A DNA stretch of 64,000 nt, from the NCBI GenBank assembly GCA_963791015.1, contig CAWBQX010000006.1:135465-199464 (forward strand). Reading direction: 5' to 3'. This document shows positions 1 to 64,000 of this stretch, piece after piece. The position numbers and the translations under genes were made by a program. Each line of letters opens with the position of its first letter. Positions within the stretch are counted from its first letter, which is position 1. The stretch comes from an uncultured Acidimicrobiaceae bacterium. Its GTDB lineage: Bacteria; Actinomycetota; Acidimicrobiia; Acidimicrobiales; RAAP-2. The notes under the pieces were generated by a model. The model saw nothing but the letters and a program-made list of their open reading frames with translations, was not told the origin of the DNA and did not search any database.

Positions 1-1
1 T

Positions 2-586
2 GTCTTTCTCGTCTTCGAAGGCGTTGACGTCAGCGGCAAGAGCACCCAGGCCCGGCGCATCGCCGAGTTGCACGACGCACTCTTTACCTTCGAACCGGGC
101 GACACGCCACTCGGCGTGGGTCTGCGCCACCTCGTGTTGGACGCGGCCACGCCGATGGAGCCCGTGACCGAGGCGCTCATGATGCTGACCGACCGCTCGC
201 ACCACGTCGCGAGCGTCATCGAGCCCGCACTTCGCGCGGGACGCTCGGTGGTGAGCGACCGATTCTTCGCGTCGACTCTCGCCTACCAGGGGTACGGACG
301 AGGGGTCGACCTGGACCTGCTGCGATCGGCCAGTCGCCTGGCGATTGGCTCGTGTGTGCCCGACGCGACGATCCTTCTAGACCTGCCGATCGAAGCGGTC
401 AATGAGCGCCGAGCCCACGACAAGAGGGACCGATTCGAGTCAGCCGACCTCGCATTCCACGAGCGCGTGCGTGAGGGATACCTCGAACTGGCCGAGCGCG
501 ACGGATGGATTGTGGTGGACGCTGGGCCCAGCATCGAGGTCGTGGCGACAGTCATTGACCAACACGTCGCCCACATACTCTGGTGA
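2..586 (+). CDS. tmk: thymidylate kinase, 5' end cut by window edge
   Basis: Frame of ORF 68..586 stays open back to nt 2 and reads VFLVFEGVDVSGKSTQ (dTMP kinase P-loop); later DRF.AS.LAYQG motif; followed by holB as is typical. Confidence 0.85.
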   Translation, partial: VFLVFEGVDVSGKSTQARRIAELHDALFTFEPGDTPLGVGLRHLVLDAATPMEPVTEALMMLTDRSHHVASVIEPALRAGRSVVSDRFFASTLAYQGYGRGVDLDLLRSASRLAIGSCVPDATILLDLPIEAVNERRAHDKRDRFESADLAFHERVREGYLELAERDGWIVVDAGPSIEVVATVIDQHVAHILW

Positions 587-587
587 C

Positions 588-1664
588 ATGAGCGACGTCT
601 TTGACACGTTGGTGGGTCAAGAGCGCGCCGCGAATGCCCTTCGCCAGTACGCACGCCACCCGGTGCACGCCTATCTGTTCAGTGGGCCGAGCGAGGCGAG
701 TGTGCACGACGCCCTGATCGCCTTCGCGGCCGCCCTGCAGTGTCCACGGCATGGTTGTGGGACCTGCGAGGTGTGTCGATTGGTGCTCGATGGCGCCGAC
801 GCCGACGTATACGTCGCCCAGCGCGCGGGCGCGTCGTGGCGAGTGGAGGAGATCCGAGACATCGAGCGCGCCGCCCGTCGTCGCCCACTCGGCGCGGGCT
901 ATCAGATCGTCGTGATGGAGGACGTCGACCTCACGACAACCGGCACCTCGCCGAGTGCGACCGCACTTCTAAAGACGCTCGAAGAGCCGCCCGGTCGCAC
1001 GATCTTCCTGCTGAGTGCCGTCGAGGTCGTCGACGAACTCGACACTGTTGCTTCGCGGTGCGTTGAAGTGAGACTGCGCGCACTGAGCGACGCGGACGTG
1101 GCCCAAATCCTCATGAATGAAGGGGCCGCGCGCGAGGTGGCCGAGGACGCGGCCGCCGCCGCGAATGGCAACCTGCGTCGGGCGCGCATACTCGTGGGCG
1201 ACAGCGATCTCGCCGAGCGTATGGCGACGTGGCGCGCGGTACCGGACCGCCTCACGGGACAGCCCGCGGACTCGACGCGCGTGGCCAAGGAACTGGCCGC
1301 GTCCATCGACGAAGCAATGGGCCCATTGGAGCGTCTCCAACACGACGAGTGGGAACGTCGGGCCAGCGACGCGCGCGAACTGGGGCAACGCGCCGCGAGC
1401 AAACGCGACGTCGATGCGCAGTTCCGGCGCGAGCAGCGGCGGTTTCGACTCGATGAGTTGCGCTTCGGTCTGAGCACGCTCACCGGCGTCTACCGCGAGC
1501 GACTGGTGGAGAACGTCGAGGCCGATGACGCGCGTAGCGACTATCGGGTGGGCGCGTCGCTGCGCGCCATCGACGCGCTCGCCGAAGCGAACCGGCGCCT
1601 CGAGACGAACTTGGATGAGTCGCTCCTGCTCAACGACCTGATGTTGTCGCTGATGGACTTTTAG
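588..1664 (+). CDS. holB: DNA polymerase III delta-prime subunit
   Basis: ATG at 588, 1 nt after the tmk TGA (584-586); MSDVFDTLVGQERA..HAYLFSGP.. and CGTCEVC zinc module are typical of HolB. The upstream part of ORF 402..1664 overlaps tmk and is not coding. Confidence 0.8.
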   Translation: MSDVFDTLVGQERAANALRQYARHPVHAYLFSGPSEASVHDALIAFAAALQCPRHGCGTCEVCRLVLDGADADVYVAQRAGASWRVEEIRDIERAARRRPLGAGYQIVVMEDVDLTTTGTSPSATALLKTLEEPPGRTIFLLSAVEVVDELDTVASRCVEVRLRALSDADVAQILMNEGAAREVAEDAAAAANGNLRRARILVGDSDLAERMATWRAVPDRLTGQPADSTRVAKELAASIDEAMGPLERLQHDEWERRASDARELGQRAASKRDVDAQFRREQRRFRLDELRFGLSTLTGVYRERLVENVEADDARSDYRVGASLRAIDALAEANRRLETNLDESLLLNDLMLSLMDF

Positions 1665-1708
1665 TCGATAAGGGTCAGCGAAGTCGATCGGCTAAAGTGG
1701 CTCTCTGC

Positions 1709-1784
1709 GCCTGGGTAGCTCAGTCGGTAGAGCAGCGCATTCGTAATGCGCAGGTCAGGAGTTCGAATCTCCTCCCAGGCTCCA
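1709..1784 (+). tRNA. tRNA-Thr (anticodon CGT), CCA encoded
   Basis: Hand-folded cloverleaf: acceptor GCCTGGG/CCCAGGC, D stem GCTC/GAGC, anticodon stem GCGCA/TGCGC with loop TTCGTAA, T stem AGGAG/CTCCT with loop TTCGAAT, discriminator T plus CCA. Confidence 0.9.
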
Positions 1785-1890
1785 TTGAGAGTCGCACAGC
1801 ACGTCATCGCTACCCGACACAACGTGACGAATCAAGGAACCTAAGCCAATTCAAAGCCAGCGCCATCGCGCGAATTGAATCGATATAGGG

Positions 1891-3135
1891 GTGTCGATAG
1901 GCTCGCTGGCAGAGGGGGAGGATAGATCGTTGGCATCGAAGCTAGGCGAGGTCCGCGCCGCTACCGAGGGGTCGACGAGTAACTTCGCGGTCCGACTCGA
2001 GCACGTCACCAAAAAGTACAAGTCGATGGTCGCCGTCGACGACTTGTCACTCGAGCTCGCCCAGGGCGAGTTCTTTGCCCTCCTAGGCCCGTCGGGTTGT
2101 GGCAAGACCACCACCCTGCGCATGGTCGGCGGATTTGATCAGCCGACGTCGGGCAAGATCTTCTTGGGCGGCGAGGACATCACGTGGACGCCGCCCTACC
2201 GGCGCGACGTCAACACCGTGTTCCAGTCCTACGCGCTTTTTCCCCACCTCAGCGTCTTTGACAACGTCGCGTTCGGACTTCGCCGACGCGGCGTCGACAA
2301 GAGCGAGGTCAAGGAGCTCGTGGAAGAGCACCTGGAACTGGTGAGCTTGGGGTCATTCGGTCCTCGGCCCGCCACACAACTTTCCGGCGGCCAGCAACAG
2401 CGAGTTGCCCTGGCGCGCGCACTGGTGAACCGGCCCCGCGTGCTGTTGCTGGACGAGCCCATGGGCGCCCTGGACGCCAAGATTCGAAAGACCATGCAGA
2501 TCGAGTTGAAGAAGATTCAGCGCGAAGTGGGCATCACCTTCTTATACGTCACCCACGACCAGGACGAAGCAATGGCGCTGGGCGACCGCTTGGCGGTCAT
2601 GCACAGTGGAAAGTACGAAGATTTAGGCGAGCCTCAGCGCGTCTACGACCAGCCCGCCACCCAGTTTGTGGCGCAGTTCTTGGGAACGTGCAACCTCTTT
2701 CCCGTCACGCCCGCGCAAGGCGTGCTGACCCTGCCCGACGGGGCCACCATCGGCGCGCGTCCGGGCGTGATGTCTGGTTCGCCCCAGCTCATCCGACAGG
2801 TGGGCGTGCGGCCCGAAAAGGTTCAGCTGACGCCGGCCGATCGCCCAATGTCTGCACCGTCAGATGAGATCAACCGCGTGAACGCCACGGTGGATTCCGT
2901 GGTGTATCTCGGGGCAACTTCGGAGTACGGCCTCACGACCCCCTGGGGCGGGCGGGTTCACGTCCTTGCCCAAAACATCAACGACTCAGACCGCCACCGT
3001 CCGGGCGACAAGGTCGTCGCCACCTGGCTCGTGGAACACGGCTTCGCCCTGCCTGCCGACGACTCCGCGTCGCTCGCCGATTCAGACGTTGAGGACATGG
3101 CGAGCGAGGAGAAGGAAGTCTCGGGTGTCGACTGA
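1891..3135 (+). CDS. potA: polyamine-type ABC transporter ATP-binding protein (PotA-like)
   Basis: Walker [10 protein letters not shown], signature [15 protein letters not shown], Walker B LLLDEP, C-terminal regulatory/TOBE-like extension; precedes binding protein and two permeases. Confidence 0.85.
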
Positions 3136-4372
3136 GGATCCCGCCAGCGCAGCCCACTTGGATCCTGCGCTTCTGCGTGGGCTCACCCAGCGCCGGCTCT
3201 CGCGACGCTCCGCGCTGAAAACAATCGGCGCCGGTGCGGGACTGGCTGGCATGTCCGCCCTGCTGGCGGCGTGTGGCATCGAAGGCTCGGCGGCTCGCGA
3301 GAGCGATCGTCTCGTCGACTGGGCGGGCTACTGGAAAGACCAGAAGAAAACCGGCCAACTGAACTTCGCCAACTGGCCCTTGTACATCGACCAAGAGCAC
3401 GGTAAGTCGGAGTCGCTCGAAGACTTCACGAAGGCGACCGGAATCAACGTCGACTACGAGGCCGTGATTCAGGACAATGCGCCGTTCTACGCGGCCATTG
3501 AGCCGCTCCTCCAGGCCCAAGAGGCCACCGGCTACGACATCGTGGTCATGACCAACGGGTGGTACCTCACCCAGTTGATCAGCAATCAGTTTCTCGTCGA
3601 ACTTGACCACTCGAAACTGCCGAACTTCGCCAAATACGCGAGTCCCCTGGTCAAGAGTCCGAACTATGACCCCGGCAATCGCTTCTCGGTGACCTGGCAG
3701 ACCGGTTTCACGGGAATTGCCTACAACTCCAAGATCATTACGCGACCCATCACAAGCTTCAACGACCTGGCCGATCCTGCCTTCAAGGGACACGTCGGGA
3801 TGATGAACGACAACGTAGAGCTCGGCAGCATGGCGCTGTTGCGCATGGGCGTCAAGCCCGAGAACTCGACCTACAAAGACTGGGCCGAGTCAACGACGTG
3901 GTTGAAGAAGCAACGCGAAAACGTACTCGGCTACTACGACCAGAGTTATATCCAGCATCTCGAAAACGAAGACACGTGGATCACTCAGGCGTGGTCGGGC
4001 GACGTCTTCCAGGCGAACCTTTCGGGCTATCCGCACCTCAAGTACGTCGTCCCCGAGGAGGGCCAGATCACCTGGCACGACAACATGCTGATTCCCCGCC
4101 AAGCCCAGAATCCTCTGAGCGCGCTGGCCTGGATGAACTACTACTACACACCCAAGATCGCGGGCATTGTCGAGGACTGGGTGAACTACGTCTGTCCCGT
4201 GCCCGATGCCCAGCAGTACATCAAGGACATCTTGAAGGACCCCGGCGTGGCGAACAGCCCGCTCGTGTTCCCTCCGGCCTCCATCGACAATCGGTCCTAC
4301 ACGTACTTCGTGTACAAGGACTACAACGACTATGAGACCTGGAACAACACCTACAACCCCATCATTGAATGA
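3125..4372 (+). CDS. spermidine/putrescine-type ABC substrate-binding lipoprotein (PotD/PotF-like)
   Basis: GTG at 3125 overlaps the potA stop; twin-arginine-like RRLSRRSALK, hydrophobic segment and lipobox LLAAC; periplasmic binding protein length and pot operon context. Confidence 0.8.
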   Translation: MSTEDPASAAHLDPALLRGLTQRRLSRRSALKTIGAGAGLAGMSALLAACGIEGSAARESDRLVDWAGYWKDQKKTGQLNFANWPLYIDQEHGKSESLEDFTKATGINVDYEAVIQDNAPFYAAIEPLLQAQEATGYDIVVMTNGWYLTQLISNQFLVELDHSKLPNFAKYASPLVKSPNYDPGNRFSVTWQTGFTGIAYNSKIITRPITSFNDLADPAFKGHVGMMNDNVELGSMALLRMGVKPENSTYKDWAESTTWLKKQRENVLGYYDQSYIQHLENEDTWITQAWSGDVFQANLSGYPHLKYVVPEEGQITWHDNMLIPRQAQNPLSALAWMNYYYTPKIAGIVEDWVNYVCPVPDAQQYIKDILKDPGVANSPLVFPPASIDNRSYTYFVYKDYNDYETWNNTYNPIIE

Positions 4373-5298
4373 GCGACGTCGCCCTTCGCCCCACGACGAC
4401 GACCAGCCCGGCGAAATCCCGGCGCCCGAGTTGGCTGCGTCGCCACAGCTCGCCCTATGCGCTCAGCCTGCTCGGCGGCGGGTGGATGCTGGCTTTCTTC
4501 CTTGTGCCTCTGGTCTCGGGGCTCATCGTGTCCCTGGAAACTGGCAATCCGATCTCGGGCTATCACCTCACGTGGAACTGGTCGATCTATAAGCAGCTCT
4601 TCGTTCACTCCGATATTCCCTACACCACGTTCTTTCTTCGATCGCTCTACTACGGTGCCGCCTCGACGGTCATCGCGATCCTCATCGCCTACCCGATGGC
4701 CTACTTCATCGCGTTTAAGGTGAGGGACCGCTGGAAGAGCCCGCTGCTGTTCTTAGTCCTGCTCTCGTTCTTTGTGTCCTTTGTCATCCGCATCGACATG
4801 TGGTCCTTTGTCCTCTCGAACCAGGGCATCGTCATCACGGCTCTGCGTGACATGCACCTGGTGTCCAAGGGTTTCCACATCCTGGGTACGTCGAACGCCG
4901 TGATCGGCGGGGACGTGTATAACAATCTCGCTTTCATGGTGCTGCCGATCTACGTGGCCCTCGAGCGCGTGGATGGGCGAATCCTTGAAGCGGCGCGGGA
5001 CCTGTACTCCAACGGGCGCCAGGTTTTCTTGCGCGTTGTGCTACCGCTCTCGCGCGCGGGCATCTTTGCGGGCATCCTCTTGGTGTTCATCACGACCGTC
5101 GGCGACCCGGTCGTCTCCTCACTGCTCGGCGGGGTCAACACGTACACCATCGGCCAAGCGATCCAGGACTCCTATCTCACGAACCAGCAGTTCAACGTGG
5201 CCGCCGCCCTGTCCACGGCGCTGATGGTGGTTCTCGGCATCATCATGTTCATCTACGCCCGAGTCTTTGGCACTCAGAACATCGAGAACTTGGTGTAG
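4369..5298 (+). CDS. ABC transporter permease (PotB-like)
   Basis: ATGA overlap with upstream stop; multi-TM protein with EAA-type loop (LEAARDLYSNGRQVFLRVVLP). Confidence 0.8.
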   Translation: MSDVALRPTTTTSPAKSRRPSWLRRHSSPYALSLLGGGWMLAFFLVPLVSGLIVSLETGNPISGYHLTWNWSIYKQLFVHSDIPYTTFFLRSLYYGAASTVIAILIAYPMAYFIAFKVRDRWKSPLLFLVLLSFFVSFVIRIDMWSFVLSNQGIVITALRDMHLVSKGFHILGTSNAVIGGDVYNNLAFMVLPIYVALERVDGRILEAARDLYSNGRQVFLRVVLPLSRAGIFAGILLVFITTVGDPVVSSLLGGVNTYTIGQAIQDSYLTNQQFNVAAALSTALMVVLGIIMFIYARVFGTQNIENLV

Positions 5299-6185
5299 TG
5301 ATGGCCACCAGAGAACGCGGATTCGATCGTCGCCAGCACAGCCCGTGGCTGGCGGGCTTTTACTGGCTGATTATTGCGATCACCTTCGTGCCGATCGTCG
5401 TGATGATCCTCTACAGCTTCAACGCCACGCCCACCAGTCGCATCACCTTTTCCTGGTACGGCTTTACGACCTACTGGTATCGCAACCTCACGCAAGTCGA
5501 CGGCCTGACCCACGCCTTCGTGACCTCCATCGAGGTCGCGATCATCTCCGCGTTGATCTCCGTCGCCATCGGCACCCCGCTGTCGATGGCGCTCGCGCGG
5601 TATCGATTCTGGCTCAAGGGGATCATCAGCTCCATGGTCTTTGCCGACATCGCTGCGCCCTCGATCGTGGTGGGCGCCGCCTCGCTCTCGTTCTTTCTCT
5701 CGATCAACCTCAACACCGGCCTGCTCACGATCCTCATCGCCCACATTGCCTTCAACGTGGCGTACGTGGTGGTCGTGGTCCAGGCGCGTCTCTCGGGTAT
5801 GGATACCTCGATTGAGGATGCGGCGCGCGACTTAGGGGCGGGGCCCTTCACCACTTTCACCCGCGTGACGCTGCCTCTGCTGTGGCCCGCGTTGTTAGCG
5901 GCGGGCCTCTTGACCTTTGCGATGTCAATCGATGACTACGTGATCACGAGCTTCGTAGCCGGATCGACTGTCACATTCCCGCTCTTCGTCTACGGTGCGG
6001 CGAAGGTTGGCCTACCGCCGCAGGTGCTGTGCTTTGGCACAATCATCTTCATCGTCGGCCTCGTGGTCGCGGTGGCCAACGGTCTGCTCAACCGCCGTCA
6101 CCTGGGCAAGCGCGCGGCCACCGAAGACGAGGTGGCGGACCTTCCACTGACCCCCGAGAGCGAGAAGGTTCTCGAAGTCGTTTAG
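5298..6185 (+). CDS. ABC transporter permease (PotC-like)
   Basis: Start overlaps previous stop; multi-TM protein; EAA loop IEDAARDLGAGPFTTFTRVTLPLL. Confidence 0.8.
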   Translation: MMATRERGFDRRQHSPWLAGFYWLIIAITFVPIVVMILYSFNATPTSRITFSWYGFTTYWYRNLTQVDGLTHAFVTSIEVAIISALISVAIGTPLSMALARYRFWLKGIISSMVFADIAAPSIVVGAASLSFFLSINLNTGLLTILIAHIAFNVAYVVVVVQARLSGMDTSIEDAARDLGAGPFTTFTRVTLPLLWPALLAAGLLTFAMSIDDYVITSFVAGSTVTFPLFVYGAAKVGLPPQVLCFGTIIFIVGLVVAVANGLLNRRHLGKRAATEDEVADLPLTPESEKVLEVV

Positions 6186-6961
6186 CTGGCGAGGCTGTAC
6201 ACGACTTCCACGTGAACGTTGATCGACTGGGACCCCGCCTGCACGGGCACTTTGTTGGTGCTCGCCGCACTTGCGAACTGGCTGAAGGGGTACACGATTC
6301 CAGTTGACGTGTTCTCTTGATCGATCACCTTCACGATGGCGACCACTGTGGTGCCGCCGCCCCGGGCGATCTGGGCCGCTTCGGTGTGGGCGTTACGGAT
6401 GGCCCGAGCCCGGGCCGCGGCGAGGTACTTCGACTGATTTGAGATCGAGAACGTAATGCCGCTCAGTTGGATGCCGTTGCCAACCGCCTTGGCCGCGGCG
6501 TCGATGGCGGACCCCACTTTGGCGATGTCGTGCGACGTGACGTTGAGGTCATCTTCGGCGGTGAAGTTGATAATGGTGCCGGCCGAGTTGGTGTTGTCGT
6601 AGATGTTGAGCCCCGACGTCTGGAGGTTCTTCTTCGTAATGCCGTTCTTGAGCAGCGTGGCTTCCAGGGCGGCCGTCTTCTGGTTGTTCTCGGCCAACGC
6701 CTCATTGGCGGTGAGGGCCGTCGTCGAGACACCGATCTGAAAGCTGACAGTGTTCGGCGTGCCGGTGACGGTGCCCGAACCGGTGACCGTAATGGTCGCG
6801 GCTCCCGAGGGCGAGCGCGAGTGACCGAGCGTCTCGCCGACGAAGGCGACGCCCGCGATCACGACGGCAAAGACGATGAGAAGCGTCATACGAAGTGTTG
6901 CTGATGCCCCACGAAAGGCGTGAAACGTATGGCTGTTGGTGTCCGGGTCGTGATCGCTCAC
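6182..6961 (-). CDS. SIMPL (DUF541) domain secreted/membrane-anchored protein
   Basis: N-terminal TM helix then a domain with FSISNQ...ARARAIRNAHTEAAQIA, typical of the SIMPL / 26 kDa periplasmic immunogenic protein family. Confidence 0.7.
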   Translation of the reverse strand: MSDHDPDTNSHTFHAFRGASATLRMTLLIVFAVVIAGVAFVGETLGHSRSPSGAATITVTGSGTVTGTPNTVSFQIGVSTTALTANEALAENNQKTAALEATLLKNGITKKNLQTSGLNIYDNTNSAGTIINFTAEDDLNVTSHDIAKVGSAIDAAAKAVGNGIQLSGITFSISNQSKYLAAARARAIRNAHTEAAQIARGGGTTVVAIVKVIDQENTSTGIVYPFSQFASAASTNKVPVQAGSQSINVHVEVVYSLAS

Positions 6962-7054
6962 ACTGTCTCCTTCATCAACACGGACTCTGCCGTGAGACGA
7001 GAATCACTGAGATCGCCGTCTGTCTAAGTCCCTGTCGCGAGGGGCGAATACTTT

Positions 7055-8431
7055 CTAGGAACTTTTGTCGACAAGGGCGCGCACGATGTGCGTGAAGTCA
7101 GCCGAACGCTCTTCCCAGTTTCGATACAGGTCGAAACTGGGTGCAGCCGGCGAGAGCAACACGACGCCACCCTGGCTCAACGAGGCGCGCGCCAGATGCA
7201 CCGCCTCGTCCATGGAGGTCGCGGCGTGCTGGGTGACGTCGTGACAGTGCTGGGTCACGGCGTCGCTGATTCGCAGGCCCGCGTTCCCGATGGTGATGAG
7301 AGTCGTGTCGCGCTCTCGCGCGCACAGCGCGGCCGCGAGTTCTGAATAGTCCACCCCGCGGTCAAAGCCACCTGCGATGAGGGCAAGCGGTTCGTCGCGA
7401 AAGACGTCCAACGCCGCCAGGGTCGGTAACACCGAGGTGGCAAGTCCGTCGTCGACGTAGCGCACGGTCGTGCCGTCACTGCGCTCGTGAGCGACGAGCG
7501 TGAGGCGGCCCGAGAGCGGTTCGAACTCACTCGCGCGAACGCGTACGCGCTCGCGAAGCGCAGACTCGTCGGTGCCGGTGAGGATGGCGACCGCGGCGAG
7601 GGCGAGGGCCACGTTGGAGTCGTTGTGTTCGCCGATGAGCCCGAGCGCGCTCGCCAGGTGCGTCACGTCACTCGCGACGTAGATCAGTTCGCCACCGATC
7701 TCGCTTTCGTGTTCGTGCAGGGTCGGCGAATCGGCCACCAGGGTGCGGTGTACCCCCGCAGCGCGGGTGAGTGAGAGCTTGTCGCGGCGGTACTGCTCGA
7801 GTGAGCCGTGCCAGTCGATGTGGTCCTCGCCCAGTGACGTCACCACCACCACGCGCGGCGCCACATCCAGATCGACGATCTGGAAGCTGGAGACCTCGAG
7901 CACGAGCCAGCCACTCGACGTGTCGACCGCGGGATCGTAGGGCGCGCGACCGATGTTGCCCAGGCGCTGCGCCGTTTCGCCGAGGCAGGTGAGAAAGAAG
8001 GTGATCAGCGCAGTCGTCGTCGACTTGCCCTTGGTCCCGGTGATGGCGACGACGCGTTCCAGGTCGACGTCATGGAGCCAGAGGTTCAACGCGGACGTGA
8101 CGCTCACGCCGTAGTCCTCCAGTTCGAGGACGTCGGCACGGCGACGGGGAATACCCGGACTCTTCAGCACCACCTCGCACGTGAACAGTGCTTCGAGACC
8201 GCCGTGGTCGGTGACGAGCACGTCGTCGCCCAATCCCTCGACGTCGTCGACGATCACCAACTCGGCCGTGCCGCGTAGCAAGTCCACCGCGGCGCGACCT
8301 TCGATGCCGTAGCCGAAGATTCCGACGCGCCTCCCGGCGAGATCAGCGAAGCCAGTGGGCTGGAACACGATCCGTCCCTTGCGGTTCGAGGAGCTCGTCG
8401 AAGCTACGTGATGGTGAGGTGTCGCGGGCAA
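7055..8431 (-). CDS. Mur ligase, MurD paralogue (candidate MurD2, UDP-MurNAc-L-Ala:Glu ligase)
   Basis: Rossmann-like N-terminus VGIFGYGIEGRA, Mur ligase P-loop ITGTKGKSTTT, MurD-like length. Alternative GTG start at 8368. Overlaps the upstream gene; no dcw genes (mraY/ftsW) adjacent. Confidence 0.75.
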   Translation of the reverse strand: MPATPHHHVASTSSSNRKGRIVFQPTGFADLAGRRVGIFGYGIEGRAAVDLLRGTAELVIVDDVEGLGDDVLVTDHGGLEALFTCEVVLKSPGIPRRRADVLELEDYGVSVTSALNLWLHDVDLERVVAITGTKGKSTTTALITFFLTCLGETAQRLGNIGRAPYDPAVDTSSGWLVLEVSSFQIVDLDVAPRVVVVTSLGEDHIDWHGSLEQYRRDKLSLTRAAGVHRTLVADSPTLHEHESEIGGELIYVASDVTHLASALGLIGEHNDSNVALALAAVAILTGTDESALRERVRVRASEFEPLSGRLTLVAHERSDGTTVRYVDDGLATSVLPTLAALDVFRDEPLALIAGGFDRGVDYSELAAALCARERDTTLITIGNAGLRISDAVTQHCHDVTQHAATSMDEAVHLARASLSQGGVVLLSPAAPSFDLYRNWEERSADFTHIVRALVDKSS

Positions 8432-9656
8432 TCTCGACGAGTCGCGGCACGTCGCGCCACTCGTCCATGTGGCAGACCTTGCTCAAGGCGACCGCGCTCT
8501 CGTCGGGGTCGCCGACGCACTCGAAGGGTTTGGCCTCGGCGCCGAGTCCCACTAGTACGCGCAACTGTTCGTCGCGCGCGGTATCGCTCAGTGGTTCGTG
8601 GCCGAAGATCCCTCGCAACGTTCCGCGCGACATGTGCGGCGCCAGAACCAAGTTGATGAACAGACACTTATCGCACGTACCGCACCACGAGCTTTCGCGC
8701 TGGTCGACGCTCTGGCGAAAGGCCCGGTTGCAACTGCGAAAAACGTGATGATACGCGGGCAGTTGACTGAAGACCTGGGCGACCCAGATCTCGCTACGCG
8801 CGCGCAGGAAGCTCGCCACCGTGAGGTGATCGCCCAGTCGCTCGTTGAGCGCGTCGCCGATGAGGACTTCGGCGGCGAGGGACTTGCTCCACTGGTGATT
8901 GACTTCAAGGCCAGACCACTCAAGGTTGGGTATCGAGGCCGAGTGCTCGTTGCTCATTACCACGCCGCCGCGACCTGAGGCCACTGCCGCGATGGCGCAC
9001 AGCAAAGTGATCATCCCCGTCACCGGGACGTGGCCGTGGAAAAAGGAGTCCCCGCCGGTCAGGAGTTGGCTATCAAGGTGGCGGGTGGCGCGCACAATCG
9101 GTCGCCCGGTTTGAGCGGCGGTCGCTTCGAGCGGCGCGAAGCGACCAGTCGAGGGACTCACGATGAAGAGCGATGTGTCGAGGTCGGGAGAGAGCGACTC
9201 CACGGTCACCACCGAGTCAATGCCGCCGCCAAAAGGAACGAGGACGCGTTTTGTGTCGAGGCTAACCAGGGTCTCGGTGATCGGGCCACCCCCGTCGATC
9301 GTGACGTCATCTAGGGGCAGATCGTTGTGATAGGAGAACTCGCCGAGGCCGTCTCGCAGGGCCGCCTCCAGCAGGCGACGTCCGGCGACGCCGAGCGGTG
9401 TCGAGCCGACGTCGATGCGCCGGGCGGCGCCGGTCTTGTAGTACGAGAGACCCGCCAGGAGGAACCACAGTTCGGCCACCGAGCGAACGGCGGGCGTGTT
9501 CAGGGTGGCGACGCCTTCAAACTCCACCGTTTCGGTAAAGACTCGTCCGTCCATCTCGTAGGTGCCCTGCACCGTCGTCTCGTCAAGATCAAGTCCGACG
9601 TAGCGGAACAACTCGGCTCGCCGTGGAGTAATCGTCTCGCTCATCGCCGACCTCAT
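8343..9656 (-). CDS. MurL-like protein (candidate UDP-MurNAc-L-Ala-L-Glu epimerase); otherwise a conserved hypothetical PP-loop-like protein
   Basis: ATG at 9656 forms an ATGA overlap with the pgeF stop (alternative ATG 9644). FGGGIDS resembles the SGGxDS PP-loop; C-terminal CGTCDKC motif; coupled to the MurD paralogue. Family assignment is from memory and context only. Confidence 0.55.
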   Translation of the reverse strand: MRSAMSETITPRRAELFRYVGLDLDETTVQGTYEMDGRVFTETVEFEGVATLNTPAVRSVAELWFLLAGLSYYKTGAARRIDVGSTPLGVAGRRLLEAALRDGLGEFSYHNDLPLDDVTIDGGGPITETLVSLDTKRVLVPFGGGIDSVVTVESLSPDLDTSLFIVSPSTGRFAPLEATAAQTGRPIVRATRHLDSQLLTGGDSFFHGHVPVTGMITLLCAIAAVASGRGGVVMSNEHSASIPNLEWSGLEVNHQWSKSLAAEVLIGDALNERLGDHLTVASFLRARSEIWVAQVFSQLPAYHHVFRSCNRAFRQSVDQRESSWCGTCDKCLFINLVLAPHMSRGTLRGIFGHEPLSDTARDEQLRVLVGLGAEAKPFECVGDPDESAVALSKVCHMDEWRDVPRLVEIARDTSPSRSFDELLEPQGTDRVPAHWLR

Positions 9657-10417
9657 GCTACGGCTCGCTTCGCCACCACGGAGAAGCGTCCGCACGGTCG
9701 TTGTGCGCGATCGCTAAAGAACACCGCACCGCCGTCAGTGACCTCGCGGCTCAGCGCGATGCGGTCCTCCGCGACTCCGGCATCGATGAGTTGACGAGTG
9801 GCGACGAGGCGCAGATCAAGACGAGACCGATCCCCGCCATCGGCGAACACGGCGCCGTCAATATGGGCAAACGCCTCGGCGACCTCGGGACCAACCTGGT
9901 AGCTCTCCCTCGATATCGATGGCCCAATAAATACGTGGGCATCGGTCGGTGAGAGCTCGTCGAGTGTGCGCGCGATCACTCCGGCCGCCAGTCCGCGCCA
10001 GCCCGCGTGCACGACCGCGACCCTTCCGGACGACTCATCGGCGAGGACCAGGGGAACACAGTCCGCGACCAACATGGCGATCGCGAGTGAGGGGTCCCCG
10101 CTCACCAGGGCGTCGGCTTCGTCACCCGCCGACGCATGCTCGGCATCGAGAACGCGGTCGCCGTGCACTTGACGGACCGTGACGAAGCGGTCGAGCTCGA
10201 CGCCGGCGGCTCGGGCCACTCGCCAGCGGTTCTCACTCACGTGATCTGGTCGGTCGCCGACGTGTTCGCCGAGATTGAGCGAGTCGAAGGGTCCCGAACT
10301 GACGCCGCCAAAGCGGTCCGTGACGAACGCGTCGACACCGATCGCGGCGAGGTTCTGCGCGGGATAGACCGTGAGTGTCCCACGCTGCTCGGCGATGAGG
10401 ACTAGTTCTCGTGGCAC
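9653..10417 (-). CDS. pgeF: peptidoglycan editing factor / YfiH (DUF152) family protein
   Basis: FVTDRFGGVS...NLG, VADCVPLVL, VVHAGWRGL motifs of the YfiH/PgeF family. Confidence 0.8.
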   Translation of the reverse strand: MPRELVLIAEQRGTLTVYPAQNLAAIGVDAFVTDRFGGVSSGPFDSLNLGEHVGDRPDHVSENRWRVARAAGVELDRFVTVRQVHGDRVLDAEHASAGDEADALVSGDPSLAIAMLVADCVPLVLADESSGRVAVVHAGWRGLAAGVIARTLDELSPTDAHVFIGPSISRESYQVGPEVAEAFAHIDGAVFADGGDRSRLDLRLVATRQLIDAGVAEDRIALSREVTDGGAVFFSDRAQRPCGRFSVVAKRAVA

Positions 10418-10896
10418 GAGGCGCAGTGTCCAATCACGTCGAGGGCGTGCGAGGTTGCCCGGAAGCCCTGTTGCCGGGTCAGCTCATCCACCATTGCGCT
10501 CACGGTGCGTTCGAAGTCGCTCGTGGGCGTCACGTCGATAACCCGACCGCACAGCGAGCACAGCAGGTGGTGATGGTGGTGGGTGAGGTCTTCGGCGAGC
10601 TCGAAGCGCGCGAACTCGTCGTTGGCCGCGATGCGTCGTACGACGCCGGCCTCTTGGAGGTCCGACAAGTGTCGGTAGGCCGAGCTGCGTGGCACATCAG
10701 GAACCGCACGGGCGATGTCCGAGATGCTGAGGGGGCGGCCGCTGGTGGCGAGAAGTTCAACGACCGCTTGGCGACCCGCGGTGTAGCGCTGGTCGATGCG
10801 GCGCAGATGAACCTCCACCAGTTCGTGTAGCTCCGAGTGCGAGGCGTCGGCGGGGTGGTGTGATCCGCTAGCAAAGCTCACCGATGGTCCTTTCAC
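10402..10896 (-). CDS. zur: Fur-family metalloregulator, probably Zur
   Basis: Winged-helix N-domain, HHHHLLCSLCGRVIDV and C-terminal GHCASC metal sites; divergent from a metal ABC uptake operon across an AT-rich palindrome. Confidence 0.75.
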   Translation of the reverse strand: MKGPSVSFASGSHHPADASHSELHELVEVHLRRIDQRYTAGRQAVVELLATSGRPLSISDIARAVPDVPRSSAYRHLSDLQEAGVVRRIAANDEFARFELAEDLTHHHHHLLCSLCGRVIDVTPTSDFERTVSAMVDELTRQQGFRATSHALDVIGHCASCHEN

Positions 10897-10912
10897 GGGT
10901 TGTCTCAGTTGT

Positions 10913-10931
10913 AATGAGACTCATTCTCATT
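10913..10931. promoter_or_regulatory. putative Fur/Zur box (overlapping AT-rich palindromes)
   Basis: AATGAGACTCATT is a perfect 13-bp palindrome; AATGAGA-N5-TCTCATT overlaps it. It is the only AT-rich dyad in the 48-bp divergent intergenic region. Confidence 0.5.
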
Positions 10932-10944
10932 CTACGCTGACGCC

Positions 10945-11878
10945 ATGACTACTCGCTCATTGGCAAAAACTTCGCTGGCGGCAGGCGTGGTGGTGCTCAC
11001 CCTGATCGTCGCTTCACTCGCCGCACAACCTTCGGGGGCCAGTTCGTCCCACGTCATCGTGGCCATCGGCGCGGAGAACGAGTACGCCAACGTCTTGAGC
11101 CAGATCGGCGGGAAATATGTGTCGGTCTCGTCAATCTTGAACAACCCCAACACCGATCCCCACACCTTTGAAGCGAGCGCCAGCGTCGCCGAAGAGGTGG
11201 CCAGCGCGGATCTCATCGTGCAAAACGGCGTGGGCTACGACGGCTTCATGAACAACATCGAGGCCGCCTCGCCCAACTCGAAGCGCAAGGTCATCGTCGT
11301 TCAAGACGTCCTGGGCCTGCCCACTGACACGCCTAATCCGCACCTGTGGTACAAGCCCACGACCATGCCCGCGGTCGCCAAGGCGATGGTCAAGGCCCTC
11401 GACAAACTCGCCCCGAACCACGCGGCATACTTCAAGGCCAACCTCACGACGTTTGACGCGTCGCTCCAGCCGTGGCTCCAGGCGATCGCTTCGTTCAAGG
11501 CCAAGTACCCGAACACGCCCGGTTGCGGTCACCGAACCCGTCGCCGACTATCTTCTCCAGGCGATGGGCGCCAAGATTCTCACCCCCTTTGTTTTCCAGG
11601 CGGACATCATGAACGGCGTCGATCCCGCGCCGGAGGATGTCACGAAAGAAGATGGTTTCTTCACAAAGCACGAAGTCAAGCTCTTCTGCTACAACCAACA
11701 GGTCGTGGACTCGCTGACGACCTCGATTCGCCAAACGGCCCAGTCGGCCAACGTTCCGGTCGTGGGTGTGTACGAAACGATGCCCACCCCGGGATACGAC
11801 TATCAGACCTGGATGCTGGCCGAAGTCAAAGCGATTGAGGCCGCAGTAGCCTCGCACAAATCGACGGAGAAGCTATAA
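10945..11878 (+). pseudogene. metal ABC transporter substrate-binding protein (ZnuA/TroA type) with one +1 frameshift
   Basis: ORF 10945.. reads ..FKAKYPNTPG then nonsense. ORF 11453..11878 continues ..PVAVTEPVADYLLQAMGAKIL..VVGVYETMP. The frames join at about 11518-11522 in a CCCGG run. Confidence 0.8.
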
Positions 11879-11896
11879 GTAGCGCAGACCCCGTTC

Positions 11897-12696
11897 TTGA
11901 GGTTGAGCACGTCAAGCGTGTCCCTCGGCGGGCGCGCGGTCCTTGACGACGTCAGCTTTGAGGTGCGTCGCGGCGAGTTCACCGGACTCATCGGGTCTAA
12001 CGGCGTGGGCAAGACTACGCTCCTCCGCGCGATTCTGGGACTTCAGCGGCTGAACGGCGGCGAGATACGCGTCCTTGGCCAAGCGCGGACGAAGGGGAGC
12101 CATGCCCTCGGCTACGTCCCGCAGAAGGTCGTGCTCGATCCCGACGTGCCGCTACGCGCGCGCGACTTCGTCGCACTCGGTCTTGACGCCCATCACGTCG
12201 GCTTCTCGCGGCGAACGCCCGACCAACGCGAGCGGGTCGAGCAGATTCTCACGGACGTGGACGCCCTGCGATTTGCGAACAGTCGCGTGGGCAGTCTCTC
12301 GGGCGGCGAGCAACAGCGCGTCTTGATCGCTCACGCCCTCGTCAGTGAGCCCGCGTTGCTGGTGCTCGACGAGCCGCTGGCGAACTTGGACCCCAAGAGC
12401 GTCCAGGAGATCGTCGTCGTTGCTCCACCGCGTGGTCGAGCGATCACCACGTCGCCGTGCTGCTGTCGGCGCACGAGATGAATGCCCTCTTGCCCGTCAT
12501 GGATCGAATTGTCTATCTCACGAACGGTCGCGCGGCCAGTGGCACCACCGATGAAGTCGTTCGTTCGGACGTCTTAAGCGCGTTGTACGGACAGCACGTG
12601 GACGTTCTCAAGCTGCACGGGCGCGTGCTGGTGGTGACCGAACCGGGTCAAGATGACGCGCAGATCCCGGAGCACTCGACGTTGACCGTCAACTAG
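11897..12696 (+). pseudogene. metal ABC transporter ATP-binding protein (ZnuC type) with two +1 frameshifts
   Basis: Walker A GSNGVGKTT, LSGGEQQRV, LLVLDEP in frame 1. LLHRVVERS lies in a second frame and HHVAVLLSAHEMNALLPVMDRIVYL in a third. Junctions at about 12412-12421 and 12438-12443. Confidence 0.8.
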
Positions 12697-12698
12697 TC

Positions 12699-13591
12699 GT
12701 GCACTTCATCTTCGAGCCCGGTTTCTTTTCGAGTAGCCCGGTGCACGTCGCCCTCGTCGTGGGCGCGGTCAGCGCAATCGTGTCGGCGATCGTCGGGGTC
12801 TTTACCGTCATGCGCGGTCAGTCCTTCGCCGGCCACGCCTTGACCGACGTGGCCACGACCGGCGGTTCGGGGGCGTTCTTCTATGGCGCGAGCCCACTGG
12901 TGGGGTTTTTGAGTGCCGGGCGTGATCGGGGCCGGCGCCATGGAACTCGTGGGCGTGGAGCGCCTGCGCGGTCGTGACATCGCCACGGGCGTCGTGCTGG
13001 GATTCGCCACCGGGACTGTCTGCGCTGTTCTTGTACCTCGACACGACAAGAGTGCGGCAACCGGCGTGAGCCAGCAGATTCTCTTCGGATCCATCTTCAC
13101 TCTCAGTTCCTCGACCATCCCGTTCGTGGCGGTCCTGAGCGCACTTACCTTGTGCGTTCTGTTCGTCATCTATCGGCCATTGCTGCTGAGCTCGGTGAGC
13201 CCTGATCTCGCGGCCGCTCGCGGCATTCGCGTTCGGCTCATTGGCGTGCTCTTCATGCTCGCTCTGGCTATTGCGGTGGGCCTGTCGTCGATCGCGATCG
13301 GCTCGATCCTCTCGACCGCCCTGCTGATCGGTCCCGCCGCTGCGGCTCTTCGCGTGACGACCAACCTGCGCGCCACTTTGGTGGTGGCCGCACTCTGGGG
13401 CGTGGTGGCGACGTGGCTGGGTATCACTCTCGCCTACGACAGCTACTACTGGTTTCCTTCGAGCCAGGGACTGCCGGTCAGCTTCTTCATCGTGGCCTTG
13501 GTGTTCCTCGGATACCTGCTCTCCGGCGTACCCACACGGCGCCGGCAGCACGAGTTCTCGAACCTCGCTGGTTGTGGAGGGGGTTCGCTGA
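12699..13591 (+). pseudogene. metal ABC transporter permease 1 (ZnuB/TroC type) with +1 frameshift; 3' boundary unclear
   Basis: ORF 12699.. (FTVMRGQSFAGHALTDV..) switches to the frame of ORF 12913.. (VIGAGAMELVGV..ILFGSIF..LLIGPAAAA) at about 12917-12921. No in-frame stop before the next permease start at 13591. Confidence 0.7.
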
Positions 13592-14440
13592 TGTTCTCGA
13601 GCTTCATGGTGAACGCGTGGATCATCGGATCGGTCGTCGCCGCCGTGGCCGGGGTCGTCGGGTTCTTCGTCGTGATGCGCGGCTCGGCCTTCGCCGCGCA
13701 CGCCATCCCCAACGGTGCCTTTGCCGGGGCGGCGGGGGCGAATCTGATCGCCGTCAATCCGCTCATTGGACTCGGGGTCTTTTCGTTCGTCGCGGCACTC
13801 GGCATCGCCACGTTGTCGCGGCGCGGACGAGCCGATGCCGTCACCGCCCTCGCGCTCATGATGATGCTGGCATTGGGTGCGGCGTTCATCAGCCAGAGCA
13901 CGGAGTACGAACCGGCAATCTTCTCGTTGCTCTTTGGCGAGATCCTGGGCGTCAGCACGAGTCAACTCTGGCCGGTGATCGGCCTGGGCGTGGTGTGCGT
14001 CGGCGCGGTGGCGTTCTTCTACCGACCGTCTGCTGATGTCGTCGATCGCCCCGGAGATCGCGGCCGCCCAAGGACTGAAGCCGGAGCGACTGGAACTCAT
14101 CTTCCTGGTGATCCTGGCCTGTGCCACCACCATGACGGTGCCGGTCGTGGGCGCGTTGTTGATCTTCACGTTGATGATCGGACCTCCTGCGGCGGCGCGG
14201 TCCTTCAGCGATCGTGCACTCGTTGCCATGGCGCTGTCGGTGGTGCTCGCCCTGGTCACCATTTGGGGTGCGCTGGCGTGTTCGTTCACGACGAACTGGC
14301 CCGTGGGATTCTGGGTCGGATCGTTCAGCGCGGCCTGGTTCATCGCGGGACGACTCTTCGCATCGTGGCGTCGCGTCCGTTCTCGATCGCACACGCGCGC
14401 CGCCTCGCGCGGCGACGTACCCGTGATGGTGGGTGCGTAG
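13591..14440 (+). pseudogene. metal ABC transporter permease 2 (ZnuB/TroD type) with +1 frameshift
   Basis: MFSSFMVNAWIIG..VVMRGSAFAAHAIPNG..LFGEILGV..FFYRP, then a switch at about 14027-14030 to the frame of ORF 14036..14440 (LLMSSIAPEIAAAQGL..LIFTLMIGPPAAA). Confidence 0.7.
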
Positions 14441-14449
14441 CCTAAGGGC

Positions 14450-15355
14450 GTGACGAACGCCGATCTCCTTCTCGCGTGCCGCTTTGCGCCCGCCGGAACG
14501 CACGTGGATCTCGCGGTCTCGGGCGGGTCGGACTCACTCGGTCTCCTTCTTCTCGCTCTCGAAGCGCAACTGGACGTCCACGTGCACCACGTCGATCATC
14601 ACACCCGAGCGAACAGCGCGGCCGACGCCCGGTACGTGGTCGAGGTCGCGGACTCACTGCACGTTCCGGTAAGCGTCCATGACGTTCTCGTCGAGGCTGG
14701 ACCTAACTTCGAAGCGCGCGCTCGCGCCGAGCGCCGCCGCGTGCTGCCAGAGGGATCTCTCACCGGCCACACGATGGACGACCTCGCCGAGACGGTCCTG
14801 CTCAACATGCTTCGCGGTGCGGGGGTCGACGGGCTCTCGCCCCTGGTCAACGACCCGACCAAGCCGCTACTGGGACTGCGCCGCGCCGCCCTCGCGACGT
14901 ACGTCGCGGGGCGCGGCTTTGTCGCGCGAGTCGACGAGACGAACGACGACCTCGCGTACCGGCGCAACCGCGTGCGTCATCAGCTTCTGCCGCTGCTCAA
15001 TGACGTGGCCGAACGCGACGTGGTGCCACTACTCGCGCGCCAGGCCGAGATTCTCTTCGACGATCGCGAGTGGTTGGGTGAACTGCTGAAAGACGATCTG
15101 GCGCGCAACATCGAGGACGTGGACTGTCGCGAACTGCGCGACTGGCCGCGGGCGCGTCTGCGGCGCTGGCTGAGGACCAAGCTCGCTCGCGGCGACGACC
15201 TGGGCGAGCGTCATCCGCCCAGCAGCGCGGAGATCGAGCGAGCGTTGCGCGTGATCGACGGCGAGGTTGTCGCGGTCGAACTCGAGGGTGGAAGGCGGCT
15301 CTCGCGCACGTCGCAGCGCCTGGCGCTCGAAGGTGACTCCACTACGCTGACCTGA
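14450..15355 (+). CDS. tilS: tRNA(Ile)-lysidine synthase
   Basis: PP-loop DLAVSGGSDSLGLL, HVDH..R motif, position upstream of hpt. Confidence 0.85.
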   Translation: MTNADLLLACRFAPAGTHVDLAVSGGSDSLGLLLLALEAQLDVHVHHVDHHTRANSAADARYVVEVADSLHVPVSVHDVLVEAGPNFEARARAERRRVLPEGSLTGHTMDDLAETVLLNMLRGAGVDGLSPLVNDPTKPLLGLRRAALATYVAGRGFVARVDETNDDLAYRRNRVRHQLLPLLNDVAERDVVPLLARQAEILFDDREWLGELLKDDLARNIEDVDCRELRDWPRARLRRWLRTKLARGDDLGERHPPSSAEIERALRVIDGEVVAVELEGGRRLSRTSQRLALEGDSTTLT

Positions 15356-15356
15356 C

Positions 15357-15926
15357 ATGGATAGGCACACTCCCGACGATTTCACTGCAACCTGGGCCAA
15401 AGGCGTACTGGGCGAGGTGGTCGTCTCGGCCACGGAGTTGCGCGAGCGGGTCTGTGACCTCGGAGCTCAGATCACCCGGGACTACGCCGAAAAGCCACCC
15501 CTGCTGGTCGGTGTCTTAAAGGGCGCGATCAACTTCATGTCCGACCTCATGCGGGCCATTGAACTGCCCGTGGAGGTCGACTTCATGGCGGTCTCCTCGT
15601 ACGGTGCGGCCACCAAGACCAGCGGCGTGGTGCGCATCGTCAAGGACCTCGACGTCGACCTGACGGACCGCGACGTGCTCATTGTCGAAGACGTCGTCGA
15701 CTCGGGACTCACGCTCAACTACTTGCGCCAGTACCTCGGCGCGCGCTCGCCCGCGAGCTTGGAGGTCTGTGCGCTCCTGCTCAAGGAGGGCGAACAGCGG
15801 GTGGAGCAGTCGCTCAAGTACGTGGGTTTCACGATTCCCGCGGACTTCGTGGTGGGCTACGGCCTCGACGTAGCCGAGCGCTACCGCAACCTGGACGCGA
15901 TCTACACCTTCATCGGTGAGGCCTGA
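15357..15926 (+). CDS. hpt: hypoxanthine-guanine phosphoribosyltransferase
   Basis: PRPP-binding motif [23 protein letters not shown], about 189 aa. Confidence 0.9.
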
Positions 15927-15928
15927 GC

Positions 15929-16511
15929 GTGGTCGACCAGCCAAGGGTGCAGGAACTGATTCGTCAGTTACTGGCGGCGATCGGCGACGACCCCGAGCGC
16001 GAAGGACTCCTCGAGACGCCGCGTCGGGTGGCCGAGATGTACGCCGAACTCTTCAAGGGGGTCGAGAAGGACCCGGGCGAGCACCTGCGCGTCGGCTTTG
16101 AGATCGGTCACGACGAGATGGTCATGGTGCGCGACATTCCTTTCACCTCGCTGTGCGAGCACCACCTCGTGCCCTTCGTCGGCGTGGCCCACGTGGCCTA
16201 CTTGCCGGGCGACAGTGGCCGCATCACCGGCCTGTCGAAACTCGGCGCGCGTCGTCGAGGGCTACGCGAGACGCCTGCAAGTTCAAGAGCGCATGACGAC
16301 CGAGATCGTTGAGACGATCGAACGCGAACTGCAGCCTCGAGGTTCAATCGTCGTCATTGAGGCCGAGCACTTCTGCATGTCGATGCGTGGGGTGAAGAAG
16401 GACGGGATGACCACGGTCACCTCGGCCGTGCGAGGGATCTTCCGCGACGACGCCAAGACCCGTGCGGAGGCCTTGCAGTACATCCACCAACGAAGGTCGA
16501 CGTGGCGCTGA
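15929..16511 (+). pseudogene. folE: GTP cyclohydrolase I (FolE type IA) interrupted by a single +1 frameshift (or sequence error)
   Basis: ORF 15929.. gives ..[31 protein letters not shown] 16098..16511 gives [32 protein letters not shown]. The frames join at about 16243-16245 (CTC-G-GCG). Confidence 0.8.
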
Positions 16512-17302
16512 GGCCCCAGGTCATGGGCATCGTGAACGTGACGCCCGACTCCTTCGTACCCTCCTCGCGCACGCTGGCCGCCGACGAGGCGATCGCGCGC
16601 GGCCGCGAACACTTCGCGAACGGTGCGGACATGGTTGACGTGGGCGGTGAGTCCACACGCCCCGGGGCCGAGCCGGTCGACGACGCAGAAGAGATTCGCC
16701 GTGTGGTGAGCGTGGTGGCCGAACTGGCCCAACTTGGTCCGGTCTCGATCGACACGCAAAAAGAGTCGGTCGCGCGCGCCGCGATTGCGGCGGGGGCCAG
16801 TGTGCTCAATGACGTCTCGGCGAGCCTGGCGGAGGTAGCGGGCGAGGCGGGCGTAGGATACGTCGCGATGCATCGCCAGGGGGACTCGCGCGTGATGCAG
16901 GTCAACCCGCACTACGACGACGTCGTGGCGGAGATCAGTGAGTTTCTGGCCGGTGTGGCCGAGCAGGCCCGTCGACTTGGCGTCGGCCAGTTGTGGCTCG
17001 ATCCCGGCATCGGATTTGGCAAGACGGTGGAGCACAATCTGAGCCTGCTGGCCCACTGCGACTCCTTTGTGGAGTTAGCCGAGCGCTACAACGCGGGCGT
17101 GCTCGTTGGCACGAGTCGCAAGAGCTTTCTCAAGCACCTCGGTTGCGCGACCCTTGACGTCGATGAGCGCCTGGAGGCCTCTTTGGCTACGGAGGCCTGG
17201 GCTTTGGTGCAAGGTGTCAGTATGGTGCGCGTGCACGACGTTCGAGAGACAGTACAACTGCGGGACTTGCTGATTCCGCGCACCGAGGTCCTGACGCCGT
17301 GA
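16502..17302 (+). CDS. folP: dihydropteroate synthase
   Basis: [35 protein letters not shown] motifs. Confidence 0.9.
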
Positions 17303-17805
17303 AGGGTAAGTGGGCAGCGGGCATCGAGCCGCGCGGCTTTACCTGGGTCTACAAGGGGATCTTGGCGGTCTCGGAGCGTCCCGGCGGATCGACCACCGTC
17401 CATCGCCAGGTCCGACGAGACGAAGAGTTGCTGTGGCTCAAGCACCAGGGGTTCGGCCGGGTCATCTCGATTCTGCCGAGCATGCAGAATGCGAGTGCCT
17501 ACTTCGAACACGGACTGAGTGCGAGCCACTACGCCTTGCGCGGTGGCGCTCACCAGAAAGAAGTCCTTGACGCGTGCTACCACGACGTGGCCCACTGCAT
17601 GGAGAACAACACGACGGTTCTCTTGCACGGCGACGAAGTCTCGGATCGTCTTCTCGGGGTTGTCGCGGGCTATCTGGTGTGGAGTCAGAAAGTGGCGACC
17701 GTGCCCGCCTCCATCGCGCTCGTCGAGCGGCTCTTCAAGCGCTCGATCGGTCCTGATGGACGCTCGGTGCTCATGGATCTGCCCGAAGACGAACCACATG
17801 AGTGA
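17299..17805 (+). CDS. dual-specificity/tyrosine phosphatase-fold protein lacking the catalytic Cys (HGX5R instead of HCX5R)
   Basis: GTGA overlap with the folP stop and ATG..TGA overlap with the folB start. VLLHGDEVSDRLLGVVAGYLVW aligns to the VHCxxGxxRSG..AYLM P-loop with Gly (GGC, 17629-17631) in place of Cys. Confidence 0.5.
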   Translation: MKGKWAAGIEPRGFTWVYKGILAVSERPGGSTTVHRQVRRDEELLWLKHQGFGRVISILPSMQNASAYFEHGLSASHYALRGGAHQKEVLDACYHDVAHCMENNTTVLLHGDEVSDRLLGVVAGYLVWSQKVATVPASIALVERLFKRSIGPDGRSVLMDLPEDEPHE

Positions 17806-18163
17806 CGTCATCGAACTGCGCGAACTACGCGTGGGTGCGGTGGTGGGAGTCTTGGCCGAAGAACGCGATCGCGCCCAACCCCTGGCCTTTGATATCGATA
17901 TCGTGCGAGCGTTCGAGGCGGCGTCGATGAGCGACGACCTCGCCGAGACCACGAACTACGCCGAGATCCTCACCCTGGCCACCCGGGTGGCGCGTGACGG
18001 TGAGTTCTTGCTGCTCGAGACGTTGGCCTATCGGGTGGCGCGCGAGGTCCTCGCCTACGACGAGGAGATCGAAGCGGTCACGGTGGCGGTGCGCAAACTG
18101 CGCCCGCCCGTGCCCCAAGACGTCGCCACTGTCGGCGTGCGCTGTACGGTGACTCGCCCCTAG
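17798..18163 (+). CDS. folB: dihydroneopterin aldolase
   Basis: ATG 17798; IELRELRV.AVVGVLAEER..QPL.FDIDI is a typical FolB N-terminus; about 121 aa; between folP and folK. Confidence 0.85.
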   Translation: MSDVIELRELRVGAVVGVLAEERDRAQPLAFDIDIVRAFEAASMSDDLAETTNYAEILTLATRVARDGEFLLLETLAYRVAREVLAYDEEIEAVTVAVRKLRPPVPQDVATVGVRCTVTRP

Positions 18164-18630
18164 TGCGCATCGCCTACTTGTCGCTCGGTTCCAACGTCGG
18201 TGATCGTCACGCTCATTTGGCGGGTGCGATCGACACTCTCGCTCGGGACGACGAGTATCGCCTCTCGTCGGTCTACGAGACCGAGCCGGTCGGGGGAGTG
18301 GACCAGGAGAACTTCTGGAACCTCGTAATGGAGCTCGCCACCCGCGAGAGTGCCCGCGAACTGCTCGAGCGTGCCATGCGCGCCGAAGAAGACGCACAGC
18401 GCACACGCGAGGTGCGCTGGGGCCCGCGCACGTTGGACGTTGATGTCTTGTTGGTCGGTGGCGAGAGCCTCAACCTCCCGGAACTGACCGTGCCTCATCC
18501 CCGGATGTACGAGCGCTCGTTTGTCTTGGTGCCTCTGGCCGAGTTGGCCCCGAAGCTCGTGAGTGACGACCAGTTGGCCGCTGCGTCCGGGCACGTCGTC
18601 AAACTCGGTACACTTTCCTCGTTGCGCTAG
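18163..18630 (+). CDS. folK: 2-amino-4-hydroxy-6-hydroxymethyldihydropteridine diphosphokinase
   Basis: AYLSLGSNVGDR, GPRTLDVDVLL, HPRMYERSFVLVPLAEL motifs. Confidence 0.85.
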   Translation: MRIAYLSLGSNVGDRHAHLAGAIDTLARDDEYRLSSVYETEPVGGVDQENFWNLVMELATRESARELLERAMRAEEDAQRTREVRWGPRTLDVDVLLVGGESLNLPELTVPHPRMYERSFVLVPLAELAPKLVSDDQLAAASGHVVKLGTLSSLR

Positions 18631-18676
18631 TGACCGAACGGCACCCTCGGGGCCGGAACGGGAAATGGAGCCAGAC

Positions 18677-19393
18677 ATGAACATCGCCATTGTGGGCGCA
18701 GGCCACGCGGGCACGTCATTTGCCACCGCCTTGGGTGACGTCGGCCACGCGGTTCGCCTCGTTCATCACGACGAGCTCGACACCATCGGTGACGCCGAGG
18801 TCGTCATGCTGTGCGTGCCCGACGACGCCATCGCCGAGGTCGCCGCGGAACTCGAACCACTGGAGAGTCGCGTCGTGGTGCACGTCGCGGGCTCGCGCGG
18901 GCTCAGCGTGGTCGCGCGTCATCCGCGCGCCGGGTTCGTGCATCCCTTGGTGGTCCTCTCCTCAAAGGATGTGGGAGCGGCACGTCTGCGCGGGGCGCTC
19001 TTCAGCGTCGGGGGCGACGACGTGGTCAACGACATCGTGGCCTCCATGGAAGGCCGCGTGATCCGTCTGCACGACGACCAACGCGCGGCCTACCACGCGA
19101 CCGCCGCGGTTGCGGCTAATCACCTGGTCGCCCTGCTCGGACACGTGGAGGTCTTGGCCGAGGCGGCCGGTCTCACCTTCGATGACTTTGTTCCTCTCAT
19201 CCACCAGGCCCTGAGCGACGTCGAGGAACGCGGAGCATCGCGGGCTCTCACCGGCCCGGCGTCGCGCTCGGACTTTGCGACGATCGACGCCCACCTCGCC
19301 GCCATCCCCGAGAGTGAGCGCGCCACCTACGTAGCCCTCGCGCGGGCCGCCTTCGAACTCGCCGAGCGACGTCGCCAGCCTTCTGCTACGTGA
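18677..19393 (+). CDS. Rossmann-fold NAD(P)-binding protein (DUF2520-like)
   Basis: ATG 18677 after GGAG; MNIAIVGAGHAG dinucleotide fold; sits between folK and panC where actinobacteria carry a DUF2520 protein. Confidence 0.6.
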   Translation: MNIAIVGAGHAGTSFATALGDVGHAVRLVHHDELDTIGDAEVVMLCVPDDAIAEVAAELEPLESRVVVHVAGSRGLSVVARHPRAGFVHPLVVLSSKDVGAARLRGALFSVGGDDVVNDIVASMEGRVIRLHDDQRAAYHATAAVAANHLVALLGHVEVLAEAAGLTFDDFVPLIHQALSDVEERGASRALTGPASRSDFATIDAHLAAIPESERATYVALARAAFELAERRRQPSAT

Positions 19394-20241
19394 TTGAACT
19401 GACGACGATCGACGCGTGGCGCGAGTACGCCAACGACGAGCGTTACGCGGGACGACGAGTCGGTCTCGTGCCCACGATGGGCGCGCTGCACGGTGGTCAC
19501 GAGTCGCTCTTTCGTGCGGCTCGCGAATCCTGCGACGTCGTACTCGCCACTGTCTTCGTGAACCCCCGTCAGTTCGGCGACGTGAGCGACCTCGCCCACT
19601 ACCCGCGCACCCTCGAGCGTGATCGTGAGATTGCCAGTGAAAGCGGCGTCGACTGCCTAGTCGTTCCCACGCTCGAGGAGATGTGGCCCGTCTATCCGAA
19701 CTGCACGCCCACGACTGTCTCGGTTCCCGGCATCGGCGACGTCTTGGAGGGGTCGGGCCGACCGGGGCACTTTGATGGCGTCGCCAGCGTCGTCACCAAG
19801 CTCTTGGCGGTGACCGGGCCATGTCAAGCGTTCTTTGGCGAGAAGGACTTCCAGCAGTTGGTCGTCGTGCAGCACCTTGTGCGCGACCTCGGCTTTGACG
19901 TGGAGGTGGTGGGCTGTCCCATCGTGCGCGACCCCGATGGGCTCGCGCTCTCGAGCCGCAACGTGCGACTCTCTCCCGACGGCCGGCGGCGGGCGCTAGG
20001 TCTCTCGCGAGCCTTGTCCTACGTGGCAACGACGAGTGCGCGCGCGAGCACCCTGCGCTCGACGATGCGCACGATCCTCGACGACTCGGGTGTCGAAGTC
20101 GCCTACGCCGACGTGGTGGATCCCGCCACCCTCGAACCCACCTCCGACGCTGAGGCTGGTACCCGGCGTGCCCTCATCGCGGGATTCGTCGAGGGTGTAC
20201 GTTTGCTCGACAATGGGCCGGTCAACGTGGTGAGCAACTGA
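19390..20241 (+). CDS. panC: pantoate--beta-alanine ligase
   Basis: VPTMGALHGGHESL (HIGH-type), FVNPRQF, FGEKDFQQ motifs. Confidence 0.9.
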   Translation: MIELTTIDAWREYANDERYAGRRVGLVPTMGALHGGHESLFRAARESCDVVLATVFVNPRQFGDVSDLAHYPRTLERDREIASESGVDCLVVPTLEEMWPVYPNCTPTTVSVPGIGDVLEGSGRPGHFDGVASVVTKLLAVTGPCQAFFGEKDFQQLVVVQHLVRDLGFDVEVVGCPIVRDPDGLALSSRNVRLSPDGRRRALGLSRALSYVATTSARASTLRSTMRTILDDSGVEVAYADVVDPATLEPTSDAEAGTRRALIAGFVEGVRLLDNGPVNVVSN

Positions 20242-21074
20242 TGCTGCTCGCGATGGACGTCGGCAACACCGAGACGTTGATTGGTCTCTTCGGCGAGGCC
20301 GAAGAGGAGTCCCCCGAGGCGATGGGCTTCGCACGCGCGAGCGACGAACACGGTCTCGCGTATCACTGGCGCACGTCGACCGTCTTGGATCGCACGCCCG
20401 ATGAACACGCCATGACGTTGACCCAGCTGCTGGATCTCGAGGGCCTGGACCTCAAGTCCACGGTGAGCGAGATCGCGATCTGTTCCTCCGCCCCCTCGGT
20501 GACGACTCAGCTGCGGCGCATGGCCGGTCGCTGGTTCTCGGACCTCGCACTCACGGTCATGGGCCCGGGCACCAAGTCCGGCATGCCGATTCTCTACGAG
20601 AACCCGCGCGAGGTGGGTGCCGACCGCGTGGCCGACGCGGTGGGTGCCTACGACCTCTACCCAGGTCCGGCGATCGTGGTCGACATGGGCACCGCCACCG
20701 TCTTTGACGTCATCAGCGCCAAGGGCGAGTACCTCGGCGGAGCGATCGCCCCGGGCGTGGCGATCTCCCTCGAAGCGCTCTACACCCACGCCTCGGCGCT
20801 GCGCTCAGTGGAGTTGGTGCGCCCGCGTTCGGTCATCGGTCGCTCGACGGGCGAATCGATTCAAAGTGGGGTGCTGTACGGCTTCGCCGCGCAGGTCGAC
20901 GGCATGATCGAACGCATCCTCGACGAGCTCGGCGACGCCACTGTCATCGGCACGGGCGGGCTCGCCGGTCTCATCGCCCCCCACACCAAGTACGTGCGGA
21001 TCATCGAACCGTGGTTGACCCTGCACGGATTGCGTATCGTGCATGAAAGGAATTTTTCGAAAGAGACCACGTGA
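20241..21074 (+). CDS. coaX: type III pantothenate kinase
   Basis: MLLAMDVGNTETLIGLF, GADRV, VVDMGTATVFD, GTGGLA motifs. Confidence 0.85.
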   Translation: MLLAMDVGNTETLIGLFGEAEEESPEAMGFARASDEHGLAYHWRTSTVLDRTPDEHAMTLTQLLDLEGLDLKSTVSEIAICSSAPSVTTQLRRMAGRWFSDLALTVMGPGTKSGMPILYENPREVGADRVADAVGAYDLYPGPAIVVDMGTATVFDVISAKGEYLGGAIAPGVAISLEALYTHASALRSVELVRPRSVIGRSTGESIQSGVLYGFAAQVDGMIERILDELGDATVIGTGGLAGLIAPHTKYVRIIEPWLTLHGLRIVHERNFSKETT

Positions 21075-22474
21075 CCACGCCGTACGAGTTCGCCCACGAC
21101 GCCTACGCCGCGTCACTGCACGAGACGTTTGGGAACCTCAAGGACGGCGAAGAGTCGGGTCAGGTCGTTCACGTGGCGGGGCGCATCGTCCTGCTGCGTC
21201 GCCAGGGCAAACTGGCCTTTGCCACCATGCGTGACTCGTCCGGCGAGATCCAACTCTTCGCGCTGGAGAGTACGGCCGAGCGGTTCGACGAGTTCACCAA
21301 GCTGCACCTCGGCGACTGGGTGGGGGTTGAAGGCGAGGTCGTGCGCACCAAGCGCGGCGAGCTCTCGGTCAAGGTGGCGACGTGGGTGCGCCTCGCTGAA
21401 GCGGTGCGCAACTTCGGCGACAAGTGGGCGGGCATCGCCGACTTTGACCTGCGCTACCGCCACCGCGAGGCTGACCTGTGGGCGAATGAGTCCTCTCGGC
21501 GTTCGCTGCGCTTGCGCAGCGACATGATTCGAGCGGTGCGCGAACGCTGTTGGGCCCAAGGCTTTGTGGAAGTCGAAACACCCATCCTGGGTTCGATCGC
21601 CTCCGGCGCCGCGGCGCGACCGTTCATCACGCGCCACAACGCCCTGGACGCCGACTTTTACCTGCGCATCGCGCCCGAACTCTGGCTCAAGCGTTTGGTG
21701 GTCGGGGGATTCGAGCGGGTCTTTGAGCTCGGCCGGGTCTTTCGCAACGAGGGGCTGAGCCCCCGGCACAACCCTGAGTTCACGATGCTCGAGCTCTACG
21801 CCGCCTACTGGGACTTCGAGGACATGATGTCCTTCACCGAAGAGTTGGTGGCGGGCGTGGCGACCGACGTACTGGGCACAACCGAGTTCGAGTACCAGGG
21901 ACGCCCCATCTCGTTTACGACTCCATGGGCGCGGCGTCCCATGGCCGAACTCGCGAGCGAGGCGGTGGGACGAGAGATCTCGGTGCACACGCCCCGCGAG
22001 GAACTTGCGGGCCTGCTGCGCGAACGCGACATCGACGTGCACGAGTCGTGGGGTCCGGGCCGCCTCGTGGCCGAACTATTCGAGAACCTGGCCGAAGAGT
22101 CCCTATGGGATGCCACGTTTGTGACCGAATACCCCGTTGAGATCTCGCCTCTCGCGCGCCGGCACCGGCGCGATAACGACGTCACCGAACGCTTCGAGTC
22201 CTACGGGGCGGGCCGAGAGATCTCGAATGGCTTCTCAGAGCTCATCGATCCCGTCGAGCAGCGCGAGAGATTCGAGGACCAAGCACGTCTGGCGGCCGAG
22301 GGCGAAGATGAGACGATGCCGATCGACGAGGACTACATCATGGCGCTCGAGTGGGGCCTGCCCCCCACGGCCGGCCTGGGTCTGGGGATGGACCGCCTCG
22401 CGGCGATCTTCGCGAACGAATCAACGATCAAAGAGGTCATCGCCTTTCCGACCCTGAAGCCGGAGCAGCGCTAG
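21071..22474 (+). CDS. lysS: lysine--tRNA ligase (class II)
   Basis: OB-fold N-domain; class II motifs FVEVETPIL, RVFELGRVFRNEG, GLGMDRL. Confidence 0.9.
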   Translation: MTTPYEFAHDAYAASLHETFGNLKDGEESGQVVHVAGRIVLLRRQGKLAFATMRDSSGEIQLFALESTAERFDEFTKLHLGDWVGVEGEVVRTKRGELSVKVATWVRLAEAVRNFGDKWAGIADFDLRYRHREADLWANESSRRSLRLRSDMIRAVRERCWAQGFVEVETPILGSIASGAAARPFITRHNALDADFYLRIAPELWLKRLVVGGFERVFELGRVFRNEGLSPRHNPEFTMLELYAAYWDFEDMMSFTEELVAGVATDVLGTTEFEYQGRPISFTTPWARRPMAELASEAVGREISVHTPREELAGLLRERDIDVHESWGPGRLVAELFENLAEESLWDATFVTEYPVEISPLARRHRRDNDVTERFESYGAGREISNGFSELIDPVEQRERFEDQARLAAEGEDETMPIDEDYIMALEWGLPPTAGLGLGMDRLAAIFANESTIKEVIAFPTLKPEQR

Positions 22475-23454
22475 TTCGGTAGGTCTTCGAGGAGTGACGA
22501 GATGAGCGCGGTGAAGCCCACGCGCAACTTGGCACTCGGCAGTACCGCGATCGCGCGGTGCGCGTCGGCGAGGAACCGGTTCGCCGCCAACACCGTGCGA
22601 TCGATGCCGTCGGTGGCGACGACGAGTTTGCGCGCGTGTTCGCGCTCGTCATCCTCGAGGGGACGACCAAGGAGCGACGAGAGCTCATCGGCCTGACGAG
22701 AGTCGCGCAGCGCGTAGAGCGTCGGCAGGCTGTAGACGCCTTCGGCGAGGTCTTGGCCGGCGGGCTTGCCCAACTGGTTGTTGGTCGCGATGAGGTCCAA
22801 GATGTCGTCGCGCAACTGGTACACCATGCCAAAGCAGCGCCCGAACTCCGCGAGCGCTTCGGTCTCTTCCGACGAGAGTCCGGCGGTCATCGCACCCATA
22901 CGACAGCTCGCGGACATGAGCGCGGCGGTCTTGCCTTCAATCGCGACAAAGTAGTCGTGCTCGGAGCGATCGAGGGCGAAGGCGGTGCGCACTTCGCTCA
23001 CCTGGCCGCGGGTGAGCCACGCGAGGGTGCGCGCCAGCAGGCTCGCGGTGGCCGCACCGAGGTCCGCGGCGATGCCCGCCGAGCGCGCCATCAGGTAGTC
23101 CCCGGCCACGATGGCGATCAGATTGCCGTAGCGGGCGTTCACGCTGTCGACGTTGCGTCGAATCGTGGCCTCGTCCATGACGTCGTCGTGGTAGAGCGAG
23201 GCCAGGTGCATCAGTTCGAGGGAGACCGCGCCCATGAGATCCTCGTGGGTGGCCTCGTGCTCGCCGCTGGTGGCTGAGGCGATCGCGAGTGACGCGCGCA
23301 GGCGCTTGCCGCCCGCGTCGATGAGGTGGGTGGTGACCCCGTCGAGGTAGGGGTCACCAAAGATGACGGCTTCGGTGAGCAACACCTCGAGCCGGATGAG
23401 GTCGTCGTCGACCGACGCCAGCCCTAATTGCTCCAGGGGGTTCACGCAAAACAC
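22471..23454 (-). CDS. polyprenyl diphosphate synthase (trans-IPPS family)
   Basis: First DDxxD region LYHDDVMDEA and second QLRDDILD motif; about 327 aa. Confidence 0.85.
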   Translation of the reverse strand: MFCVNPLEQLGLASVDDDLIRLEVLLTEAVIFGDPYLDGVTTHLIDAGGKRLRASLAIASATSGEHEATHEDLMGAVSLELMHLASLYHDDVMDEATIRRNVDSVNARYGNLIAIVAGDYLMARSAGIAADLGAATASLLARTLAWLTRGQVSEVRTAFALDRSEHDYFVAIEGKTAALMSASCRMGAMTAGLSSEETEALAEFGRCFGMVYQLRDDILDLIATNNQLGKPAGQDLAEGVYSLPTLYALRDSRQADELSSLLGRPLEDDEREHARKLVVATDGIDRTVLAANRFLADAHRAIAVLPSAKLRVGFTALISSLLEDLPN

Positions 23455-23545
23455 ATTAGAGGACGCGTTCTTGGTGGTCCGAGGGGCTCAGTCTCAACGA
23501 CATATAAGACCGGTACACTTCAATTAAACGAACAAAGGATGACCA

Positions 23546-26047
<2,502 letters not shown>

Positions 26048-26070
26048 GCGCGTCACAGTCCCCCTCTAAC

Positions 26071-27423
26071 TTGGCGGGCGTGAAGGCCCACGTCCGCTAC
26101 GTCTGTCGACACTGTGGAACGAGCGCGCCACGCTGGCAGGGACGCTGTAGCGCCTGCGCGCAGTGGAACTCTCTGGACGAGGTGAGCGGAACGGTCCCGG
26201 CGCGCACCAGTGTGGTGTCGAGCGCTCTGCGCGACGTGAGGTACGAGTCGAGTGAGTTGGTGTCCTCGGGGATCGGTGAGCTTGATCGAGTATTGGGCGG
26301 TGGCTTCGTTCCCGGATCGACGACCCTGCTGTTCGGTGAGCCCGGCGTGGGCAAGTCCACTCTCGCTCTGCTCGTCCTGCGAGCGCTGAGCTTGCGTGAG
26401 GAGAACGTGCTGCTCATCGCGGCCGAGGAGTCCGCGACGCAGGTCGCTCGCCGCGCCCGGCGTTTCGGTGAGGTGCCCGCGGGCCTCGAGATAGCGACGA
26501 CGACGAGCATCGGTGATGCCGCCGATCTGCTGGCGTCAGCACCCCGAGCCTTGTGCGTCGTGGACTCGATCTCGGCAATGAGTGACGACGCGCTCGCGAG
26601 TGCATCGGGGTCGGTCCCGCAGATTCGTAACGGCGCGGAGCGCCTGTGTGCCATAGCGAAGTCAATGGGCACGGCGCTGCTGCTCATCGGTCACGTCACG
26701 AAGGACGGCGAACTAGCGGGTCCGCGCGCGCTCGAGCACCTCGTTGACACGGTCGTACGAATTGAGGGTGATCGTCAGGGCACCTTGCGCATTGTCCGCG
26801 CGCAGAAGCATCGTTTTGGCCCCACCGGTGAAGTGGGGCTCTTCGAGATGGTGGGAGAGGGTCTGCGCGAGCTTCTCGACATCTCGGTGCTGCGCGGGGC
26901 GCGACTGGACGTGCCCGGCGTCGTCCTCACGGTAACCAACGACGGTTCGCGATCGTTCTTGGTAGAGATTCAGGCGCTCGTCGCGCACGCGTCGGGTTCG
27001 ACGCGTCGGGTTGCCTACCACGTGTCCTCACCGCGCCTCTCCCTGCTCTTGGCGGTCCTCGAGTCGCGCTGCGGAGTGGACACCAGTGCCCTGGACGTCT
27101 TTGCCGCGACCGCCGGCGGGTTGGCGGCGAACGAGCCCGACGTCGACGTCGCGCTCGCGCTCGCGGTCGCCTCGGCGACCAAAGGCTTCGCGGTACCGGC
27201 GAGCACGGTGGCCATCGGTGAGGTGGGCCTCGCTGGAGAGCTGCGAGCAGTCTCGGGTCTGACGCGACGCGTGCGCGAGGCGGCGCGTCTCGGCGCCGAG
27301 ATGGTAATCGTGCCGGTTGAAGGGGAGTGCGAGGACGTTCCGGGAATCCGGCTGCGGCGCTGTCACTCCCTGGCCGAGGCCATCGTCGCCGCACGGGACG
27401 CGGGTGAGTCGACTAAGGACTGA
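26071..27423 (+). CDS. radA: DNA repair protein RadA
   Basis: N-terminal zinc finger CRHCG..CSAC, Walker A GEPGVGKST, KNRFG-like QKHRFGPTGE, Lon-like C-domain. Confidence 0.9.
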   Translation: MAGVKAHVRYVCRHCGTSAPRWQGRCSACAQWNSLDEVSGTVPARTSVVSSALRDVRYESSELVSSGIGELDRVLGGGFVPGSTTLLFGEPGVGKSTLALLVLRALSLREENVLLIAAEESATQVARRARRFGEVPAGLEIATTTSIGDAADLLASAPRALCVVDSISAMSDDALASASGSVPQIRNGAERLCAIAKSMGTALLLIGHVTKDGELAGPRALEHLVDTVVRIEGDRQGTLRIVRAQKHRFGPTGEVGLFEMVGEGLRELLDISVLRGARLDVPGVVLTVTNDGSRSFLVEIQALVAHASGSTRRVAYHVSSPRLSLLLAVLESRCGVDTSALDVFAATAGGLAANEPDVDVALALAVASATKGFAVPASTVAIGEVGLAGELRAVSGLTRRVREAARLGAEMVIVPVEGECEDVPGIRLRRCHSLAEAIVAARDAGESTKD

Positions 27424-27518
27424 GCTGCGTTAGGTGCTGGTACGCCGACGCGCGGGTGGGGTTACTACCCTTACCGGTGAGCGTTCTGTCGGCCAAACTG
27501 TCCTCGTAGAGGGGGCCG

Positions 27519-29936
27519 ATGCGCAGCGTTCGAATGATTCTTCGCACCGAATTTCGACGACGACGACTCGCGTGGTTGGCGCTGGCGCTCCTCGTCGCGG
27601 TGATCGGCGGCACGGTCCTCGCTGGCGTCTCCGCCGCGCAGCGCACGGCATCCGCCTTCCCCGACTTCGTTGCTCGCGACGGGTACGACGCGGCGGTCAT
27701 CTCGAGTGACTCCTTCGCACGCCATCTGACGGTTGTTCATGGCGTCGAGTCGTCGACGATCCTTCGCTACTACGGAAACGGGAACATCAAGGTCGATGGC
27801 CACGTGGTGCCCAGCAGTGACGTCACCGTCACGAGTCTTCCCTTCACGCATGTGGCGAGTTCCATGCATCTCATTAGTGGCACGATGCCCAAGGGTGCGC
27901 GCGACGTGGTTGTCGGCTACTCGATGGCGCAACGCTTCGGGCTACATCCCGGTTCCACGTTGCTGGTGCCTTTCGTCGCGCGTAGCAAGATACCGCCGGG
28001 AATCAGCGGTAGTCCGGCCAAGATCTCATTCCGTGTCCTGTTGCACGTGGTCGGAGTGGTCGCGACGGTCGTCGACTTTCCCAGTACGTCGCCCTCGTAC
28101 TCGATCTACGCCAGTCGCGCGTTCGACCGGGCGTATGGGACGAGAACGTCGTCGATCACGATCACCTTCGCGCGTCTGGTGCGCGGCGCATCGGGGATGT
28201 TGGCCTTTCAGAGTGCCGTCAATCACCTCAACGTCCCCGGCCTTTACTTCTCGCTCGACGTGGACGCGACGACAGGGGCCATCGAGGGTTCGATTCACCC
28301 TCAGGTCATCGGCTGGTGGCTCTTTGCCCTGTTTGGCGCCCTCGCGGGGCTCGCGCTGGTCGGCCAGGCGCTGTCGCGCCAGAGCCTCATCGAAAGTGAC
28401 GACTTCTTAACGCTCGAGACGTTGGGTCTTCGCCCGGTGCAGCTCTTCGCGATCGGCATGCTTCGTTCGGCCCTCATTGGCGGAGCAGGCGCGCTTGGCG
28501 GACTCGGATTGGCCTTGCTGCTCTCGCCGCTCACACCGGTCGGTGAGGCGCGCGCGGCGGAGCTGAATTCGGGTTTCGCGTTGAGCGGGTCCCTTGCCCT
28601 AGTGGGCGTCGTCGCGATCCTGGGCGCCGTGATGGCCCTGAGTGCCTGGCCCGCGTGGCGATCGGTTCGCCAACACAACGACGCGCGACGAACGATCGTG
28701 TCGCCGAGCTCGAGGGTGGCGAGTGTCGTGGGAGCGATGGGCGCGCCGCCGAGCACACTGATCGGTGTGCGGCACGGCCTGGAACGAGGTCGCGGTCGCA
28801 CGAGCACACCCGTCGTGACGGCCCTCGTCGGCACCACGCTCGCCATTGCAGCGGTCGTCATCACGTCGATCTTCGGGGCGAGTTTCTCGCACCTCGTCTC
28901 CACGCCGCGGCTCTACGGCGATAACTGGCAGGTGGACCTCGACAACCTGACCTACCCCCAAGTGCAAGCAATTGCGAAGAGCCTTCGAGCGAACCCCAAC
29001 GTGACGAAGATCACCTATGGCGTGACGGGAAAGTACATCGAGGTGAACGGGTACGCCGTCGAAACGCTGCTCATCGATGACGTGAAGGGACCGCTGCCAT
29101 TCTCCCTCGCGAGTGGGCGAGATCCCCGGGGCGACCGCCAAATGCTGGTGGGAACGACCACGCTGTCGGCGGCCCACGCCCACGTTGGCTCGAGAGTCAC
29201 GGTGTCCATTGTCAACGCCAAGGGCAAAAAGTCCACCGGAACGTTGCTCGTGGCGGGCGCCGTGGTGATCCCGCCGAGCTTTCAGATTGGCGGTCTCGGC
29301 GATGGAGCCGTGATGACCATCAGAGCCGCCGAGGGCGTGGCGTGCATCAACGCGAGTCCCCGCGCGCCCTGTGTCGCGACCGTTCAGGCTACGTTGGCCC
29401 ACACCTCAATGGGCATGGCCGTGGCGACCGCCAACACGTCCGAAGGTCGTGCCACCGCGATCCGACTGGATGAGAAATACGCGTCGCAACTCACGGCGCC
29501 CGCCGCGCCGACGAGTTTGGTCAACTTCGGCCAGGCCGTGGACTTTCCGCTCTTGCTGGCGCTCACTCTCGCCCTCTTCGGTGCGGCCATGTTGACCCAC
29601 CTTCTGGTTGTAATTGTGACGCGACGTCGACGCGAGTTCGCCGTCCTGCGCGTGCTCGGCTTCACGCGGCGCCAAGTGAGTTCGTCCATCTTCTGGCAGT
29701 CAACGACGACTGCGCTCATCGGCGTGGTCTTTGGGGTGCCCCTCGGTCTTCTCGGCGGCGTAGTGATCTGGCGCGACTTCGTGACCAGCCTCGGCGCGGT
29801 GCCCGCGACGGTGATACCCGGGATCACGATCGCCGTAATCGCGCTGCTCGCCCTCGTGTGCGCCCTCGCGCTCGCCGTGGTCCCGGCGATCCTGACGGCG
29901 CGCATCGTTCCCGGTGAAGCGTTGCGCGAGGGGTAG
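27519..29936 (+). CDS. FtsX-family ABC transporter permease with two FtsX modules; no adjacent ATPase
   Basis: 805 aa, N-terminal TM plus large extracytoplasmic domain, repeated 4-TM FtsX-like blocks (about 28270-28900 and 29560-29920). Confidence 0.7.
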   Translation: MRSVRMILRTEFRRRRLAWLALALLVAVIGGTVLAGVSAAQRTASAFPDFVARDGYDAAVISSDSFARHLTVVHGVESSTILRYYGNGNIKVDGHVVPSSDVTVTSLPFTHVASSMHLISGTMPKGARDVVVGYSMAQRFGLHPGSTLLVPFVARSKIPPGISGSPAKISFRVLLHVVGVVATVVDFPSTSPSYSIYASRAFDRAYGTRTSSITITFARLVRGASGMLAFQSAVNHLNVPGLYFSLDVDATTGAIEGSIHPQVIGWWLFALFGALAGLALVGQALSRQSLIESDDFLTLETLGLRPVQLFAIGMLRSALIGGAGALGGLGLALLLSPLTPVGEARAAELNSGFALSGSLALVGVVAILGAVMALSAWPAWRSVRQHNDARRTIVSPSSRVASVVGAMGAPPSTLIGVRHGLERGRGRTSTPVVTALVGTTLAIAAVVITSIFGASFSHLVSTPRLYGDNWQVDLDNLTYPQVQAIAKSLRANPNVTKITYGVTGKYIEVNGYAVETLLIDDVKGPLPFSLASGRDPRGDRQMLVGTTTLSAAHAHVGSRVTVSIVNAKGKKSTGTLLVAGAVVIPPSFQIGGLGDGAVMTIRAAEGVACINASPRAPCVATVQATLAHTSMGMAVATANTSEGRATAIRLDEKYASQLTAPAAPTSLVNFGQAVDFPLLLALTLALFGAAMLTHLLVVIVTRRRREFAVLRVLGFTRRQVSSSIFWQSTTTALIGVVFGVPLGLLGGVVIWRDFVTSLGAVPATVIPGITIAVIALLALVCALALAVVPAILTARIVPGEALREG

Positions 29937-29956
29937 GAGCGCCCCGACCAGGGGCG

Positions 29957-30934
29957 TCAGGGAATCAGGATCACCCGTCCGAAGACCTGTCGGCTCTCGA
30001 TGTACGCGTGAGCCTCTTCGGCCTCCGAGAGTGGGTAGGCGCGGTCGATCACGACGCGCAGTGTGCCCGCCGCGACGTCGTCGAGGATCGACGCGATCTG
30101 GGCGTAGGCCCGCGTGCCCACGAACAGTTCCGCGCCGAGAAAGTACCTCGTGAAGCTCTGATTGTTCTGGCGCATCGGGGCGATGTTGAGTACGTCCGCA
30201 CTGTCGCGCCCCGCGTCGCCCATGCTCACGCACCGTCCCCGATACGCCAGCGCGCGCAGGCTCTTTTGGAGGTTCTCTCCACCCACCGAGTCGATAATGA
30301 CGTCCGCCCCCCGACCCTCGGTGAGCTCGCGCACCCGAACGACGAAGTCCTCTTCGACGTAGTTGATCCCCGCGTCGAGCCCAAACTCGGCGAGTCGCTC
30401 TAGGCGCTCGTTGCTGGACGCGGTGGCGAGCACGGTCGCCCCGGCCCGCTTGGCCATCTGGATCGCGGCGATCCCCACGCCACTCGCTCCCGCGTGGATC
30501 AGGGCGGTCTCGCCACGTGCGAGGCGACCGAACTCGAAGAGGGTGTCGTGGGCGGTGCCAAAGGCGGTGGGCACGGCCGCGGCCACCTCGGTCGAGAGAC
30601 CTTCGGGGATCTTCCAGGTGAAGTTGGGATAGGCGGTGCGCAGTTCGGCGTGCGAGCCATCGGAGTGCAGCGTGACCACGCGTTCGCCGACCTCAAAGTC
30701 CGCGACGCGCGAACCGACCTCGACCACCGTGCCGGCGGCCTGGTAGCCCACGACGTGGGGAGTCGTGCGCAGATCGCCACCCAGGCGATTCAGGGTGTCG
30801 CCGCCTTCGACGCTGACGGCTTCGACCCGGATGAGGATCTCGTCGTCGCCGGGCGTCGCGTCGGGTACATCCTCGTAGCGAAAGACGCTCGGCGCGCCGT
30901 TCTCGTAGTAGACCGCTGCCTTCATGGAATCCAC
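29957..30934 (-). CDS. NADPH:quinone oxidoreductase / zinc-type alcohol dehydrogenase superfamily (MDR)
   Basis: MKAAVY.. GroES-like N-domain, nucleotide fold IHAGASGVGIAAIQMAK, 325 aa. Confidence 0.8.
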   Translation of the reverse strand: MDSMKAAVYYENGAPSVFRYEDVPDATPGDDEILIRVEAVSVEGGDTLNRLGGDLRTTPHVVGYQAAGTVVEVGSRVADFEVGERVVTLHSDGSHAELRTAYPNFTWKIPEGLSTEVAAAVPTAFGTAHDTLFEFGRLARGETALIHAGASGVGIAAIQMAKRAGATVLATASSNERLERLAEFGLDAGINYVEEDFVVRVRELTEGRGADVIIDSVGGENLQKSLRALAYRGRCVSMGDAGRDSADVLNIAPMRQNNQSFTRYFLGAELFVGTRAYAQIASILDDVAAGTLRVVIDRAYPLSEAEEAHAYIESRQVFGRVILIP

Positions 30935-31094
30935 CCTTCGACGCGCTGAGGTGAGACTAACGGGCCTGTTGGGCGCGGGTTCACGGTCCGTGAGCAGTTC
31001 GACCCGTCACGAAAGGCCGAAAATCTGCTAAAATAGTTAATCCCCCAAACGCCCCCAAATTGTGTGGGCGTTGCCCTCTGAGGAGCCCTAGGCA

Positions 31095-31586
31095 ATGACT
31101 GCGCCACGCAAGTACAAAAAGGGAGACCGTCTCGTCTACCCCCACCACGGAGCCTGTACCGTGGAAAAAATCGAGAAAATGACGGCTTTTGACGTCAAAC
31201 AGGACTATTTGAAGCTCAAAGTCGCCTACACGGACCTGGTCTTGATGGTACCGGTCGCCAACGCCGAGTCGGTCGGCCTGCGCGACGTCATCAACGACGA
31301 AGAGGTCGAGGAAGTCTTCGCCGTGCTGCGCAAGAAGGAAGCGCGCATGCCCACCAACTGGTCGCGCCGATTCAAGAACCACTCCGAGAAGTTGCGTTCC
31401 GGCGACATCTACCAGGTGGCTGAGGTCGTGCGGAACCTCTCGATTCGTGACAAGGACAAGGGACTGAGCGCGGGCGAAAAGCGCATGCTCACGCGGGCTC
31501 GCCAGATCCTTGTCTCCGAGTTGACCTTCGCCCTCAACGTGGACACGGAAGCGGCTGAAGAAAAGCTCGCCTCGGTCCTGCCCTAG
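31095..31586 (+). CDS. carD: CarD-family RNA polymerase-binding transcription regulator
   Basis: KKGDRLVYPHHGACTVEKI.., WSRRFK.., upstream of ispD-ispF as in actinobacteria. Confidence 0.9.
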   Translation: MTAPRKYKKGDRLVYPHHGACTVEKIEKMTAFDVKQDYLKLKVAYTDLVLMVPVANAESVGLRDVINDEEVEEVFAVLRKKEARMPTNWSRRFKNHSEKLRSGDIYQVAEVVRNLSIRDKDKGLSAGEKRMLTRARQILVSELTFALNVDTEAAEEKLASVLP

Positions 31587-31588
31587 CG

Positions 31589-32227
31589 GTGTCCGTCGCG
31601 GCCGTCGTAGTGGCCGCGGGTCGCGGCACCCGCTTCGGCGGCGAGAAGCAGTTTCTCTTCGTTGACGGTGACACCGTGGCCGCGCGCAGCGTGAGTCGCG
31701 CTCGATCGGTCGCCGACCTCGTCGTTCTCGTCGTTCCCGAGGGGTACAGCGGCACCGGCGAAGGGGCGGACCTCGTCGTCACGGGCGGCGATTCCCGGGC
31801 CGCCTCGGTTCGCAACGGACTGGCTCACTGCGGTGACGCCGACGTCGTGATCGTTCACGACGCGGCGCGGCCCAACGCCTCGGTCGAACTCTTCCGCGCG
31901 ATCGTTCGTGCCATCGAAGAGGGCGCGGACGCAGTCATTCCTGGCGTGGCCGTGGCCGACACCATCAAACGGGTATCACTCGACGGAGACAGGACGGTCG
32001 TCGCCGAGACCTTGAATCGCGACGAACTCGTCGCCGTCCAGACCCCCCAAGGCTTCCGTCGCGAGGTCTTGGAACGAGCGCACGCCGCCAGTGACGTCGC
32101 GACCGACGACGCCGGGCTCGTCGAGGCCATCGGCGGACTCGTGGTGGTCATCCCGGGCGAGGCGACGAATCTCAAAATCACGCATCCGAGTGATGTCGAT
32201 CGCCTGAGCGCGGGGAGTCACTCGTGA
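31589..32227 (+). CDS. ispD: 2-C-methyl-D-erythritol 4-phosphate cytidylyltransferase
   Basis: VVVAAGRGTRFG, VHDAARP, QTPQGF motifs. Confidence 0.85.
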   Translation: MSVAAVVVAAGRGTRFGGEKQFLFVDGDTVAARSVSRARSVADLVVLVVPEGYSGTGEGADLVVTGGDSRAASVRNGLAHCGDADVVIVHDAARPNASVELFRAIVRAIEEGADAVIPGVAVADTIKRVSLDGDRTVVAETLNRDELVAVQTPQGFRREVLERAHAASDVATDDAGLVEAIGGLVVVIPGEATNLKITHPSDVDRLSAGSHS

Positions 32228-32697
32228 GAATCGGCCAAGGCATCGACGTTCATCGATTTAGTGATGACCCCGAGCGCGAACTCTGGCTGGGACTCGTGCT
32301 CGTGCCGGAAGGCCCCGGCCTTGTCGGACACTCCGACGCCGACGCGGCGACCCACGCTCTCTGTGACGCGCTGCTGGGCGCCGCCAACCTCGGCGACCTC
32401 GGACGTCATTTTCCCGACAGCGACCCCGCATACCGTGGCGTGTCGTCGCGCTGGTTGCTCGAAGCCACGGTTGCTCTCGTGCGCGCCGAAGGCCTGCAAG
32501 TCGAGTCGGCCGACGTCACGATTGTCGCCGAGCGGCCGAAGATTGCTGCCTACATGCCCAGCATGTCCGCCGAGCTCTCCAAGGTGACCGGCACGACAGT
32601 GTCCGTCAAGGCGACGACCTGTGAGGGATTGGGTGCGATCGGCCGCGGTGAGGGAGTCCTCGCCAGCGCCATCGTCCTGTTGAGCAGCGACTCGTGA
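32224..32697 (+). CDS. ispF: 2-C-methyl-D-erythritol 2,4-cyclodiphosphate synthase
   Basis: MRIGQGIDVHRF, GHSDADA..HA..DALLGA, FPDSDP motifs. Confidence 0.9.
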   Translation: MRIGQGIDVHRFSDDPERELWLGLVLVPEGPGLVGHSDADAATHALCDALLGAANLGDLGRHFPDSDPAYRGVSSRWLLEATVALVRAEGLQVESADVTIVAERPKIAAYMPSMSAELSKVTGTTVSVKATTCEGLGAIGRGEGVLASAIVLLSSDS

Positions 32698-33542
32698 GTC
32701 CGCGTCCCTCGTCGCCTCGGGGACCTAAACGTCCCAACCGTCCCAATGATCGCAACGTCGGACCGAGCGGCGGGCGTCGCGTCAAGCCGCGCGACCGTGA
32801 CGGGGTAGGAGGCGATCAGGTGGAGGGTCGCCACGCGGTCCTCGAGCTACTGCGGGCCAAGCGACGAGCGGTTCGCAAGATCTTCATCGCGGAGGCGCAA
32901 GACGACTCTGACATCCTCGACGCCATCGAATTCGAAGCTCAACGCCAGCGCATTCCGGTGAGTCTCATCTCCATGACCCGGCTGGATCGCGAGGCGAAGA
33001 CCGAAGGTCATCAGGGAGTCATGGCCATCGCGCAGGACCTCGACACTGTTGGCCTCGATGACCTCATTCGGGCGCCGAAGCCCTTTCTTCTGGTCTGCGA
33101 CGGCGTCACCGATCCCCGGAACCTCGGCGCCATGCTGCGCAGCGCAGACGGCGCGGGCGTGACCGGCGTCGTGCTGCCGCGCCACCGCTCGGCGCGCATC
33201 TCGCCCTCGGTCACCAAGACCGCGGCCGGCGCCATTGAATATTTGACTTTCTGCGACGTGGGCGGCATTCCCACGGCCATCGACCAACTGAACCGGGCGG
33301 GCGTGGTGACGGTCGGTCTCGCGGGCGAATCAAAAGACTCTCTCTATGACTTGGACCTCGGAAGTGGACCAGTAGCCATCGTGGTCGGAGGGGAAGAAAA
33401 GGGACTTTCTGCGCTCACTCGCAAGCGATGCGCGACCGTTGTGTCGATACCACAAGTAGGAAGCATCAACTCATTGAACGCCGGCGTCGCGGTCTCTGTC
33501 GCGGCGTTTGAAGTTGCACGTCAACGTCGCGCGTCGAAGTAA
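32694..33542 (+). CDS. rlmB: TrmH/SpoU-family 23S rRNA 2'-O-methyltransferase (RlmB-like)
   Basis: Basic N-terminal tail, SpoU substrate-binding region, DGVTDPRNLGA and SLNAGVA motifs. Confidence 0.8.
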   Translation: MSPRPSSPRGPKRPNRPNDRNVGPSGGRRVKPRDRDGVGGDQVEGRHAVLELLRAKRRAVRKIFIAEAQDDSDILDAIEFEAQRQRIPVSLISMTRLDREAKTEGHQGVMAIAQDLDTVGLDDLIRAPKPFLLVCDGVTDPRNLGAMLRSADGAGVTGVVLPRHRSARISPSVTKTAAGAIEYLTFCDVGGIPTAIDQLNRAGVVTVGLAGESKDSLYDLDLGSGPVAIVVGGEEKGLSALTRKRCATVVSIPQVGSINSLNAGVAVSVAAFEVARQRRASK

Positions 33543-33721
33543 TTTTTTGACATTTTGTGGAGTGACAACTTCTCCCCGACTCGCCTAAAAATCTGACTCA
33601 ATCGCGAGGTTGACTAGGTAGAACAGTGAGGCAAATTACCAAGGTTTGTCGTCGTCAACTACGAAATCGGTACAAGGTCGTAGTCGAGATCGTCGAACAT
33701 TTTTGATACTGGAGAGACAGA

Positions 33722-35594
33722 GTGACGTCGAAGCGAAGCGTTGAAGGACGGCCCAATTACCTTTCGATCGCGCTACTTGTTTTATTCGTTGTTATGGGTG
33801 GCTCGCTCTATTCGACGTCGGCGTTCGCGCAGAGTGCCTTTCATACAGTCACGTTCGCGGAGAATGACAGCGTTTCTGATCCGGTGTACACAACGCAGAC
33901 CGCGAACGCGGCAACGGACTTGACCGCATTCGCTGACTTAAGCCCAAGCTTCTCCAACCCTGGAATGGTTTTCGACTACTGGAATACCGAAGCGAACGGT
34001 TCCGGAACCAGTTATAGCGACCGGCAACTTTATGATTTCGCCGCGCCTCTCACGCTCTTCGCCATCTGGGGCGGGCCCGAAGTGACGGTGACATTCGCAG
34101 AGAACGACAATGTCAGTGACCCAAAAGTGGCTACTCAGACGGAAAATGTCTCCAAGATTGCTGACCCAGTTCGCATACCTGAGTCCAAGTTTCTCCGATA
34201 CTGGCTACACGTTCGCCGGTTGGAACACTCAGGCCAACGGCAGTGGCGCCTCCTATGCGGACGGGGCCACATACGACTTCTCGAGTCCACTAGTCCTCTA
34301 TGCGCAATGGACAGCAGTACCAAGTGACCACACCGTCACGTTTGCGGAAAATGACAGCGGAACTGACGCCACCATGTCCACGCAAACCGAAAGCTCGCCA
34401 ACCGCTCTTACCTCGTTTGCGAATATAAGTCCGGCGTTTTCCAACACTGGCTACATGTTCGATGACTGGAACACAGCGGCAAACGGGAGTGGCATCTCCT
34501 ACGCAAACGATGCCACTTACGGCTTCTCGGCACCAGTCGTTCTTTACGCGCAGTGGACTGCGAACGCGAGCGTCACTGCAGCGTTCTCGAACAACGGGGG
34601 TTCTGGATCCGTTTCATCTCTCCAGGACCCTTCTGGAACCACGATCTCTCTCCCTCCTCCTGGCGATCTGAGTCGCATCGACTTCACACTGACCGGTTGG
34701 AATACCTTGGCCAACGGAAATGGAACCGAGTACGCGCCGAGCGCGACTGTGGTGCTGACTTCGAATGAAACCTTTTACGCCCAATGGACTGAGACATCTC
34801 CGATCGAAATCGAATTCTTAACCAACGGCGGTTCGGGAACTGACGCCCCGATCAGCGGCGAATTCGGTTCGACTGAGACCTTGCCCGGCGTTGCTGGGCT
34901 CACGTATAACGGCTACACGCTCACGTCGTGGAATACGTTGGCCAATGGCACGGGAACGTCGTACCCGCTCGATGCGGTCATCTCGTTGTCCACTCCGCTG
35001 ACCCTCTACGCGCAATGGACGACGGCGACCGGATCAATCATGATCTCGCTATCAGCAAACGGTGGCAGCGGATCGTTGAGCGCTCTGTCGGGTGCTTCGG
35101 GTTCAACTGTCACTTTGCCCGGCTCGACGAGCGTGGTGCGCGCGGGTTACACGCTGACGTCGTGGAATTCGGCCGCCAACGGATCAGGTACTTCGTATTC
35201 GCCGGGTCAAACCTTCACCCTCACGTCAACCTTTACCCTTTATGCGCAGTGGAAGAAGGTAGCCACGTCGCAGTTGTACGGCGCCGTGGGCACTTTTAGC
35301 GCCCGCACCGTCGCTCTCACGACCGGCATCGAGAGGGAGATCCGAACTCTCGCGACAGCCGTCAAGACCAGGGGATACACCAAGGTTTCGCTTTTTGGCT
35401 ATAGCGCGGCCACGGGTAATCAGTCCTTGAATAAATCGCTCAGCACGTTGCGCGCTGAACGGGTGGCCACGTATTTGCGAAGTGAGCTGCACGCTCTCAA
35501 ACTCTCCGGCGTCACGATCGCGGTGTCGGGCGAAGGATCGGTCAACGACAGCACGAAATCGGCGTATTCGCGCGTGGAAGTCTTCGTCAGCTAG
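33722..35594 (+). pseudogene. secreted repeat protein (Listeria-Bacteroides / Flg_new-type repeats) with C-terminal OmpA-like domain; one +1 frameshift
   Basis: Signal/TM sequence, then about 8-9 units of 70-75 aa ending ..F.GWNT.ANG.GT.Y......L.....LYAQW. C-terminus GYSAATGNQSLNKSLSTLRAERVA..SRVEVFV is OmpA_C-like. Frames of ORFs 33722.. and 34110.. join at about 34145-34149. Confidence 0.7.
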
Positions 35595-35612
35595 ACGTCT
35601 TTTTCACGAGTT

Positions 35613-35629
35613 GGACCTCAGAGCCGGTG
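35613..35629. repeat. left copy of 15-17 bp direct repeat (target-site duplication) GGACCTCAGAGCCGGTG
   Basis: Identical 17-mer recurs at 37031..37047, immediately flanking the IS element. Confidence 0.8.
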
Positions 35630-35686
35630 TAAGACTCCGGGAGAATCTTGACTAAATAGTGTCAGGAGTTGCTTGACACATTTCTG

Positions 35687-36916
35687 TTATTGATTCTGCC
35701 GCTTGCGGTGCGGTTCTGCTCGCTTCTTTCTCACCTCCTTCGTATTGGTCCTCGGAATGGACTTGATGAGCTCGGCGCCGTCCCAGACCTGGAGCAGGGT
35801 CGGTAGCACCCGCACGTCGACCAGGTGGCCGCTGCGCATCTTGCCGACGCTGAACATCTGATTCGCGATCGAGATCACCCCGTTGATCGAGACGGTGCGA
35901 CTCACCCAGTCGTCACCACTGCGATCCTCGTTGAAGGTGTGCAGATCGAGGGGCGGTGTCGGAACCTTCGAGCGGGCGCCGTAGAAGCGCTCGGCGGGGG
36001 TGGCCATCTTCAGACTCTGGTGGGGTCGGCGCAGGTTGTAGTCCTCGATCCACTCGTCGAGCTCGCCTTGGGCCCGTTCCAGGGACGAAAACGTGCGGTC
36101 CATCAGAAACTCGTGGCGCAGGGTGCGGTGGAATCGCTCGATCTTGCCCGTCGTCGTGGGATGGCCCGGTGCCGTCAAGCGATGCACGATGCCATTGTCA
36201 CGACAGATCCGGTCAAAGAGCACTTCACTCGGCGTGAGCCCGAAGCGATTGGTGAAGACCTTGCCATTATCAGTCAGTATCTCTTCGGGCACGCCGTGCT
36301 TTTCGAGTGCGGCCGCAAAGTGCCCGCAGACCTGGCGAGCGATTGCTCGGGTCATGATGCCCGCGCACACAATGAAGCGTGAGTAGTCGTCGATGCCGTC
36401 GATGATCTTGCACTCGGTGCCGTCGTCGAGCAGCAGCCCGCCGACGACGTCCATCTGCCACAGTTCCATAGCTCTTCCTCTTTCCCATCGTTTGTAAGTT
36501 GGTAGCTTTTTGCGCTTCGCGCGCTCTTCAATGAGCCCACTTCGCACCAGTGCGCGATAGATCGCCGACAGCGACGGCAGCGGTTCGAGGTGTTCTCGTT
36601 CCAGCTGGTGGCGGATGTGCATCTGTCCCCAGCTCGGGTGATGACGGCGCAACTCCAGCACGCGGGCTTCGGCTGTGGCCGGCATCTGAGTGGGTGACAC
36701 GCGGGGACGATGTGACTGCTCGGCCAGTGCCTCGAGTCCGCCCTCTTCGTATCGTTTGAGCCAAAGATGGACCGCCTGGCGGCTCACGCCGAACTTTTGG
36801 GCCACTTCGGTGACGCTGAAACCGTCTCTCAAGACGCCTAAGACGGCGTCATAACGTTGTTCCATTTTGCTTGACTCCCACAGCATTGGGGCCACCTCCT
36901 GCTCAGGAAAGAGCAA
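35687..36916 (-). CDS. IS481-family transposase (HTH plus rve integrase core)
   Basis: HTH VTEVAQKFGVSRQAVHLWLKRY; catalytic-core motifs WQMDV, IDDYSR, LTDNGKVF, TTGKIERFHRTL, YNLRRPHQSL. More likely start is ATG 36865 (MEQRYDAV). Confidence 0.85.
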   Translation of the reverse strand: MLFPEQEVAPMLWESSKMEQRYDAVLGVLRDGFSVTEVAQKFGVSRQAVHLWLKRYEEGGLEALAEQSHRPRVSPTQMPATAEARVLELRRHHPSWGQMHIRHQLEREHLEPLPSLSAIYRALVRSGLIEERAKRKKLPTYKRWERGRAMELWQMDVVGGLLLDDGTECKIIDGIDDYSRFIVCAGIMTRAIARQVCGHFAAALEKHGVPEEILTDNGKVFTNRFGLTPSEVLFDRICRDNGIVHRLTAPGHPTTTGKIERFHRTLRHEFLMDRTFSSLERAQGELDEWIEDYNLRRPHQSLKMATPAERFYGARSKVPTPPLDLHTFNEDRSGDDWVSRTVSINGVISIANQMFSVGKMRSGHLVDVRVLPTLLQVWDGAELIKSIPRTNTKEVRKKRAEPHRKRQNQ

Positions 36917-36947
36917 AGGACAGTGGCGGCTTAGGTGTCAAGCAACT

Positions 36948-37030
36948 CCCGAAACTGTGTCAAGGATCAGCCGGAGTTGTGTAAAGCATCACCCGAAACT
37001 GTTTCGACAAGGATCAGTCGGATGTTTACA
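36948..37030. repeat. tandem duplication (2 units of about 44 bp) of the IS right-terminal repeat unit
   Basis: CCCGAAACTGTGTCAAGGATCAGCCGGAGTTGTGTAAAGCATCA followed by CCCGAAACTGTTTCGACAAGGATCAGTCGGATGTTTACA, about 80 percent identical by eye. Confidence 0.7.
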
Positions 37031-37047
37031 GGACCTCAGAGCCGGTG
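37031..37047. repeat. right copy of the direct repeat; overlaps the 3' end of tRNA-Thr(TGT)
   Basis: Same 17-mer as 35613..35629. Positions 37040-37047 are the discriminator plus the last 7 nt of the tRNA acceptor stem (minus strand). Confidence 0.8.
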
Positions 37048-37111
37048 GAGGGATTCGAACCCACGACCTGACGATTACAAATCGCCTGCGCTACCACTGC
37101 GCCACACCGGC
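37040..37111 (-). tRNA. tRNA-Thr (anticodon TGT), no encoded CCA
   Basis: Reverse complement folds: acceptor GCCGGTG/CACCGGC, D stem GCGC/GCGC, anticodon stem GGCGA/TCGTC with loop TTTGTAA, T loop TTCGAAT. The T stem GTGGG/CCCTC has one U-U mismatch. Confidence 0.8.
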
Positions 37112-37155
37112 GTTAGAGCATCCAGGTTAGTGAACAAGTCCCAATCGTCGTAGAG

Positions 37156-37671
37156 TTGGACGCAATGAGCGGCGAAACAACATCTTCACGGGATGGTCAC
37201 GTCTCGGGATCTCACTACCAGCCACCGCTGCCGGTCGTTCTCATCATCGTTTTGCTCTTCGTCGGAGGTACGTTCCTGATGGTGAGGGCCGTGTCGCCTG
37301 CGTCGAGTTCCTCGACCACTACGACGACAACTCTGACCACGACGACGACAACGCCCCCGTCGACGCGCGTCATCAAGTCGCGTGTTCGTGTTCAGGTCGC
37401 GAATGGTACCAACGTGACCGCGCTAGCCGCCACGTACACCCAACGCCTCATGACGCAAGACTGGGACACGTTGCCACCGGCCAACGGACCGTCCGAAGCG
37501 AAGACAGTCATCTACTACCGAGCGGGCCAAGTGGCAGCGGCTCGTGAGATCGCCACTGAAATCGGCGTGAGTCAATCGTCGCTGCGCCCGTTGGGACATC
37601 TCACGTCAGTGGCGGGCGCGCAGGGTGACGACGTGGTCGTCATTCTCGGCAACAACTCCGCGCCGAAGTAA
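37156..37671 (+). CDS. LytR_C (LytR cell-envelope-related C-terminal) domain membrane protein
   Basis: TM helix, Ser/Thr-rich linker, then VRVQVANGTNV.ALAA...L......V......NG......TVIYY......AAREIA..IG...VVVILGNN. Confidence 0.7.
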   Translation: MDAMSGETTSSRDGHVSGSHYQPPLPVVLIIVLLFVGGTFLMVRAVSPASSSSTTTTTTLTTTTTTPPSTRVIKSRVRVQVANGTNVTALAATYTQRLMTQDWDTLPPANGPSEAKTVIYYRAGQVAAAREIATEIGVSQSSLRPLGHLTSVAGAQGDDVVVILGNNSAPK

Positions 37672-37672
37672 C

Positions 37673-38449
37673 TCACTTCGTCGACGGTAAGTCGACCTTG
37701 TAGCGCTCAAGCGCAGCGCGCAACACATCGACCGCCATCGGTCGCAACTCTTCGAGCGGTCGATTCCGATGGCGTCGAATACCGAGGTCGACTTGAGCAA
37801 GTGCGTGTACGCCAAAGAGTCGCGCCGCGTCGATGAGCAGCGCGATCTCCACGCGGTAGTCGGGCTCGAGGTCGATCGTCTCGAGCACCCCGCGGCGCAG
37901 TGCCGTCTCTCCCGCGAGGGGCTGGCGAATCTCGCCCAAACCGGGGAATAACAAGGAAAGTACGGGTCGGGCCGTGAGTTCATTGACCCGTCCGCCGCCC
38001 GTGGGCATGTTGTGAAGCGGACGTTCGTAGAAGCCTTTCACCAGTTGTGTCGCGGGTCGTTCGAGGAGGGGCTGAATGAGTCGCGCGACGTAGTCGGGTG
38101 TTGTGTTGGTGACGTCCGCGTCAAGGAACACGATGAGCTCGGCATCGCTCGCCGCAAATCCTGCGGACATCGCTGCGCCCTTCCCACTTCGTCCCCGCAG
38201 GTGAACAACGCGCGCGCCGTGGTGTTCGGCGACGGTTGCGGTGTCGTCGCTCGAGTGATCGTTGACGACAATGAGTTCGTCGATGAGGTGGTCATGAATC
38301 TGAACGCTGTCGAGCACGGTGCCCACCGTGGTCGCCTCGTCTTTGGCCGGCACGATGACCGCGACGCTCGTGGCGCCCTTGAGCGCGCTGACGCGTTCGA
38401 GGCTGTAGCTGTCTCGTGCGAGAGTCCAAGGGACGTCGGCGCTGGCCAT
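37673..38449 (-). CDS. glucosyl-3-phosphoglycerate synthase-like glycosyltransferase (GT81/GT2)
   Basis: VAVIVPAKDEATTVG, GKGAAM, VFLDADV, GGGRVNELTARP, QPLAGETALRR and EIALLID motifs as in mycobacterial GpgS. Confidence 0.7.
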   Translation of the reverse strand: MASADVPWTLARDSYSLERVSALKGATSVAVIVPAKDEATTVGTVLDSVQIHDHLIDELIVVNDHSSDDTATVAEHHGARVVHLRGRSGKGAAMSAGFAASDAELIVFLDADVTNTTPDYVARLIQPLLERPATQLVKGFYERPLHNMPTGGGRVNELTARPVLSLLFPGLGEIRQPLAGETALRRGVLETIDLEPDYRVEIALLIDAARLFGVHALAQVDLGIRRHRNRPLEELRPMAVDVLRAALERYKVDLPSTK

Positions 38450-38517
38450 GTGTCGAGGCTAAAGTGCCGATCGCTCAATTTGACACGCACGCCTTCTGTG
38501 GTCCAAAATGAATTCGA

Positions 38518-38617
38518 TCATCAAGAGCGACTGAGGGACGGCCCCGTCGACGTCGCGACAACCAGTGTGAGCCCAGGGATTTTCCCTTCACACCAGGTGC
38601 CAAAGGCCGAACGATGA
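38518..38617 (+). promoter_or_regulatory. SAM riboswitch, SAM-I clan (S-box-like core; P4 short or absent, so possibly SAM-IV or I/IV subtype)
   Basis: UCAUC-AAGAG-GCGAC-UGAGGGA-CGGCCC-..GUCGC-GACAACC-[P3 GUGUGA..UCACAC]-AGGUGCCAAAGGCC..-GAUGA. P1 UCAUC/GAUGA and P2 GCGAC/GUCGC pair perfectly; conserved GAGGGA, GGCCC, CAACC, GGUGCCAA blocks; 10 nt upstream of the ATG. Confidence 0.8.
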
Positions 38618-38627
38618 AAGGGAAGTC

Positions 38628-39875
38628 ATGAGTTTCGCTACCGGTCTCATCTGTCGAGAGTGTGGATTTGCCTATCCGACTGAGGCGCGCTACGTGTGCG
38701 ACCTCTGTTTCGGGCCCCTCGAGGTCGCCTACGACCTGGACGCCGCCCGCGGCGCAGTGACTCGAAAATCCATTGAAGCGGGGCCAACTTCCATCTGGCG
38801 CTACGCCGATCTGCTGCCCGATCCCGGTGAGGCACCGGTCGATCTGGGCGCGGGCTGGACGCCCCTGCGACGCGCGACTCGCCTCGGGGAGATTTTGGGC
38901 TTGAAGGAACTGTGGTTGAAGGACGACACGCGCAATCCCACCGGGTCATTCAAGGACCGCGTCGTGTCGGTCGCTCTCTCGACGGCGCGCCGGCTCGGGT
39001 TTACGACCGCGGCGTGCGCCTCTACGGGCAACCTCGCCACCTCGGTGGCCGCCCACGCGGCCGCCATCGGCTGGCCGAGCGTGACGATCATTCCGTCGGA
39101 CCTCGAGAAGTCCAAGATCGCGATGGCAGCCATCTTTGGCGGCACCGTGCTCGGCGTTGAGGGCAACTACGACGACGTGAATCGGCTGTGCGTGGAGCTG
39201 CTCGACGAACACCCCGACTGGGCCTTCGCCAACATCAACCTTCGCCCGTACTACGCCGAAGGTTCCAAGACGCTGGCCTTTGAGATCGCCGAACAACTCG
39301 GATGGACACTGCCCGAGCAGGTCATCGCCCCGCTTGCCTCAGGCAGTCAGTTCACCAAGATCGTCAAAGGTTTTCGCCAGTTCATCGACCTCGAACTCGT
39401 AGAGGGCGATGCGCCCAAGATGTTCGGGGCCCAGGCCACGGGCTGTTCGCCCATCGCGACGGCATTTTCGACCAACGCCGAGTACATCACTCCCCAACGC
39501 CCCTCCACGATTGCCCGTTCGCTCGCGATCGGTAATCCGGCCGACGGGCTCTATGTGCTGGATGAACTTCGTCGTGGTGGTGGGGACTGCGGATCGGTCA
39601 CCGACGAGGAGATCCTCGAGTGCATCGGTCTTCTCGCGCGCACCGAGGGCGTGTTCGCCGAGACCGCGGGCGGCGTGACGATCGCTTCGTTACGCCAGCT
39701 CATCGAGAAGGGTTCCATCGACACCGAGAAATCGGTCGTGGCCGTCATCTCGGGTCACGGCCTCAAGACGCTGGACGCCATCTCGGGTCGAGCAGACGTC
39801 ACAGCGACGATTAGTCCCTCCTTGGCCTCGGCCGAGACTGCGCTCGCCGAGCACTTCTTGGTGGGTGCCTCGTGA
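38628..39875 (+). CDS. threonine-synthase-family PLP enzyme with N-terminal zinc ribbon (MetM-like candidate homocysteine synthase)
   Basis: CRECGF..CDLCFGPLEV zinc ribbon; PLP-lysine region NPTGSFKDR; fold-type II core; preceded by a SAM riboswitch and followed by a GG-terminated sulfur carrier. Confidence 0.75.
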   Translation: MSFATGLICRECGFAYPTEARYVCDLCFGPLEVAYDLDAARGAVTRKSIEAGPTSIWRYADLLPDPGEAPVDLGAGWTPLRRATRLGEILGLKELWLKDDTRNPTGSFKDRVVSVALSTARRLGFTTAACASTGNLATSVAAHAAAIGWPSVTIIPSDLEKSKIAMAAIFGGTVLGVEGNYDDVNRLCVELLDEHPDWAFANINLRPYYAEGSKTLAFEIAEQLGWTLPEQVIAPLASGSQFTKIVKGFRQFIDLELVEGDAPKMFGAQATGCSPIATAFSTNAEYITPQRPSTIARSLAIGNPADGLYVLDELRRGGGDCGSVTDEEILECIGLLARTEGVFAETAGGVTIASLRQLIEKGSIDTEKSVVAVISGHGLKTLDAISGRADVTATISPSLASAETALAEHFLVGAS

Positions 39876-40147
39876 GCGTCATCGTGCGAGTGCCGGGCCA
39901 GCTGCGGGTCCTTGTGGGCGGCGTGGGCGAGATTCCCGTCGAAGCGAGCACCGTACGTGAGGCGATCGGAGCCGTCGAAGTGATTCACCCCGGTCTCTCT
40001 GAGCGGGTCCTGGACGAGAACGGATCGCTGCGGCGATTTGTCAACATTTTCGTGGCTGACGAGGACATCCGGTTCCTCGACGGGCTGGACACCGTGGTCG
40101 CCGAAGGCGAGATCGTCTCCCTGGTCCCCGCGGTCGCCGGAGGGTGA
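39872..40147 (+). CDS. MoaD/ThiS-family sulfur-carrier protein (MetO/CysO-like)
   Basis: 91 aa, GTGA overlap with the upstream stop, beta-grasp size, C-terminus ..LVPAVAGG (diglycine). Confidence 0.75.
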   Translation: MSVIVRVPGQLRVLVGGVGEIPVEASTVREAIGAVEVIHPGLSERVLDENGSLRRFVNIFVADEDIRFLDGLDTVVAEGEIVSLVPAVAGG

Positions 40148-40151
40148 CCCG

Positions 40152-40178
40152 TTAGCACTCTCGGTAAGAGACTGCTAA
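40152..40178. promoter_or_regulatory. CIRCE operator (HrcA binding site)
   Basis: TTAGCACTC-N9-GACTGCTAA versus consensus TTAGCACTC-N9-GAGTGCTAA (one mismatch), 48 nt upstream of groEL. Confidence 0.8.
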
Positions 40179-40213
40179 TATTGCTTTGCACCAAAAAGGT
40201 GCAGACGCACTAG

Positions 40214-41848
<1,635 letters not shown>

Positions 41849-41877
41849 GTCGTACCTTCTGCACCACAAACGTGACG

Positions 41878-41903
41878 CACCGCGGGGCGAAAGCCCCGCG
41901 GTG
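41878..41903 (+). terminator. intrinsic terminator-like hairpin after groEL
   Basis: CACCGCGGGGC-GAAA-GCCCCGCGGTG (11-bp perfect stem) followed by TTGTCGTCTT. Confidence 0.6.
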
Positions 41904-41954
41904 TTGTCGTCTTGCGCCAATTTCCTTGGCGCCGATTCCCCGTAGCATGGGCCT

Positions 41955-42641
41955 ATGACGAGCCCCTCACCGGTCACTCCTGCCCGTGGTCTGAACGTTC
42001 TGCACCTGTTTTGTCACCCCGAGGGCGATGTTGACGGTGCCGCCGTCAACAAAGCGGTCGACGACGCCCGGGGCGCCGGACTCCAGATCGTGAGTGCGGC
42101 GATCGTGGGCGCCAAGGCCGACGCGTGCTTTATGGCGCTGGGGGAGAATCTCTGGGACCTGCGTCGTTTCCAGTCGAGTCTTCAGGCGGCCGGCCTGTTC
42201 GTGGCGGAGAGCTACGTATCGCTCACCGAGGTCAGTGAGTACGCCGCTGGTATGCCTGAGGAGATGCTCCAGGCCCGGCTGTATCCCACGCTGCCGCCCG
42301 AGGGCATGAGCGCGTTTTGCTTCTATCCCATGTCCAAGCGACGCGGTGAGGCGCACAACTGGTACCAACTCGACTACGACGCACGCGAGGCGCTGATGCG
42401 CGGGCACGGTGCCGTCGGTCGCACGTTCAAGGGCCGCATCCTGCAACTCATCACCGGTTCGTCGGGGCTCGATGACTGGGAGTGGGGCGTCACGCTCTTT
42501 GGCGTGCACGTGGACGACATCAAAGACTGCGTGTACACGATGCGCTTTGACGAGGCGTCTGCGCTCTACGCCGAGTTTGGACCCTTCTACACCGGCCTCG
42601 TCGGCACCGTCGACGAGGTACTCGACGCGACGCTGGCTTAG
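41955..42641 (+). CDS. chdC: chlorite dismutase-family coproheme decarboxylase (HemQ/ChdC)
   Basis: FCFYPMSKRR..NWY.L, GRILQLITGSSGLDDWEWGVTLF, about 228 aa as in actinobacterial HemQ. Confidence 0.8.
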   Translation: MTSPSPVTPARGLNVLHLFCHPEGDVDGAAVNKAVDDARGAGLQIVSAAIVGAKADACFMALGENLWDLRRFQSSLQAAGLFVAESYVSLTEVSEYAAGMPEEMLQARLYPTLPPEGMSAFCFYPMSKRRGEAHNWYQLDYDAREALMRGHGAVGRTFKGRILQLITGSSGLDDWEWGVTLFGVHVDDIKDCVYTMRFDEASALYAEFGPFYTGLVGTVDEVLDATLA

Positions 42642-42647
42642 GCACTC

Positions 42648-43337
42648 GTGTCGGACGTGATCCCCGAAAAGGCGCTACGCCGCTGGTCGGAGTCGCTCGC
42701 CGGCATCGCCAAGACCGGTCTCGGCTTCACCGACAGCCAGTACGAACGCGAGCGCTTCGAAGAGATTCTGAAGATCGCCGCCGACATCAAGACGGCGGCC
42801 GATGTGGGCCTTGACGGTGTGCTCGACGCTGATGGGTACGTCACGCAGTGGATGAGTGAAGTGGGTCGCGGCGTGCCCGGGTACCAAACGCCCAAGGTCG
42901 CGGTGGGAGCTGCGGTCACGAACGACCGCGGCCAGTTGTTGCTTATTCGCCGTGCCGATTCGGGGATGTGGCTTTATCCCACGGGCTGGTGCGACGTGGG
43001 CTACTCGGCACCCGAAGTGGTCGTGAAAGAAGTCGAGGAGGAGACCGGTATCCAGGTCGAGCCCGTGCGCCTCATCGGCGTGCTCGATGGCATGCGCCTG
43101 GGAGATTCGCGCATTCCGCTGTACTCACTTTTGTTCTTCTGTCGTGCCGTCGGCGGTGAACTCCGGCTTCACCCCCTGGAAGTGAGCGACGCGGGGTGGT
43201 TCGATCGCGACGCCCTGCCGAGTCCCACGATCGGGGCGGATCGATGGTCGGGTCCGGTCTTTGCCGCCATCGATGGAGAGTCGCGTGACGTGTACTACGA
43301 CGACCTGCGTCGACCGGTCTGGAGGGGCGAAGAATGA
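42648..43337 (+). CDS. NUDIX hydrolase with N-terminal Nudix_N_2-type domain
   Basis: N-domain LRRWSESLAGIAKTGLGFT.S.YERERFEEI; Nudix box GWCDVGYSAPEVVVKEVEEETG. Confidence 0.75.
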   Translation: MSDVIPEKALRRWSESLAGIAKTGLGFTDSQYERERFEEILKIAADIKTAADVGLDGVLDADGYVTQWMSEVGRGVPGYQTPKVAVGAAVTNDRGQLLLIRRADSGMWLYPTGWCDVGYSAPEVVVKEVEEETGIQVEPVRLIGVLDGMRLGDSRIPLYSLLFFCRAVGGELRLHPLEVSDAGWFDRDALPSPTIGADRWSGPVFAAIDGESRDVYYDDLRRPVWRGEE

Positions 43338-43771
43338 GCATCGTGATCGAGAAGGTTCAGTTCGCGACGGGCCCGTTGGTGGAGGCGCTGAATCGACTGT
43401 TGCCCCAGCTCTCGTCCGATCCGCCCACGCTCACCATCGGCGACCTTGAGCGGATACTGCACTCTGACTCAGCCGCGCTGTTCGTCGCCAAGGAAGGTCC
43501 GCGCGTTGTCGGAATGCTGACGCTGATCACCTTTCGCATCCCCACTGGTCGACGCGCGTGGATCGAAGACGTCGTCGTGGACGCCGATGCGCGCGGCGAA
43601 GGAATCGGAGAGCAACTCACCGAAGCCGCGATCGCCGAGGCGCGACGGCGCGGCGCACGAACCATCGACCTCACCAGTCGACCGTCGCGCGAGGCCGCCA
43701 ACGCGCTGTACCAAAAGATGGGGTTCGAACTGCGCGAGACCAATGTCTATCGTCTTGTGGTGGATGACTAA
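43334..43771 (+). CDS. GNAT-family N-acetyltransferase
   Basis: Acetyl-CoA motif VVVDADARGEGIGEQL...A...G, ..ALYQKMGF. Confidence 0.75.
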   Translation: MSIVIEKVQFATGPLVEALNRLLPQLSSDPPTLTIGDLERILHSDSAALFVAKEGPRVVGMLTLITFRIPTGRRAWIEDVVVDADARGEGIGEQLTEAAIAEARRRGARTIDLTSRPSREAANALYQKMGFELRETNVYRLVVDD

Positions 43772-43818
43772 GGAACAATCAGAGCGGATCTGAGTTGCCC
43801 ACCTGAATGGAGCCGGCC

Positions 43819-43987
43819 GTGTCGGAAATTGATCACCGGACAATCGCCATCGAGAGGTACAACCACTGCTGGGACTTAGATCAGCAACGCGGAGAGTCTC
43901 GCCGAGGAGATCGCTGACGACGAAGACCGTGCGTTGATCGCGAGTCAACTGGCGTCGATTCCACTGGGACCCACGTGTATCACATAA
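43819..43987 (+). pseudogene. degenerate remnant of a small conserved hypothetical gene (N-terminal piece joined to C-terminal piece, out of frame)
   Basis: GTG..SEIDHRTIAIERYNHCWDL in one frame, then ..SLAEEIADDEDRALIASQLASIP.. to TAA in the +1 frame. The second motif recurs at 44805-44852. Confidence 0.35.
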
Positions 43988-43997
43988 TGTGATACAC
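43975..43997. promoter_or_regulatory. perfect 23-bp palindrome, putative antitoxin operator
   Basis: GTGTATCACAT-A-ATGTGATACAC ends 8 nt upstream of the GTG of the RHH antitoxin gene. Confidence 0.5.
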
Positions 43998-44004
43998 TAG
44001 CGAC

Positions 44005-44256
44005 GTGGAAGGTAATGCGTCGCTCTTAGTTTCAATTCGATTGGATGCTCAATCGCAGCGGTCACTTCGCGCGCTTGAAGCGTCTGGGCTCACGCGTTCG
44101 GAGGCAATTCGCAAAGGTCTAACAGTTGCGGCCGAACAGCTTCGACGAATGGAAGTGATTCGTCAAGAGGCGGAGATGGTTGCGACGGACCAACACGATC
44201 GTCAAGAGATGCTGGAGATCGCGAATTTTATGGAGAGCCTTCGTGTCGAGGGGTGA
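44005..44256 (+). CDS. ribbon-helix-helix (CopG/MazE-like) type II antitoxin
   Basis: 83 aa; LVSIRLDAQSQRSLRALEASGLTRSEAIRKGL is an RHH motif; acidic C-terminal tail; overlaps the toxin start. Confidence 0.75.
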   Translation: MEGNASLLVSIRLDAQSQRSLRALEASGLTRSEAIRKGLTVAAEQLRRMEVIRQEAEMVATDQHDRQEMLEIANFMESLRVEG

Positions 44257-44560
44257 CATCGTTCGACTCACTCCCCCGAAGAGCGTTGGACGAGAGCAAC
44301 AGGGGTCTCGCTTCGGCGTGATTTTGCAGTCTGATGCTCTCGCACCACTTTCGACAGTCATCGTGGCGCCAACCTCCCGGAGCGCGATTCAGACTCATTT
44401 TCGCCCCCTCATCCTGATCGAGAGTGAGTCGACAAAGGTGCTGGTCGAGCAACTTGTCGCTATCGACGTACGACGGGCGAGTGAGAGAGTCGGACAGGTT
44501 TCAGTTGAGGAGATGTGGGCTATCGACGACGCCCTATCTCTCGTTGTGGGTTTGCACTGA
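44243..44560 (+). CDS. mazF: PemK/MazF-family type II toxin endoribonuclease
   Basis: GTG 44243 overlaps the antitoxin stop; GDIVRL......GREQQGSRFGVILQSD......VIVAPTS......V.QL.AIDVRR. Confidence 0.85.
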   Translation: MSRGDIVRLTPPKSVGREQQGSRFGVILQSDALAPLSTVIVAPTSRSAIQTHFRPLILIESESTKVLVEQLVAIDVRRASERVGQVSVEEMWAIDDALSLVVGLH

Positions 44561-44624
44561 GTCATCCCTTACTTCTCGAGTGATCCGGGAGAGAATCGGG
44601 AATCTCATGATCGTCAATACTTGA

Positions 44625-44798
44625 CCTCGTGGCGGCGCTGTCGGCGGGTTATGAGCCTAAGGGCATGACCCCCGCGCAGCAGGTACGGTGAGTTCTTCTC
44701 GTGGGCGTGATCGCCTTTGTGGTGGGTGCGCTGGACTCCGTGATCAAGGGCCAGGGGTACGGGCTCTCCGGCGCCCTCAGCCAGGCTGCGGCGCCCTG
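44625..44798. repeat. copy A of a 174-bp direct repeat (upstream region plus first 135 nt of the membrane-protein gene at 46030)
   Basis: Hand alignment to 45990..46163 gives 21 mismatches in 174. Copy A carries CGA to TGA at codon 9 (MTPAQQVR-stop). Confidence 0.8.
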
Positions 44799-44924
44799 AT
44801 CGAGGTGATCGCTGACGAAGAAGATCGCGATCTGATCGCGAGTCAGCTTGCCACGATGAAGCAACCTGCGCCGAGAGTCGCTGTCGCCGCCGATTTAGAC
44901 CAGTGCCGTGGCATCTTAAAGTGA
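44664..44924 (+). pseudogene. chimeric remnant: 5' fragment of membrane-protein gene fused to a C-terminal ..IADEEDRDLIASQLA.. fragment
   Basis: ATG 44664 with an in-frame TGA after 8 codons. Homology to 46030.. ends at 44798. The following frame (ORF 44688..44924) reads ..EVIADEEDRDLIASQLATMKQP.. Confidence 0.5.
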
Positions 44925-44966
44925 CCAGGGAGTCTCAGCGTGTGACTCCAGCGAGAGGATCGTGAC

Positions 44967-45971
44967 ATGCCCCAACCGGCGACACCCGAGTGGTACGAAC
45001 AGGTCCGCGAGGATGTGGTTGATCCCGACCAGCGGATCATCGATCCGCATCATCACCTCTGGCCCGGCGGCGGCTACGTCTCGTACGGACTCGACGAACT
45101 GAAGGCTGACGTTCGCAGCGGGCATCGCGTGGAGCACACGGTGTTTGTGCAGTGCCACGCGAGTTACCGCACCGACGGACCCGAGTACCTGATGCCAGTA
45201 GGTGAGACCGAGTTCGTGGCCCAGACCTCGGTCGGCGATCCCGATCATCTCATCGCCGGCATCGTCGCGCGCATCGATCTTGCGGACGCGGAGCACTTCG
45301 ACGAAGCCTTCGAGGCGCACCTTGAGGCGAGCGACGGGCTGTTGCGCGGGATCCGCGACGCGGCGGCGAGTGAACCGTATCCCGAAGGGATCATGTTGGC
45401 TGGCGGCCGCAGCGTCGCGGGCAAGTACGCGGACTCCGCCTTTCGCGCGGGCGTCGCTGAACTCGGGCGCCGGGGGCTCGCCTATGACGCATGGCACTTT
45501 CACCACCAGAACCATGAGTTCGCCGCACTGGCGCGCGCCGTGCCCGATACGACAATGGTGCTCGACCACTTCGGAACGCCGCTGGGTGTTGGCGTCTACG
45601 CCGGTCGTCGCGAGGAGATTTTCGACCAGTGGCAACTGGACATGGAGGAGATCGCGGCGTGCGAGAACGTGGTGGCCAAGTTGGGCGGTCTGGCGATGCC
45701 CGACAACGGTTTCGGTTTTGACAGCGCCGAGCGACCTCCGACGTCCGATGAGTTCGTCGCCCTTCAAAAGCGCTACTACGACCACGCCATCGAGTGCTTC
45801 ACCCCGAGTCGGTGCATGTTCGAGTCGAACTTCCCGGTCGATCGCAGTTCGTTGTCGTATCGCGTCCTGTGGAACGCCCTGAAGAAGATCGCCGCGCCAT
45901 ACTCCGCGAGCGAACGTGACGACATGTTCTTCGCTACGGCCGCGCGCGTGTACAACCTCGCGACCGACTGA
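44967..45971 (+). CDS. amidohydrolase-2 (TIM-barrel metal-dependent hydrolase) family protein
   Basis: IIDPHHHLWP metal motif near the N-terminus, ..VLDHFG.., ..FESNFPVD.. near the C-terminus. Confidence 0.8.
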   Translation: MPQPATPEWYEQVREDVVDPDQRIIDPHHHLWPGGGYVSYGLDELKADVRSGHRVEHTVFVQCHASYRTDGPEYLMPVGETEFVAQTSVGDPDHLIAGIVARIDLADAEHFDEAFEAHLEASDGLLRGIRDAAASEPYPEGIMLAGGRSVAGKYADSAFRAGVAELGRRGLAYDAWHFHHQNHEFAALARAVPDTTMVLDHFGTPLGVGVYAGRREEIFDQWQLDMEEIAACENVVAKLGGLAMPDNGFGFDSAERPPTSDEFVALQKRYYDHAIECFTPSRCMFESNFPVDRSSLSYRVLWNALKKIAAPYSASERDDMFFATAARVYNLATD

Positions 45972-45989
45972 GGCGCATGGGTTAGAAGG

Positions 45990-46163
45990 CCCCGTGGCAG
46001 AGCAGTCGGAGGATCATTAGCCTTGGGCCATGACCCGCGCACAGCAGGTACGGCGAGTTCTTCTCGTGGGCGTCATCGCCTTTGGGGCGGGTGCGCTGGA
46101 TTCGGTGATCAAGGGTCAGGGGTACGGGCTCTCCGGCGCGCTCAGCCAGGCTGCGGCGCCCTG
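45990..46163. repeat. copy B of the 174-bp direct repeat (intact gene start)
   Basis: See copy A at 44625..44798. Confidence 0.8.
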
Positions 46164-46638
46164 GTTTCTCCTCGCGTTTTTGGCCGGCGCCGCCACCAGT
46201 AGTCGGCGCTACATCCTCGGATCACTCAGCGGGCTGGGTGCCACGATCTGTGCCCTCACTGGCTTTTACTTCGTGAACAGCATCATCTTCCTCTCAGGAA
46301 CGTGGACGTGGAGTTTTCACTGGGCGCTGCACACCGGAAAGATCTACTACGAATTGGGGGTCATTAGCGGCCCCCTCATGGGCTGGCTGGGGGCGTGGTG
46401 GAAGCGCAACCTCTCCATCGTTCCCGTCGTCTTACTCGGCATGGCGTTCGTCGCCGAGGCGCTCATTCGCGCTCCTCGTTCGTACGTCTTCTTCCAGTAC
46501 GGCGGCAAGGTGGCCACCATCGAAGCCGTGGTGGGAGCGCTATGGATCACCAGCGCTTTTTACCTCACGATGGCGCTTCGCCAGCGAGATCATCCCGATC
46601 AACGAGAGAACAACATCACCCACGTTCGATTCGAGTGA
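46030..46638 (+). CDS. hypothetical multi-pass membrane protein
   Basis: 202 aa with about 5-6 hydrophobic segments; no motif recognised. Confidence 0.55.
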   Translation: MTRAQQVRRVLLVGVIAFGAGALDSVIKGQGYGLSGALSQAAAPWFLLAFLAGAATSSRRYILGSLSGLGATICALTGFYFVNSIIFLSGTWTWSFHWALHTGKIYYELGVISGPLMGWLGAWWKRNLSIVPVVLLGMAFVAEALIRAPRSYVFFQYGGKVATIEAVVGALWITSAFYLTMALRQRDHPDQRENNITHVRFE

Positions 46639-46657
46639 CCAGAGCCGTCACTCGGTC

Positions 46658-47122
46658 TCACGGTGTCGCCAGGTCCTTGTACATCTGCTGGGTCGAAACG
46701 ACGTAGCCCGCCGCGTCGTACAGGTGACGGGCCACTTTGTTGGGGCCAAAGACGTTAAGGCCCAGTCGGATGCCTCCGTGTGTCGCTACGAACTCTTCGG
46801 CGGCGCGAAGGGTGGGTCGACCGAGCCCGGTACCGCGATGAGCCTCGTCGATCACGATGTCGAAGATCCACCAGTCCGGTCCCACGCCGTTGCGCAGGCC
46901 GAGCCACAACGTGCCGACCTTCTCGCCCTCGCGCAGCACGTTCAAGAAGAACTGGTCGTCGAAGAGAGCGCTGGTGCGTGCGATGTTTTCTTCGGCCTCG
47001 TCGAGCGACAGGCCCGAGTCGAGGAGTTCCTGGCGATACTCCGCGGTCGATGCCTCCAGGTAGGTCCGGCGTTCGTCGGCTGACTTGTCTTCGAGCGTGA
47101 GGGGGATGTCGGGCGAAGCCAT
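46658..47122 (-). CDS. GNAT-family N-acetyltransferase
   Basis: IVIDEAHRGTGLGRPTL.AAE..V, ..HLYDAAGY. Confidence 0.75.
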   Translation of the reverse strand: MASPDIPLTLEDKSADERRTYLEASTAEYRQELLDSGLSLDEAEENIARTSALFDDQFFLNVLREGEKVGTLWLGLRNGVGPDWWIFDIVIDEAHRGTGLGRPTLRAAEEFVATHGGIRLGLNVFGPNKVARHLYDAAGYVVSTQQMYKDLATP

Positions 47123-47787
47123 TACTGGACGACGAGCAGTGCGAAGCCGTCGTACCCCTTGGTGCCCACGGTCTGGATCACCGTGGCGCTGACGCGCGGA
47201 TCACGCGCCGCGAGATCGAGGAAAGCCCGCACCGCGCGGACGTTCTCGTCCGTACTGGCCGCGTTCGCCACCTCGCCATCTCGAACGACGTTGTCGGCGA
47301 CGATTACGGTTCCCGGTCGAGAGAGATCGAGCGACAGCTCCAGATACTCGGGGTACTGATTTTTGTTGGCGTCGATGAAGATGAAGTCGAAGGGCTCTTC
47401 GTGTGCCGCGGCGAGGTCACGGAGCGAATCCGCCGCCGGACCGACGCGTACATCGACGAGATGGCCGAGGCCGGCGCGGTCGAGATTCGCTCGAGCGACA
47501 CCCGCGTGCTTGTCGCTGAGCTCAAGGGTGACAAGATGTCCGTCGTCGGGCAGGGCACGCGCCAGAGAGATCGCGCTGTATCCGCCCAGCGTGCCGATCT
47601 CCAGAATTCGTCGCGCGCCGCTCATCGTCGCAAGCAGTTCGAGCATCTTTCCCTGCGTCGTGGACACCGCGATGTGGGGCAGGCCCGCCGCGTCGCTGTC
47701 GGCCAGCGCGCCCGAGAGCGCGGCGTCGTCCAGCGAGAACACCGTCCCGACGTAGTTGTCAACTTCGGTCCATCGTTCGTCATCCAT
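47122..47787 (-). CDS. class I SAM-dependent O-methyltransferase (caffeoyl-CoA OMT-like)
   Basis: RILEIGTLGGYSA, FDFIFIDANK, typical 221-aa Methyltransf_3 layout. Confidence 0.8.
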   Translation of the reverse strand: MDDERWTEVDNYVGTVFSLDDAALSGALADSDAAGLPHIAVSTTQGKMLELLATMSGARRILEIGTLGGYSAISLARALPDDGHLVTLELSDKHAGVARANLDRAGLGHLVDVRVGPAADSLRDLAAAHEEPFDFIFIDANKNQYPEYLELSLDLSRPGTVIVADNVVRDGEVANAASTDENVRAVRAFLDLAARDPRVSATVIQTVGTKGYDGFALLVVQ

Positions 47788-47856
47788 GTCGCCAGTATTC
47801 CAGATCCCAAATTTGCTTCCACGAAATTCGAAGGGTGCGTCACTAGTGTCTTAACG

Positions 47857-48657
47857 ATGTCCACGGATCGGTACTCGCACGGTCATCACGAATCGGTCCT
47901 CCGGAGCCACCGTTGGCGAACCGCCGAGAACTCCGCCGCGTTCCTCCTGCCGCACTTGCGTCGCACCATGAGCGTGCTGGACGTCGGGTGCGGACCGGGC
48001 AACATTACGGCCGGACTCGCGCGCAAGGTCGACCACGGGTCGATCGTCGGCATCGACATCGAGCAGTCGGTGATCGACATCGCCAACGCGGAGCAGTCGC
48101 CAAAGGCGGCCAACCTCACGTTCCGGGTCGGCGACGTCTACCACCTCGACTTTCCCGACGAGCACTTCGACGTCGTTTACGCGCACCAGCTCCTTCAGCA
48201 CGTAGGACGTCCCGTTGCTGCGCTAGAAGAGATGCGCCGTGTTCTCAAGACCGGCGGACTGCTCGCCGTGCGCGATGGCGACTACGGCGCCTTCGCCTGG
48301 TATCCCACCGATGAAGTTCTCGATCGGTGGATGGCGCTCTACCACGAGCTCACCACGCGCAATGGCGCCCAAGCGGACGCCGGGCGACGGCTGAAGGCGT
48401 GGGCTCGCGCGGCGGGATTCGAGTCCGTCGTCGAGACGTCGTCCAACTGGACGTTCCAGAGCGACGAGGAGCGGGCCTGGTGGGGCGGACTGTGGGCCGA
48501 CCGGGTTCGTGAGAGCGAGTTCGCGGCCCAGTGCCTCGAGTACGGATTGAGCGATCGCGACGAACTCGAGGCGATCGCCGAAGCCTTCCTGCGATGGAGC
48601 GCCGATCCCGACGGCGTCTTCCTCGCGGTGAACGGCGAGGTACTTGCGCGTCGCTAG
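47857..48657 (+). CDS. class I SAM-dependent methyltransferase (Methyltransf_11/25 type)
   Basis: ATG 47857; VLDVGCGPGNIT motif I, FDVVYAHQLLQHV. The upstream part of ORF 47401.. is antisense to the OMT gene and not coding. Confidence 0.8.
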   Translation: MSTDRYSHGHHESVLRSHRWRTAENSAAFLLPHLRRTMSVLDVGCGPGNITAGLARKVDHGSIVGIDIEQSVIDIANAEQSPKAANLTFRVGDVYHLDFPDEHFDVVYAHQLLQHVGRPVAALEEMRRVLKTGGLLAVRDGDYGAFAWYPTDEVLDRWMALYHELTTRNGAQADAGRRLKAWARAAGFESVVETSSNWTFQSDEERAWWGGLWADRVRESEFAAQCLEYGLSDRDELEAIAEAFLRWSADPDGVFLAVNGEVLARR

Positions 48658-49133
48658 TCGACGCGCCGACGCCACACGAGAAGGTCGCCGTCGTGCGCGT
48701 CACGACGCTCGCCCACGTGTTCAAAGCCGGACTTTCGCAGCACCGCCTGACTCGCCCCGTTCTGCACGGTGGTCTCGGCGTACAGATCGAGGGACCGACC
48801 GGCGACGATGTCGAGCAGTTGGGCAAGGGCCGCACTGGCCACACCTTTACCCCACTGACTTCGCACGACGCCGTATCCGATCTCGGCGGTGTTGGTGGGC
48901 GAGGGTGCCCCCTTGAAGCCAATCGTTCCTGCGACCAACCCGTCCACGACGATCAGCCACGACGCGGACCAGGGCTCATGAGCGTCGGCGTCGAAGCGCG
49001 ACATCTGCAAGCCCGCAAGGTCGCCCTCGGAGGGGAAGTCGTCGGCCCAGCCCCACTCGGGACGATCACCGTCGGCGACCGCGCGCACGATGGACTCATC
49101 GGCCTGGCGCAGGGTCACCGTGGGTGTTGGCAT
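48654..49133 (-). CDS. GNAT-family N-acetyltransferase (RimJ/RimL-like)
   Basis: ATG 49133 (MPTPTVTLRQA); EIGYGVVRSQWGKGVASAAL, ...N.ASQAVLRKSGF. Confidence 0.7.
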   Translation of the reverse strand: MPTPTVTLRQADESIVRAVADGDRPEWGWADDFPSEGDLAGLQMSRFDADAHEPWSASWLIVVDGLVAGTIGFKGAPSPTNTAEIGYGVVRSQWGKGVASAALAQLLDIVAGRSLDLYAETTVQNGASQAVLRKSGFEHVGERRDAHDGDLLVWRRRVD

Positions 49134-49188
49134 CGTTACAGTCTCGCGGATTTGCTGAGACCCGGACACCGCGCCCGGGGCTGTTGCG

Positions 49189-49990
49189 TCAGTCGTCGGA
49201 GTTGACAGCGCGGAGTTCCCCAAGTCCCCGTCGCGCTTCGCGTACGGCGACGGGATGTAGATGTGGGTGTTCGGAGACGAAGCGCCGAACCGAATCGGCG
49301 TCGAGACGGGCGATATCCCGCAGAGCCCATCCAATCGCCTTGGCGACGAAGAACTCCCGGCTTCGCGAGTGAGTGTCACAGATCGATAAAACGAAGGAAA
49401 TGTCGGTGTTCTTCTTCCAGCCACGCTGGTGCTGGATGGCGGCACGGTTGAGCCACAAGGTTGGACGAGGCCGACCACGTGAGGACGAGCTCGGACGCGT
49501 CATATCGCCAGCACAAGGGGCTCACCGCACTGGAGCCAAGTCCGTCAACGGTGTCCCACCACGATGTGGTGGTTAAGAGGTCAGCCACATACTCAACGAG
49601 GAAGGATTCATCGGTCGATGACAGATACGTCGCGATGAGGTCGCTCGCGGCGTAGTGGTACTCGCGCTCCCTTTGCGCTACGAGGGCGAAGCACGCAAGA
49701 CCGAGTTCGTCGTTGGTGGGCGTGTCGAGAACTTGCCACGCGTCGCGCTGTGCACGTCGGCGGGCCGGAGATCGCACTCCGAGAAAGGGCGCGACGTCCT
49801 TCATGTACGCCGCCATGGAGATCGCCTCACGATCGTCGGCGAGGGGAACAAGCGCGAGGCGCGTGAGGCAAAGAGCTTGGTCTGGCCACGCGTGACGCAC
49901 GGCGCCATGGTAGAGCGAGCGTTGGTTCTCTCTACGGGACCGGCCGGACGGACCTGCCATAAAGTGGGGGCGTATCGCCCGAGTGTCCAC
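49189..49990 (-). pseudogene. DNA alkylation repair protein (AlkD-like HEAT-repeat family) with one +1 frameshift
   Basis: ORF 49376..49990 (..AAYMKDVAPFLGVRSPARR..WWDTVD..) and ORF 49189..49503 (WLNRAAIQHQRGWKKNTD..EFFVAKAIGWALRDIA) join at about 49456-49462. Confidence 0.7.
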
Positions 49991-50025
49991 GAGACTCTGG
50001 TCGGCCCTAGTAGAAACGACACCTG

Positions 50026-51429
50026 ATGCGCTACCCCGACATGGACGTCGCTGCCAGCCCGCTCGAGTTGATTGGCCACACCCCGATGGTTCGCCTCGGC
50101 ATTCTGGGGCGCGACATCGCCTGCGACGTCTTGGCCAAAATGGAGACCACCAACCCCGGCGGGAGCTCCAAGGATCGCCCGGCGCTGTCGATGATCCTGG
50201 CCGCCGAACACGACGGGCTGCTGCAGCCCGGCTACACGATCATCGAACCCACGAGTGGTAACACCGGGGTGGGTCTCGCCATCGTCGCCGCCCAGCGCGG
50301 ATACAAATGCATCTTTGTGATGAGCGACAAGATGGCGCCAGAGAAGATTGACGTGCTGCGCGCCTACGGCGCCGAGGTCGTCGTGTGTCCCACGGCCGTT
50401 GCCCCCGAGGACCCCGACTCGTACTACTCAACCGCCGAACGGCTCACCAAAGAGACCCCGAACTCGTTTCGCCCCGACCAATACTCGAATCCAAACAATC
50501 CGCTCGCGCACTACCAGACGACCGGTCCCGAGATCTGGGAACAGACCAACGGGCACGTCACCCACTTCGTGGCCGGCGCGGGTACCGGCGGGACGCTCAC
50601 CGGGGTTGCGCGCTATCTCAAGGAGCGCAACCCTGCGATCCGCGTGATCGCGGCCGACCCCCAAGGTTCGGTCTACTCAGGGGGTGCCGGGCGCCCCTAT
50701 CTGACCGAGGGCGTGGGTGAGGATTTCTGGCCCGAGAACTACGACCCCGCCCTGATCGATGAGGTCATCGCGGTGAGTGACGCCGACGCGTTCGCGATGG
50801 CACGAGAAATGACCCAGCGCGAGGGACTCTTAATTGGCGGCTCGGGCGGCACCGCAGTGGCGGCCGCCCTGCGGGTGGCGCGTGGCCTGAGCGATACGGA
50901 CGTCGTGGTTGTACTCATCCCCGACTCGGGACGGGGCTATCTCTCCAAGGTCTTCAACGACACCTGGATGACGGACTTCGGGTTCTTGCGCCCCCACAAC
51001 GAGATGGACGTGGGTGATGTGCTCGCCGACAAGATCGAACGCCAGGAGAGTTCTCTCGCCGACCTCGTTCTCGTGACGGAAGAGACACTGGTGCGCGACG
51101 CGATCTCGCTGATGCGCGAGAAAGACGTGTCGCAGTTGCTCGTCACGGTCACCGACGAACTGCCACTGGCCGCGAAGGAAGTCTCGGGTTCGCTCAGTGA
51201 GCTCGGACTTCTCGAGGCGACCACGCGCGATGAGTCCGTGTTGGACCTTCGCGTGAAGGACATCGCCGACCCCACGTTGCCCATGGTGGGCGTGGGGATG
51301 AGCGTGAAGGAACTCACCGGTCGCCTGGCCACCACGGCCGGGGTGCTGGTCCTGGATGGGGGACACCCGGTCGGCGTGCTCACGCGCAGCGACTTGCTCA
51401 GCTACCTCGAGCGAAGGAGATCGTCATGA
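50026..51429 (+). CDS. cbs: cystathionine beta-synthase (PLP fold-type II plus tandem CBS domains)
   Basis: NPGGSSKDRPA PLP-lysine motif, GTGGTLTG, C-terminal CBS pair; followed by a gamma-lyase gene. Confidence 0.85.
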   Translation: MRYPDMDVAASPLELIGHTPMVRLGILGRDIACDVLAKMETTNPGGSSKDRPALSMILAAEHDGLLQPGYTIIEPTSGNTGVGLAIVAAQRGYKCIFVMSDKMAPEKIDVLRAYGAEVVVCPTAVAPEDPDSYYSTAERLTKETPNSFRPDQYSNPNNPLAHYQTTGPEIWEQTNGHVTHFVAGAGTGGTLTGVARYLKERNPAIRVIAADPQGSVYSGGAGRPYLTEGVGEDFWPENYDPALIDEVIAVSDADAFAMAREMTQREGLLIGGSGGTAVAAALRVARGLSDTDVVVVLIPDSGRGYLSKVFNDTWMTDFGFLRPHNEMDVGDVLADKIERQESSLADLVLVTEETLVRDAISLMREKDVSQLLVTVTDELPLAAKEVSGSLSELGLLEATTRDESVLDLRVKDIADPTLPMVGVGMSVKELTGRLATTAGVLVLDGGHPVGVLTRSDLLSYLERRRSS

Positions 51430-52559
51430 AGGGTTTCAACACGCGTGCGATTCACGTGGGGTCCGATCCGGATCCATCGACCGGCGCGGTGAACCCTCCC
51501 GTTTACCTCACTTCGACCTACGCCCAGGACGGCGTGGGTGTGATTCGCTTCTCGGACTACGCGCGCGGCGACAACCCGACCCGGGCGGCCCTCGAAACCT
51601 GTCTGGCGAACCTCGAGGACGCGCAGTTCGGCGTGGCCTTCGCGTCGGGCCTGGCCGGGGAAGACGCACTGCTGCGCACGCTGGCGCCGGGTGACCACGT
51701 GATCATGGGCATCGACGCCTACGGCGGGACGTATCGACTGCTCACTCGCGTCTTTGGGGCCTGGGGGATCAGTGTGTCCACCGTGGACCTGAGCGACAGC
51801 GACGCCATCGAGTCGGCGTTTACAGCCACCACCAAGATGATCTGGGTCGAGACGCCAAGTAATCCGATGCTGAGTGTGGTCTCGATCGAGGCGCTGGCTT
51901 CTCACGCGCACTCCCACGACGCCCTGCTCGTGGTCGACAACACTTTCGCTACGCCGTACTTGCAGCGTCCGCTCAATCTGGGCGCCGACGTGGTGGTGCA
52001 CTCGACGACCAAGTACATCGGCGGTCACTCCGACGTGATCGGGGGATTCGTCGCGACGAACAACGAGGACGTGGCGACCAAGTTGAAGTTCCATCAGTAC
52101 GCGATCGGTGCCGTACCCGGACCGCTCGACTGCTATCTGCTCCTGCGAGGAATCAAGACGCTCGGGGTGAGGATGGATCGGCACTGCGAGAACGCGCGCG
52201 CCATCGTCGACTTTCTCGTGCAGCACGAAGCAGTCGAGGACGTCTATTACCCGGGCCTCGCCGGACACCCGGGCCACGAAGTAGCGCGCACCCAGATGCG
52301 CGACTTCGGCGGCATGATCAGTTTCACCGTGCGCGGCGGCAGTGACGTCGCGCGCAAGGTCTGTGAGTCCACAAGTGTGTTCATCCTCGCCGAGTCATTG
52401 GGCGGCGTGGAGAGCCTGATCGAGTTGCCCTCGGTCATGACCCATCTGTCGACCGCGGGCTCGACGCTCGAACCCCCGGACAACCTGGTGCGAATCAGCG
52501 TGGGTCTCGAAGACCTTGACGATCTGTTGGAAGATTTGGCGAACGCGCTCGCGCTTTAG
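51426..52559 (+). CDS. cystathionine gamma-lyase / gamma-synthase family (Cys/Met metabolism PLP enzyme)
   Basis: ATGA overlap with cbs; [16 protein letters not shown]-lysine motif; about 377 aa. Confidence 0.85.
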
Positions 52560-53479
52560 GCGTCGTCGAACATCGAGAGTGACAAGTCCCAGAGCTTCTG
52601 GGCGTTGTCGGGATCGATCGCGTAGGGGCTCACGCCACCACCGAAGGGGACAGGTTCCGTGGTAACCGCGGCTTCCTGGCAATCTTCGAAGTAGCGTCCC
52701 CCGACTCCCTCAACGAGGGGAGAACTCGCCAAGAACACTGAGGTGGCGGCTCCCTGTTCAACGGTCTTGCGCAACTCCTCGGGCGTTGTCATGCCGCCGA
52801 CGTGGCGCTGCAGGCGGGTCGGGATGGCACCGGGATTGAGCGCGTTGGCGAGAATGCCTTCGTGACCCCATCGTCGCGTGATCTCCACAGCGTGCAGCAC
52901 GTTGGCCGTTTTCGACTGCCCGTAGGCGAGCCAGGGGTCGTAGTCGCGGTTCTCGAAGTCGATGTCGGTGAAGTCCACGGGCGAAAGGTGGTGTGCGTTC
53001 GAGCTGACGGACACGACACGCGCCCCGTTCTCCGCCGCGGCGAGGGCCTGGTGCAAGGCGACGGTCAGTGCGAAGTGTCCGAGGTGGTTCGTGGCGAACT
53101 GCATCTCGTGACCGTCAAAAGAGAGTTCGAGTTCTGGGACGGCCATGATCCCGGCGTTGTTCACGAGGATGTCGAGCGGTCCAAGCCAGGTTGCGGCAAA
53201 GTTCCGCAGAGATACTTCTTCCGTGAGGTCCAGCTGGGCGACCTGAATGCTCTGATTCCCCGTTACGAACACGATGTCGCGCGCGACCAGACCACCAGCT
53301 TCGACGTCGCGCGCAGCGATCGTAACCTCGGCACCGGCTTGGGCGAGGGCGCGTGCGGTCTCTGCTCCGATACCCGACGCGCCACCGGTCACAATCGCCC
53401 GCTTGCCGGAGAGATCCACACCCTCGAGGACTTCCAGGGCGGTCGTTGTGCGAGTGAACGGCGACGTGATAGGTGCCAT
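52556..53479 (-). CDS. SDR-family oxidoreductase
   Basis: TGGASGIGAET cofactor motif, NNAG, catalytic Y..K (YGQSK). Confidence 0.8.
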   Translation of the reverse strand: MAPITSPFTRTTTALEVLEGVDLSGKRAIVTGGASGIGAETARALAQAGAEVTIAARDVEAGGLVARDIVFVTGNQSIQVAQLDLTEEVSLRNFAATWLGPLDILVNNAGIMAVPELELSFDGHEMQFATNHLGHFALTVALHQALAAAENGARVVSVSSNAHHLSPVDFTDIDFENRDYDPWLAYGQSKTANVLHAVEITRRWGHEGILANALNPGAIPTRLQRHVGGMTTPEELRKTVEQGAATSVFLASSPLVEGVGGRYFEDCQEAAVTTEPVPFGGGVSPYAIDPDNAQKLWDLSLSMFDDA

Positions 53480-53519
53480 GTGGAGGAGTGTATCGAGTTA
53501 CGAGAGGTAGATTCTCCTG

Positions 53520-54074
53520 GTGAATCCCCCGTTCCTGCTCATCCTGACCGGCCCGCCAGGCGCGGGAAAGACCACCGTGGCCCCGCTCGTGGCCGAGCAC
53601 TTTTCACCGTCGGTGGTCATCGAGGGCGATGCGCTCTGGGCGAATGTCGTTCGCGGGTTCATCGATCCGTGGAAGGCCGCGGCCCACGAGCAGAATCGCG
53701 TGCTGGTTCGCGCATCGATCGCAGCGGCGACCACGCTCGTGCGAGGCGGATATGCGACCATTCTCTCCGGGCATCTGGGGCCGTGGTTTCTCGATGAACT
53801 GGCCGACGACCTCCGCACGATTGGTGCGCCGGTCGTCTACGTGGTGATCCGTCCTACGATCGACGACTGCCTCGCGCGCTGCGTCGAAAGGCAGAGTAAT
53901 CCCCGCCACGCGGGTGCGTTGAGCGACGTGGCAGCGATACGAGACCTGTACGAGGGGTATTCGGATCTCGGTGCGTACGAAGATCACGTGGTGGACACGT
54001 CGACCCTTGACGCCGGTGGCGCTGCGACGCGAATCGTAAGCGCGATGGACTCAGGTGATTTCGCGCTGATTTAA
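53520..54074 (+). CDS. P-loop kinase-like protein (AAA_33 / small-molecule kinase type)
   Basis: LILTGPPGAGKTTVA Walker A, 184 aa; no substrate inference possible. Confidence 0.55.
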   Translation: MNPPFLLILTGPPGAGKTTVAPLVAEHFSPSVVIEGDALWANVVRGFIDPWKAAAHEQNRVLVRASIAAATTLVRGGYATILSGHLGPWFLDELADDLRTIGAPVVYVVIRPTIDDCLARCVERQSNPRHAGALSDVAAIRDLYEGYSDLGAYEDHVVDTSTLDAGGAATRIVSAMDSGDFALI

Positions 54075-54088
54075 GGGGGCTGACTATC

Positions 54089-54586
54089 GTGGTGCACCTC
54101 GAAGGTGTGTGGCGAGGGAGAACCCCGATGAGTACGACCATCTGTCGGCGTGCCGGCGACGACGACTTCGCAGAGTTGGCAGCGTTGCGATTCGAATGGC
54201 GCGTCGATGAGCGAGGCGAACACGGCCTCGAGGCCACGGCGTTCAAACGCCAGATGATCGAGTGGATGCGAGAACATCGAACCTCGCATCAGGGGTATCT
54301 GGCCGCGCGCGACGGGGTCAACGTGGGCTGTGCGTGGCTGTGCGTCGTCGACCGTGTGCCCGCACCCGCAGAGTTCGTGCGTCGCTCAGGCATTATTCAA
54401 AGTGTCTACGTGAGAGCGAGCTTCCGCAATGTCGGAATCGGCTCCGACCTCATTCGATTCGTCATCGACGAGTCACGCGCGATGGAACTGTCGTACCTAG
54501 GTCTGCATCCGTCGGAGCGGTCCGTCTCGTTTTACGAGCGTCTGGGCTTTGCACCCTACGAGCGAGCGCTGGAGCTTCGCTTCTAG
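54089..54586 (+). CDS. GNAT-family N-acetyltransferase
   Basis: VYVRASFRNVGIGSDLI..., FYERLGF. Alternative ATG start at 54128. Confidence 0.7.
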   Translation: MVHLEGVWRGRTPMSTTICRRAGDDDFAELAALRFEWRVDERGEHGLEATAFKRQMIEWMREHRTSHQGYLAARDGVNVGCAWLCVVDRVPAPAEFVRRSGIIQSVYVRASFRNVGIGSDLIRFVIDESRAMELSYLGLHPSERSVSFYERLGFAPYERALELRF

Positions 54587-55215
54587 TTAGCGTCGCTCTT
54601 GTCCTCGATCTCCCAGGCGTGATCGACGATGTGCCAGGCGACGCGCCGAATCGCGTAGCGCGCCGGCCATTTCGCTGCCTGGGTCTTGGCGCGCAATGTC
54701 GTGACCACGACCTCGCGCTGTTCGTCCCAGGGTGTACGCGGCGCCACCCGATATCCGGCCCGCGAGCAGTAGGCCCGTTCGGCTTCACGTACGTGATCCA
54801 CGACGGCGTCGCGATCGCGCCCTCCGCCTCGAGGGCCGCGCCGCAGGGTGGCTGGCGCGTGATTCACGACGTCATCGAAATAGGTCCAACAGTCTTGGAG
54901 GAGTGCAATCTGGCGCGAGAGCTCCTTTGACGTGAGGGCTGTCTCGTCGAAGGGTCCACGGGCGTCCGGCGCACCAAAGTCAGTTGTCGCATTGCCTTTC
55001 AATGTCGCCACAACCTGTAGGTTCCCCGGTCTGAAGGTAATGGACGGAATCTTGGCGTAGCGGTCCCGGTAGTCGTCGAGGGATTCGAGTGCGAGGTCGG
55101 CGGTCTTGGCCCGCCGGCACCACCCCGGCCAGTCCAGCGACACAGCGAACACCGAGGTCTTGCCCTCTTCTACGTAGACGCGCGACGTTCCCACCGAACC
55201 TCCTCTCCGACGCAA
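54583..55215 (-). CDS. hypothetical protein (C-terminal region faintly DinB-like)
   Basis: Intact 210-aa ORF sharing its stop region with the convergent GNAT gene; ..AIRRVAWHIVDHAWEIED; no confident family. Confidence 0.45.
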   Translation of the reverse strand: MRRRGGSVGTSRVYVEEGKTSVFAVSLDWPGWCRRAKTADLALESLDDYRDRYAKIPSITFRPGNLQVVATLKGNATTDFGAPDARGPFDETALTSKELSRQIALLQDCWTYFDDVVNHAPATLRRGPRGGGRDRDAVVDHVREAERAYCSRAGYRVAPRTPWDEQREVVVTTLRAKTQAAKWPARYAIRRVAWHIVDHAWEIEDKSDAN

Positions 55216-55254
55216 GTTATCCGCTTGGTGTGTCAGTCCTAAAGGCGCAGTGCT

Positions 55255-56151
55255 CTACAAAGATTCGGCGAGCGCCGCGGCATTTTCCAGCCCGCGTCGG
55301 CCCACCTCGAGGTAGCTCGCTCGCTCCGTGAGGCCGAGGGACACCATCATGAGCCCAAAGAGCAGAGCCCACCCGATCGTTCGCCACGATGTCGCCTTGT
55401 CGACGTCTCCGTAGGCCGAAAAGAACGTGTCGACGTGAGCCAGGGGCAACGACAACAAGCCGCCCGCCAGGTCAGTGGCGGGATCTCCGGCGCAGAGGTC
55501 TCCAAAGTCGACCACCCCGACGAGTTCGGCCTCGCGAAAAATCATGTTGCCCGGGTGAAAGTCGCCGTGGATCCAGCGCGGTGCGAGCGACCACGGCGCT
55601 GCCGCGCACGCGCGTTGCCACAACTGGAGGGTCTCATCGATGTCGACTTCGCCCCCGAGCTCCCAGATTCGCCGTTCGCCGTCGGCCGTGCGCTCGGCGA
55701 GTGGGACGCTTCGCCACGGGTTGATCGGAGCGTCGAGAGGGGCGTCGCAGTGGAGTTCGTGCAGGAAGGTGGCCATGGCGCGCGCGGCGGCACCGTCGGC
55801 GTCCTGGTCGTTCTCGTCGCCCGGGATGCCCTCGATCCAGTGGCCGACCAGCCAGGGCCAGGGGAACCGCTCGCTGGGGGATCCGGCGCGCAAGGGGGCC
55901 GGGGTCCGCAAGGTGAGGCGCGAGGCGAGAGGATTCAGCCACGCGATTTCGTTTTCCATCGGGACGACGGCCGCCGCGCGACGCGGTAGGCGCACGACGA
56001 GGTCGTCGCCCAGTCGCCACAGGAAGTTGTCGAAACCCTCACCAATGTGCCAACACTCGTGGTCGGCGATCTCGGGAAATTGGGTGCGCAGAATATCTCG
56101 CACCAACGCCTCATCGACGTGCATCTCCGCGTGGGGCCAGCTCACACTCAC
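55255..56151 (-). CDS. aminoglycoside/small-molecule phosphotransferase (APH family)
   Basis: Brenner motif IHGDFHPGNMIF and VVDFGDLCAGDPATDLA. Confidence 0.8.
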   Translation of the reverse strand: MSVSWPHAEMHVDEALVRDILRTQFPEIADHECWHIGEGFDNFLWRLGDDLVVRLPRRAAAVVPMENEIAWLNPLASRLTLRTPAPLRAGSPSERFPWPWLVGHWIEGIPGDENDQDADGAAARAMATFLHELHCDAPLDAPINPWRSVPLAERTADGERRIWELGGEVDIDETLQLWQRACAAAPWSLAPRWIHGDFHPGNMIFREAELVGVVDFGDLCAGDPATDLAGGLLSLPLAHVDTFFSAYGDVDKATSWRTIGWALLFGLMMVSLGLTERASYLEVGRRGLENAAALAESL

Positions 56152-56169
56152 TCAGTAAAAACTAGGGTT

Positions 56170-56793
56170 TTACTCGCCGCCGCGCTGGCGCTGCGCGAGG
56201 GCTACGGCATCCAGAGTCGGAACGGGAATGAGATCCCAGATACTGCAGTTGCCCACGGCCATCATGTCCAGACCCTCGAGTGCGGTGTCCAACACGTAGG
56301 CGTGCAGCGCGCGGATGGTGCCGCCGTGGGTAACGACAAGGAGCCGTGTGTCACCGAGTGTGTCCAGCGTGTCGTCGAGGAAGGATCCAGCTCGAATGAC
56401 GACGTCGCGAAACGACTCGCCGCCAGCCGGTCGAGCGTCGGGATCGATCAGCACGCCGTCAGTGATGCCGCTACTCGCGGGACCGAGAAACTCCAGGGGT
56501 TGGCCCTCGAGGGCCCCGAAACACCGTTCGCGAAGCCGCAGGTCGCTTCGCACATCGAGTTCAAGTTCCCTGGCGATAATCTCGGCCGTTTGGCGGGCCC
56601 GGCGCAGGTCGCTCGAGACAATATGAGTAAACCCCAATGATTTCAGGGTCTGTGCGGCCGAGAGCGCTTCGTTCTGGCCCCGTGGCGTGAGTTCCGCGTC
56701 GTCGTTTTGCCCCTGGATGAGGCTGCGTTCGTTCCACGTGCTCTGCCCGTGACGAACGAGCGTCACGCGAGCGCTGGGGGTGGGCGACGTCAT
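56170..56793 (-). CDS. histidine phosphatase (phosphoglycerate mutase-like) family protein
   Basis: VTLVRHGQSTWN catalytic RHG motif, second His in VVTHGGTI. Confidence 0.85.
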   Translation of the reverse strand: MTSPTPSARVTLVRHGQSTWNERSLIQGQNDDAELTPRGQNEALSAAQTLKSLGFTHIVSSDLRRARQTAEIIARELELDVRSDLRLRERCFGALEGQPLEFLGPASSGITDGVLIDPDARPAGGESFRDVVIRAGSFLDDTLDTLGDTRLLVVTHGGTIRALHAYVLDTALEGLDMMAVGNCSIWDLIPVPTLDAVALAQRQRGGE

Positions 56794-56945
56794 GACGGCC
56801 AGGCTAATGAGTGAAACAAGGGGCTCCGAGCGCTCTGGCTACCGGGGTGAGGCAAGTATTCACAGGAATATCCAAGCGATTCCTGAGAAGAACTCACCAC
56901 GATCTTAGGCACTTCTCTAAAGAATTGGCAAAGACGTCGTTTACG

Positions 56946-57731
56946 ATGGCAGACGTGACTTTGACCCTGCCTCAGCGAAGTTCCAAGCCCCGTACCGGTG
57001 GCCTCACGATGATCATCGACAAGGGTGCGCCCACCCGACAGTTCGAAGATCTCATTGACAGCCATAGCGCGCATATCGACTTCGTCAAGTTCGGGTGGGG
57101 TACGTCGGTCGTGACTACCAACTTTTCTGACAAGCTCGACATCCTGAAAAACGCAGGCGTGGACTTCTACTTGGGCGGAACGCTGTTTGAGAAGTACGTG
57201 CAACAGCACCGCTTTGAGGAGTTCCGCGATCTGTGCGTCGGCTACGGCTGCAGCTTCGTCGAAGTGTCCAACGGCACGATCGACATCAGCAATGACGACA
57301 AGGCCGAGTACGTCAAGCGGCTCTCGGACGACTTCTTCGTGATCTCCGAGGTGGGTTCGAAGGACCAAGAGGCGTCTGACCTGATGGCACCCCATAAATG
57401 GGTGAGTTTTATCAACGCGGACATCGAGGCCGGGGCAGTTCTGGTCACCCTGGAGACTCGCGAGGGCGGTAAGGGTGGCATCTGCCGATCCAACGGCGAG
57501 CTGCGGTATGGCCTCATCGAGGAGATCCTGTCCGCCAAGATCGACTACGGCAAACTTCTTTTCGAGGCCCCCTCGACCGAGCTGCAGACGTACTTTGTGC
57601 GCCGGATCGGTCCCGACGTTAACCTCGGCAACATCGCAATCACCGACGTCATTCCCTTGGAGACCATTCGCCTCGGCCTGCGTAGCGAGACGCTGCTTGA
57701 CTTTGAACCTGGCTCTGCCGACGACTTCTAG
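56946..57731 (+). CDS. comA: (2R)-phospho-3-sulfolactate synthase (ComA family)
   Basis: ATG 56946; LPQRSSKPRTGGLTMIIDKG, IDFVKFGWGTS, YLGGTLFE, FVEVSNGTI, ISEVGSKD match the ComA family along the full length. Confidence 0.8.
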   Translation: MADVTLTLPQRSSKPRTGGLTMIIDKGAPTRQFEDLIDSHSAHIDFVKFGWGTSVVTTNFSDKLDILKNAGVDFYLGGTLFEKYVQQHRFEEFRDLCVGYGCSFVEVSNGTIDISNDDKAEYVKRLSDDFFVISEVGSKDQEASDLMAPHKWVSFINADIEAGAVLVTLETREGGKGGICRSNGELRYGLIEEILSAKIDYGKLLFEAPSTELQTYFVRRIGPDVNLGNIAITDVIPLETIRLGLRSETLLDFEPGSADDF

Positions 57732-57733
57732 CT

Positions 57734-58147
57734 ATGAGAGAAAGTCGTGACGTTTTTCACCTCGCTATCCCGGCCTACGACCTCGACGAGACGGTTGAGT
57801 TCTACGTCACCAAGCTGGGCTGCAAACTGGCTCGTCGCTACGACGACCGCGTAACGTTCGACTTTTTCGGGGACCAACTGGTCTGCCACCTCAGCGAGGC
57901 TCCGGCCGAGCGCGTGCCCATGAACGAGTTGCCCATGTACCCGCGACATTTCGGCGTGACGTTCCGCGAGCAGCGCGACTTTGACCAGCTCTACCAGCTC
58001 TGCCAACAGCGCGATGTGCCGTTCTTCGCCGACGTCAGTCTTCGATTCGAGGGCCGAGTTGAGGTGCACCAGACGTTTGTCGTGTGCGATCCCTCCTCGA
58101 ATCTCCTCGAGTTCAAGCATTACGCTGACTCGCGCATGATGTACTAA
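57734..58147 (+). CDS. VOC (glyoxalase/dioxygenase-fold) family protein
   Basis: FHLAIPAYDLDETVEFY..LGC, HFGV, DPSSNLLEFK; 137 aa. Confidence 0.7.
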   Translation: MRESRDVFHLAIPAYDLDETVEFYVTKLGCKLARRYDDRVTFDFFGDQLVCHLSEAPAERVPMNELPMYPRHFGVTFREQRDFDQLYQLCQQRDVPFFADVSLRFEGRVEVHQTFVVCDPSSNLLEFKHYADSRMMY

Positions 58148-58158
58148 GCGTCGGGTCG

Positions 58159-59649
58159 ATGGAGTCCCCCACCTCGACGGATCCCCTCTTCGCTCTCGTT
58201 CGCGAACGCTCGCACGAGCGCGCCGACGCGCCCTACCTGCTCGACGCGCGCTCGACGAATGTCGTCACCTATGAACGCTTGAGCGAGCAACTTGTTCATC
58301 ACCGTCGAGCTCTGCGGTCGTGGGGCCTCGCCTCAGGCGAGCGCGTCGGGCTCGTGATCGCCGACCCGTTGACCTTCGCGGAGTGGTATCTCGCGGTCAT
58401 CTCCCTCGGCGCGTGGGCCGCCCCCTTGGACCCGACCCCCGCCGCACTGACATCTTCAAGCTCCCGAGCGAACGCACTGAGTGTGAAGTTCGTCGTCAGC
58501 GATCGATCGCGCCCCGCAGGCAACGTCACCAATTGGATCGAGATGAACGCGCCAATGCTTCTTCTCGCGGGCGTGGCTGACGAAGAACATCCGGCTCTGG
58601 GCGGCCTCCTGTTGTCCTCATCGGGGACGACCGGGACGCCCAAGGTGATGGCTCTGGGCGTCGAGCAACTCTTGGCGACCGCGCAGTTGATCGCTCAGCA
58701 TCACCAGTTCACGCCAAGCGATCGGGGCTTCAATCCGTTGCCTCTCTGGCACGTCAACGCTGAGGTCGTGGGACTCCTTGCGACATTGGTTGCGGGGTCG
58801 TCTCTCGTGCTCGACGATCGCTTCCACCGCACTGGGTTCTGGAAGCTCGTCAACGAACTGGACGTCACGTGGATCAATGCGGTGCCAGCAATCATCTCGC
58901 GACTCGCGACCTTGGACGAGGGCGAGATCCCTTCGCGTCACATTCGCTTCATTCGATCGGCCTCGGCCCCGCTGGCCCCGTCGCTCTTTGAGCGCTTCGA
59001 GGCGCAGGTCGGCGTGCCGATCGTCCAGTCCTACGGCATGACCGAAGCAGCGAGTCAGATCTGTGTCTCGCCGATCGACGAGGTTCGCAAGGCGGGATCA
59101 GTCGGTCGGCCCGCCGGCGTGCAGGTACGGGTGTTGGCGGAGGGTTCCGAGGTCGGTCCGATCGAGATCAAGGGACCGACCGTTATCACGCGATACGAGA
59201 GCCCCGGTTACGAGGGCCGATTCGACGCCGACGGGTGGCTTCGCACCGGAGACCTCGGGTACTTCGACGACGATGGCTACCTCTTCATCATGGGCCGCGA
59301 CGACGACGTCATCAATCGCGGCGGCGAAAAGATCTACCCGCTCGAAATTGAAGAGATCCTCGCCACGGTCGACGGCGTGGCTCGCGTCGCGGTCGTGGGA
59401 CTCGAGGACGAGGTGTTCGGCCAGGTGCCCGTTGCGTTCGTGCAACCCGAAGCGGATCAACTTCGCGCGAGCGACTACGCGCCGTTAGTCGCTCGCGTGC
59501 GCGACAAGGCGAGCGAGCTCCTCTCCCCGACGCGACGACCCATGAGCGTCAACGTGGTCGAGGCGCTGCCCGCCCACGCGACCGGCAAGATCCAGAACGC
59601 GACCTTGCGCAGTGGCGACGTCACGGTCCTCTACGAAGAGCGTCTGTAG
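58159..59649 (+). CDS. AMP-forming adenylating enzyme (acyl-CoA synthetase/ANL superfamily)
   Basis: LLSSSGTTGTPK (A3), YGMTE (A5), GDLGYFDDDGYLFIMGRDDDVINRGGEKIYP (A7/A8), ATGKI (A10). Confidence 0.8.
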   Translation: MESPTSTDPLFALVRERSHERADAPYLLDARSTNVVTYERLSEQLVHHRRALRSWGLASGERVGLVIADPLTFAEWYLAVISLGAWAAPLDPTPAALTSSSSRANALSVKFVVSDRSRPAGNVTNWIEMNAPMLLLAGVADEEHPALGGLLLSSSGTTGTPKVMALGVEQLLATAQLIAQHHQFTPSDRGFNPLPLWHVNAEVVGLLATLVAGSSLVLDDRFHRTGFWKLVNELDVTWINAVPAIISRLATLDEGEIPSRHIRFIRSASAPLAPSLFERFEAQVGVPIVQSYGMTEAASQICVSPIDEVRKAGSVGRPAGVQVRVLAEGSEVGPIEIKGPTVITRYESPGYEGRFDADGWLRTGDLGYFDDDGYLFIMGRDDDVINRGGEKIYPLEIEEILATVDGVARVAVVGLEDEVFGQVPVAFVQPEADQLRASDYAPLVARVRDKASELLSPTRRPMSVNVVEALPAHATGKIQNATLRSGDVTVLYEERL

Positions 59650-59664
59650 CCCGGTGGGAAGATT

Positions 59665-60903
59665 GTGGAGGTGAGCGAGAACACCGAGGTGTCCCGGGGA
59701 ACGCGCCAGCGACTCGATCACGTAGACGCCATGCGTCCGATCAAACAGACGGCGGTCATTTCCACCCACGCGCTGATCTACTTCTCACCACTCTCGACGA
59801 GTTTCGTCGCGGCCAGTCTGCTCACCGTGACGCACTTTTCGAGGGACGCCTTCCTCTTCGTCTCGGCGTGCATGCTCGCCTACAGCTATCGAAACTCCAC
59901 CAGCGTCAAGCTGGCCCCGTACTGGAAGCGGCGCTTCATCTCGGTGGGCCTCGTCTACATCGTGTGGAGCGTGATCTACTTTCCCATCGCCGCGGCTCAG
60001 GACACCTCGACCTTTCCCTACCTCAAGATTCCGGGCTCGGCCATCTTTAGCCATCACGGACTCCACGACTTTCTCTTCAACTTCGCCACCGGCTACTACC
60101 ACCTCTACTTCTTGCTGGTACTACTCGAGTTCTACGTCCTGTTTCCCGCGATCTTCTGGTACCTGCAGCGCTACCCGCGCTCGCGCATCCCCGTGCTGCT
60201 TGGGGCGCTTTTGTGGCAGGTTGTCTTTCCCATCGCGATCCGCAAGAACTGGTTCGGCTTCGTCATGCCGTCGAAGATTGAGACGCGACTGGTGTTCTCG
60301 TACCCGCTCTATCTCCTGGGTGGGGTGGTGTGCGCCTTCTACCTGGAGTCGTTTCACGACTGGGTGCTGCGCCACAAAAAGGCGATCCTGATCGCCACGG
60401 TGGTAGCCGCTGCCGTCCCGCTCATCGTGGACTACGCAGCCAAGCACGGGTCGTCGATCTCGGGAGTGATCGTGCCCGGGGGGAACCCCTTCGCCGCACT
60501 GGTAATTCCGTACGACGTCCTGGCGATCCTGTGCGTCTACCTGTTCGGGGTCTATCTCGTGAGTCCCAATCGCAGTGCGCGCACGCGCGCCATCACCGCG
60601 TCGGGTTCGGAGGCCGCGTACGGCATCTACGTGTCCCAGATCGTCTGGATCATCGTGGAGATTGCCTGGGCCAAGCATTTTCACCTGTACCAGCGTGTTC
60701 CGTGGGGGATCCTCGCCTTCGCCGCGCTCGTCATTACCTATCTCGCGGGCTGGCTCTTCAGTGCGCTGTGCGCACGTACGCCCCTCGCGCGTGCGGTCGT
60801 GGGGCGCGCACAGGTGCCTTGGCGCACGTTGTGGCCGCATCCTTCGTCATCGAACAGCGAACCGGACTTCGGCGAGGGGCCACTCAATCTGTCCGATGGC
60901 TAG
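59665..60903 (+). CDS. acyltransferase-3 (AT3) family integral membrane O-acyltransferase
   Basis: 412 aa, about 10 TM segments, N-terminal ..R..H.D..R motif region (RLDHVDAMRPIK), HLYFLLVLLEFY. Confidence 0.7.
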   Translation: MEVSENTEVSRGTRQRLDHVDAMRPIKQTAVISTHALIYFSPLSTSFVAASLLTVTHFSRDAFLFVSACMLAYSYRNSTSVKLAPYWKRRFISVGLVYIVWSVIYFPIAAAQDTSTFPYLKIPGSAIFSHHGLHDFLFNFATGYYHLYFLLVLLEFYVLFPAIFWYLQRYPRSRIPVLLGALLWQVVFPIAIRKNWFGFVMPSKIETRLVFSYPLYLLGGVVCAFYLESFHDWVLRHKKAILIATVVAAAVPLIVDYAAKHGSSISGVIVPGGNPFAALVIPYDVLAILCVYLFGVYLVSPNRSARTRAITASGSEAAYGIYVSQIVWIIVEIAWAKHFHLYQRVPWGILAFAALVITYLAGWLFSALCARTPLARAVVGRAQVPWRTLWPHPSSSNSEPDFGEGPLNLSDG

Positions 60904-60963
60904 CCACTTGTTCTAGCGACAATGTCGATATTCGCCTGAGTCGAAACGTGCCATGCTCGATTC

Positions 60964-62349
60964 GTGTCGAGGTCCAAGCGCGAGAGCGAGCGCCAGCGCA
61001 TCCCCCCACCACTGATCAAGCATCGTGTTCCCTCCGGACGGGGTGCGATGGAGCAGCCCAACGTCGCTCACGACGGCGACGCCCGGCTCACCCCTAAGTT
61101 CTGGCTGGCGGTCGTACTCACCGGCGTGGCCGCAGGGCTCTTCGGCGATCTGCTCATGTGGATCCTCAGTCTGTCGGAGCGAGTGGCCTTCGACTACCAC
61201 TCGGGTAGCTACCAGGCGTCGGTGGCTCGCGCATCGGACGCCCATCGGGTGATCTCCTTGGTCGTAGCGGGGGCTATTGGTGCGGTGTCCTGGTACTTGA
61301 TTCGCCGCTACCTGAAAAAGGAGCACTCCGAGATCGACGAAGCGGTGTGGTCAGGCGACGGCGAACTCGGCATGCGACGCAGTCTTCTCACCTCCCTCGT
61401 GTCCGAGGTCGTCGTCGGTGCGGGAGCGTCCATCGGTCGTGAGGCGGCGCCCAAGTTGATGGGCGGAGCGTCGGGCTCACTCATCGCGCACTGGTTCAGT
61501 CTCACGAGTGCGCAAAAGCGCCTGCTCGTGGCGTGCGGCGGGGGCGCGGGACTGGCCGCGGTCTACAACGTGCCATTGGGTGGCGCACTCTTTACCGCGG
61601 AGGTTCTCTACGGGAGTTTCGTGCTGCCCGTTGTGTTCCCCGCGCTCGCGACGTCGGTCATCGCCACGGTTGTGTCGTGGATCTACCTGCCCAGTCACGC
61701 GACGTACGTGGACGTGCCGAACTACCGCTTGAGCGCATCGCTGATGGTCTGGTCGCTGCTCGCGGGAGTCGTCATCGGCCTGCTTGCGGTGGGGTATGTC
61801 CGGTTGATCGGATGGGTCTCGTTTTACCGCGCGAAGGGCACCCACATCTTGTGGCAGATGCCCATCACGTTCGCGCTCGTTGGCGTAGTGGGCATCTGGT
61901 ATCCCCAACTCTTTGGCAACGGCAAGGACATGGCGCACCAAGCTTTTCTCGGTGTCGGTGGCATCGGATTGTTCTTCGCGCTCTTTGCCCTCAAGCCCCT
62001 AGTCACCTCACTCACGCTGGGCAGCGGCGCGGCGGGTGGTCTGTTCACACCGTTTCTCGCGACGGGAGCGATGTTCGGCGCGTTTTTCGGCGCGGCGTGG
62101 GTGCACCTGTGGGCGGGTACCCCGGTGGGCGCGTTCGCCCTCGTGGGTGCGGCCGCGATGATCGGGGCCGCGATGCAGGCCCCTCTCGCCGGGTTGGTTC
62201 TCGTCTTCGAACTCGTCCACGGAGCCTTTGGCATCAGCATTCCGATGATTATGGCCACGGTGATCGCGACGTTATTGGTGCGCCAGATCGATGGATACTC
62301 GATCTATTCGGCGCGTCTACCGCAGCGCGAGCCCGCCCACGAGACCTGA
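60964..62349 (+). CDS. ClC-family chloride/anion channel or antiporter
   Basis: GASIGREAAP, GGALFTAE, GGLFTPFLATGAMFG motifs; multi-TM. Start may be ATG 61048. Confidence 0.8.
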   Translation: MSRSKRESERQRIPPPLIKHRVPSGRGAMEQPNVAHDGDARLTPKFWLAVVLTGVAAGLFGDLLMWILSLSERVAFDYHSGSYQASVARASDAHRVISLVVAGAIGAVSWYLIRRYLKKEHSEIDEAVWSGDGELGMRRSLLTSLVSEVVVGAGASIGREAAPKLMGGASGSLIAHWFSLTSAQKRLLVACGGGAGLAAVYNVPLGGALFTAEVLYGSFVLPVVFPALATSVIATVVSWIYLPSHATYVDVPNYRLSASLMVWSLLAGVVIGLLAVGYVRLIGWVSFYRAKGTHILWQMPITFALVGVVGIWYPQLFGNGKDMAHQAFLGVGGIGLFFALFALKPLVTSLTLGSGAAGGLFTPFLATGAMFGAFFGAAWVHLWAGTPVGAFALVGAAAMIGAAMQAPLAGLVLVFELVHGAFGISIPMIMATVIATLLVRQIDGYSIYSARLPQREPAHET

Positions 62350-62404
62350 GGGCCCGATTCGGGAGAATGACAGACTGGGATGATGACCCCCTCGCCGCAC
62401 GTTC

Positions 62405-63343
62405 ATGGCTGAGAGTTCGTTTCGCGTCCGCAAGGTCGAGCGCGCCGACTGGGCCGCGTTGCGCGCGATTCGTCTCGAAGCCCTCAGTGACTCACCTGAG
62501 GCGTTTGGATCAACCCTGTCGGACACCCAGGTCCTCACCGCTCGACAGTGGAAGACAAAGATCGCCACGTTGCTCTACTTTCTCGTCGAACGAGACGGCC
62601 AGGTCGTGGGGATGGTCTCGGGCGGCTTCAACGACAACCGGCCCGGGACCCACTGGCTCTACGGCATGTACGTCACGCGCACGGCGCGAGGCACCGAAGC
62701 GGCAACCCTGCTGGTCAGGGCCGTTCTCGAGTGGGCGCGGGGCGAAGGAGCGAGTGAGGTCTACTTGCACGTCGCCGCGGCTGCCCCGCGGGCCCGAACC
62801 TTCTATCGCAAGGTGGGATTTCGCGAGACGGGGGAGATCTTTGCGATGGAGCGGGACCTGCGGGTCACGATGTTCACGATGGTCAAGGACGTCGCCGATG
62901 AGTTTCGCGTCGAGCGCGTCGAAGCCTCACGGCTCCACGAACTCCGTCGGCGCGTGCTGCGCAACAACGATCCCGCCGCTTCGGTGGATGAGCCGCGCGA
63001 CCGCGATCCCGAGTCGCGACACTACGCGGGACTGCTCGGCGAGCGAGTGGTGGCCAGCGCGTCGTTCTACCCGTCGCCCGCGCCGATACGGCCCGAACTT
63101 GTGAGCTATCAGCTTCGCTTCATGGCGGTGGACGCCGACGAACAGGCCCACGGTTATGGCGGTCGACTACTCGAAGCTGCGGAAGACTCGCTGCGCGGCA
63201 TCGGAGTCGAGCAACTGTGGGCCAACGCGCGCGACACCGCGCTGGGGTTCTACGAGTCCACAGGGTGGACCATCGTGGCGGATTCCGCCCACGTGAGTGC
63301 GGCGACGAATCTTCCGCACCACCAGATCACAAAGATTCTTTAA
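62405..63343 (+). CDS. tandem GNAT-domain acetyltransferase
   Basis: Two acetyl-CoA motif regions (MYVTRTARGTEAATLL.. and MAVDADEQAHGYGGRLL..) in 312 aa. Confidence 0.7.
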   Translation: MAESSFRVRKVERADWAALRAIRLEALSDSPEAFGSTLSDTQVLTARQWKTKIATLLYFLVERDGQVVGMVSGGFNDNRPGTHWLYGMYVTRTARGTEAATLLVRAVLEWARGEGASEVYLHVAAAAPRARTFYRKVGFRETGEIFAMERDLRVTMFTMVKDVADEFRVERVEASRLHELRRRVLRNNDPAASVDEPRDRDPESRHYAGLLGERVVASASFYPSPAPIRPELVSYQLRFMAVDADEQAHGYGGRLLEAAEDSLRGIGVEQLWANARDTALGFYESTGWTIVADSAHVSAATNLPHHQITKIL

Positions 63344-63397
63344 AGACTCGTTAAACGAGACCACGGGGCCAACGTCCCTCTTACTAAGTTTGACCAA

Positions 63398-64000
63398 ATG
63401 CGCAAAGTCGTCCCCATCCTCATTGCTGTCATCGTGATCGCCGCTGCCGGAGCCATCTTCTACTCCCGGGACCACTCGGCGAAGGGGGCGACCACCACAA
63501 CCACGACGTCCACCACGACAACGACTGTGCCCAAGGGTCCTTTCGCGCCGCTCACCGGACTGCTCGACCCCACGGGCGTGTCGCTGACCCGACCGGCTCT
63601 CACCGTCAAGATCGAGAACACTCCCGAGGCCCTGCCCCAGTGGGGCATCACCGAGGCCGACGTCGTCTACGAAGAGATCGTGAACGGCGGCATCACCCGC
63701 TTGGCCGCCGTCTTCAACTCCCACGCGCCCACCAAGATCGGGCCAGTTCGCTCGGTGCGGCCCACCGACACCCAGGTCGTCTGGCCCATCGGGGGGATCT
63801 TCGCCTTTTCCGGCGGCGCCCCGTACGCGATCGACTCCATCGAGACCGCCCCGGTCAAGCTCATCGACGAGGACTCGGCCGGTACGGCGATGTTCCGCGA
63901 CCTGAGCCTTCAAGCTCCGCACAACCTGTTCGCGAGCGGTCCTCTGCTCTTCGCCTTCAAGGGCACACCGACGCCACCGCCCGCCCTCTTTAGCTACCGC
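63398..64000 (+). CDS. DUF3048-family secreted/membrane-anchored protein, 3' end cut by window edge
   Basis: Not in the ORF track because no stop is reached. Own translation: MRKVVPILIAVIV.. TM helix, poly-Thr linker, PLTGL...RPALTVKIENTPEALPQWGITEADVVYEEIVNGGITRLAAVF...GPVRSVRPTD. Confidence 0.75.
   Translation, partial: MRKVVPILIAVIVIAAAGAIFYSRDHSAKGATTTTTTSTTTTTVPKGPFAPLTGLLDPTGVSLTRPALTVKIENTPEALPQWGITEADVVYEEIVNGGITRLAAVFNSHAPTKIGPVRSVRPTDTQVVWPIGGIFAFSGGAPYAIDSIETAPVKLIDEDSAGTAMFRDLSLQAPHNLFASGPLLFAFKGTPTPPPALFSYR

Follow-up and report, generated by a model that had tools for sequence, protein, structure and literature searches.

A putative metalloregulator-headed operon joining pgeF to murL and murD2 in an Acidimicrobiales-type actinobacterium

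In a 64-kb stretch of DNA (the window) from an Acidimicrobiales-type actinobacterium, the genes for a Fur-family metalloregulator, the peptidoglycan editing factor PgeF, MurL, and a MurD-type ligase probably form a single operon, perhaps including a SIMPL gene, that would carry out an alternative second-residue step of peptidoglycan precursor synthesis. We document the gene identities by homology, how the genes overlap, how far their arrangement is conserved, and which fold MurL adopts. The MurD2/MurL pathway itself, in which a ligase and an epimerase bring D-Glu into the wall with no need of a racemase, is already known. It has been established in Xanthomonas oryzae (XOO_1320/XOO_1319) and in some actinobacteria (PMC8788868), with in vitro demonstrations for the enzymes of Micromonospora sp. 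and Salinispora tropica (Feng et al. 2017; reviewed in PMC8788868). What is new is the regulator-pgeF-murL-murD2 architecture, which is conserved in the Acidimicrobiales-type lineage, a lineage absent from the published list of MurD2/MurL distribution. The author of an earlier sequence-only reading knew of no description of the combination of this module with an editing factor and a Zur-type regulator, and we likewise found no description of the arrangement in the literature searched.

All four open reading frames lie on the minus strand at the positions given in that reading, and the touching or overlapping frames it described were confirmed at 10402/10417, 9653-9656, and 8343. The regulator (10402..10881, 159 aa) likely starts at GTG 10881, which has AAAGGA 6 nt upstream, rather than at 10896, where the longest reading frame begins. 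Its stop codon (TAG, 10404-10402) lies beyond the GTG start of pgeF at 10417 (9653..10417, 254 aa), so that the two genes share 16 nt. At the other end of pgeF, its stop (TGA, 9655-9653) forms an ATGA overlap with an ATG at 9656-9654. A second murL ATG, at 9644, is preceded by a stronger Shine-Dalgarno sequence (GAGG, 6-nt spacer) and is the start chosen by gene callers in relatives, giving a 433-aa protein (8343..9644) and an 8-nt gap to pgeF. The murL stop (TGA, 8345-8343) falls within the ligase gene, whose longest reading frame, from TTG 8431, overlaps murL by 89 nt. However, the likely ligase start is GTG 8368 (AAGGGA 6 nt upstream, and called so in relatives), which yields a 437-aa protein (7055..8368) and a 26-nt overlap.

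Because the 16-nt regulator/pgeF and 26-nt murL/ligase overlaps recur in two relatives (L001 and L002), they are not due to chance, and the overlapping junctions of the block are repeated in four (L001-L004). A search within the block for terminators, promoter consensus sequences, and Rfam elements revealed none that was convincing. The overlaps between successive stops and starts (16, 0-8, and 26 nt) point to a common transcript and to translational coupling. A SIMPL/DUF541 (YggE-like) gene (6182..6961, minus strand; Pfam SIMPL E 8e-39) begins 93 nt downstream of the ligase, has its own Shine-Dalgarno sequence, and is kept at this position in six relatives (L001-L003, L005, L006, and L016). 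No terminator-like hairpin was found in the gap between the two genes, and the SIMPL gene is possibly the last of the transcript. Neither murI nor any dcw gene is present within the 64-kb window, in line with the earlier observation that the ligase sits away from dcw neighbors.

The 450-aa protein had been called MurL-like, and profile comparison identifies it as a full-length MurL homologue. Its match to the NCBIfam MurL model NF041275 (E 3.5e-79) spans positions 5-438 of the 447 in the model, with a score of 266 bits that is far under the equivalog cut-off of 700 for this model, which was built for Xanthomonadales. A database protein identical to it (P0001, 100%) carries the Pfam domains PF26299 (MurL_N) and PF26298 (MurL_epimerase_C), and Acidimicrobiales homologues are already named MurL and MurD2 in JGI annotation. 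The PP-loop-like motif FGGGIDS noted previously (9213..9233) corresponds to a family consensus of GGGxDS. Among 40 diverse MurL proteins, G139, G140, G141, and S144 never vary, D143 is retained in at least 90%, and the motif aligns with the SGGKDS PP-loop of TtuA in a profile alignment (E 0.0095). The AF2 model of MurL (pLDDT 95.4) has QatC, QueC, and Cap9 as its top Foldseek matches, followed by other PP-loop enzymes, and thus the fold also bears out the PP-loop assignment. MurL shares with QueC (2pg3), QatC (9y01), and Cap9 (9nto) the PP-loop motif and a C-x(n)-C-x2-C-x2-C cluster, as well as, with QueC, where this is established, ATP-to-AMP chemistry on a carboxylate. In contrast, identity to these proteins is only 13-16% with TM-scores of 0.35-0.43 on the query, and no sequence-level family membership is claimed. 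MurL also differs by an added N-terminal beta domain and C-terminal helices, and its product is an epimer rather than a nitrile or a conjugate.

The cysteine cluster (8664..8735) comprises C305 in SCN (8727-8735) and W320-C321-x2-C324-x-K326-C327 (8664-8687), the latter holding the CGTCDKC motif observed earlier. A further cysteine, C376 (ECVG, 8511-8522), joins these four, and all five are invariant in alignment A1, family-wide, including where no Zur gene is nearby. The C-x15-C-x2-C-x2-C spacing resembles that of the Cys4 zinc site of QueC, and the cluster probably binds zinc. Therefore, the zinc site hinted at by the sequence-only reading is plausible, but because the GGGxDS motif and the five cysteines are invariant throughout the family, the site is not specific to Zur-linked loci and is not enough on its own to account for the Zur linkage, which it had been suggested to rationalize.

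The ligase passes the TIGR01087 murD model (255 bits; cut-off 212) and has the previously noted GTKGKSTT motif (8015-8038). At the D-Glu pocket it differs from Escherichia coli MurD by the replacements K319 to L309, K348 to R, A414 to P, and L416 to F, a signature common to 77 MurL-linked ligases that upholds its designation as MurD2-like. Relatives 77% identical to it are named 'L-glutamate ligase' by JGI, and murL and the ligase gene are adjacent in all 84 loci (Actinomycetota and Proteobacteria); MurL-ligase fusion proteins also exist. From these features we infer L-Glu specificity. A contrary view is that the ligase adds D-Glu, as an ordinary MurD or one of dual specificity, that MurL is a salvage enzyme, and that the locus is not the sole route to D-Glu. 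This view gains from the murD model match and from the Asp that the ligase shares with canonical MurD at the position of E. coli D182. X. oryzae MurD2 has Glu197 at this position, and since the E197D change is reported to alter its stereospecificity (review PMC8788868), strict L-Glu specificity of the window ligase is not assured; however, 58 of the 77 MurL-linked ligases likewise have Asp here. We judge the contrary view improbable, given the four-residue signature, the finding that the single change K319T makes L-Glu acceptable to E. coli MurD (PMC8788868), the adjacency to or fusion with MurL everywhere examined, and the restriction of MurL to the L-Glu product in an AMP-forming, unidirectional reaction (PMC8788868, PMC5808125).

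The ligase is thus best regarded as a putative MurD2, and the pair resembles the X. oryzae locus in several respects. In both, murL is followed directly by the gene for a MurD-type ligase outside any dcw cluster, and MurL homology is full-length. Furthermore, Arg, Pro, and Phe occupy the positions of X. oryzae R358, P433, and F435, and a hydrophobic residue likewise stands in for the Lys found at K319 in E. coli. Unlike the X. oryzae pair, that of the window belongs to a four-gene operon of overlapping frames that also includes pgeF and a Fur-family regulator gene, an arrangement lacking from the loci examined in proteobacteria and from most of those in other actinobacteria, and its MurL is only ~33-37% identical to the Xanthomonadales-type loci compared.

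The proposed coupling of the module to an editing factor proved to be real and conserved. PgeF (YfiH/YlmD family) scores 149.5 bits on TIGR00726, above the cut-off of 141, matches Pfam Cu-oxidase_4 (E 6.5e-61), and has a His-Cys-His triad that aligns with that of E. coli YfiH (codons 10160-10171, 10052-10066, and 9992-10012). Like the known PgeF/YfiH/YlmD amidase (PMC12280929), it should act on UDP-MurNAc-monopeptides, the preferred substrates of PgeF, which are at the MurD substrate level (PMC12280929). Unlike known PgeF, it is encoded directly before murL-murD2 by a gene overlapping that of a metalloregulator, and some relatives have an apparent fusion to MurL. Of 80 species-level loci, 40 have pgeF immediately before murL and in the same orientation, and every one of these 40 comes from Acidimicrobiia or unclassified Actinomycetota; overlaps are repeated in relatives. 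There are three PgeF-MurL fusion calls, of which one (L086) has intact neighbors and two are on contigs with frameshifted ligase genes; the evidence for fusion is weak. In other Gram-positive bacteria the homologue ylmD is part of the dcw cluster, and a pgeF-type gene beside wall genes is therefore ordinary for the family. Perhaps PgeF of this operon serves the pathway in some particular way that is not Ser/Gly editing, for which its frequent placement before murL, the fused gene calls, and the cleavage of di- and tripeptide precursors by the E. coli enzyme at high concentration (PMC12280929) might be cited. Such a role seems improbable, however, because PgeF passes the equivalog model and keeps its triad, and our analysis gave no sign of a changed substrate. 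In E. coli, physical interaction of PgeF with MurC or MurD was not found (Garde et al. 2025, PMC12280929), and the terms 'operon' and 'genomic context' are absent from the main text of that paper.

Divergent from the regulator is a znuA-znuC-znuB-znuB metal ABC importer (10945..14445, plus strand; Pfam ZnuA). Each of its four genes has one frameshift in the window, and the orthologues are intact in L001 and L002. The regulator and importer genes share a 48-63-bp divergent region containing a putative Fur/Zur-type operator (10913..10931), AATGAGA-N5-TCTCATT with core ATGAGAATGAGTCTCAT. Both 7-nt arms of this inverted repeat are exact, and it is the only such site in the 64-kb window, against a chance expectation of 0.10 matches. 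It resembles a Zur box, whose actinobacterial consensus is TGAAAATGATTTTCA, and the sister clade has TGGAATCATTCCA twice. The core is kept upstream of the regulator in five relatives (L001, L002, L006, L016, and L019). In L001, a hydrolase gene is inserted between regulator and znuA, and there are two operator copies, one ahead of each. The znuABC genes are presumed to be the primary target, and the operator may also modulate the wall genes.

The regulator (Pfam FUR E 6e-17; motifs HHHHH and CxxC...CxxC) is most likely a zinc sensor. The Zur-type label it had been given is sound as to position, which is conserved and is occupied in the sister clade by a clear actinobacterial Zur, but by sequence the window protein is not clearly Zur rather than Fur or PerR. 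Because Fur and PerR rank first among its solved relatives (~1e-11), with Mycobacterium tuberculosis Zur at 2e-9, sequence alone leaves its type ambiguous. It shares with actinobacterial Zur (S. coelicolor 3mwm, M. tuberculosis FurB 2o03) the Fur-family fold, HHHH-L-x-C-x2-C, a C-terminal CxxC, and a palindromic AT-rich operator beside a ZnuA-family importer. In contrast to them, it is a divergent 159-aa form without the YRRC cysteine, is encoded at the head of a set of cell-wall precursor genes, and has a G/C-richer operator core (ATGAGAnTGAGTCTCAT). It could instead respond to a different metal or signal (Fe, Mn, Ni, or peroxide), with the ABC system importing Mn or Fe rather than Zn. The Fur and PerR matches point this way, as does the lack of any NCBIfam model whose cut-off the regulator reaches, and the importer binding protein scores similarly on the MntC (Mn) model and on its best NCBIfam match, the zinc binding protein AztC, which is below cut-off. 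We consider this unlikely in light of the unambiguous Zur of the sister clade, the operator's likeness to a Zur box, and the transporters adjoining regulators in relatives, which are ZnuA-type or, at the same place in L013, ZIP.

Even with a zinc sensor at its head, the regulator-pgeF linkage might be inherited gene order devoid of regulatory meaning. The operator would then serve znuABC only, and the wall genes would be expressed constitutively, either by read-through from a weak promoter of the regulator gene or from a promoter inside the block. We place this possibility somewhat below an even chance. Zinc-replete repression of an essential wall pathway would be odd, and it is implausible here insofar as MurD2 and MurL would be essential. 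Moreover, most MurL loci examined have no Fur-family neighbor, and in more distant Acidimicrobiia (~43% identity) the Fur-family gene is 1.4-3 kb off and a MerR gene precedes pgeF, a pattern that fits decaying synteny. The word 'peptidoglycan' is also absent from the main text of a review of Zur regulons (PMC6103462). Arguing against mere inheritance, a Fur-family gene runs ~16 nt past the start of pgeF in 17 of 17 loci in which MurL is at least 57% identical and upstream sequence is present, and these genes belong to two subfamilies only 22-28% identical to each other. The shorter subfamily matches the Zur proteins of S. coelicolor (E 5e-35) and M. tuberculosis (E 8e-33). In addition, the L001 regulator retains its operator copy after separation from znuA, and neither a terminator nor a clear promoter lies between regulator and pgeF.

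In the operon we favor, PgeF, as a His-Cys-His amidase, would remove UDP-MurNAc-Ser/Gly misformed by MurC and thereby clean the substrate pool for the ligase encoded two genes downstream. MurL would adenylate the alpha-carboxylate of the terminal Glu (ATP to AMP) and invert it to D-Glu, a step proposed on the basis of published Xanthomonas, Micromonospora, and Salinispora enzymology. Adenylation is consistent with the AMP-forming, unidirectional character of that reaction, and MurL would perform it through a QueC-like PP-loop ATP-pyrophosphatase fold with its invariant Cys cluster. Some Zur proteins are known to autoregulate (PMC6103462). If the operator does modulate the wall genes, then partial autoregulation would be expected that raises Zur, PgeF, and MurL under zinc scarcity, rather than on/off control of an essential pathway.

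The minus strand carries four consecutive ORFs from 7055 to 10896, and they touch or overlap one another at the sites described in the sequence-only reading, with some start positions now refined. The first gene encodes a Fur-family regulator (PF01475, E 6e-17) of 159 aa whose probable start is GTG 10881. The pgeF gene, with GTG 10417 as its start, overlaps the regulator's stop codon (10404-10402) by 16 nt and encodes a protein matching Cu-oxidase_4 (E 6.5e-61). At the next junction, the pgeF stop TGA (9655-9653) forms an ATGA with an ATG at 9656. In relatives, gene callers choose an alternative murL start with a better ribosome-binding site, ATG 9644 (433 aa). In turn, murL ends (stop 8345-8343) within the gene for a Mur ligase, which probably starts at GTG 8368 (AAGGGA 6 nt upstream, 437 aa) and overlaps murL by 26 nt; the longest ligase ORF, from TTG 8431, would extend this overlap to 89 nt. 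The four-gene block is free of terminator-like hairpins, sigma-70 consensus sequences and Rfam elements, and Rfam, terminator and promoter scans of the 5.5-12 kb region yielded nothing above chance. Downstream of the ligase, after 93 nt, the same strand carries a SIMPL/DUF541 gene, and the intervening gap holds no structure and folds no better than shuffled sequence.

The order of genes in this region is holB – ABC transporter – SIMPL – ligase – murL – pgeF – regulator – znuABC – tilS – hpt – folE – folP – folB – folK – panC – coaX. The operon neighbourhood is not a dcw cluster, and the ligase is indeed located away from dcw genes, among genes of the fol, znu and holB type. Neither murI, nor a D-amino-acid transaminase, nor a second or canonical murD was found within the 64-kb window, and a literature search on murI and canonical murD in Acidimicrobiia yielded nothing informative. 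The neighbourhood is syntenic with metagenome-assembled Acidimicrobiales genomes, which also carry the closest homologues of both MurL and the ligase (65-94% identity). Elsewhere in the window, a patch at 34000-38000 has a lower GC content (0.58-0.60, compared with about 0.64 in the remainder) and carries a List_Bact_rpt/OmpA surface protein gene at 34110-35594 and, on the minus strand at 35687-36916, the gene for an rve-family IS transposase. This patch is probably a mobile insertion.

The product of the 450-aa ORF had been described as MurL-like, and this description is borne out by homology over its full length. Residues 26-447 align to positions 5-438 of the 447 positions in the NCBIfam MurL model NF041275 (E 3.5e-79). 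The score of 266 bits misses the equivalog cut-off of 700, but the name of the model refers to Xanthomonadales, and the shortfall is thus put down to divergence and leaves room for orthology. Exact database look-up of the 450-aa ORF gave no match because gene callers take the 433-aa start. A database protein that is 100% identical to the window MurL (P0001) carries the Pfam domains PF26299 (MurL_N) and PF26298 (MurL_epimerase_C) in its precomputed annotation, despite the fact that a Pfam scan of the window itself assigned no family to MurL.

MurL and MurD2 first came to light in Xanthomonas oryzae, in vitro work on Micromonospora sp. and Salinispora tropica bore out their activities, and their published distribution comprises Xanthomonadales relatives, a few Alphaproteobacteria and Micromonosporaceae (PMC8788868). 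The family recovered here, with 2153 clusters at 50% identity (E ≤ 0.001), is far larger than that list, and MurL appears to be widespread among the recovered Acidimicrobiia-type loci. Sequence comparison supports reading the enzymology as that of the known MurD2/MurL pathway in a lineage that is off the published list, but that had already been so labelled by an automated pipeline: many close homologues bear the JGI name 'UDP-N-acetyl-alpha-D-muramoyl-L-alanyl-L-glutamate epimerase'. Among the other homologues, three (P0299, P0254 and P0344) have N-terminal extensions of 100-190 aa without a Pfam match. Three more (P0402, P0420 and P0469), one of them attributed to a Gemmatimonadota MAG, are named 'endonuclease domain-containing protein' by NCBI, which looks like a misannotation.

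The ligase contains Mur_ligase_M and Mur_ligase_C domains, scores 255 bits against the TIGR01087 murD model (cut-off 212) and matches solved MurD structures (E 5e-35 to 3e-24). To place it among MurD-type enzymes, its residues were read from an alignment with the solved E. coli MurD, in which K319 is the Lys of DSKATN and K348 lies within GGDGKS, and with 77 ligases encoded adjacent to murL. At the position of K319, for which the review does not give the X. oryzae residue, the window ligase has Leu (DDGLATS versus NDSKATN in E. coli), as Leu or Ile is found in 76 of the 77. Three further positions carry the residues of X. oryzae MurD2: Arg for E. coli K348 (X. oryzae R358; GGFDRG versus GGDGKS; Arg in 76/77), Pro for A414 (P433; Pro in 68/77) and Phe for L416 (F435; Phe or Tyr in 75/77), the window reading SPAAPSFD where E. 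coli has SPACASLD. The fifth position differs, in that Glu197 of X. oryzae MurD2, equivalent to E. coli D182, is Asp in the window (GEDH); the MurL-linked set has Asp in 58 and Glu in 18 of the 77 at this site.

A K319T change lets E. coli MurD take L-Glu (PMC8788868). Arg at the K348 position is not diagnostic alone, because it also occurs in some canonical MurD proteins (PMC8788868). Because the pattern at E. coli positions 319, 348, 414 and 416 agrees with the MurL-linked set, the window ligase groups by residue signature with these ligases and not with MurD of the DSKATN type. The Asp at 182 is a caveat to this grouping, since E197D is reported to alter the stereospecificity of X. oryzae MurD2 (PMC8788868). 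The genetic context agrees with a predicted MurD2-type assignment: murL and the ligase gene are adjacent in all 84 loci surveyed across Actinomycetota and Proteobacteria, and they are fused in several representative proteins. The product of MurD2 is the sole known substrate of MurL (PMC8788868, PMC5808125). In other lineages, P0261, P0300, P0350, P0359 and P0378 are fusions of MurL and MurD2 with lengths of 819-898 aa.

Reviews describe MurL as a protein without known conserved domains and with an unclear mechanism, which uses ATP stoichiometrically, yielding AMP, in a one-way L-to-D conversion (PMC8788868, PMC5808125). A sequence search of the PDB with MurL gave no match, and only the fold search was informative. 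An AlphaFold2 model (pLDDT 95.4, pTM 0.94) was built on an alignment of 40 diverse MurL sequences, and its best Foldseek matches are QatC (E 1.6e-5), QueC (E 2.8e-5; TM 0.64 on target) and Cap9 (E 2e-3). These are followed by TtuA, MnmA, ArtA, LarE, ArgG/argininosuccinate synthetase and NadE/NAD synthetase, and all of these proteins are PP-loop ATP pyrophosphatases. In a profile alignment, too, GGGkDS of the MurL family falls on the PP-loop of TtuA, SGGKDS. The earlier suggestion that FGGGIDS resembles a PP-loop is therefore upheld by both fold and profile.

The same alignment has 34 invariant columns. These include G139-G140-G141-x-(D143)-S144, which corresponds to FGGGIDS, as well as H205, N249-H250-Q251 and five cysteines, namely C305, then C321, C324 and C327 of CGTCDKC, and C376. 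All of these family-invariant residues are present in the window protein. The QueC reaction activates a carboxylate by forming an acyl-adenylate, and the enzyme has a Cys4 zinc site with the spacing C…C-x2-C-x2-C. This spacing is matched by MurL C305, C321, C324 and C327, which make up a putative zinc site. The cysteine cluster had also been proposed to explain the linkage to a Zur-type regulator. The hint of a zinc site gains from the invariance and QueC-like spacing of these residues, but the proposed tie to Zur does not, given that the cluster is family-wide and is also present at many loci without Zur nearby.

The model suggests that MurL may work like a QueC-type PP-loop ATP pyrophosphatase, a likeness that carries no claim of membership. 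Adenylation by the PP-loop would be the best-supported mechanism because of the QueC-like predicted fold, the PP-loop motif and the QueC-like cysteine spacing. If so, the PP-loop would adenylate the alpha-carboxylate of Glu, probably on a zinc-stabilised scaffold, after which deprotonation/reprotonation and hydrolysis would take place. C376 or H205 might serve as the acid/base residue. A QueC-like fold with an invariant cysteine cluster would give MurL a concrete mechanism. No paper pairing QueC-like proteins with an epimerase and peptidoglycan was found in the searchable library, and we did not find this PP-loop/Cys-cluster nature of MurL described in the literature searched.

The first enzyme gene of the operon encodes a PgeF that scores 149.5 bits against TIGR00726 (cut-off 141.15) and whose His-Cys-His triad aligns with that of E. 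coli YfiH. PgeF is a cytoplasmic amidase that corrects errors of MurC by taking off wrongly ligated Ser or Gly, and its best substrates are UDP-MurNAc-monopeptides (PMC12280929), which are exactly the substrate pool of MurD and MurD2. Among 80 species-level loci found with the MurL profile, pgeF is directly upstream of murL on the same strand in 40, located elsewhere in the locus in 6 and absent from 29; in the other 5, the upstream sequence is too short to place it. All 40 loci with the direct arrangement are from Acidimicrobiia or unclassified Actinomycetota MAGs, and none of the proteobacterial, Geodermatophilaceae, Frankiaceae, Microbacteriaceae, Nocardioides or Solirubrobacterales loci examined has it. 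The proposed coupling of pgeF to the MurL and MurD2 genes thus finds support in both the gene overlap in the window and the frequency of this arrangement in relatives.

Three fused PgeF–MurL genes were found, one of which (in locus L086) has intact neighbours. The other two are on contigs where frameshifts break up the ligase gene; these fusions may have arisen in assembly and are not trusted. A 697-aa ORF in locus L007 was rejected as a further fusion, as its murL frame is merely open across pgeF. In E. coli, no contact of PgeF with MurC or MurD was detected (PMC12280929). The kept pgeF–murL–murD2 order and occasional fusion tie proofreading to the second-residue step, a link that the PgeF study sought in E. 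coli without success. No paper naming both MurL and PgeF was found in the searchable library.

The sequence-only reading also placed the operon behind a Zur-type regulator and its box. The window regulator matches PDB entries for Fur (5e-12), PerR (1e-11) and M. tuberculosis Zur (2e-9), and its structural CxxC...CxxC site (C108, C111, C153 and C156) is invariant among regulators of its type. No NCBIfam model reaches its cut-off or separates Zur from Fur/PerR, and the class of this protein is ambiguous by sequence alone. The genomic context tells more. All 17 loci that have upstream sequence and a MurL of 57% identity or more carry a Fur-family gene whose end falls about 16-25 nt into pgeF, and co-transcription of the regulator with pgeF-murL-murD2 is strongly suggested for the window's clade. 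These 17 regulators form two subfamilies whose mutual identity is only 22-28%. The shorter one, from a sister clade (124-133 aa, YRRC…HHHHLxCRxCG), matches Zur of S. coelicolor (5e-35) and M. tuberculosis (8e-33) far better than Fur (4e-13). Acidimicrobiia at a greater distance, with about 43% MurL identity, have the Fur-family gene 1.4-3 kb upstream, and the gene directly before pgeF is of the MerR family. Examples of this MerR-family gene standing before pgeF-murL-murD2 instead of the Fur-family gene, from the more distant Acidimicrobiia/Actinomycetota group, are found in L018 and L022 (about 4560-5090) and in L086 (4508-4978).

A perfect inverted repeat, AATGAGA-N5-TCTCATT (10913-10931), lies between the regulator and the divergent znu importer. 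It is the sole site of its kind in the window, and it is kept in five related loci (L001, L002, L006, L016 and L019). In L001, an 83%-identity relative, a gene for a 611-aa alpha/beta-hydrolase is inserted between znuA and the regulator, and the operator occurs twice (6760-6774 and 8713-8727), flanking the insertion with one copy by znuA and one before the regulator. The sister clade has two tandem (T/C)AGAA(T/C)(C/G)ATTCCAG boxes about 12 bp apart, for example TGGAATCATTCCA, which are unlike the window's box; they were read from the gap between the ZnuA-like and Zur genes in L007, L010, L011, L012, L014, L017, L025 and L053. The transporter beside the regulator is of the ZnuA type, with the exception of a ZIP permease on the same strand in L013. 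In that locus the ZIP transporter, zur and pgeF genes all share one strand, and the box resembles that of the window. The assignment to Zur thus draws on the sister-clade Zur at the same position and on the conserved palindrome, with the window protein itself open to a Fur, PerR or Zur reading.

The NCBIfam models do not settle the metal of the window transporter. Compared with intact orthologues in L001 and L002, its genes znuA, znuC and both znuB (10945-14445), as well as folE (15929-16508), carry one frameshift each. Those in znu are single-base insertions near 11522, 12416, 12917 and 14028, and that in folE is near 16245. All sites are outside long homopolymers, and the regulator, pgeF, murL, murD2, tilS, hpt, folP, folB and folK are intact. 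The frameshifts could be assembly error, or they could reflect real decay, both of the zinc importer and of an enzyme that depends on zinc. When the window 'ZnuA' ORF was aligned to relatives by tblastn, the second segments proved to be matches in an alternative frame, produced by the frameshift in the window, and were set aside.

Overall, the main points of the earlier interpretation are supported. The conserved, overlapping regulator–pgeF–murL–murD2 operon was not found described in the literature searched, in agreement with the earlier remark that the combination is not known to be described, even if the MurD2/MurL pathway itself was already known. The main text of a Zur regulon review does not contain the word 'peptidoglycan', and it lists autoregulated zur genes (PMC6103462). 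Complete repression of an essential wall pathway in zinc-replete cells is implausible, and we therefore favour mild autoregulation or inherited gene order as the basis of the regulator linkage. It is possible, if doubtful, that in Acidimicrobiales a Zur-controlled promoter transcribes the whole D-Glu-installing step, in which PgeF would proofread the substrate, MurD2 would ligate L-Glu and a QueC-like MurL containing zinc would carry out the epimerisation, such that precursor supply is tuned to zinc status and PgeF and MurL act as a physical unit. Such a pairing is suggested by the fused genes of some relatives. If this is true, scarce zinc could, for example, raise the levels of two zinc enzymes.

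Acidimicrobiia are a major lineage of soil and water with few cultured members. The MurD2/MurL pathway is the sole known alternative to glutamate racemase for supplying the D-Glu of the wall, and it is being pursued as a target for narrow-spectrum antibiotics. A Zur-headed wall operon, if functional, would be a regulatory link that we did not find described in the literature searched, one that connects metal availability to the cell wall.

Follow-up and report, generated by a model that had tools for sequence, protein, structure and literature searches.

The window, by which we mean the whole 64-kb stretch of DNA analysed here, very probably carries a bicistronic operon of the methionine branch that encodes a homocysteine synthase of the MetM/MetO type and is controlled by a SAM-I-type riboswitch. 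A preliminary description of this DNA had proposed that the two genes specify a protein-thiocarboxylate-dependent homocysteine synthase. This proposal is now supported by the separation of the enzyme from threonine synthases (ThrC), the homology of its partner to the carrier CysO, the riboswitch, and the match to the MetM/MetO system.

A ThrC-family enzyme is coupled to a CysO-type sulfur carrier

The first gene (38628..39875, forward strand) encodes a MetM-like, ThrC-family, fold-type II PLP enzyme of 415 aa, assigned by profile matches, motifs and identity comparison. The protein matches Pfam PALP at 2e-68 and passes the TIGR00260 thrC model (266 bits, cut-off 167); it falls below the cut-off for every PRK equivalog, the best being NF006050 (276 vs 303). 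It contains the catalytic-lysine motif SFKDR and, at residues 9-27, an N-terminal four-cysteine zinc-ribbon motif (CxxC...CxxC), in agreement with the initial reading of a ThrC-family PLP enzyme with an N-terminal zinc ribbon. The zinc ribbon was considered as a marker of the clade and rejected; it is not diagnostic, since representatives with true-ThrC motifs also carry it. ThrC-like proteins with a zinc ribbon from the haloarchaeon Haloprofundus and from Chlorohelix (34-39% identity) were set aside as not belonging to the same system because they lack a carrier neighbour.

The second gene (39872..40147, forward strand) encodes a MetO/CysO-like sulfur carrier, identified by Pfam and NCBIfam matches and by alignment with CysO. 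It had been described as a 91-aa MoaD/ThiS-like protein ending in AGG and joined to the enzyme by a GTGA overlap, and each of these details was confirmed: the ORF is of that length, its GTG start overlaps the TGA stop of the enzyme gene by 4 nt (ctcGTGAgc), its product ends in ...PAVAGG*, and it matches Pfam ThiS (PF02597) at 4e-11 (43.8 bits, cut-off 22.5) and NCBIfam SAMP1 at 4e-14. Among solved proteins, the best match is M. tuberculosis CysO (3dwg_C, E 7e-18), whose structure is that of a complex with CysM. Residues 1-93 of CysO align with residues 1-91 of the query, and this full-length alignment identifies the small ORF as a beta-grasp sulfur carrier, the fold assumed in the earlier reading. 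The second solved relative, 4n6e_B (1.2e-16), is a CysO-type carrier used by BexX.

The enzyme-carrier pair, with its 4-nt ATGA/GTGA overlap, is kept at 81/81 related Acidimicrobiaceae loci, and the carrier tail at these loci reads GG* in 76 and GGC* or GGCA* in the other 5. Public assemblies contained no exact entry for the window enzyme, and a 97% relative stood in for it. A scan of genome contigs gave matches in Acidimicrobiaceae only.

The enzyme is distinct in sequence from threonine synthases

Comparison with ThrC of M. tuberculosis, B. subtilis, T. thermophilus, A. aeolicus and Nonomuraea gave 34-37% identity for the window enzyme, whereas these five ThrCs share 56-65% identity among themselves. 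Six motifs at positions invariant in true ThrCs are replaced by clade-specific ones; for instance, PVGNAGN is exchanged for PLASGSQ, and NSVNPYRLEGQKT for N-LRPYYAEGSKT. The six substituted motifs are common to dozens of 50%-cluster representatives, unlike true ThrC. In Nonomuraea, an enzyme with 55% identity to that of the window is preceded by a SAM-I riboswitch (68.7 bits) and accompanied by a 91-aa carrier ending in ...PAVAGG and by a groEL neighbour. Canonical thrC-thrB genes are present separately in the same Nonomuraea genome. Together with the six motifs, the higher identity to this riboswitch- and carrier-linked enzyme than to the five true ThrCs upholds the earlier contention that the window enzyme is not ThrC. 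At the level of sequence, these comparisons place its clade apart from housekeeping ThrC, and the enzyme is predicted to be a thiocarboxylate-dependent homocysteine synthase.

We therefore consider it very improbable that the gene encodes a genuine threonine synthase (EC 4.2.3.1) placed behind a SAM riboswitch to balance the threonine and methionine branches at O-phosphohomoserine, with the small ORF being an unrelated MoaD/ThiS protein. Acceptance by TIGR00260, the database name 'threonine synthase' borne by every named relative, and a catalytic-lysine motif and overall fold family that are those of ThrC do agree with such a role. It is difficult, however, to reconcile it with the low identity to ThrCs of five lineages, the substitution of six ThrC-invariant motifs, the translational coupling to a CysO-type carrier at all 81 loci, or the additional canonical thrC-thrB of Nonomuraea. 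A SAM OFF-switch on threonine synthesis would moreover contradict known logic; plant ThrC is activated by SAM.

A second alternative is a CysM/CysO-like system with another acceptor or thiol, which would make, for example, cysteine from O-phosphoserine, or another sulfur metabolite. The closest solved relatives of the carrier, M. tuberculosis CysO and the carrier used by BexX, would fit this, and some cysteine and sulfur-assimilation genes are also under the control of SAM-I riboswitches. We nevertheless regard it as unlikely, given that the enzyme is of the ThrC family and is matched by the cysM and cysK models at only 1e-8 to 1e-11, that a nearby CBS/cystathionine-lyase pair already supplies a route from homocysteine to cysteine, and that the published enzyme of the same architecture, as described in secondary accounts, uses O-phosphohomoserine. 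The MetM/MetO-type assignment is accordingly retained in what follows.

A SAM-I-type aptamer without P4 precedes the operon

A SAM-I-type aptamer is located at 38515..38620 on the forward strand. In a cmscan search of Rfam, RF00162 (SAM-I) matched here with 49.3 bits (gathering score 44.4, E 2.7e-8); it was the best-scoring model of the SAM clan for this leader, and the aptamer was the sole riboswitch detected across the 64 kb. A match to RF00162 at the same position was obtained in 20/20 related loci scanned (47.8-64.2 bits). P1 is formed by UCAUC (38518-38522) pairing with GAUGA (38613-38617), and since the latter is its 3' strand, P1 ends exactly 10 nt upstream of the ATG at 38628. The remaining elements are P2a and P2b around an internal loop, P3, and a pseudoknot in which CGGC of the P2b loop pairs with GCCG of J3/4. 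The P4 helix is absent, as the P4 columns of RF00162 are deleted in the cmscan alignment of the window. Thus, the covariance-model check suggested in the preliminary description was passed, and of the well-formed SAM-I-clan aptamer 10 nt upstream that it had described, the spacing, the score above gathering and the covariation (below) were borne out; the missing P4 is the one qualification to 'well-formed'.

We aligned 74 distinct leader sequences from related Acidimicrobiaceae loci and modelled 29 pairs. Across this alignment 96% of 2145 cells are paired, and the observed pairing score was reached by 0/500 shuffles. Double changes occur in six modelled pairs, with compensatory changes within P2a and P3, and a diagnostic pseudoknot pair toggles between GC (42 leaders) and CG (32) and is broken in none. 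The nucleotides of the core vary little or not at all, which, along with the covarying helices, indicates purifying selection on the aptamer fold. All 74 leaders have 3 nt between the pseudoknot strand and the P1 3' strand downstream of it, with no P4, and P1 is only 4-5 bp long. An unpaired ACC/CCC in the distal bulge or loop of P3 is conserved in 60/74.

This conservation bears on whether the leader might be a degenerate or repurposed SAM-I relic, which would bind another ligand or no SAM at all and leave the operon to be regulated otherwise. The loss of P4, a score only about 5 bits above gathering and a P1 of just 4-5 bp point in that direction, yet a relic would hardly be expected to maintain a near-invariant core and covarying helices across 74 distinct sequences. 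Further, SAM-IV likewise lacks P4 and yet uses the same core to bind SAM (PMC6890682), and in Nonomuraea an aptamer that does possess P4 occupies the same position. A relic is, in our estimate, highly unlikely, and we continue to treat the leader as a SAM-I-type riboswitch.

Two further structures were examined and rejected. One, rejected as a conserved feature, was a pairing of the P3 loop with the Shine-Dalgarno region in the manner of the SAM-IV pseudoknot, for which the window offers UUCCCUU against AAGGGAA (7 bp); the complementarity is lost in many relatives (leaders L046, L049, L060 and L067 among them). The other was a P4/P5-like hairpin within the first codons, where variants of the Shine-Dalgarno region are uncompensated downstream. 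Minimum-free-energy folds of the leader gave inconsistent alternatives and nothing reliable on the OFF state.

Promoter, ribosome-binding site and operon boundaries

A promoter-like site, TTGACA-18 nt-CAAAAT, is found at 38480..38509 on the forward strand with 10/12 matches and is a putative promoter; shuffled sequences would give 0.2 such sites where one was found. In relatives, the same place holds a conserved -10-like AGAAT/ACAAT block. The site predicts a transcription start near 38516, so that the RNA would begin level with the 5' strand of P1. The Shine-Dalgarno region (AAGGGAAG, 38618..38625, forward strand) directly follows P1 on its 3' side and leaves 2 nt to the ATG. The 74 leaders retain AAAGGGAG/AAGGGAA here, and this region is presumably the regulated element. 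Between aptamer and start codon there is neither a terminator nor room for one. Downstream, a CIRCE element (HrcA operator) precedes groEL at 40152..40178 on the forward strand (TTAGCACTC-N9-GACTGCTAA, 1 mismatch, 0 expected by chance). It lies outside the system and delimits the two-gene operon at its 3' end, separating it from groEL.

Proposed pathway and its control

What follows is our inference on the reaction and its control, from the substrates and the products to the binding of SAM and the regulation of translation. The carrier would be converted to its C-terminal thiocarboxylate by a MoeZ-like E1/rhodanese encoded elsewhere, outside the window. The MetM-type enzyme would bind O-phospho-L-homoserine and eliminate phosphate as threonine synthase does, whereupon, going by the published MetM reaction, the carrier thiocarboxylate rather than water would attack C-gamma. 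By analogy with CysM/CysO/Mec, a Mec-type JAMM hydrolase, likewise encoded outside the window, would probably resolve the adduct, which sets L-homocysteine free and restores the carrier; on the same analogy, this hydrolase is probably needed for product release and not merely for trimming of the carrier. Homocysteine would then proceed to methionine and SAM, and could also pass to cysteine via CBS and cystathionine gamma-lyase. Abundant SAM would bind the leader and lock the short P1 helix. Because the transcript is predicted to start at P1, the Shine-Dalgarno region abuts P1 and a terminator is lacking, the aptamer in its folded state most likely keeps ribosomes from loading; the overlapping start and stop codons would couple synthesis of the carrier to that of the enzyme.

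Among the scanned ORFs of the 64-kb window we found no ThiF/MoeZ-type E1 and no JAMM protease (Mec), consistent with the earlier statement that neither is adjacent to the pair; nor was a further copy of thrC, or any thrB or hom, seen among them. As MoeZ, Mec, thrB and hom were absent from these scanned ORFs, we have to assume that both substrate and activated carrier are available. A CBS/cystathionine gamma-lyase gene pair is located 10 kb downstream of the operon.

It is possible, though we hold it to be less probable than not by some distance, that the leader represents an undescribed architectural subclass of the SAM-I clan; a linked possibility is an entry of sulfur into amino acids that runs mainly through MetM/MetO. 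Such a subclass could consist of natural aptamers of some 100 nt that have three helices (P1, P2 and P3) and the pseudoknot but lack both P4 and the P5/PK-2 found in SAM-IV. Its transcript could start at P1 with the ribosome-binding site abutting that helix, and the unpaired ACC/CCC of distal P3 might touch the ribosome-binding site. In the linked metabolic part, sulfur would possibly enter the amino acids of these bacteria mainly as homocysteine made by MetM/MetO, with cysteine formed later by the nearby CBS/cystathionine-lyase pair.

Implications for annotation

Since relatives of the enzyme are named 'threonine synthase' and the NCBI thrC model accepts the protein, metabolic reconstructions of the abundant Acidimicrobiaceae of soil and peat will miss this methionine route; the same reconstructions may list as a threonine synthase an enzyme that is none. 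The riboswitch, the translationally coupled CysO-like carrier and the six sequence motifs together provide a signature for re-annotation. The MetM/MetO system has been known since 2024 from Streptomyces, and the operon is a mislabelled but ordinary example of it, which takes the pathway to a second actinobacterial class. The locus confirms and extends current understanding and changes none of it. The new points are minor ones, namely the P4-less aptamer, the ribosome-binding site abutting P1, and the presence of the CBS/cystathionine-lyase pair 10 kb downstream. The first two make the leader a compact natural example that could serve to explore how little of the SAM-I scaffold suffices.

Comparison with known systems

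Short-class threonine synthases (T. thermophilus 1UIM, M. tuberculosis 2D1F, B. subtilis 6CGQ, A. aeolicus 2ZSJ) have the fold family and SFKDR motif of the window enzyme and probably share its substrate and first half-reaction, the elimination of phosphate. The window enzyme differs from them, beyond the divergence in identity noted above, in an extra zinc-ribbon N-terminus of 55 residues, in the substitution of the six motifs, which lie around the cofactor and substrate sites, and in being linked to a sulfur carrier and not to thrB or hom.

Formation of homocysteine by way of a protein thiocarboxylate, as we propose here, was reportedly described by Krishnamoorthy and Begley in 2011 for the HcyS/HcyF/HcyD/MetY system of Wolinella succinogenes. 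The PLP enzyme in that case is said to be a MetY-type O-acetylhomoserine sulfhydrylase, with the E1 and JAMM genes clustered.

The CysM/CysO/Mec/MoeZ system of M. tuberculosis (PDB 3DWG; PMC12910592) resembles the window pair in the ...PAVAGG tail of its carrier and in combining a protein-thiocarboxylate donor with a fold-type II PLP enzyme that acts on an O-phospho amino acid. CysM, however, is of the CysK/CysM family while the window enzyme is of the ThrC family, and its acceptor is O-phosphoserine where that of the window system is presumably O-phosphohomoserine. The window pair also differs in being under a SAM riboswitch and in having no clustered mec and E1.

The leader shares P1, the P2a/P2b internal loop, P3, the pseudoknot between the P2 loop and J3/4, and the core nucleotides with SAM-I (RF00162), SAM-IV and SAM-I/IV. 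In having no P4 in the junction it departs from SAM-I and resembles SAM-IV. It is also without the P5 hairpin, for which there is no room because the Shine-Dalgarno sequence and AUG directly follow P1.

The closest counterpart is MetM/MetO of Streptomyces albulus, a ThrC homologue and a carrier with a SAM riboswitch upstream, in which O-phosphohomoserine and the protein thiocarboxylate yield homocysteine (Hasebe et al. 2024, AEM 90:e01247-24). This report, to which the preliminary description had alluded, was confirmed through PMC12172450, the GapMind 2026 preprint and bioRxiv 2026.09.15.751699; the GapMind preprint remarks that threonine synthase is a frequent misannotation of MetM. In the literature, SCO4293/SCO4294 of S. 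coelicolor are co-regulated with sulfate-assimilation genes. In one study, according to PMC12172450, a Microcystis homolog with 51.6% identity to MetM fell short of full MetM behaviour and had threonine-related activities. Orthology of the window enzyme to the characterised MetM is suggested by the shared architecture and by the Nonomuraea intermediate; no Streptomyces ortholog was among the best 120 homologs of the Nonomuraea protein, all of which are from Streptosporangiaceae. The window operon differs in coming from Acidimicrobiia and not from Actinomycetes, in the absence of P4 from its aptamer, and in a carrier that in most Acidimicrobiaceae genomes already ends in Gly-Gly. It agrees with the S. 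albulus system, as the latter is portrayed in these sources, in placing the enzyme gene beside a small carrier gene behind a SAM riboswitch, in its distance from B. subtilis ThrC (36% identity for the window enzyme, 33% published for MetM) and in the 'threonine synthase' label that both enzymes routinely receive.

Operon organisation

The window has a G+C content of 63%. In public databases it is nearest to genomes of uncultured Acidimicrobiaceae from peat and soil, and nearest of all to CAWIZQ010000008.1, with a protein identity of 97%. Using cmscan, a SAM-I aptamer (RF00162) was placed at 38515-38620 on the + strand, at 49.3 bits (E 2.7e-8; gathering score, 44.4), as the sole riboswitch in the 64-kb window. 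Its P1 helix pairs UCAUC (38518-38522) with GAUGA (38613-38617), and ten bases past P1 lies the ATG of a 415-aa ThrC-family enzyme (38628-39875, + strand), whose TGA stop shares bases with the GTG at which a 91-aa carrier (39872-40147, + strand) starts. The preliminary description had reported a SAM-I-clan aptamer 10 nt upstream of a ThrC-family enzyme with an N-terminal zinc ribbon, coupled by GTGA to a 91-aa protein ending in AGG; its coordinates and description were correct, and the aptamer held up in Infernal.

Both genes and the four-base ATGA/GTGA overlap were kept in all 81 related loci fetched, and the same SAM-I match ended about 7 nt ahead of the start codon in 20/20 loci scanned with Rfam. 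A one-mismatch CIRCE (HrcA) operator (0 expected by chance) lies 5 nt past the carrier stop, directly ahead of groEL (operator and gene, 40152-41848), and the operon therefore consists of two genes only. The order riboswitch, thrC-like gene, carrier and groEL is common to the Acidimicrobiaceae and Nonomuraea gerenzanensis, and is presumably also that of S. coelicolor SCO4293-SCO4296. Upstream, an insertion of about 1.4 kb (35630-37030) with an IS481-family transposase (35687-36916, - strand) adjoins a tRNA gene (37040-37111). The closest related locus lacks the insertion, its DNA being otherwise collinear and 91% identical.

Comparison of the enzyme with threonine synthases

The enzyme matches Pfam PALP (2e-68) and has SFKDR as its lysine motif and CxxC...CxxC at the N-terminus, which agrees with its earlier assignment. 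It passed the broad NCBI thrC model TIGR00260 (266 bits, cut-off 167) and fell below the cut-off of every narrower threonine-synthase equivalog (best NF006050, 276 vs 303); no solved structure was nearer to it than true ThrCs (E ~1e-50). In a joint alignment it shared 34-37% identity with the ThrC proteins of B. subtilis, T. thermophilus, A. aeolicus, M. tuberculosis and Nonomuraea (thrB-linked), which share 56-65% among themselves; with another ThrC-like protein of N. gerenzanensis the figure was 55%. The gene for the latter follows a SAM-I riboswitch and precedes a 91-aa ...PAVAGG protein and groEL, as in the window, while a canonical thrC-thrB pair lies elsewhere in the same genome. This genome is the PLSDB record NZ_LT559118.1 ('plasmid I', 11.85 Mb, 10 annotated features), evidently a chromosome filed as a plasmid, which makes a complete actinomycete genome usable within a plasmid collection.

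Among 1.84 billion cluster representatives searched, dozens were full-length relatives with identities of 39-55%. Six motifs common to these and the window enzyme differ from the invariant ThrC versions: SFKDRVV (SFKDRGM in true ThrC), STGNLA (STGNTS), N-LRPYYAEGSKT (NSVNPYRLEGQKT), P[ILM]ASGS[QL] (PVGNAGN), SLAIGNPADG (AIRIGNPASW) and ETAGGV (EPASAA). The zinc ribbon was rejected as a clade marker since representatives bearing ThrC motifs have it too; no carrier gene was found beside the zinc-ribbon ThrC-likes of Haloprofundus and Chlorohelix (34-39% identity). The low identity to true ThrCs, the six motifs and the CysO-like carrier support the earlier proposal of a homocysteine synthase rather than ThrC, and we consider it highly probable that the locus is a SAM-repressed metM-metO operon. 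A true ThrC is one of three readings dividing the small probability that is left.

The carrier and its surroundings

The carrier ends in AVAGG and matches Pfam ThiS (4e-11) and NCBIfam SAMP1 (4e-14). Its best solved relative is M. tuberculosis CysO (3dwg_C, solved together with CysM), which aligns end to end (E 7e-18), a full-length match that supports a beta-grasp fold without structure prediction. The two have the tail ...PAVAGG in common, and second among solved relatives comes the ThiS/MoaD protein of 4n6e. CysM receives its sulfur from CysO thiocarboxylate (PMC12910592); a different thiocarboxylate-dependent product takes another part of the small remainder. The carrier ends in Gly-Gly in 76/81 related loci; in five (L022, L031, L033, L039, L053) one or two extra residues follow (GGC, GGCA), which implies that a Mec-type JAMM hydrolase would trim it in those genomes.

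Among the scanned window ORFs we found no hom, thrB, thrC, metX/Y, ThiF/MoeZ-type E1 or JAMM protease, in line with the earlier remark that neither activator nor protease is adjacent. Ten kb downstream of the operon, a 467-aa cystathionine beta-synthase (TIGR01137, 550 bits vs 510) overlaps a 377-aa PRK07811-type cystathionine gamma-synthase/lyase (593 vs 513) at 50026-52559, the same pair as M. tuberculosis Rv1077/Rv1079; this reverse-transsulfuration pair could turn MetM/MetO-derived homocysteine into cysteine. Another sulfur-related enzyme is a phosphosulfolactate synthase (ComA)-like protein at 56811-57731 (226 bits on TIGR03849, whose cut-off is 280). Separately, murD and, after it, the gene of a MurL-like protein (NF041275, 266 bits, far short of the cut-off, 700) lie at 7055-9695 on the - strand, which hints at a route to peptidoglycan D-Glu through L-Glu and later epimerisation, as in Xanthomonas.

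Riboswitch structure and control

We evaluated a hand-written structure (P1, P2a, P2b, P3 and the P2-loop/J3-4 pseudoknot) on 74 distinct aligned leaders. Paired cells made up 96%, six pairs changed on both sides, none of 500 shuffles matched the real leaders in pairing or covariation, and slid controls dropped to 25-37%. The most telling single sign for the fold is a pseudoknot pair that is G-C in 42 and C-G in 32 of the 74 and never unpaired. A non-functional aptamer, set against this covariation, accounts for the rest of the small remainder.

The P4 helix of SAM-I is absent from the cmscan alignment and the 74 leaders, in all of which the pseudoknot strand is followed by three bases and the P1 3' strand. 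SAM-IV is likewise without P4, but past its P1 it has a further hairpin, P5, and a second pseudoknot (PMC6890682). Neither would fit in the Acidimicrobiaceae leader, since the Shine-Dalgarno (AAAGGGAG/AAGGGAAG) follows P1 immediately in the window, and within about 3 nt in relatives, with AUG coming next. A promoter-like TTGACA-18-CAAAAT (38480-38509) places the predicted start of transcription near 38516, flush with P1. No terminator was found between aptamer and start codon in the window leader, and so control, as read from the sequence, must act at translation initiation. In the simplest reading, we infer, SAM would lock the 4-5-bp P1 and the compact SAM-bound fold would then conceal the adjoining ribosome-binding site. 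The Nonomuraea aptamer (68.7 bits) differs in having P4 and in its Shine-Dalgarno (GAGGGAAGG), which overlaps the P1 3' strand; this would fit P1-based masking.

Pairing of the P3 loop with the Shine-Dalgarno would comprise 7 bp in the window, but its conservation fails among relatives. All that remains of it is an ACC/CCC that stays unpaired in the bulge or loop of distal P3 (60/74 distinct sequences, though stems vary) and could make contact with the GGG in the ribosome-binding site. In distal P3 itself (38574-38590; leader alignment columns 69-87), a bulge of 4 nt on the 5' side and a short hairpin cap are retained. About 66/74 leaders have AGT (Ser) as second codon, and the first codons (38631-38639 in the window) are AT-rich against a genome third-position G+C of about 80%, which probably keeps the initiation region unstructured.

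Relation to known MetM/MetO systems

The Streptomyces precedent invoked in the preliminary description is borne out: in the account of Hasebe et al. 2024 (Appl Environ Microbiol 90:e01247-24) given in PMC12172450, the ThrC homolog MetM and the carrier MetO of Streptomyces albulus convert O-phospho-L-homoserine to homocysteine, and a SAM riboswitch lies upstream of metM. The pathway also requires MoeZ and Mec, and MetM is frequently misannotated as threonine synthase (GapMind 2026 preprint). B. subtilis ThrC is equally distant from both enzymes, at 36% identity to ours and 33% to MetM (bioRxiv 2026.09.15.751699). S. coelicolor SCO4293 ('thrC')/SCO4294 are co-regulated with sulfate-assimilation genes (PMC2267785). 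As a caution, a Microcystis homolog, 51.6% identical to MetM and without a riboswitch, did not show full MetM behaviour in vivo (PMC12172450). The present locus would add one case to an already described type of system rather than a new type.

Follow-up and report, generated by a model that had tools for sequence, protein, structure and literature searches.

A conserved actinobacterial gene cassette proposed to supply a sulfonated acyl group to a membrane acyltransferase

Introduction

Sulfolactate accumulates in Bacillus subtilis spores, and the yitCD genes of this species are associated with the compound. Sulfoacetate is activated during its catabolism in Cupriavidus by SauT, an ANL enzyme. 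The enzyme XcbC eliminates phosphate from phosphosulfolactate to give sulfoacrylate (PMC9457059). A cassette called misNOPQ, which codes for an ACP together with an acyl-CoA ligase, a ComA protein and a glyoxalase, goes with the 2-sulfoacetyl tail found in misaugamycin-B and was predicted, without knockouts, to supply this group (PMC9136965). When sulfite was fed to the heterologous host, the amount of misaugamycin-B increased (PMC9136965). Among AT3 acyltransferases, PMC9558356 describes several that move anionic succinyl groups (ExoH, MdoC/OpgC and IcaC), as well as an R-X10-H motif in TM1 that binds acyl-CoA.

Results and Discussion

A conserved five-gene module

The window analyzed here is the whole 64-kb stretch of DNA, and its host is a soil actinobacterium. 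The sequence-only reading had described four tightly spaced genes on one strand and a divergent histidine phosphatase, and the reading frames, the gaps and the 152-bp spacer were all verified again. Genes for ComA, a VOC protein, an ANL enzyme and an AT3 protein follow one another on the plus strand with gaps of 2, 11 and 15 nt when the coordinates are checked directly. All five gene families exceed their Pfam gathering scores.

The neighborhood comparison covered 80 species loci, including 47 species-level loci with at least 5 kb on either side of ComA. VOC, ANL and AT3 genes occur together with ComA in at least 32 of the 47 fully flanked loci, and the four closely spaced genes first described form a conserved, tightly packed module. 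Gene order is permuted among Acidimicrobiia, Streptosporangiales, Nocardia, Frankia, Alicyclobacillus and Chloroflexota (ComA-VOC-AT3-ANL, ANL-AT3-ComA-VOC and AT3-ANL-ComA-VOC are all found), the start and stop codons of cassette genes overlap in several loci, and the surrounding genes differ, as in locus L005 versus L001. That these genes recur beside ComA in dozens of species-level genomes, although the flanks differ and the order is permuted, is far beyond chance and indicates that the gene set is a selected module. Three of its slots can be taken by unrelated proteins: the phosphatase (histidine phosphatase, ComB or DSPc), the middle enzyme (a VOC protein or else an FMN-dependent L-2-hydroxy-acid oxidase) and an outer partner. 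We consider it about an even proposition that the five genes together make up a self-contained module that makes a sulfonated short-chain acyl donor for use across or at the cytoplasmic membrane.

The divergent spacer

The intergenic region (56794..56945, 152 bp) has a GC content of 51.3% versus 63.5% for the window, and is indeed comparatively AT-rich, as first described. A sigma-70 scan of the spacer returned a single promoter-like site on the minus strand (56931..56902, TTGCCA-18-TAAGAT) that is not above chance, and Rfam has no match in these 152 bp. The sequence ATTCACAGGAATATCCAAG (56858..56876, plus strand), located upstream of comA, is conserved in Acidimicrobiia, and within the host's clade it belongs to a 7-9-7 inverted repeat (56863-56869 / 56879-56885). 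The pattern TC[AT]CAGG[AG][ATG][AT][AT]TC was searched on both strands of 1.5 Mb comprising all loci and the window. Of its 27 matches, 26 sit upstream of ComA at a distance of 72-119 nt, without exception on the same strand as ComA and in Acidimicrobiia whose ComA proteins are 74-100% identical. This motif is a candidate operator or promoter element.

ComA and the phosphatase slot

The ComA reading frame spans 56811-57731. The true start is taken to be the ATG at 56946, giving a protein of 261 amino acids (56946..57731, plus strand) that is equal in length to P0001, and a GTG at 56955 would instead give 258. The protein scores 271 bits against PF02679 and matches positions 1-242 of the 243 in this profile, in keeping with its earlier description as full-length. 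Among proteins of solved structure it is closest to B. subtilis YitD (1U83, 272 bits) and the Methanocaldococcus jannaschii enzyme (1QWG, 165 bits), and an alignment of 76 ComA sequences has 69 invariant residues. Given its family membership, ComA would join PEP and sulfite to form (2R)-phosphosulfolactate. Against TIGR03849, the archaeal equivalog model, the score of 226 bits is under the cutoff of 280, and this counts against the model that we favor.

The divergent gene (56170..56793, minus strand) codes for a branch 1, PGM-like histidine phosphatase of 207 amino acids that scores 157 bits against PF00300 (His_Phos_1), whereas no NCBIfam model reaches its cutoff on this protein. The catalytic set R14-H15-G16, R65, E89 and H156 is invariant among 45 cassette-linked homologs. 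A histidine phosphatase gene adjoins ComA, in variable orientation, in 48 of the 80 loci, and so it belongs to the module as had been suggested. Some phosphatase is present in 33 of the 47 fully flanked loci, with a histidine phosphatase in 27 and ComB (PF04029) in six, and in Actinomycetospora the slot holds a third fold, DSPc. In Trebonia, the phosphatase frame shares 4 nt with the start of ComA, which is the position of canonical ComB (PF04029) in loci of Bacillota, Methylomonas and Bacteroidota. The adjacency, the Trebonia arrangement and the DSPc alternative give good comparative support to the idea that the enzyme is a non-orthologous ComB. We propose that this phosphosulfolactate phosphatase has displaced ComB and would release (R)-sulfolactate (L configuration). 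Seven full cassettes have no adjacent phosphatase, and thus the VOC protein might act on phosphosulfolactate itself. Homologs of ComB, ComC/DE-type proteins, SGNH, DSPc and FMN_dh were not found within the 64-kb window or by Pfam in the near-identical contig L001, which upholds the reported absence of ComB, ComC and ComDE.

The VOC slot

The VOC gene (57734..58147, plus strand) codes for a single-domain, FosA-like putative metalloenzyme of 137 amino acids that scores 42.8 bits against PF00903 (Glyoxalase) and is 64% identical to 3RRI, a structure from Alicyclobacillus acidocaldarius whose function is unknown. After 3RRI, the next structural relatives of its AF2 model (pLDDT 91.7) are FosA and FosB (TM 0.6-0.68), proteins whose metal site binds a C3 phosphonate. 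The invariant residues are H9, R34, R39, H52, H72, R104, H112 and D119, conservation reaches at least 90% for R71 and E126, and H9 and H72 line up with His residues of FosB. The set H9/H72/H112, E126 and R34/R39/R104 with R71 would suit a metal-bound, poly-anionic C3 acid.

A VOC gene adjoins ComA in 72 of the 80 loci, and in 42 of the 47 that are fully flanked. Two loci (L077 and L082) carry ComB-ComA and lack VOC, an arrangement resembling yitCD, and this places VOC downstream of sulfolactate. In two loci of a single phylum, Chloroflexota (L067 and L070), VOC is absent and an FMN_dh protein, which scores 423-451 bits and has L-lactate oxidase and dehydrogenase as its best NCBIfam matches, lies within the order ANL-AT3-FMN_dh-hydrolase-ComA. 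This substitution by an FMN-dependent L-2-hydroxy-acid oxidase makes it more likely that VOC is an oxidative C3-to-C2 enzyme than the rearranging enzyme first suggested, and the transferred group would then probably be sulfoacetyl rather than a C3 sulfo-acid. Together with the misaugamycin precedent, it suggests that VOC turns sulfolactate into sulfoacetate, probably through an oxidative decarboxylation that depends on O2. No other step in our model is as weak, and we know of no characterized precedent for such a reaction on a 2-hydroxy acid by a FosA-like VOC protein of 137 amino acids.

The ANL ligase

The third gene (58159..59649, plus strand) codes for an ANL adenylating enzyme or acyl-CoA ligase of 496 amino acids, with scores of 149 bits for AMP-binding (PF00501) and 55 bits for AMP-binding_C (PF13193). 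The core motifs that had been noted can each be located: A3 (SSGTTGTPK at 154), A5 (YGMTE at 292), A7 (TGDL at 363), A8 (GRDDDVI at 379) and A10 (TGK, including the lysine K477). Its nearest solved relatives are the oxalate-CoA ligases 5IE0 (200 bits), 6QJZ and 8AFF, followed by FadD13, MenE and malonyl-CoA synthetases. Cassette ANLs are 35-92% identical to the window protein, compared with 28% for unrelated neighboring ANLs. Sulfoacetate is the sulfonate isostere of malonate. From the similarity to oxalate- and malonate-CoA ligases, we propose a sulfoacetate-CoA ligase that would form sulfoacetyl-AMP and then sulfoacetyl-CoA.

AT3 and its partners

The last gene (59665..60903, plus strand) codes for an AT3-only membrane acyltransferase of 412 amino acids that scores 80.8 bits against PF01757 (Acyl_transf_3). 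A crude hydropathy scan finds eight strong hydrophobic segments, and two weaker stretches are seen by eye, so that the ten transmembrane segments first counted are plausible, with eight of them clear. R24-X10-H35, which is the TM1 motif of AT3 proteins, and D21, R60 and R90 are invariant among 48 cassette AT3s, and a sequence search found no related solved structure. In relatives the outer partner is an SGNH protein or an alpha/beta hydrolase, either fused or separate. SGNH partners that bear a signal or anchor sequence are found in 22 of the 80 loci, and the Trebonia kvetii AT3 carries an extra C-terminal transmembrane helix and a GYSNGG hydrolase domain whose homolog in L067 is a stand-alone hydrolase (E = 5e-16). 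These recurring secreted partners support the suggested hand-off to an extracytoplasmic acceptor. We propose that AT3 picks up the acyl-CoA on the cytoplasmic side and delivers the sulfo-acyl group across the membrane, most likely to a hydroxyl carried by a glycan or glycolipid of the cell envelope, with the secreted partner assisting in relatives. The window holds no such partner, which counts against our model, so that here AT3 may act alone or with a protein encoded beyond it.

Proposed pathway and alternatives

Taken together, the genes suggest the route PEP + sulfite, phosphosulfolactate, sulfolactate, sulfoacetate, sulfoacetyl-CoA and, via AT3, an extracytoplasmic acceptor, a proposal to which we give middling confidence. 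A C3 sulfo-acyl group (3-sulfolactyl, sulfopyruvyl or sulfoacrylyl) might be transferred instead. VOC would then not be an oxygenase that breaks a C-C bond but an epimerase, an isomerase or a lyase that eliminates phosphate. Methylmalonyl-CoA epimerase and glyoxalase I are both VOC enzymes, and the fold lends itself to proton transfer on 2-hydroxyacyl thioesters. Its three invariant arginines and one near-invariant arginine could bind phosphosulfolactate, seven cassettes lack a phosphatase, and elimination of phosphate to sulfoacrylate is known for XcbC, which has a different fold (PMC9457059). We nevertheless find this unlikely, given that 2-sulfoacetyl is the only chemically defined product tied to a ComA-VOC-ligase cassette, that the FMN enzyme replacing VOC suggests a free 2-hydroxy acid being oxidized, and that the neighbors of the ANL enzyme are C2-C3 dicarboxylate ligases. 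The acceptor is a separate matter. According to PMC9558356 and PMC9833829, AT3 proteins acylate antibiotics and Nod factors besides envelope glycans, so that an envelope polymer is not assured. Moreover, an antibiotic is the only sulfoacetylated product known. That the group ends up on a small molecule that is secreted (for example, a glycosylated natural product or signaling oligosaccharide) is still rather improbable: there is no NRPS, PKS or glycosyltransferase cluster around the cassette in the window, L001, L005, L091 or L093, the Nocardia terpenica cassette borders a ribosomal protein operon, the module occurs in many streamlined soil MAGs in varied housekeeping contexts, and SGNH partners are typical of polymer acylation.

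Sulfolactate in B. subtilis spores also raises the prospect that ComA, the phosphatase and VOC make a soluble sulfonate (a compatible solute, spore-type solute or sulfite sink) next to unrelated fatty-acyl genes, and ComB-ComA-VOC is indeed found with neither ANL nor AT3 in Anoxybacillus, Alkalihalobacillus, Ferroacidibacillus, Methylomonas and Bacteroidota MAGs. However, ANL and AT3 accompany ComA-VOC in at least 32 of the 47 loci; four phyla are represented, the gene orders are permuted and reading frames overlap, which is not expected of bystanders, and the cassette ANLs form a coherent group by the identities given above. We judge this explanation highly unlikely. The presence of a ComA-family enzyme, and the use of an ANL enzyme for sulfoacetate by Cupriavidus, might suggest coenzyme M biosynthesis (archaeal ComABCDE or bacterial XcbABCDE) or catabolism of sulfoacetate or sulfolactate, but these have very little probability in our view. 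ComC, ComDE, aspartase/fumarase-type XcbC/D and XcbE are absent from the window and from 10 kb on each side in relatives, and the coenzyme M-type ComAs of alkene oxidizers (Xanthobacter Py2, Nocardioides JS614 and M. chubuense) are only 38-43% identical. Sulfoacetaldehyde dehydrogenase, Xsc and a sulfite exporter are all absent, and ComA catalysis is biosynthetic.

Comparison with known systems

The logic of a sulfonate-bearing acyl decoration, as originally put forward, largely stands, except that the acyl group is probably C2 and not C3. If the sulfoacetyl route is correct, it would represent a previously undescribed modification of the cell surface with a sulfonated acyl group. The accompanying claim that no described pathway has this composition must be narrowed, since the ComA-glyoxalase-ligase core has already been reported for misaugamycin (PMC9136965), the described part being this triad with an ACP. 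A search of the 64-kb window revealed no ACP, a further point against our model. By family, the misaugamycin cluster and this cassette have ComA, a glyoxalase/VOC protein and a ligase in common, and to these the misaugamycin cluster adds an ACP.

Gene content and arrangement of the module

The module consists of a histidine phosphatase gene (HisPhos; 56170-56793, - strand, 207 amino acids) and a + strand run (56946-60903) of genes for ComA, a VOC-fold protein, an ANL adenylating enzyme and an AT3 acyltransferase, whose ORFs end at positions 57731, 58147, 59649 and 60903, respectively. Gaps of 2, 11 and 15 nucleotides separate the four + strand genes, and the divergent HisPhos/ComA spacer is 152 base pairs with a GC content of 51.3% versus 63.5% window-wide. 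A sequence-only reading of this DNA had described the tight four-gene run, the divergent phosphatase and a comparatively AT-rich spacer, all of which are borne out, and its family names are right for all five proteins, each of which scores above the Pfam gathering score. The ComA ORF was called from a GTG at 56811, but its true start is the ATG at 56946, giving a protein of 261 amino acids that is equal in length to P0001, a 98%-identical relative. A GTG at 56955 may serve as an alternative start, yielding the length of 258 amino acids that is common to many homologues.

The remaining window genes are those of an ordinary chromosome (a ClpC-like ATPase, a RadA-like protein, a class II aminoacyl-tRNA synthetase, FtsX, and a cystathionine beta-synthase/gamma-lyase pair), with no sign among them of a mobile element or a secondary-metabolite cluster. 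Two flanking genes were considered as module members and rejected. One codes for a CLC-type chloride channel/antiporter located 3' of AT3 (60964-62349, + strand) and the other for an APH-family phosphotransferase beyond the phosphatase (55255-56151, - strand). Their synteny is kept in about 19-22 loci, all within the Acidimicrobiaceae clade, and they are absent in two related loci (L005/L029) and in all other lineages. Thus, they are probably clade synteny rather than part of the module. A PALP+CBS cystathionine beta-synthase-like gene and a gene for a Cys/Met-metabolism PLP enzyme (50026-52559, + strand) lie 4-7 kb upstream of the cassette. These sulfur amino-acid genes near a sulfite-consuming pathway are kept only in the close relatives L001 and L002.

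Conservation of the module

A ComA scan of one-genome-per-species contigs yielded 80 loci, in which the window proteins were mapped by tblastn and neighboring ORFs were clustered; 47 of these loci have at least 5 kb on either side of ComA. In this subset, VOC directly adjoins ComA in 42 loci, and VOC, ANL and AT3 are found together by ComA in at least 32. A phosphatase of any type adjoins ComA in 33 of the 47, including HisPhos in 27 and ComB in six. VOC is the best-conserved member, with 86% identity where ComA has 76% and ANL 64%.

The order of the genes differs among lineages. The arrangement is ComA-VOC-ANL-AT3 in Acidimicrobiia and Trebonia, ComA-VOC-AT3-ANL in Streptosporangiaceae, ANL-AT3-ComA-VOC in Nocardia and Actinomycetospora, and AT3-ANL-ComA-VOC in Alicyclobacillus, and the cassette genes are divergently arranged in Frankia. 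Abutting or overlapping frames are frequent: in N. terpenica, one base is common to ANL and AT3 and the overlap of ComA with VOC is 8 nucleotides, and in Trebonia the HisPhos/ComA overlap is 4 nucleotides. The flanks differ as well, with two GDSL proteins and copper-related genes (SCO1/SenC, CtaG) in L005/L029 and APH and CLC in the window clade. Across Actinomycetota, Bacillota and Chloroflexota, content is conserved and order is permuted, a pattern that marks a module under selection. The possibility, raised earlier, that gene order is conserved in no relative was checked over the 80 loci and does not hold, since content is kept while order is permuted between lineages.

There are at least 8000 candidate ComA relatives, and VOC relatives form about 2300-2700 clusters at 90% identity. 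Metagenomes of peat, bog and soil hold the module in abundance, and the closest ComA relatives among the matches listed come from Acidimicrobiales/Acidimicrobiaceae metagenome-assembled genomes (MAGs) of soil, bog and peat. In one related locus (L010, ~10788-11775), tblastn recovers VOC as two pieces (82% and 93% identity), with ANL offset by about 560 nucleotides relative to sister loci, which may reflect an insertion, a frameshift or a MAG assembly error. In 13 loci (L016-L035, L073), one of which is from Alicyclobacillus, a gene for a CitMHS/ArsB-type anion permease (PF03600/PF02040), a possible sulfite or sulfonate transporter, lies no more than 2-3 kb from the cassette.

An upstream sequence motif and candidate regulators

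A conserved 19-nucleotide motif, ATTCACAGGAATATCCAAG (56858-56876, + strand), is located upstream of comA. In the form ATTCACAGGAWWTTCCAAG (within 56858-56885, + strand), it is present in 26 Acidimicrobiia loci, 72-119 nucleotides upstream of ComA and in every case on the same strand, and 26 of its 27 occurrences in 1.5 Mb are at ComA, with one elsewhere. In the window clade the motif forms a 7-9-7 inverted repeat, CAGGAAT-N9-ATTCCTG (56863-56869 / 56879-56885), and it also precedes the ComA paralogue of locus L031. This element is a likely candidate for an operator or promoter element. An Rfam scan of positions 55000-62500 (E <= 1) gave no riboswitch or other RNA, a sigma-70 scan gave one promoter-like site, which is equal to chance level, and the matches from a terminator scan are all inside genes. 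The sequence TACGAT (56941-56957 region, + strand), present as TAC.AT across relatives, lies 7 nucleotides before GTG 56955, which is Val4 of the ATG-start ComA. This sequence is a possible -10 box for a leaderless transcript that would give the 258-amino-acid ComA.

Genes for a response regulator and a histidine kinase are consistently found, in divergent orientation, just upstream of HisPhos-ComA in Streptosporangiales (L042-L076; e.g. L054, 7109-9249), and such a pair also lies beside the cassette in the Chloroflexota loci L067 and L070. This two-gene system is a candidate dedicated regulator of the module.

ComA and the phosphatase

The window ComA matches PF02679 with 271 bits (cutoff 25.2) over profile positions 1-242 of 243. 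Among solved structures its closest match is 1U83 (B. subtilis YitD; 272 bits), versus 165 bits for 1QWG, and it misses TIGR03849, the archaeal ComA equivalog, with 226.1 bits against a cutoff of 280. By these scores, the protein sits in the bacterial YitD-like branch, outside the archaeal equivalog. There are 69 invariant residues across 76 cassette ComAs, and family membership and conservation predict a phosphosulfolactate synthase that uses sulfite and PEP.

A second ComA paralogue, 72-73% identical, occurs in L031 (9929-11746) and in L032, which is from the same MAG as L030. Only a GDSL/SGNH protein follows it, and it is preceded by a 569-amino-acid, Ser/Thr/Ala-rich secreted protein. This paralogue locus is without VOC, ANL and AT3, and the same MAG also has a complete cassette. 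The 569-amino-acid ORF of L031 was compared with an ORF of equal length in N. terpenica; the two are unrelated, and the L031 protein is seen only in L031 and L032.

HisPhos matches PF00300 with 157 bits, and its catalytic residues R14-H15-G16, R65, E89 and H156 are invariant in 45 sequences. The protein is assigned by sequence to branch 1 of the histidine phosphatase superfamily and reaches no specific equivalog among cobC, gpmB and PspA. Canonical ComB (PF04029, 116 bits) lies directly upstream of, and overlaps, ComA in Bacillota, a Methylomonas MAG and a Bacteroidota MAG, and HisPhos occupies the ComB position in most Actinomycetota. It is oriented divergently in the window clade, in the same direction as ComA in L005, L038, L043 and L054, and convergently from a downstream position in L039, L041 and L047. 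The VOC gene of Actinomycetospora is followed by one for a DSPc-type phosphatase. The exchange at the ComB position and the invariant catalytic residues support the earlier proposal that HisPhos is a non-orthologous ComB. If this is true, a third and a fourth fold would be added to the phosphosulfolactate phosphatases.

The VOC enzyme and its replacement

The VOC protein matches PF00903 (42.8 bits), and its AF2 model has two beta-alpha-beta-beta-beta modules with a pLDDT of 91.7. It is 64% identical to PDB 3RRI of Alicyclobacillus acidocaldarius, a structural-genomics entry without an assigned function, after which the model is most like FosA and FosB (TM 0.6-0.68). With about 16-21 bits against NCBIfam cutoffs of 180-275, it falls below the thresholds for FosA, FosB and FosX. 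Residues H9, R34, R39, H52, H72, R104, H112 and D119 are invariant, and R71 and E126 are nearly so (at least 90% for E126). H9 and H72, taken as putative metal ligands, fall opposite His residues of FosB in the alignment. Together, these residues suggest a metal center in a strongly cationic pocket, which would suit a small poly-anionic acid.

Loci that lack VOC are informative about its place in the pathway. In B. subtilis, the yitC-yitD genes form a ComB-ComA arrangement that is linked to spore sulfolactate. Two Domibacillus loci (L077, L082) likewise carry ComB-ComA and are missing VOC, a resemblance suggesting that VOC acts after sulfolactate. VOC is also missing in the Chloroflexota loci L067 and L070, where the order is ANL-AT3-FMN_dh-hydrolase-ComA. 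The FMN_dh proteins match PF01070 with 423-451 bits, and their best NCBIfam matches are L-lactate oxidase and FMN L-lactate dehydrogenase. Enzymes of this family convert L-2-hydroxy acids to 2-oxo acids, and lactate monooxygenase carries on to an acid one carbon shorter and CO2. The ComA product is (2R), which by CIP priorities is the L configuration, and so it should be acceptable to FMN-dependent L-2-hydroxy-acid enzymes.

VOC homologues away from ComA were also found. Distant ones (~37% identity) on proteobacterial and cyanobacterial plasmids, inspected in Agrobacterium (pAt), Azospirillum and Geminocystis, were set aside as uninformative on function because none adjoins ComA. A member of the tight subfamily in Sulfobacillus harzensis (L094, 5638-8399), 77% identical to the Nocardia VOC and likewise not beside ComA, comes after genes for a D-2-hydroxyacid dehydrogenase and an MFS transporter, and this context hints that the VOC substrate is an importable 2-hydroxy or 2-oxo acid. 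Three apparent fusion proteins in a representative library (P0367, VOC with AMP-binding; P0363, a ComA fragment with VOC; P0439, VOC with ATP-grasp) were rejected as true fusions. The VOC parts are truncated in all three, which probably arose as artefacts of frameshifts or gene calling and so reflect adjacency. The VOC/ATP-grasp adjacency of P0439 suggests a further cassette variant with a different carboxylate-activating enzyme.

The ANL ligase

The ANL protein has AMP-binding N- and C-domains, and motifs A3, A5, A7 and A8 and the A10 Lys are all present, as the earlier claim of a full set of core motifs held. Its nearest solved relatives are oxalate-CoA ligases, followed by FadD13, MenE and malonyl-CoA synthetases; all are CoA ligases, and several act on very short anionic acids. 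It belongs to no named NCBIfam equivalog, scoring 256 against a cutoff of 650 for FadD7, its best match, 212 against 558 for malonyl-CoA synthase and 210 against 330 for MenE.

AT3 and its outer partners

AT3 matches PF01757 with 80.8 bits (gathering score 31) over residues 21-365. A crude hydropathy scan gives eight strong hydrophobic segments, which accounts for most of the ten transmembrane segments claimed for this protein; the other two are weaker and were placed by eye. The R-X10-H residues, R24 and H35, do not vary among 48 cassette AT3s. The corresponding R/K-X10-H of TM1 is essential in OafA/OafB and probably binds acyl-CoA (PMC9558356). R60 and R90, the latter in KRRF at 88-91, are also invariant and were compared with the RXXR of the first cytoplasmic loop without strict spacing or topology.

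There is no SGNH homologue in the 64-kb window, and lacking any SGNH/hydrolase partner there, the window AT3 is of the 'AT3-only' type. Among relatives, 22 of the 80 loci have, beside the cassette, GDSL/SGNH proteins that bear a signal or anchor sequence at the N-terminus. In Trebonia kvetii and two MAGs the AT3 proteins are 724-793 amino acids long, and the C-terminal extension of the T. kvetii protein consists of an extra TM helix and a GYSNGG domain that is homologous to the stand-alone alpha/beta hydrolase in the cassette of Chloroflexota (27% identity over 277 amino acids, E = 5e-16).

The misaugamycin precedent

A related gene set has been described in the misaugamycin gene cluster of Streptomyces sp. 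WAC00631, which directs synthesis of a type V glycopeptide. The misNOPQ operon codes for an ACP along with an acyl-CoA ligase, and further for a phosphosulfolactate synthase plus a glyoxalase, and has been linked to a 2-sulfoacetyl product by a pathway that is predicted only (PMC9136965). Feeding sulfite to a heterologous S. coelicolor host favored the sulfonated congener, misaugamycin-B, and the same cassette is present in several other Streptomyces (PMC9136965). Misaugamycin-A bears malonyl, a carboxylate isostere of sulfoacetyl (PMC9136965), which would suit a ligase whose relatives act on malonate and oxalate. That paper reports no knockouts and no enzymology for the pathway (PMC9136965), and our search found no follow-up literature on its sulfoacetyl cassette. 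Streptomyces is not represented among the best 120 VOC matches listed, of about 2300-2700 clusters.

Because the mis cassette is published, a ComA-VOC-ligase core is not unknown, and the sequence-only statement that no pathway of this composition has been described has to be narrowed. The part that stands is the coupling of this core to AT3, phosphatases and secreted hydrolase-fold partners, which is new within the literature searched. Searches on sulfoacetyl and sulfolactyl groups gave no envelope component, and no enzymology beyond misaugamycin and catabolic sulfoacetyl-CoA.

A proposed pathway and its alternatives

In the proposed pathway, ComA would convert PEP and sulfite to phosphosulfolactate, from which HisPhos would release sulfolactate. 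VOC, using a metal and O2, would convert sulfolactate to sulfoacetate and CO2, ANL would form sulfoacetyl-CoA, and AT3 would transfer the acyl group to an extracytoplasmic hydroxyl. Family membership and gene linkage are directly observed for the cassette, and we infer the whole of its chemistry, drawing on family chemistry and comparative genomics for the ComA, HisPhos, ANL and AT3 steps.

A C3 sulfo-acyl group might be transferred instead, and the step that separates this alternative from the sulfoacetyl pathway, the VOC reaction, is the weakest of the series. The arguments for sulfoacetate formation by VOC are the mis precedent, the displacement of VOC by FMN_dh in two loci, and the lack of another candidate enzyme. 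The acceptor might alternatively be a small molecule. The misNOPQ system hands its acyl group to an ACP and an NRPS, whereas the window has AT3 and a dedicated phosphatase instead, and neither the window nor any of 87 related loci has a credible small ORF of the PP-binding type (GxDS motif); a 92-amino-acid ORF in the Chloroflexota locus L070 has no Pfam match.

The module could also make a soluble sulfonate as its end-product, with ANL and AT3 as bystanders. Such an outcome would resemble the sulfolactate-linked ComB-ComA loci, and it has to be set beside the signature of selection on a gene content that includes both ANL and AT3. Coenzyme M synthesis or catabolism is a further alternative, one with which ComA as a family is compatible. 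A plasmid search with ComA returned CoM-type genes only. These CoM-type (Xcb-type) ComAs of alkene oxidisers are only 38-43% identical to the window protein. The bacterial pathway, XcbABCDE, has been defined and includes XcbC/D of the aspartase-fumarase superfamily (PMC9457059). Neither ComB, ComC and ComDE nor XcbC/D (aspartase-fumarase superfamily) and XcbE were found in the 64-kb window, or in the 10 kb to each side in L001, which is nearly identical to the window, and L005, in agreement with the earlier observation that ComB, ComC and ComDE are missing here.

The boldest reading, which we hold only tentatively and consider more doubtful than probable, is that many Gram-positive lineages of soil and acid habitats esterify an envelope glycan or lipid with sulfoacetyl. 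The donor would arise from PEP and sulfite by a pathway in which a FosA-like VOC enzyme oxidatively decarboxylates sulfolactate, and the product would carry a pH-persistent negative charge. The lineages that might share this trait, with the same reservation, are Acidimicrobiia, Streptosporangiales/Trebonia, Nocardia, Frankia, Alicyclobacillus and Chloroflexota. Acidic settings are the origin of many cassette hosts, among them MAGs from bog, palsa and SPRUCE peat as well as Trebonia, Alicyclobacillus, Ferroacidibacillus, Sulfobacillus and Silvibacterium. A sulfonate is ionised at any physiological pH, unlike succinyl carboxylates, and so a sulfoacetyl ester would, speculatively, give a pH-independent negative surface charge.

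If true, sulfoacetylation would bring a chemical class new to the modification of bacterial surfaces, that of C-sulfonate acyl esters, with no example in a review of AT3 proteins or the literature searched. It could be viewed as the anionic match to D-alanylation and as a form of succinylation that is insensitive to pH. The proposal would also establish a new VOC activity, give a function to the solved but unannotated family of 3RRI, indicate that AT3 systems may bring their own donor-synthesis pathway, and provide a biosynthetic route to sulfoacetyl-CoA that is usable for engineering sulfonated natural products such as misaugamycin-B. The presence of the cassette in culturable Nocardia terpenica, Trebonia kvetii and Alicyclobacillus species makes the hypothesis directly testable.

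Comparison with known systems

The predicted early steps, from PEP and sulfite through phosphosulfolactate to sulfolactate, are shared with archaeal ComA/ComB and B. subtilis YitD/YitC. The cassette differs in having a histidine phosphatase rather than ComB, in lacking ComC and ComDE, and in the VOC, ANL and AT3 genes downstream. With FosA, FosB, FosX and 3RRI, the VOC protein shares a domain-swapped fold, aligned His residues (with FosB) and a conserved Glu (H9, H72 and E126), and at 64% identity 3RRI is a true member of the VOC family. A small anionic C3 substrate is also common to the Fos enzymes and, as an expectation, to VOC, which neighbors ComA, unlike the Fos resistance genes.

Oxalate-CoA ligase (AAE3) and MatB are, like ANL, CoA ligases; they act on very short anionic acids and are the best solved matches. 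The match of ANL to AAE3 is only about 200 bits, and a very short anionic acid as its substrate is a prediction. SauT, a sulfoacetate-CoA ligase, is an ANL-class enzyme with such a substrate.

Succinyl-transferring AT3s (ExoH, MdoC/OpgC, IcaC and mycobacterial SucT) share the AT3 domain and the invariant R-X10-H, and thus anionic acyl transfer has precedent; transfer of succinyl groups by ExoH, MdoC/OpgC and IcaC is reviewed in PMC9558356. That review contains no occurrence of 'ligase' or 'sulf', and no sulfonated acyl group (PMC9558356). The likeness to the AT3-SGNH systems OafA and OatA lies in the secreted SGNH partners, or the fused extracytoplasmic hydrolase-fold domain, of the relatives, and the alpha/beta-hydrolase type of partner is unusual among known AT3 systems. 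Those systems draw acyl-CoAs from central metabolism (acetyl-, succinyl- and propionyl-CoA), whereas the cassette would encode its own donor synthesis and CoA ligase.

In D-alanylation of teichoic acids, the Dlt system combines the adenylating enzyme DltA with DltC, the MBOAT protein DltB and DltD. The two share a logic in which a dedicated adenylating enzyme is encoded together with a polytopic membrane acyltransferase and an SGNH-like transferase outside the cytoplasm, so that an envelope polymer is esterified and the surface charge adjusted. Dlt uses an MBOAT instead of an AT3 and a carrier protein where the cassette has none, and it adds positive charge, whereas the cassette would add a fixed negative one. 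The misNOPQ operon, likened here by its published description and not by sequence, has ComA, a glyoxalase/VOC protein and an acyl-CoA ligase in one operon, as in the window. The module is best filed as a junction of two established system types, sulfonate biosynthesis based on ComA and transmembrane acylation by AT3.
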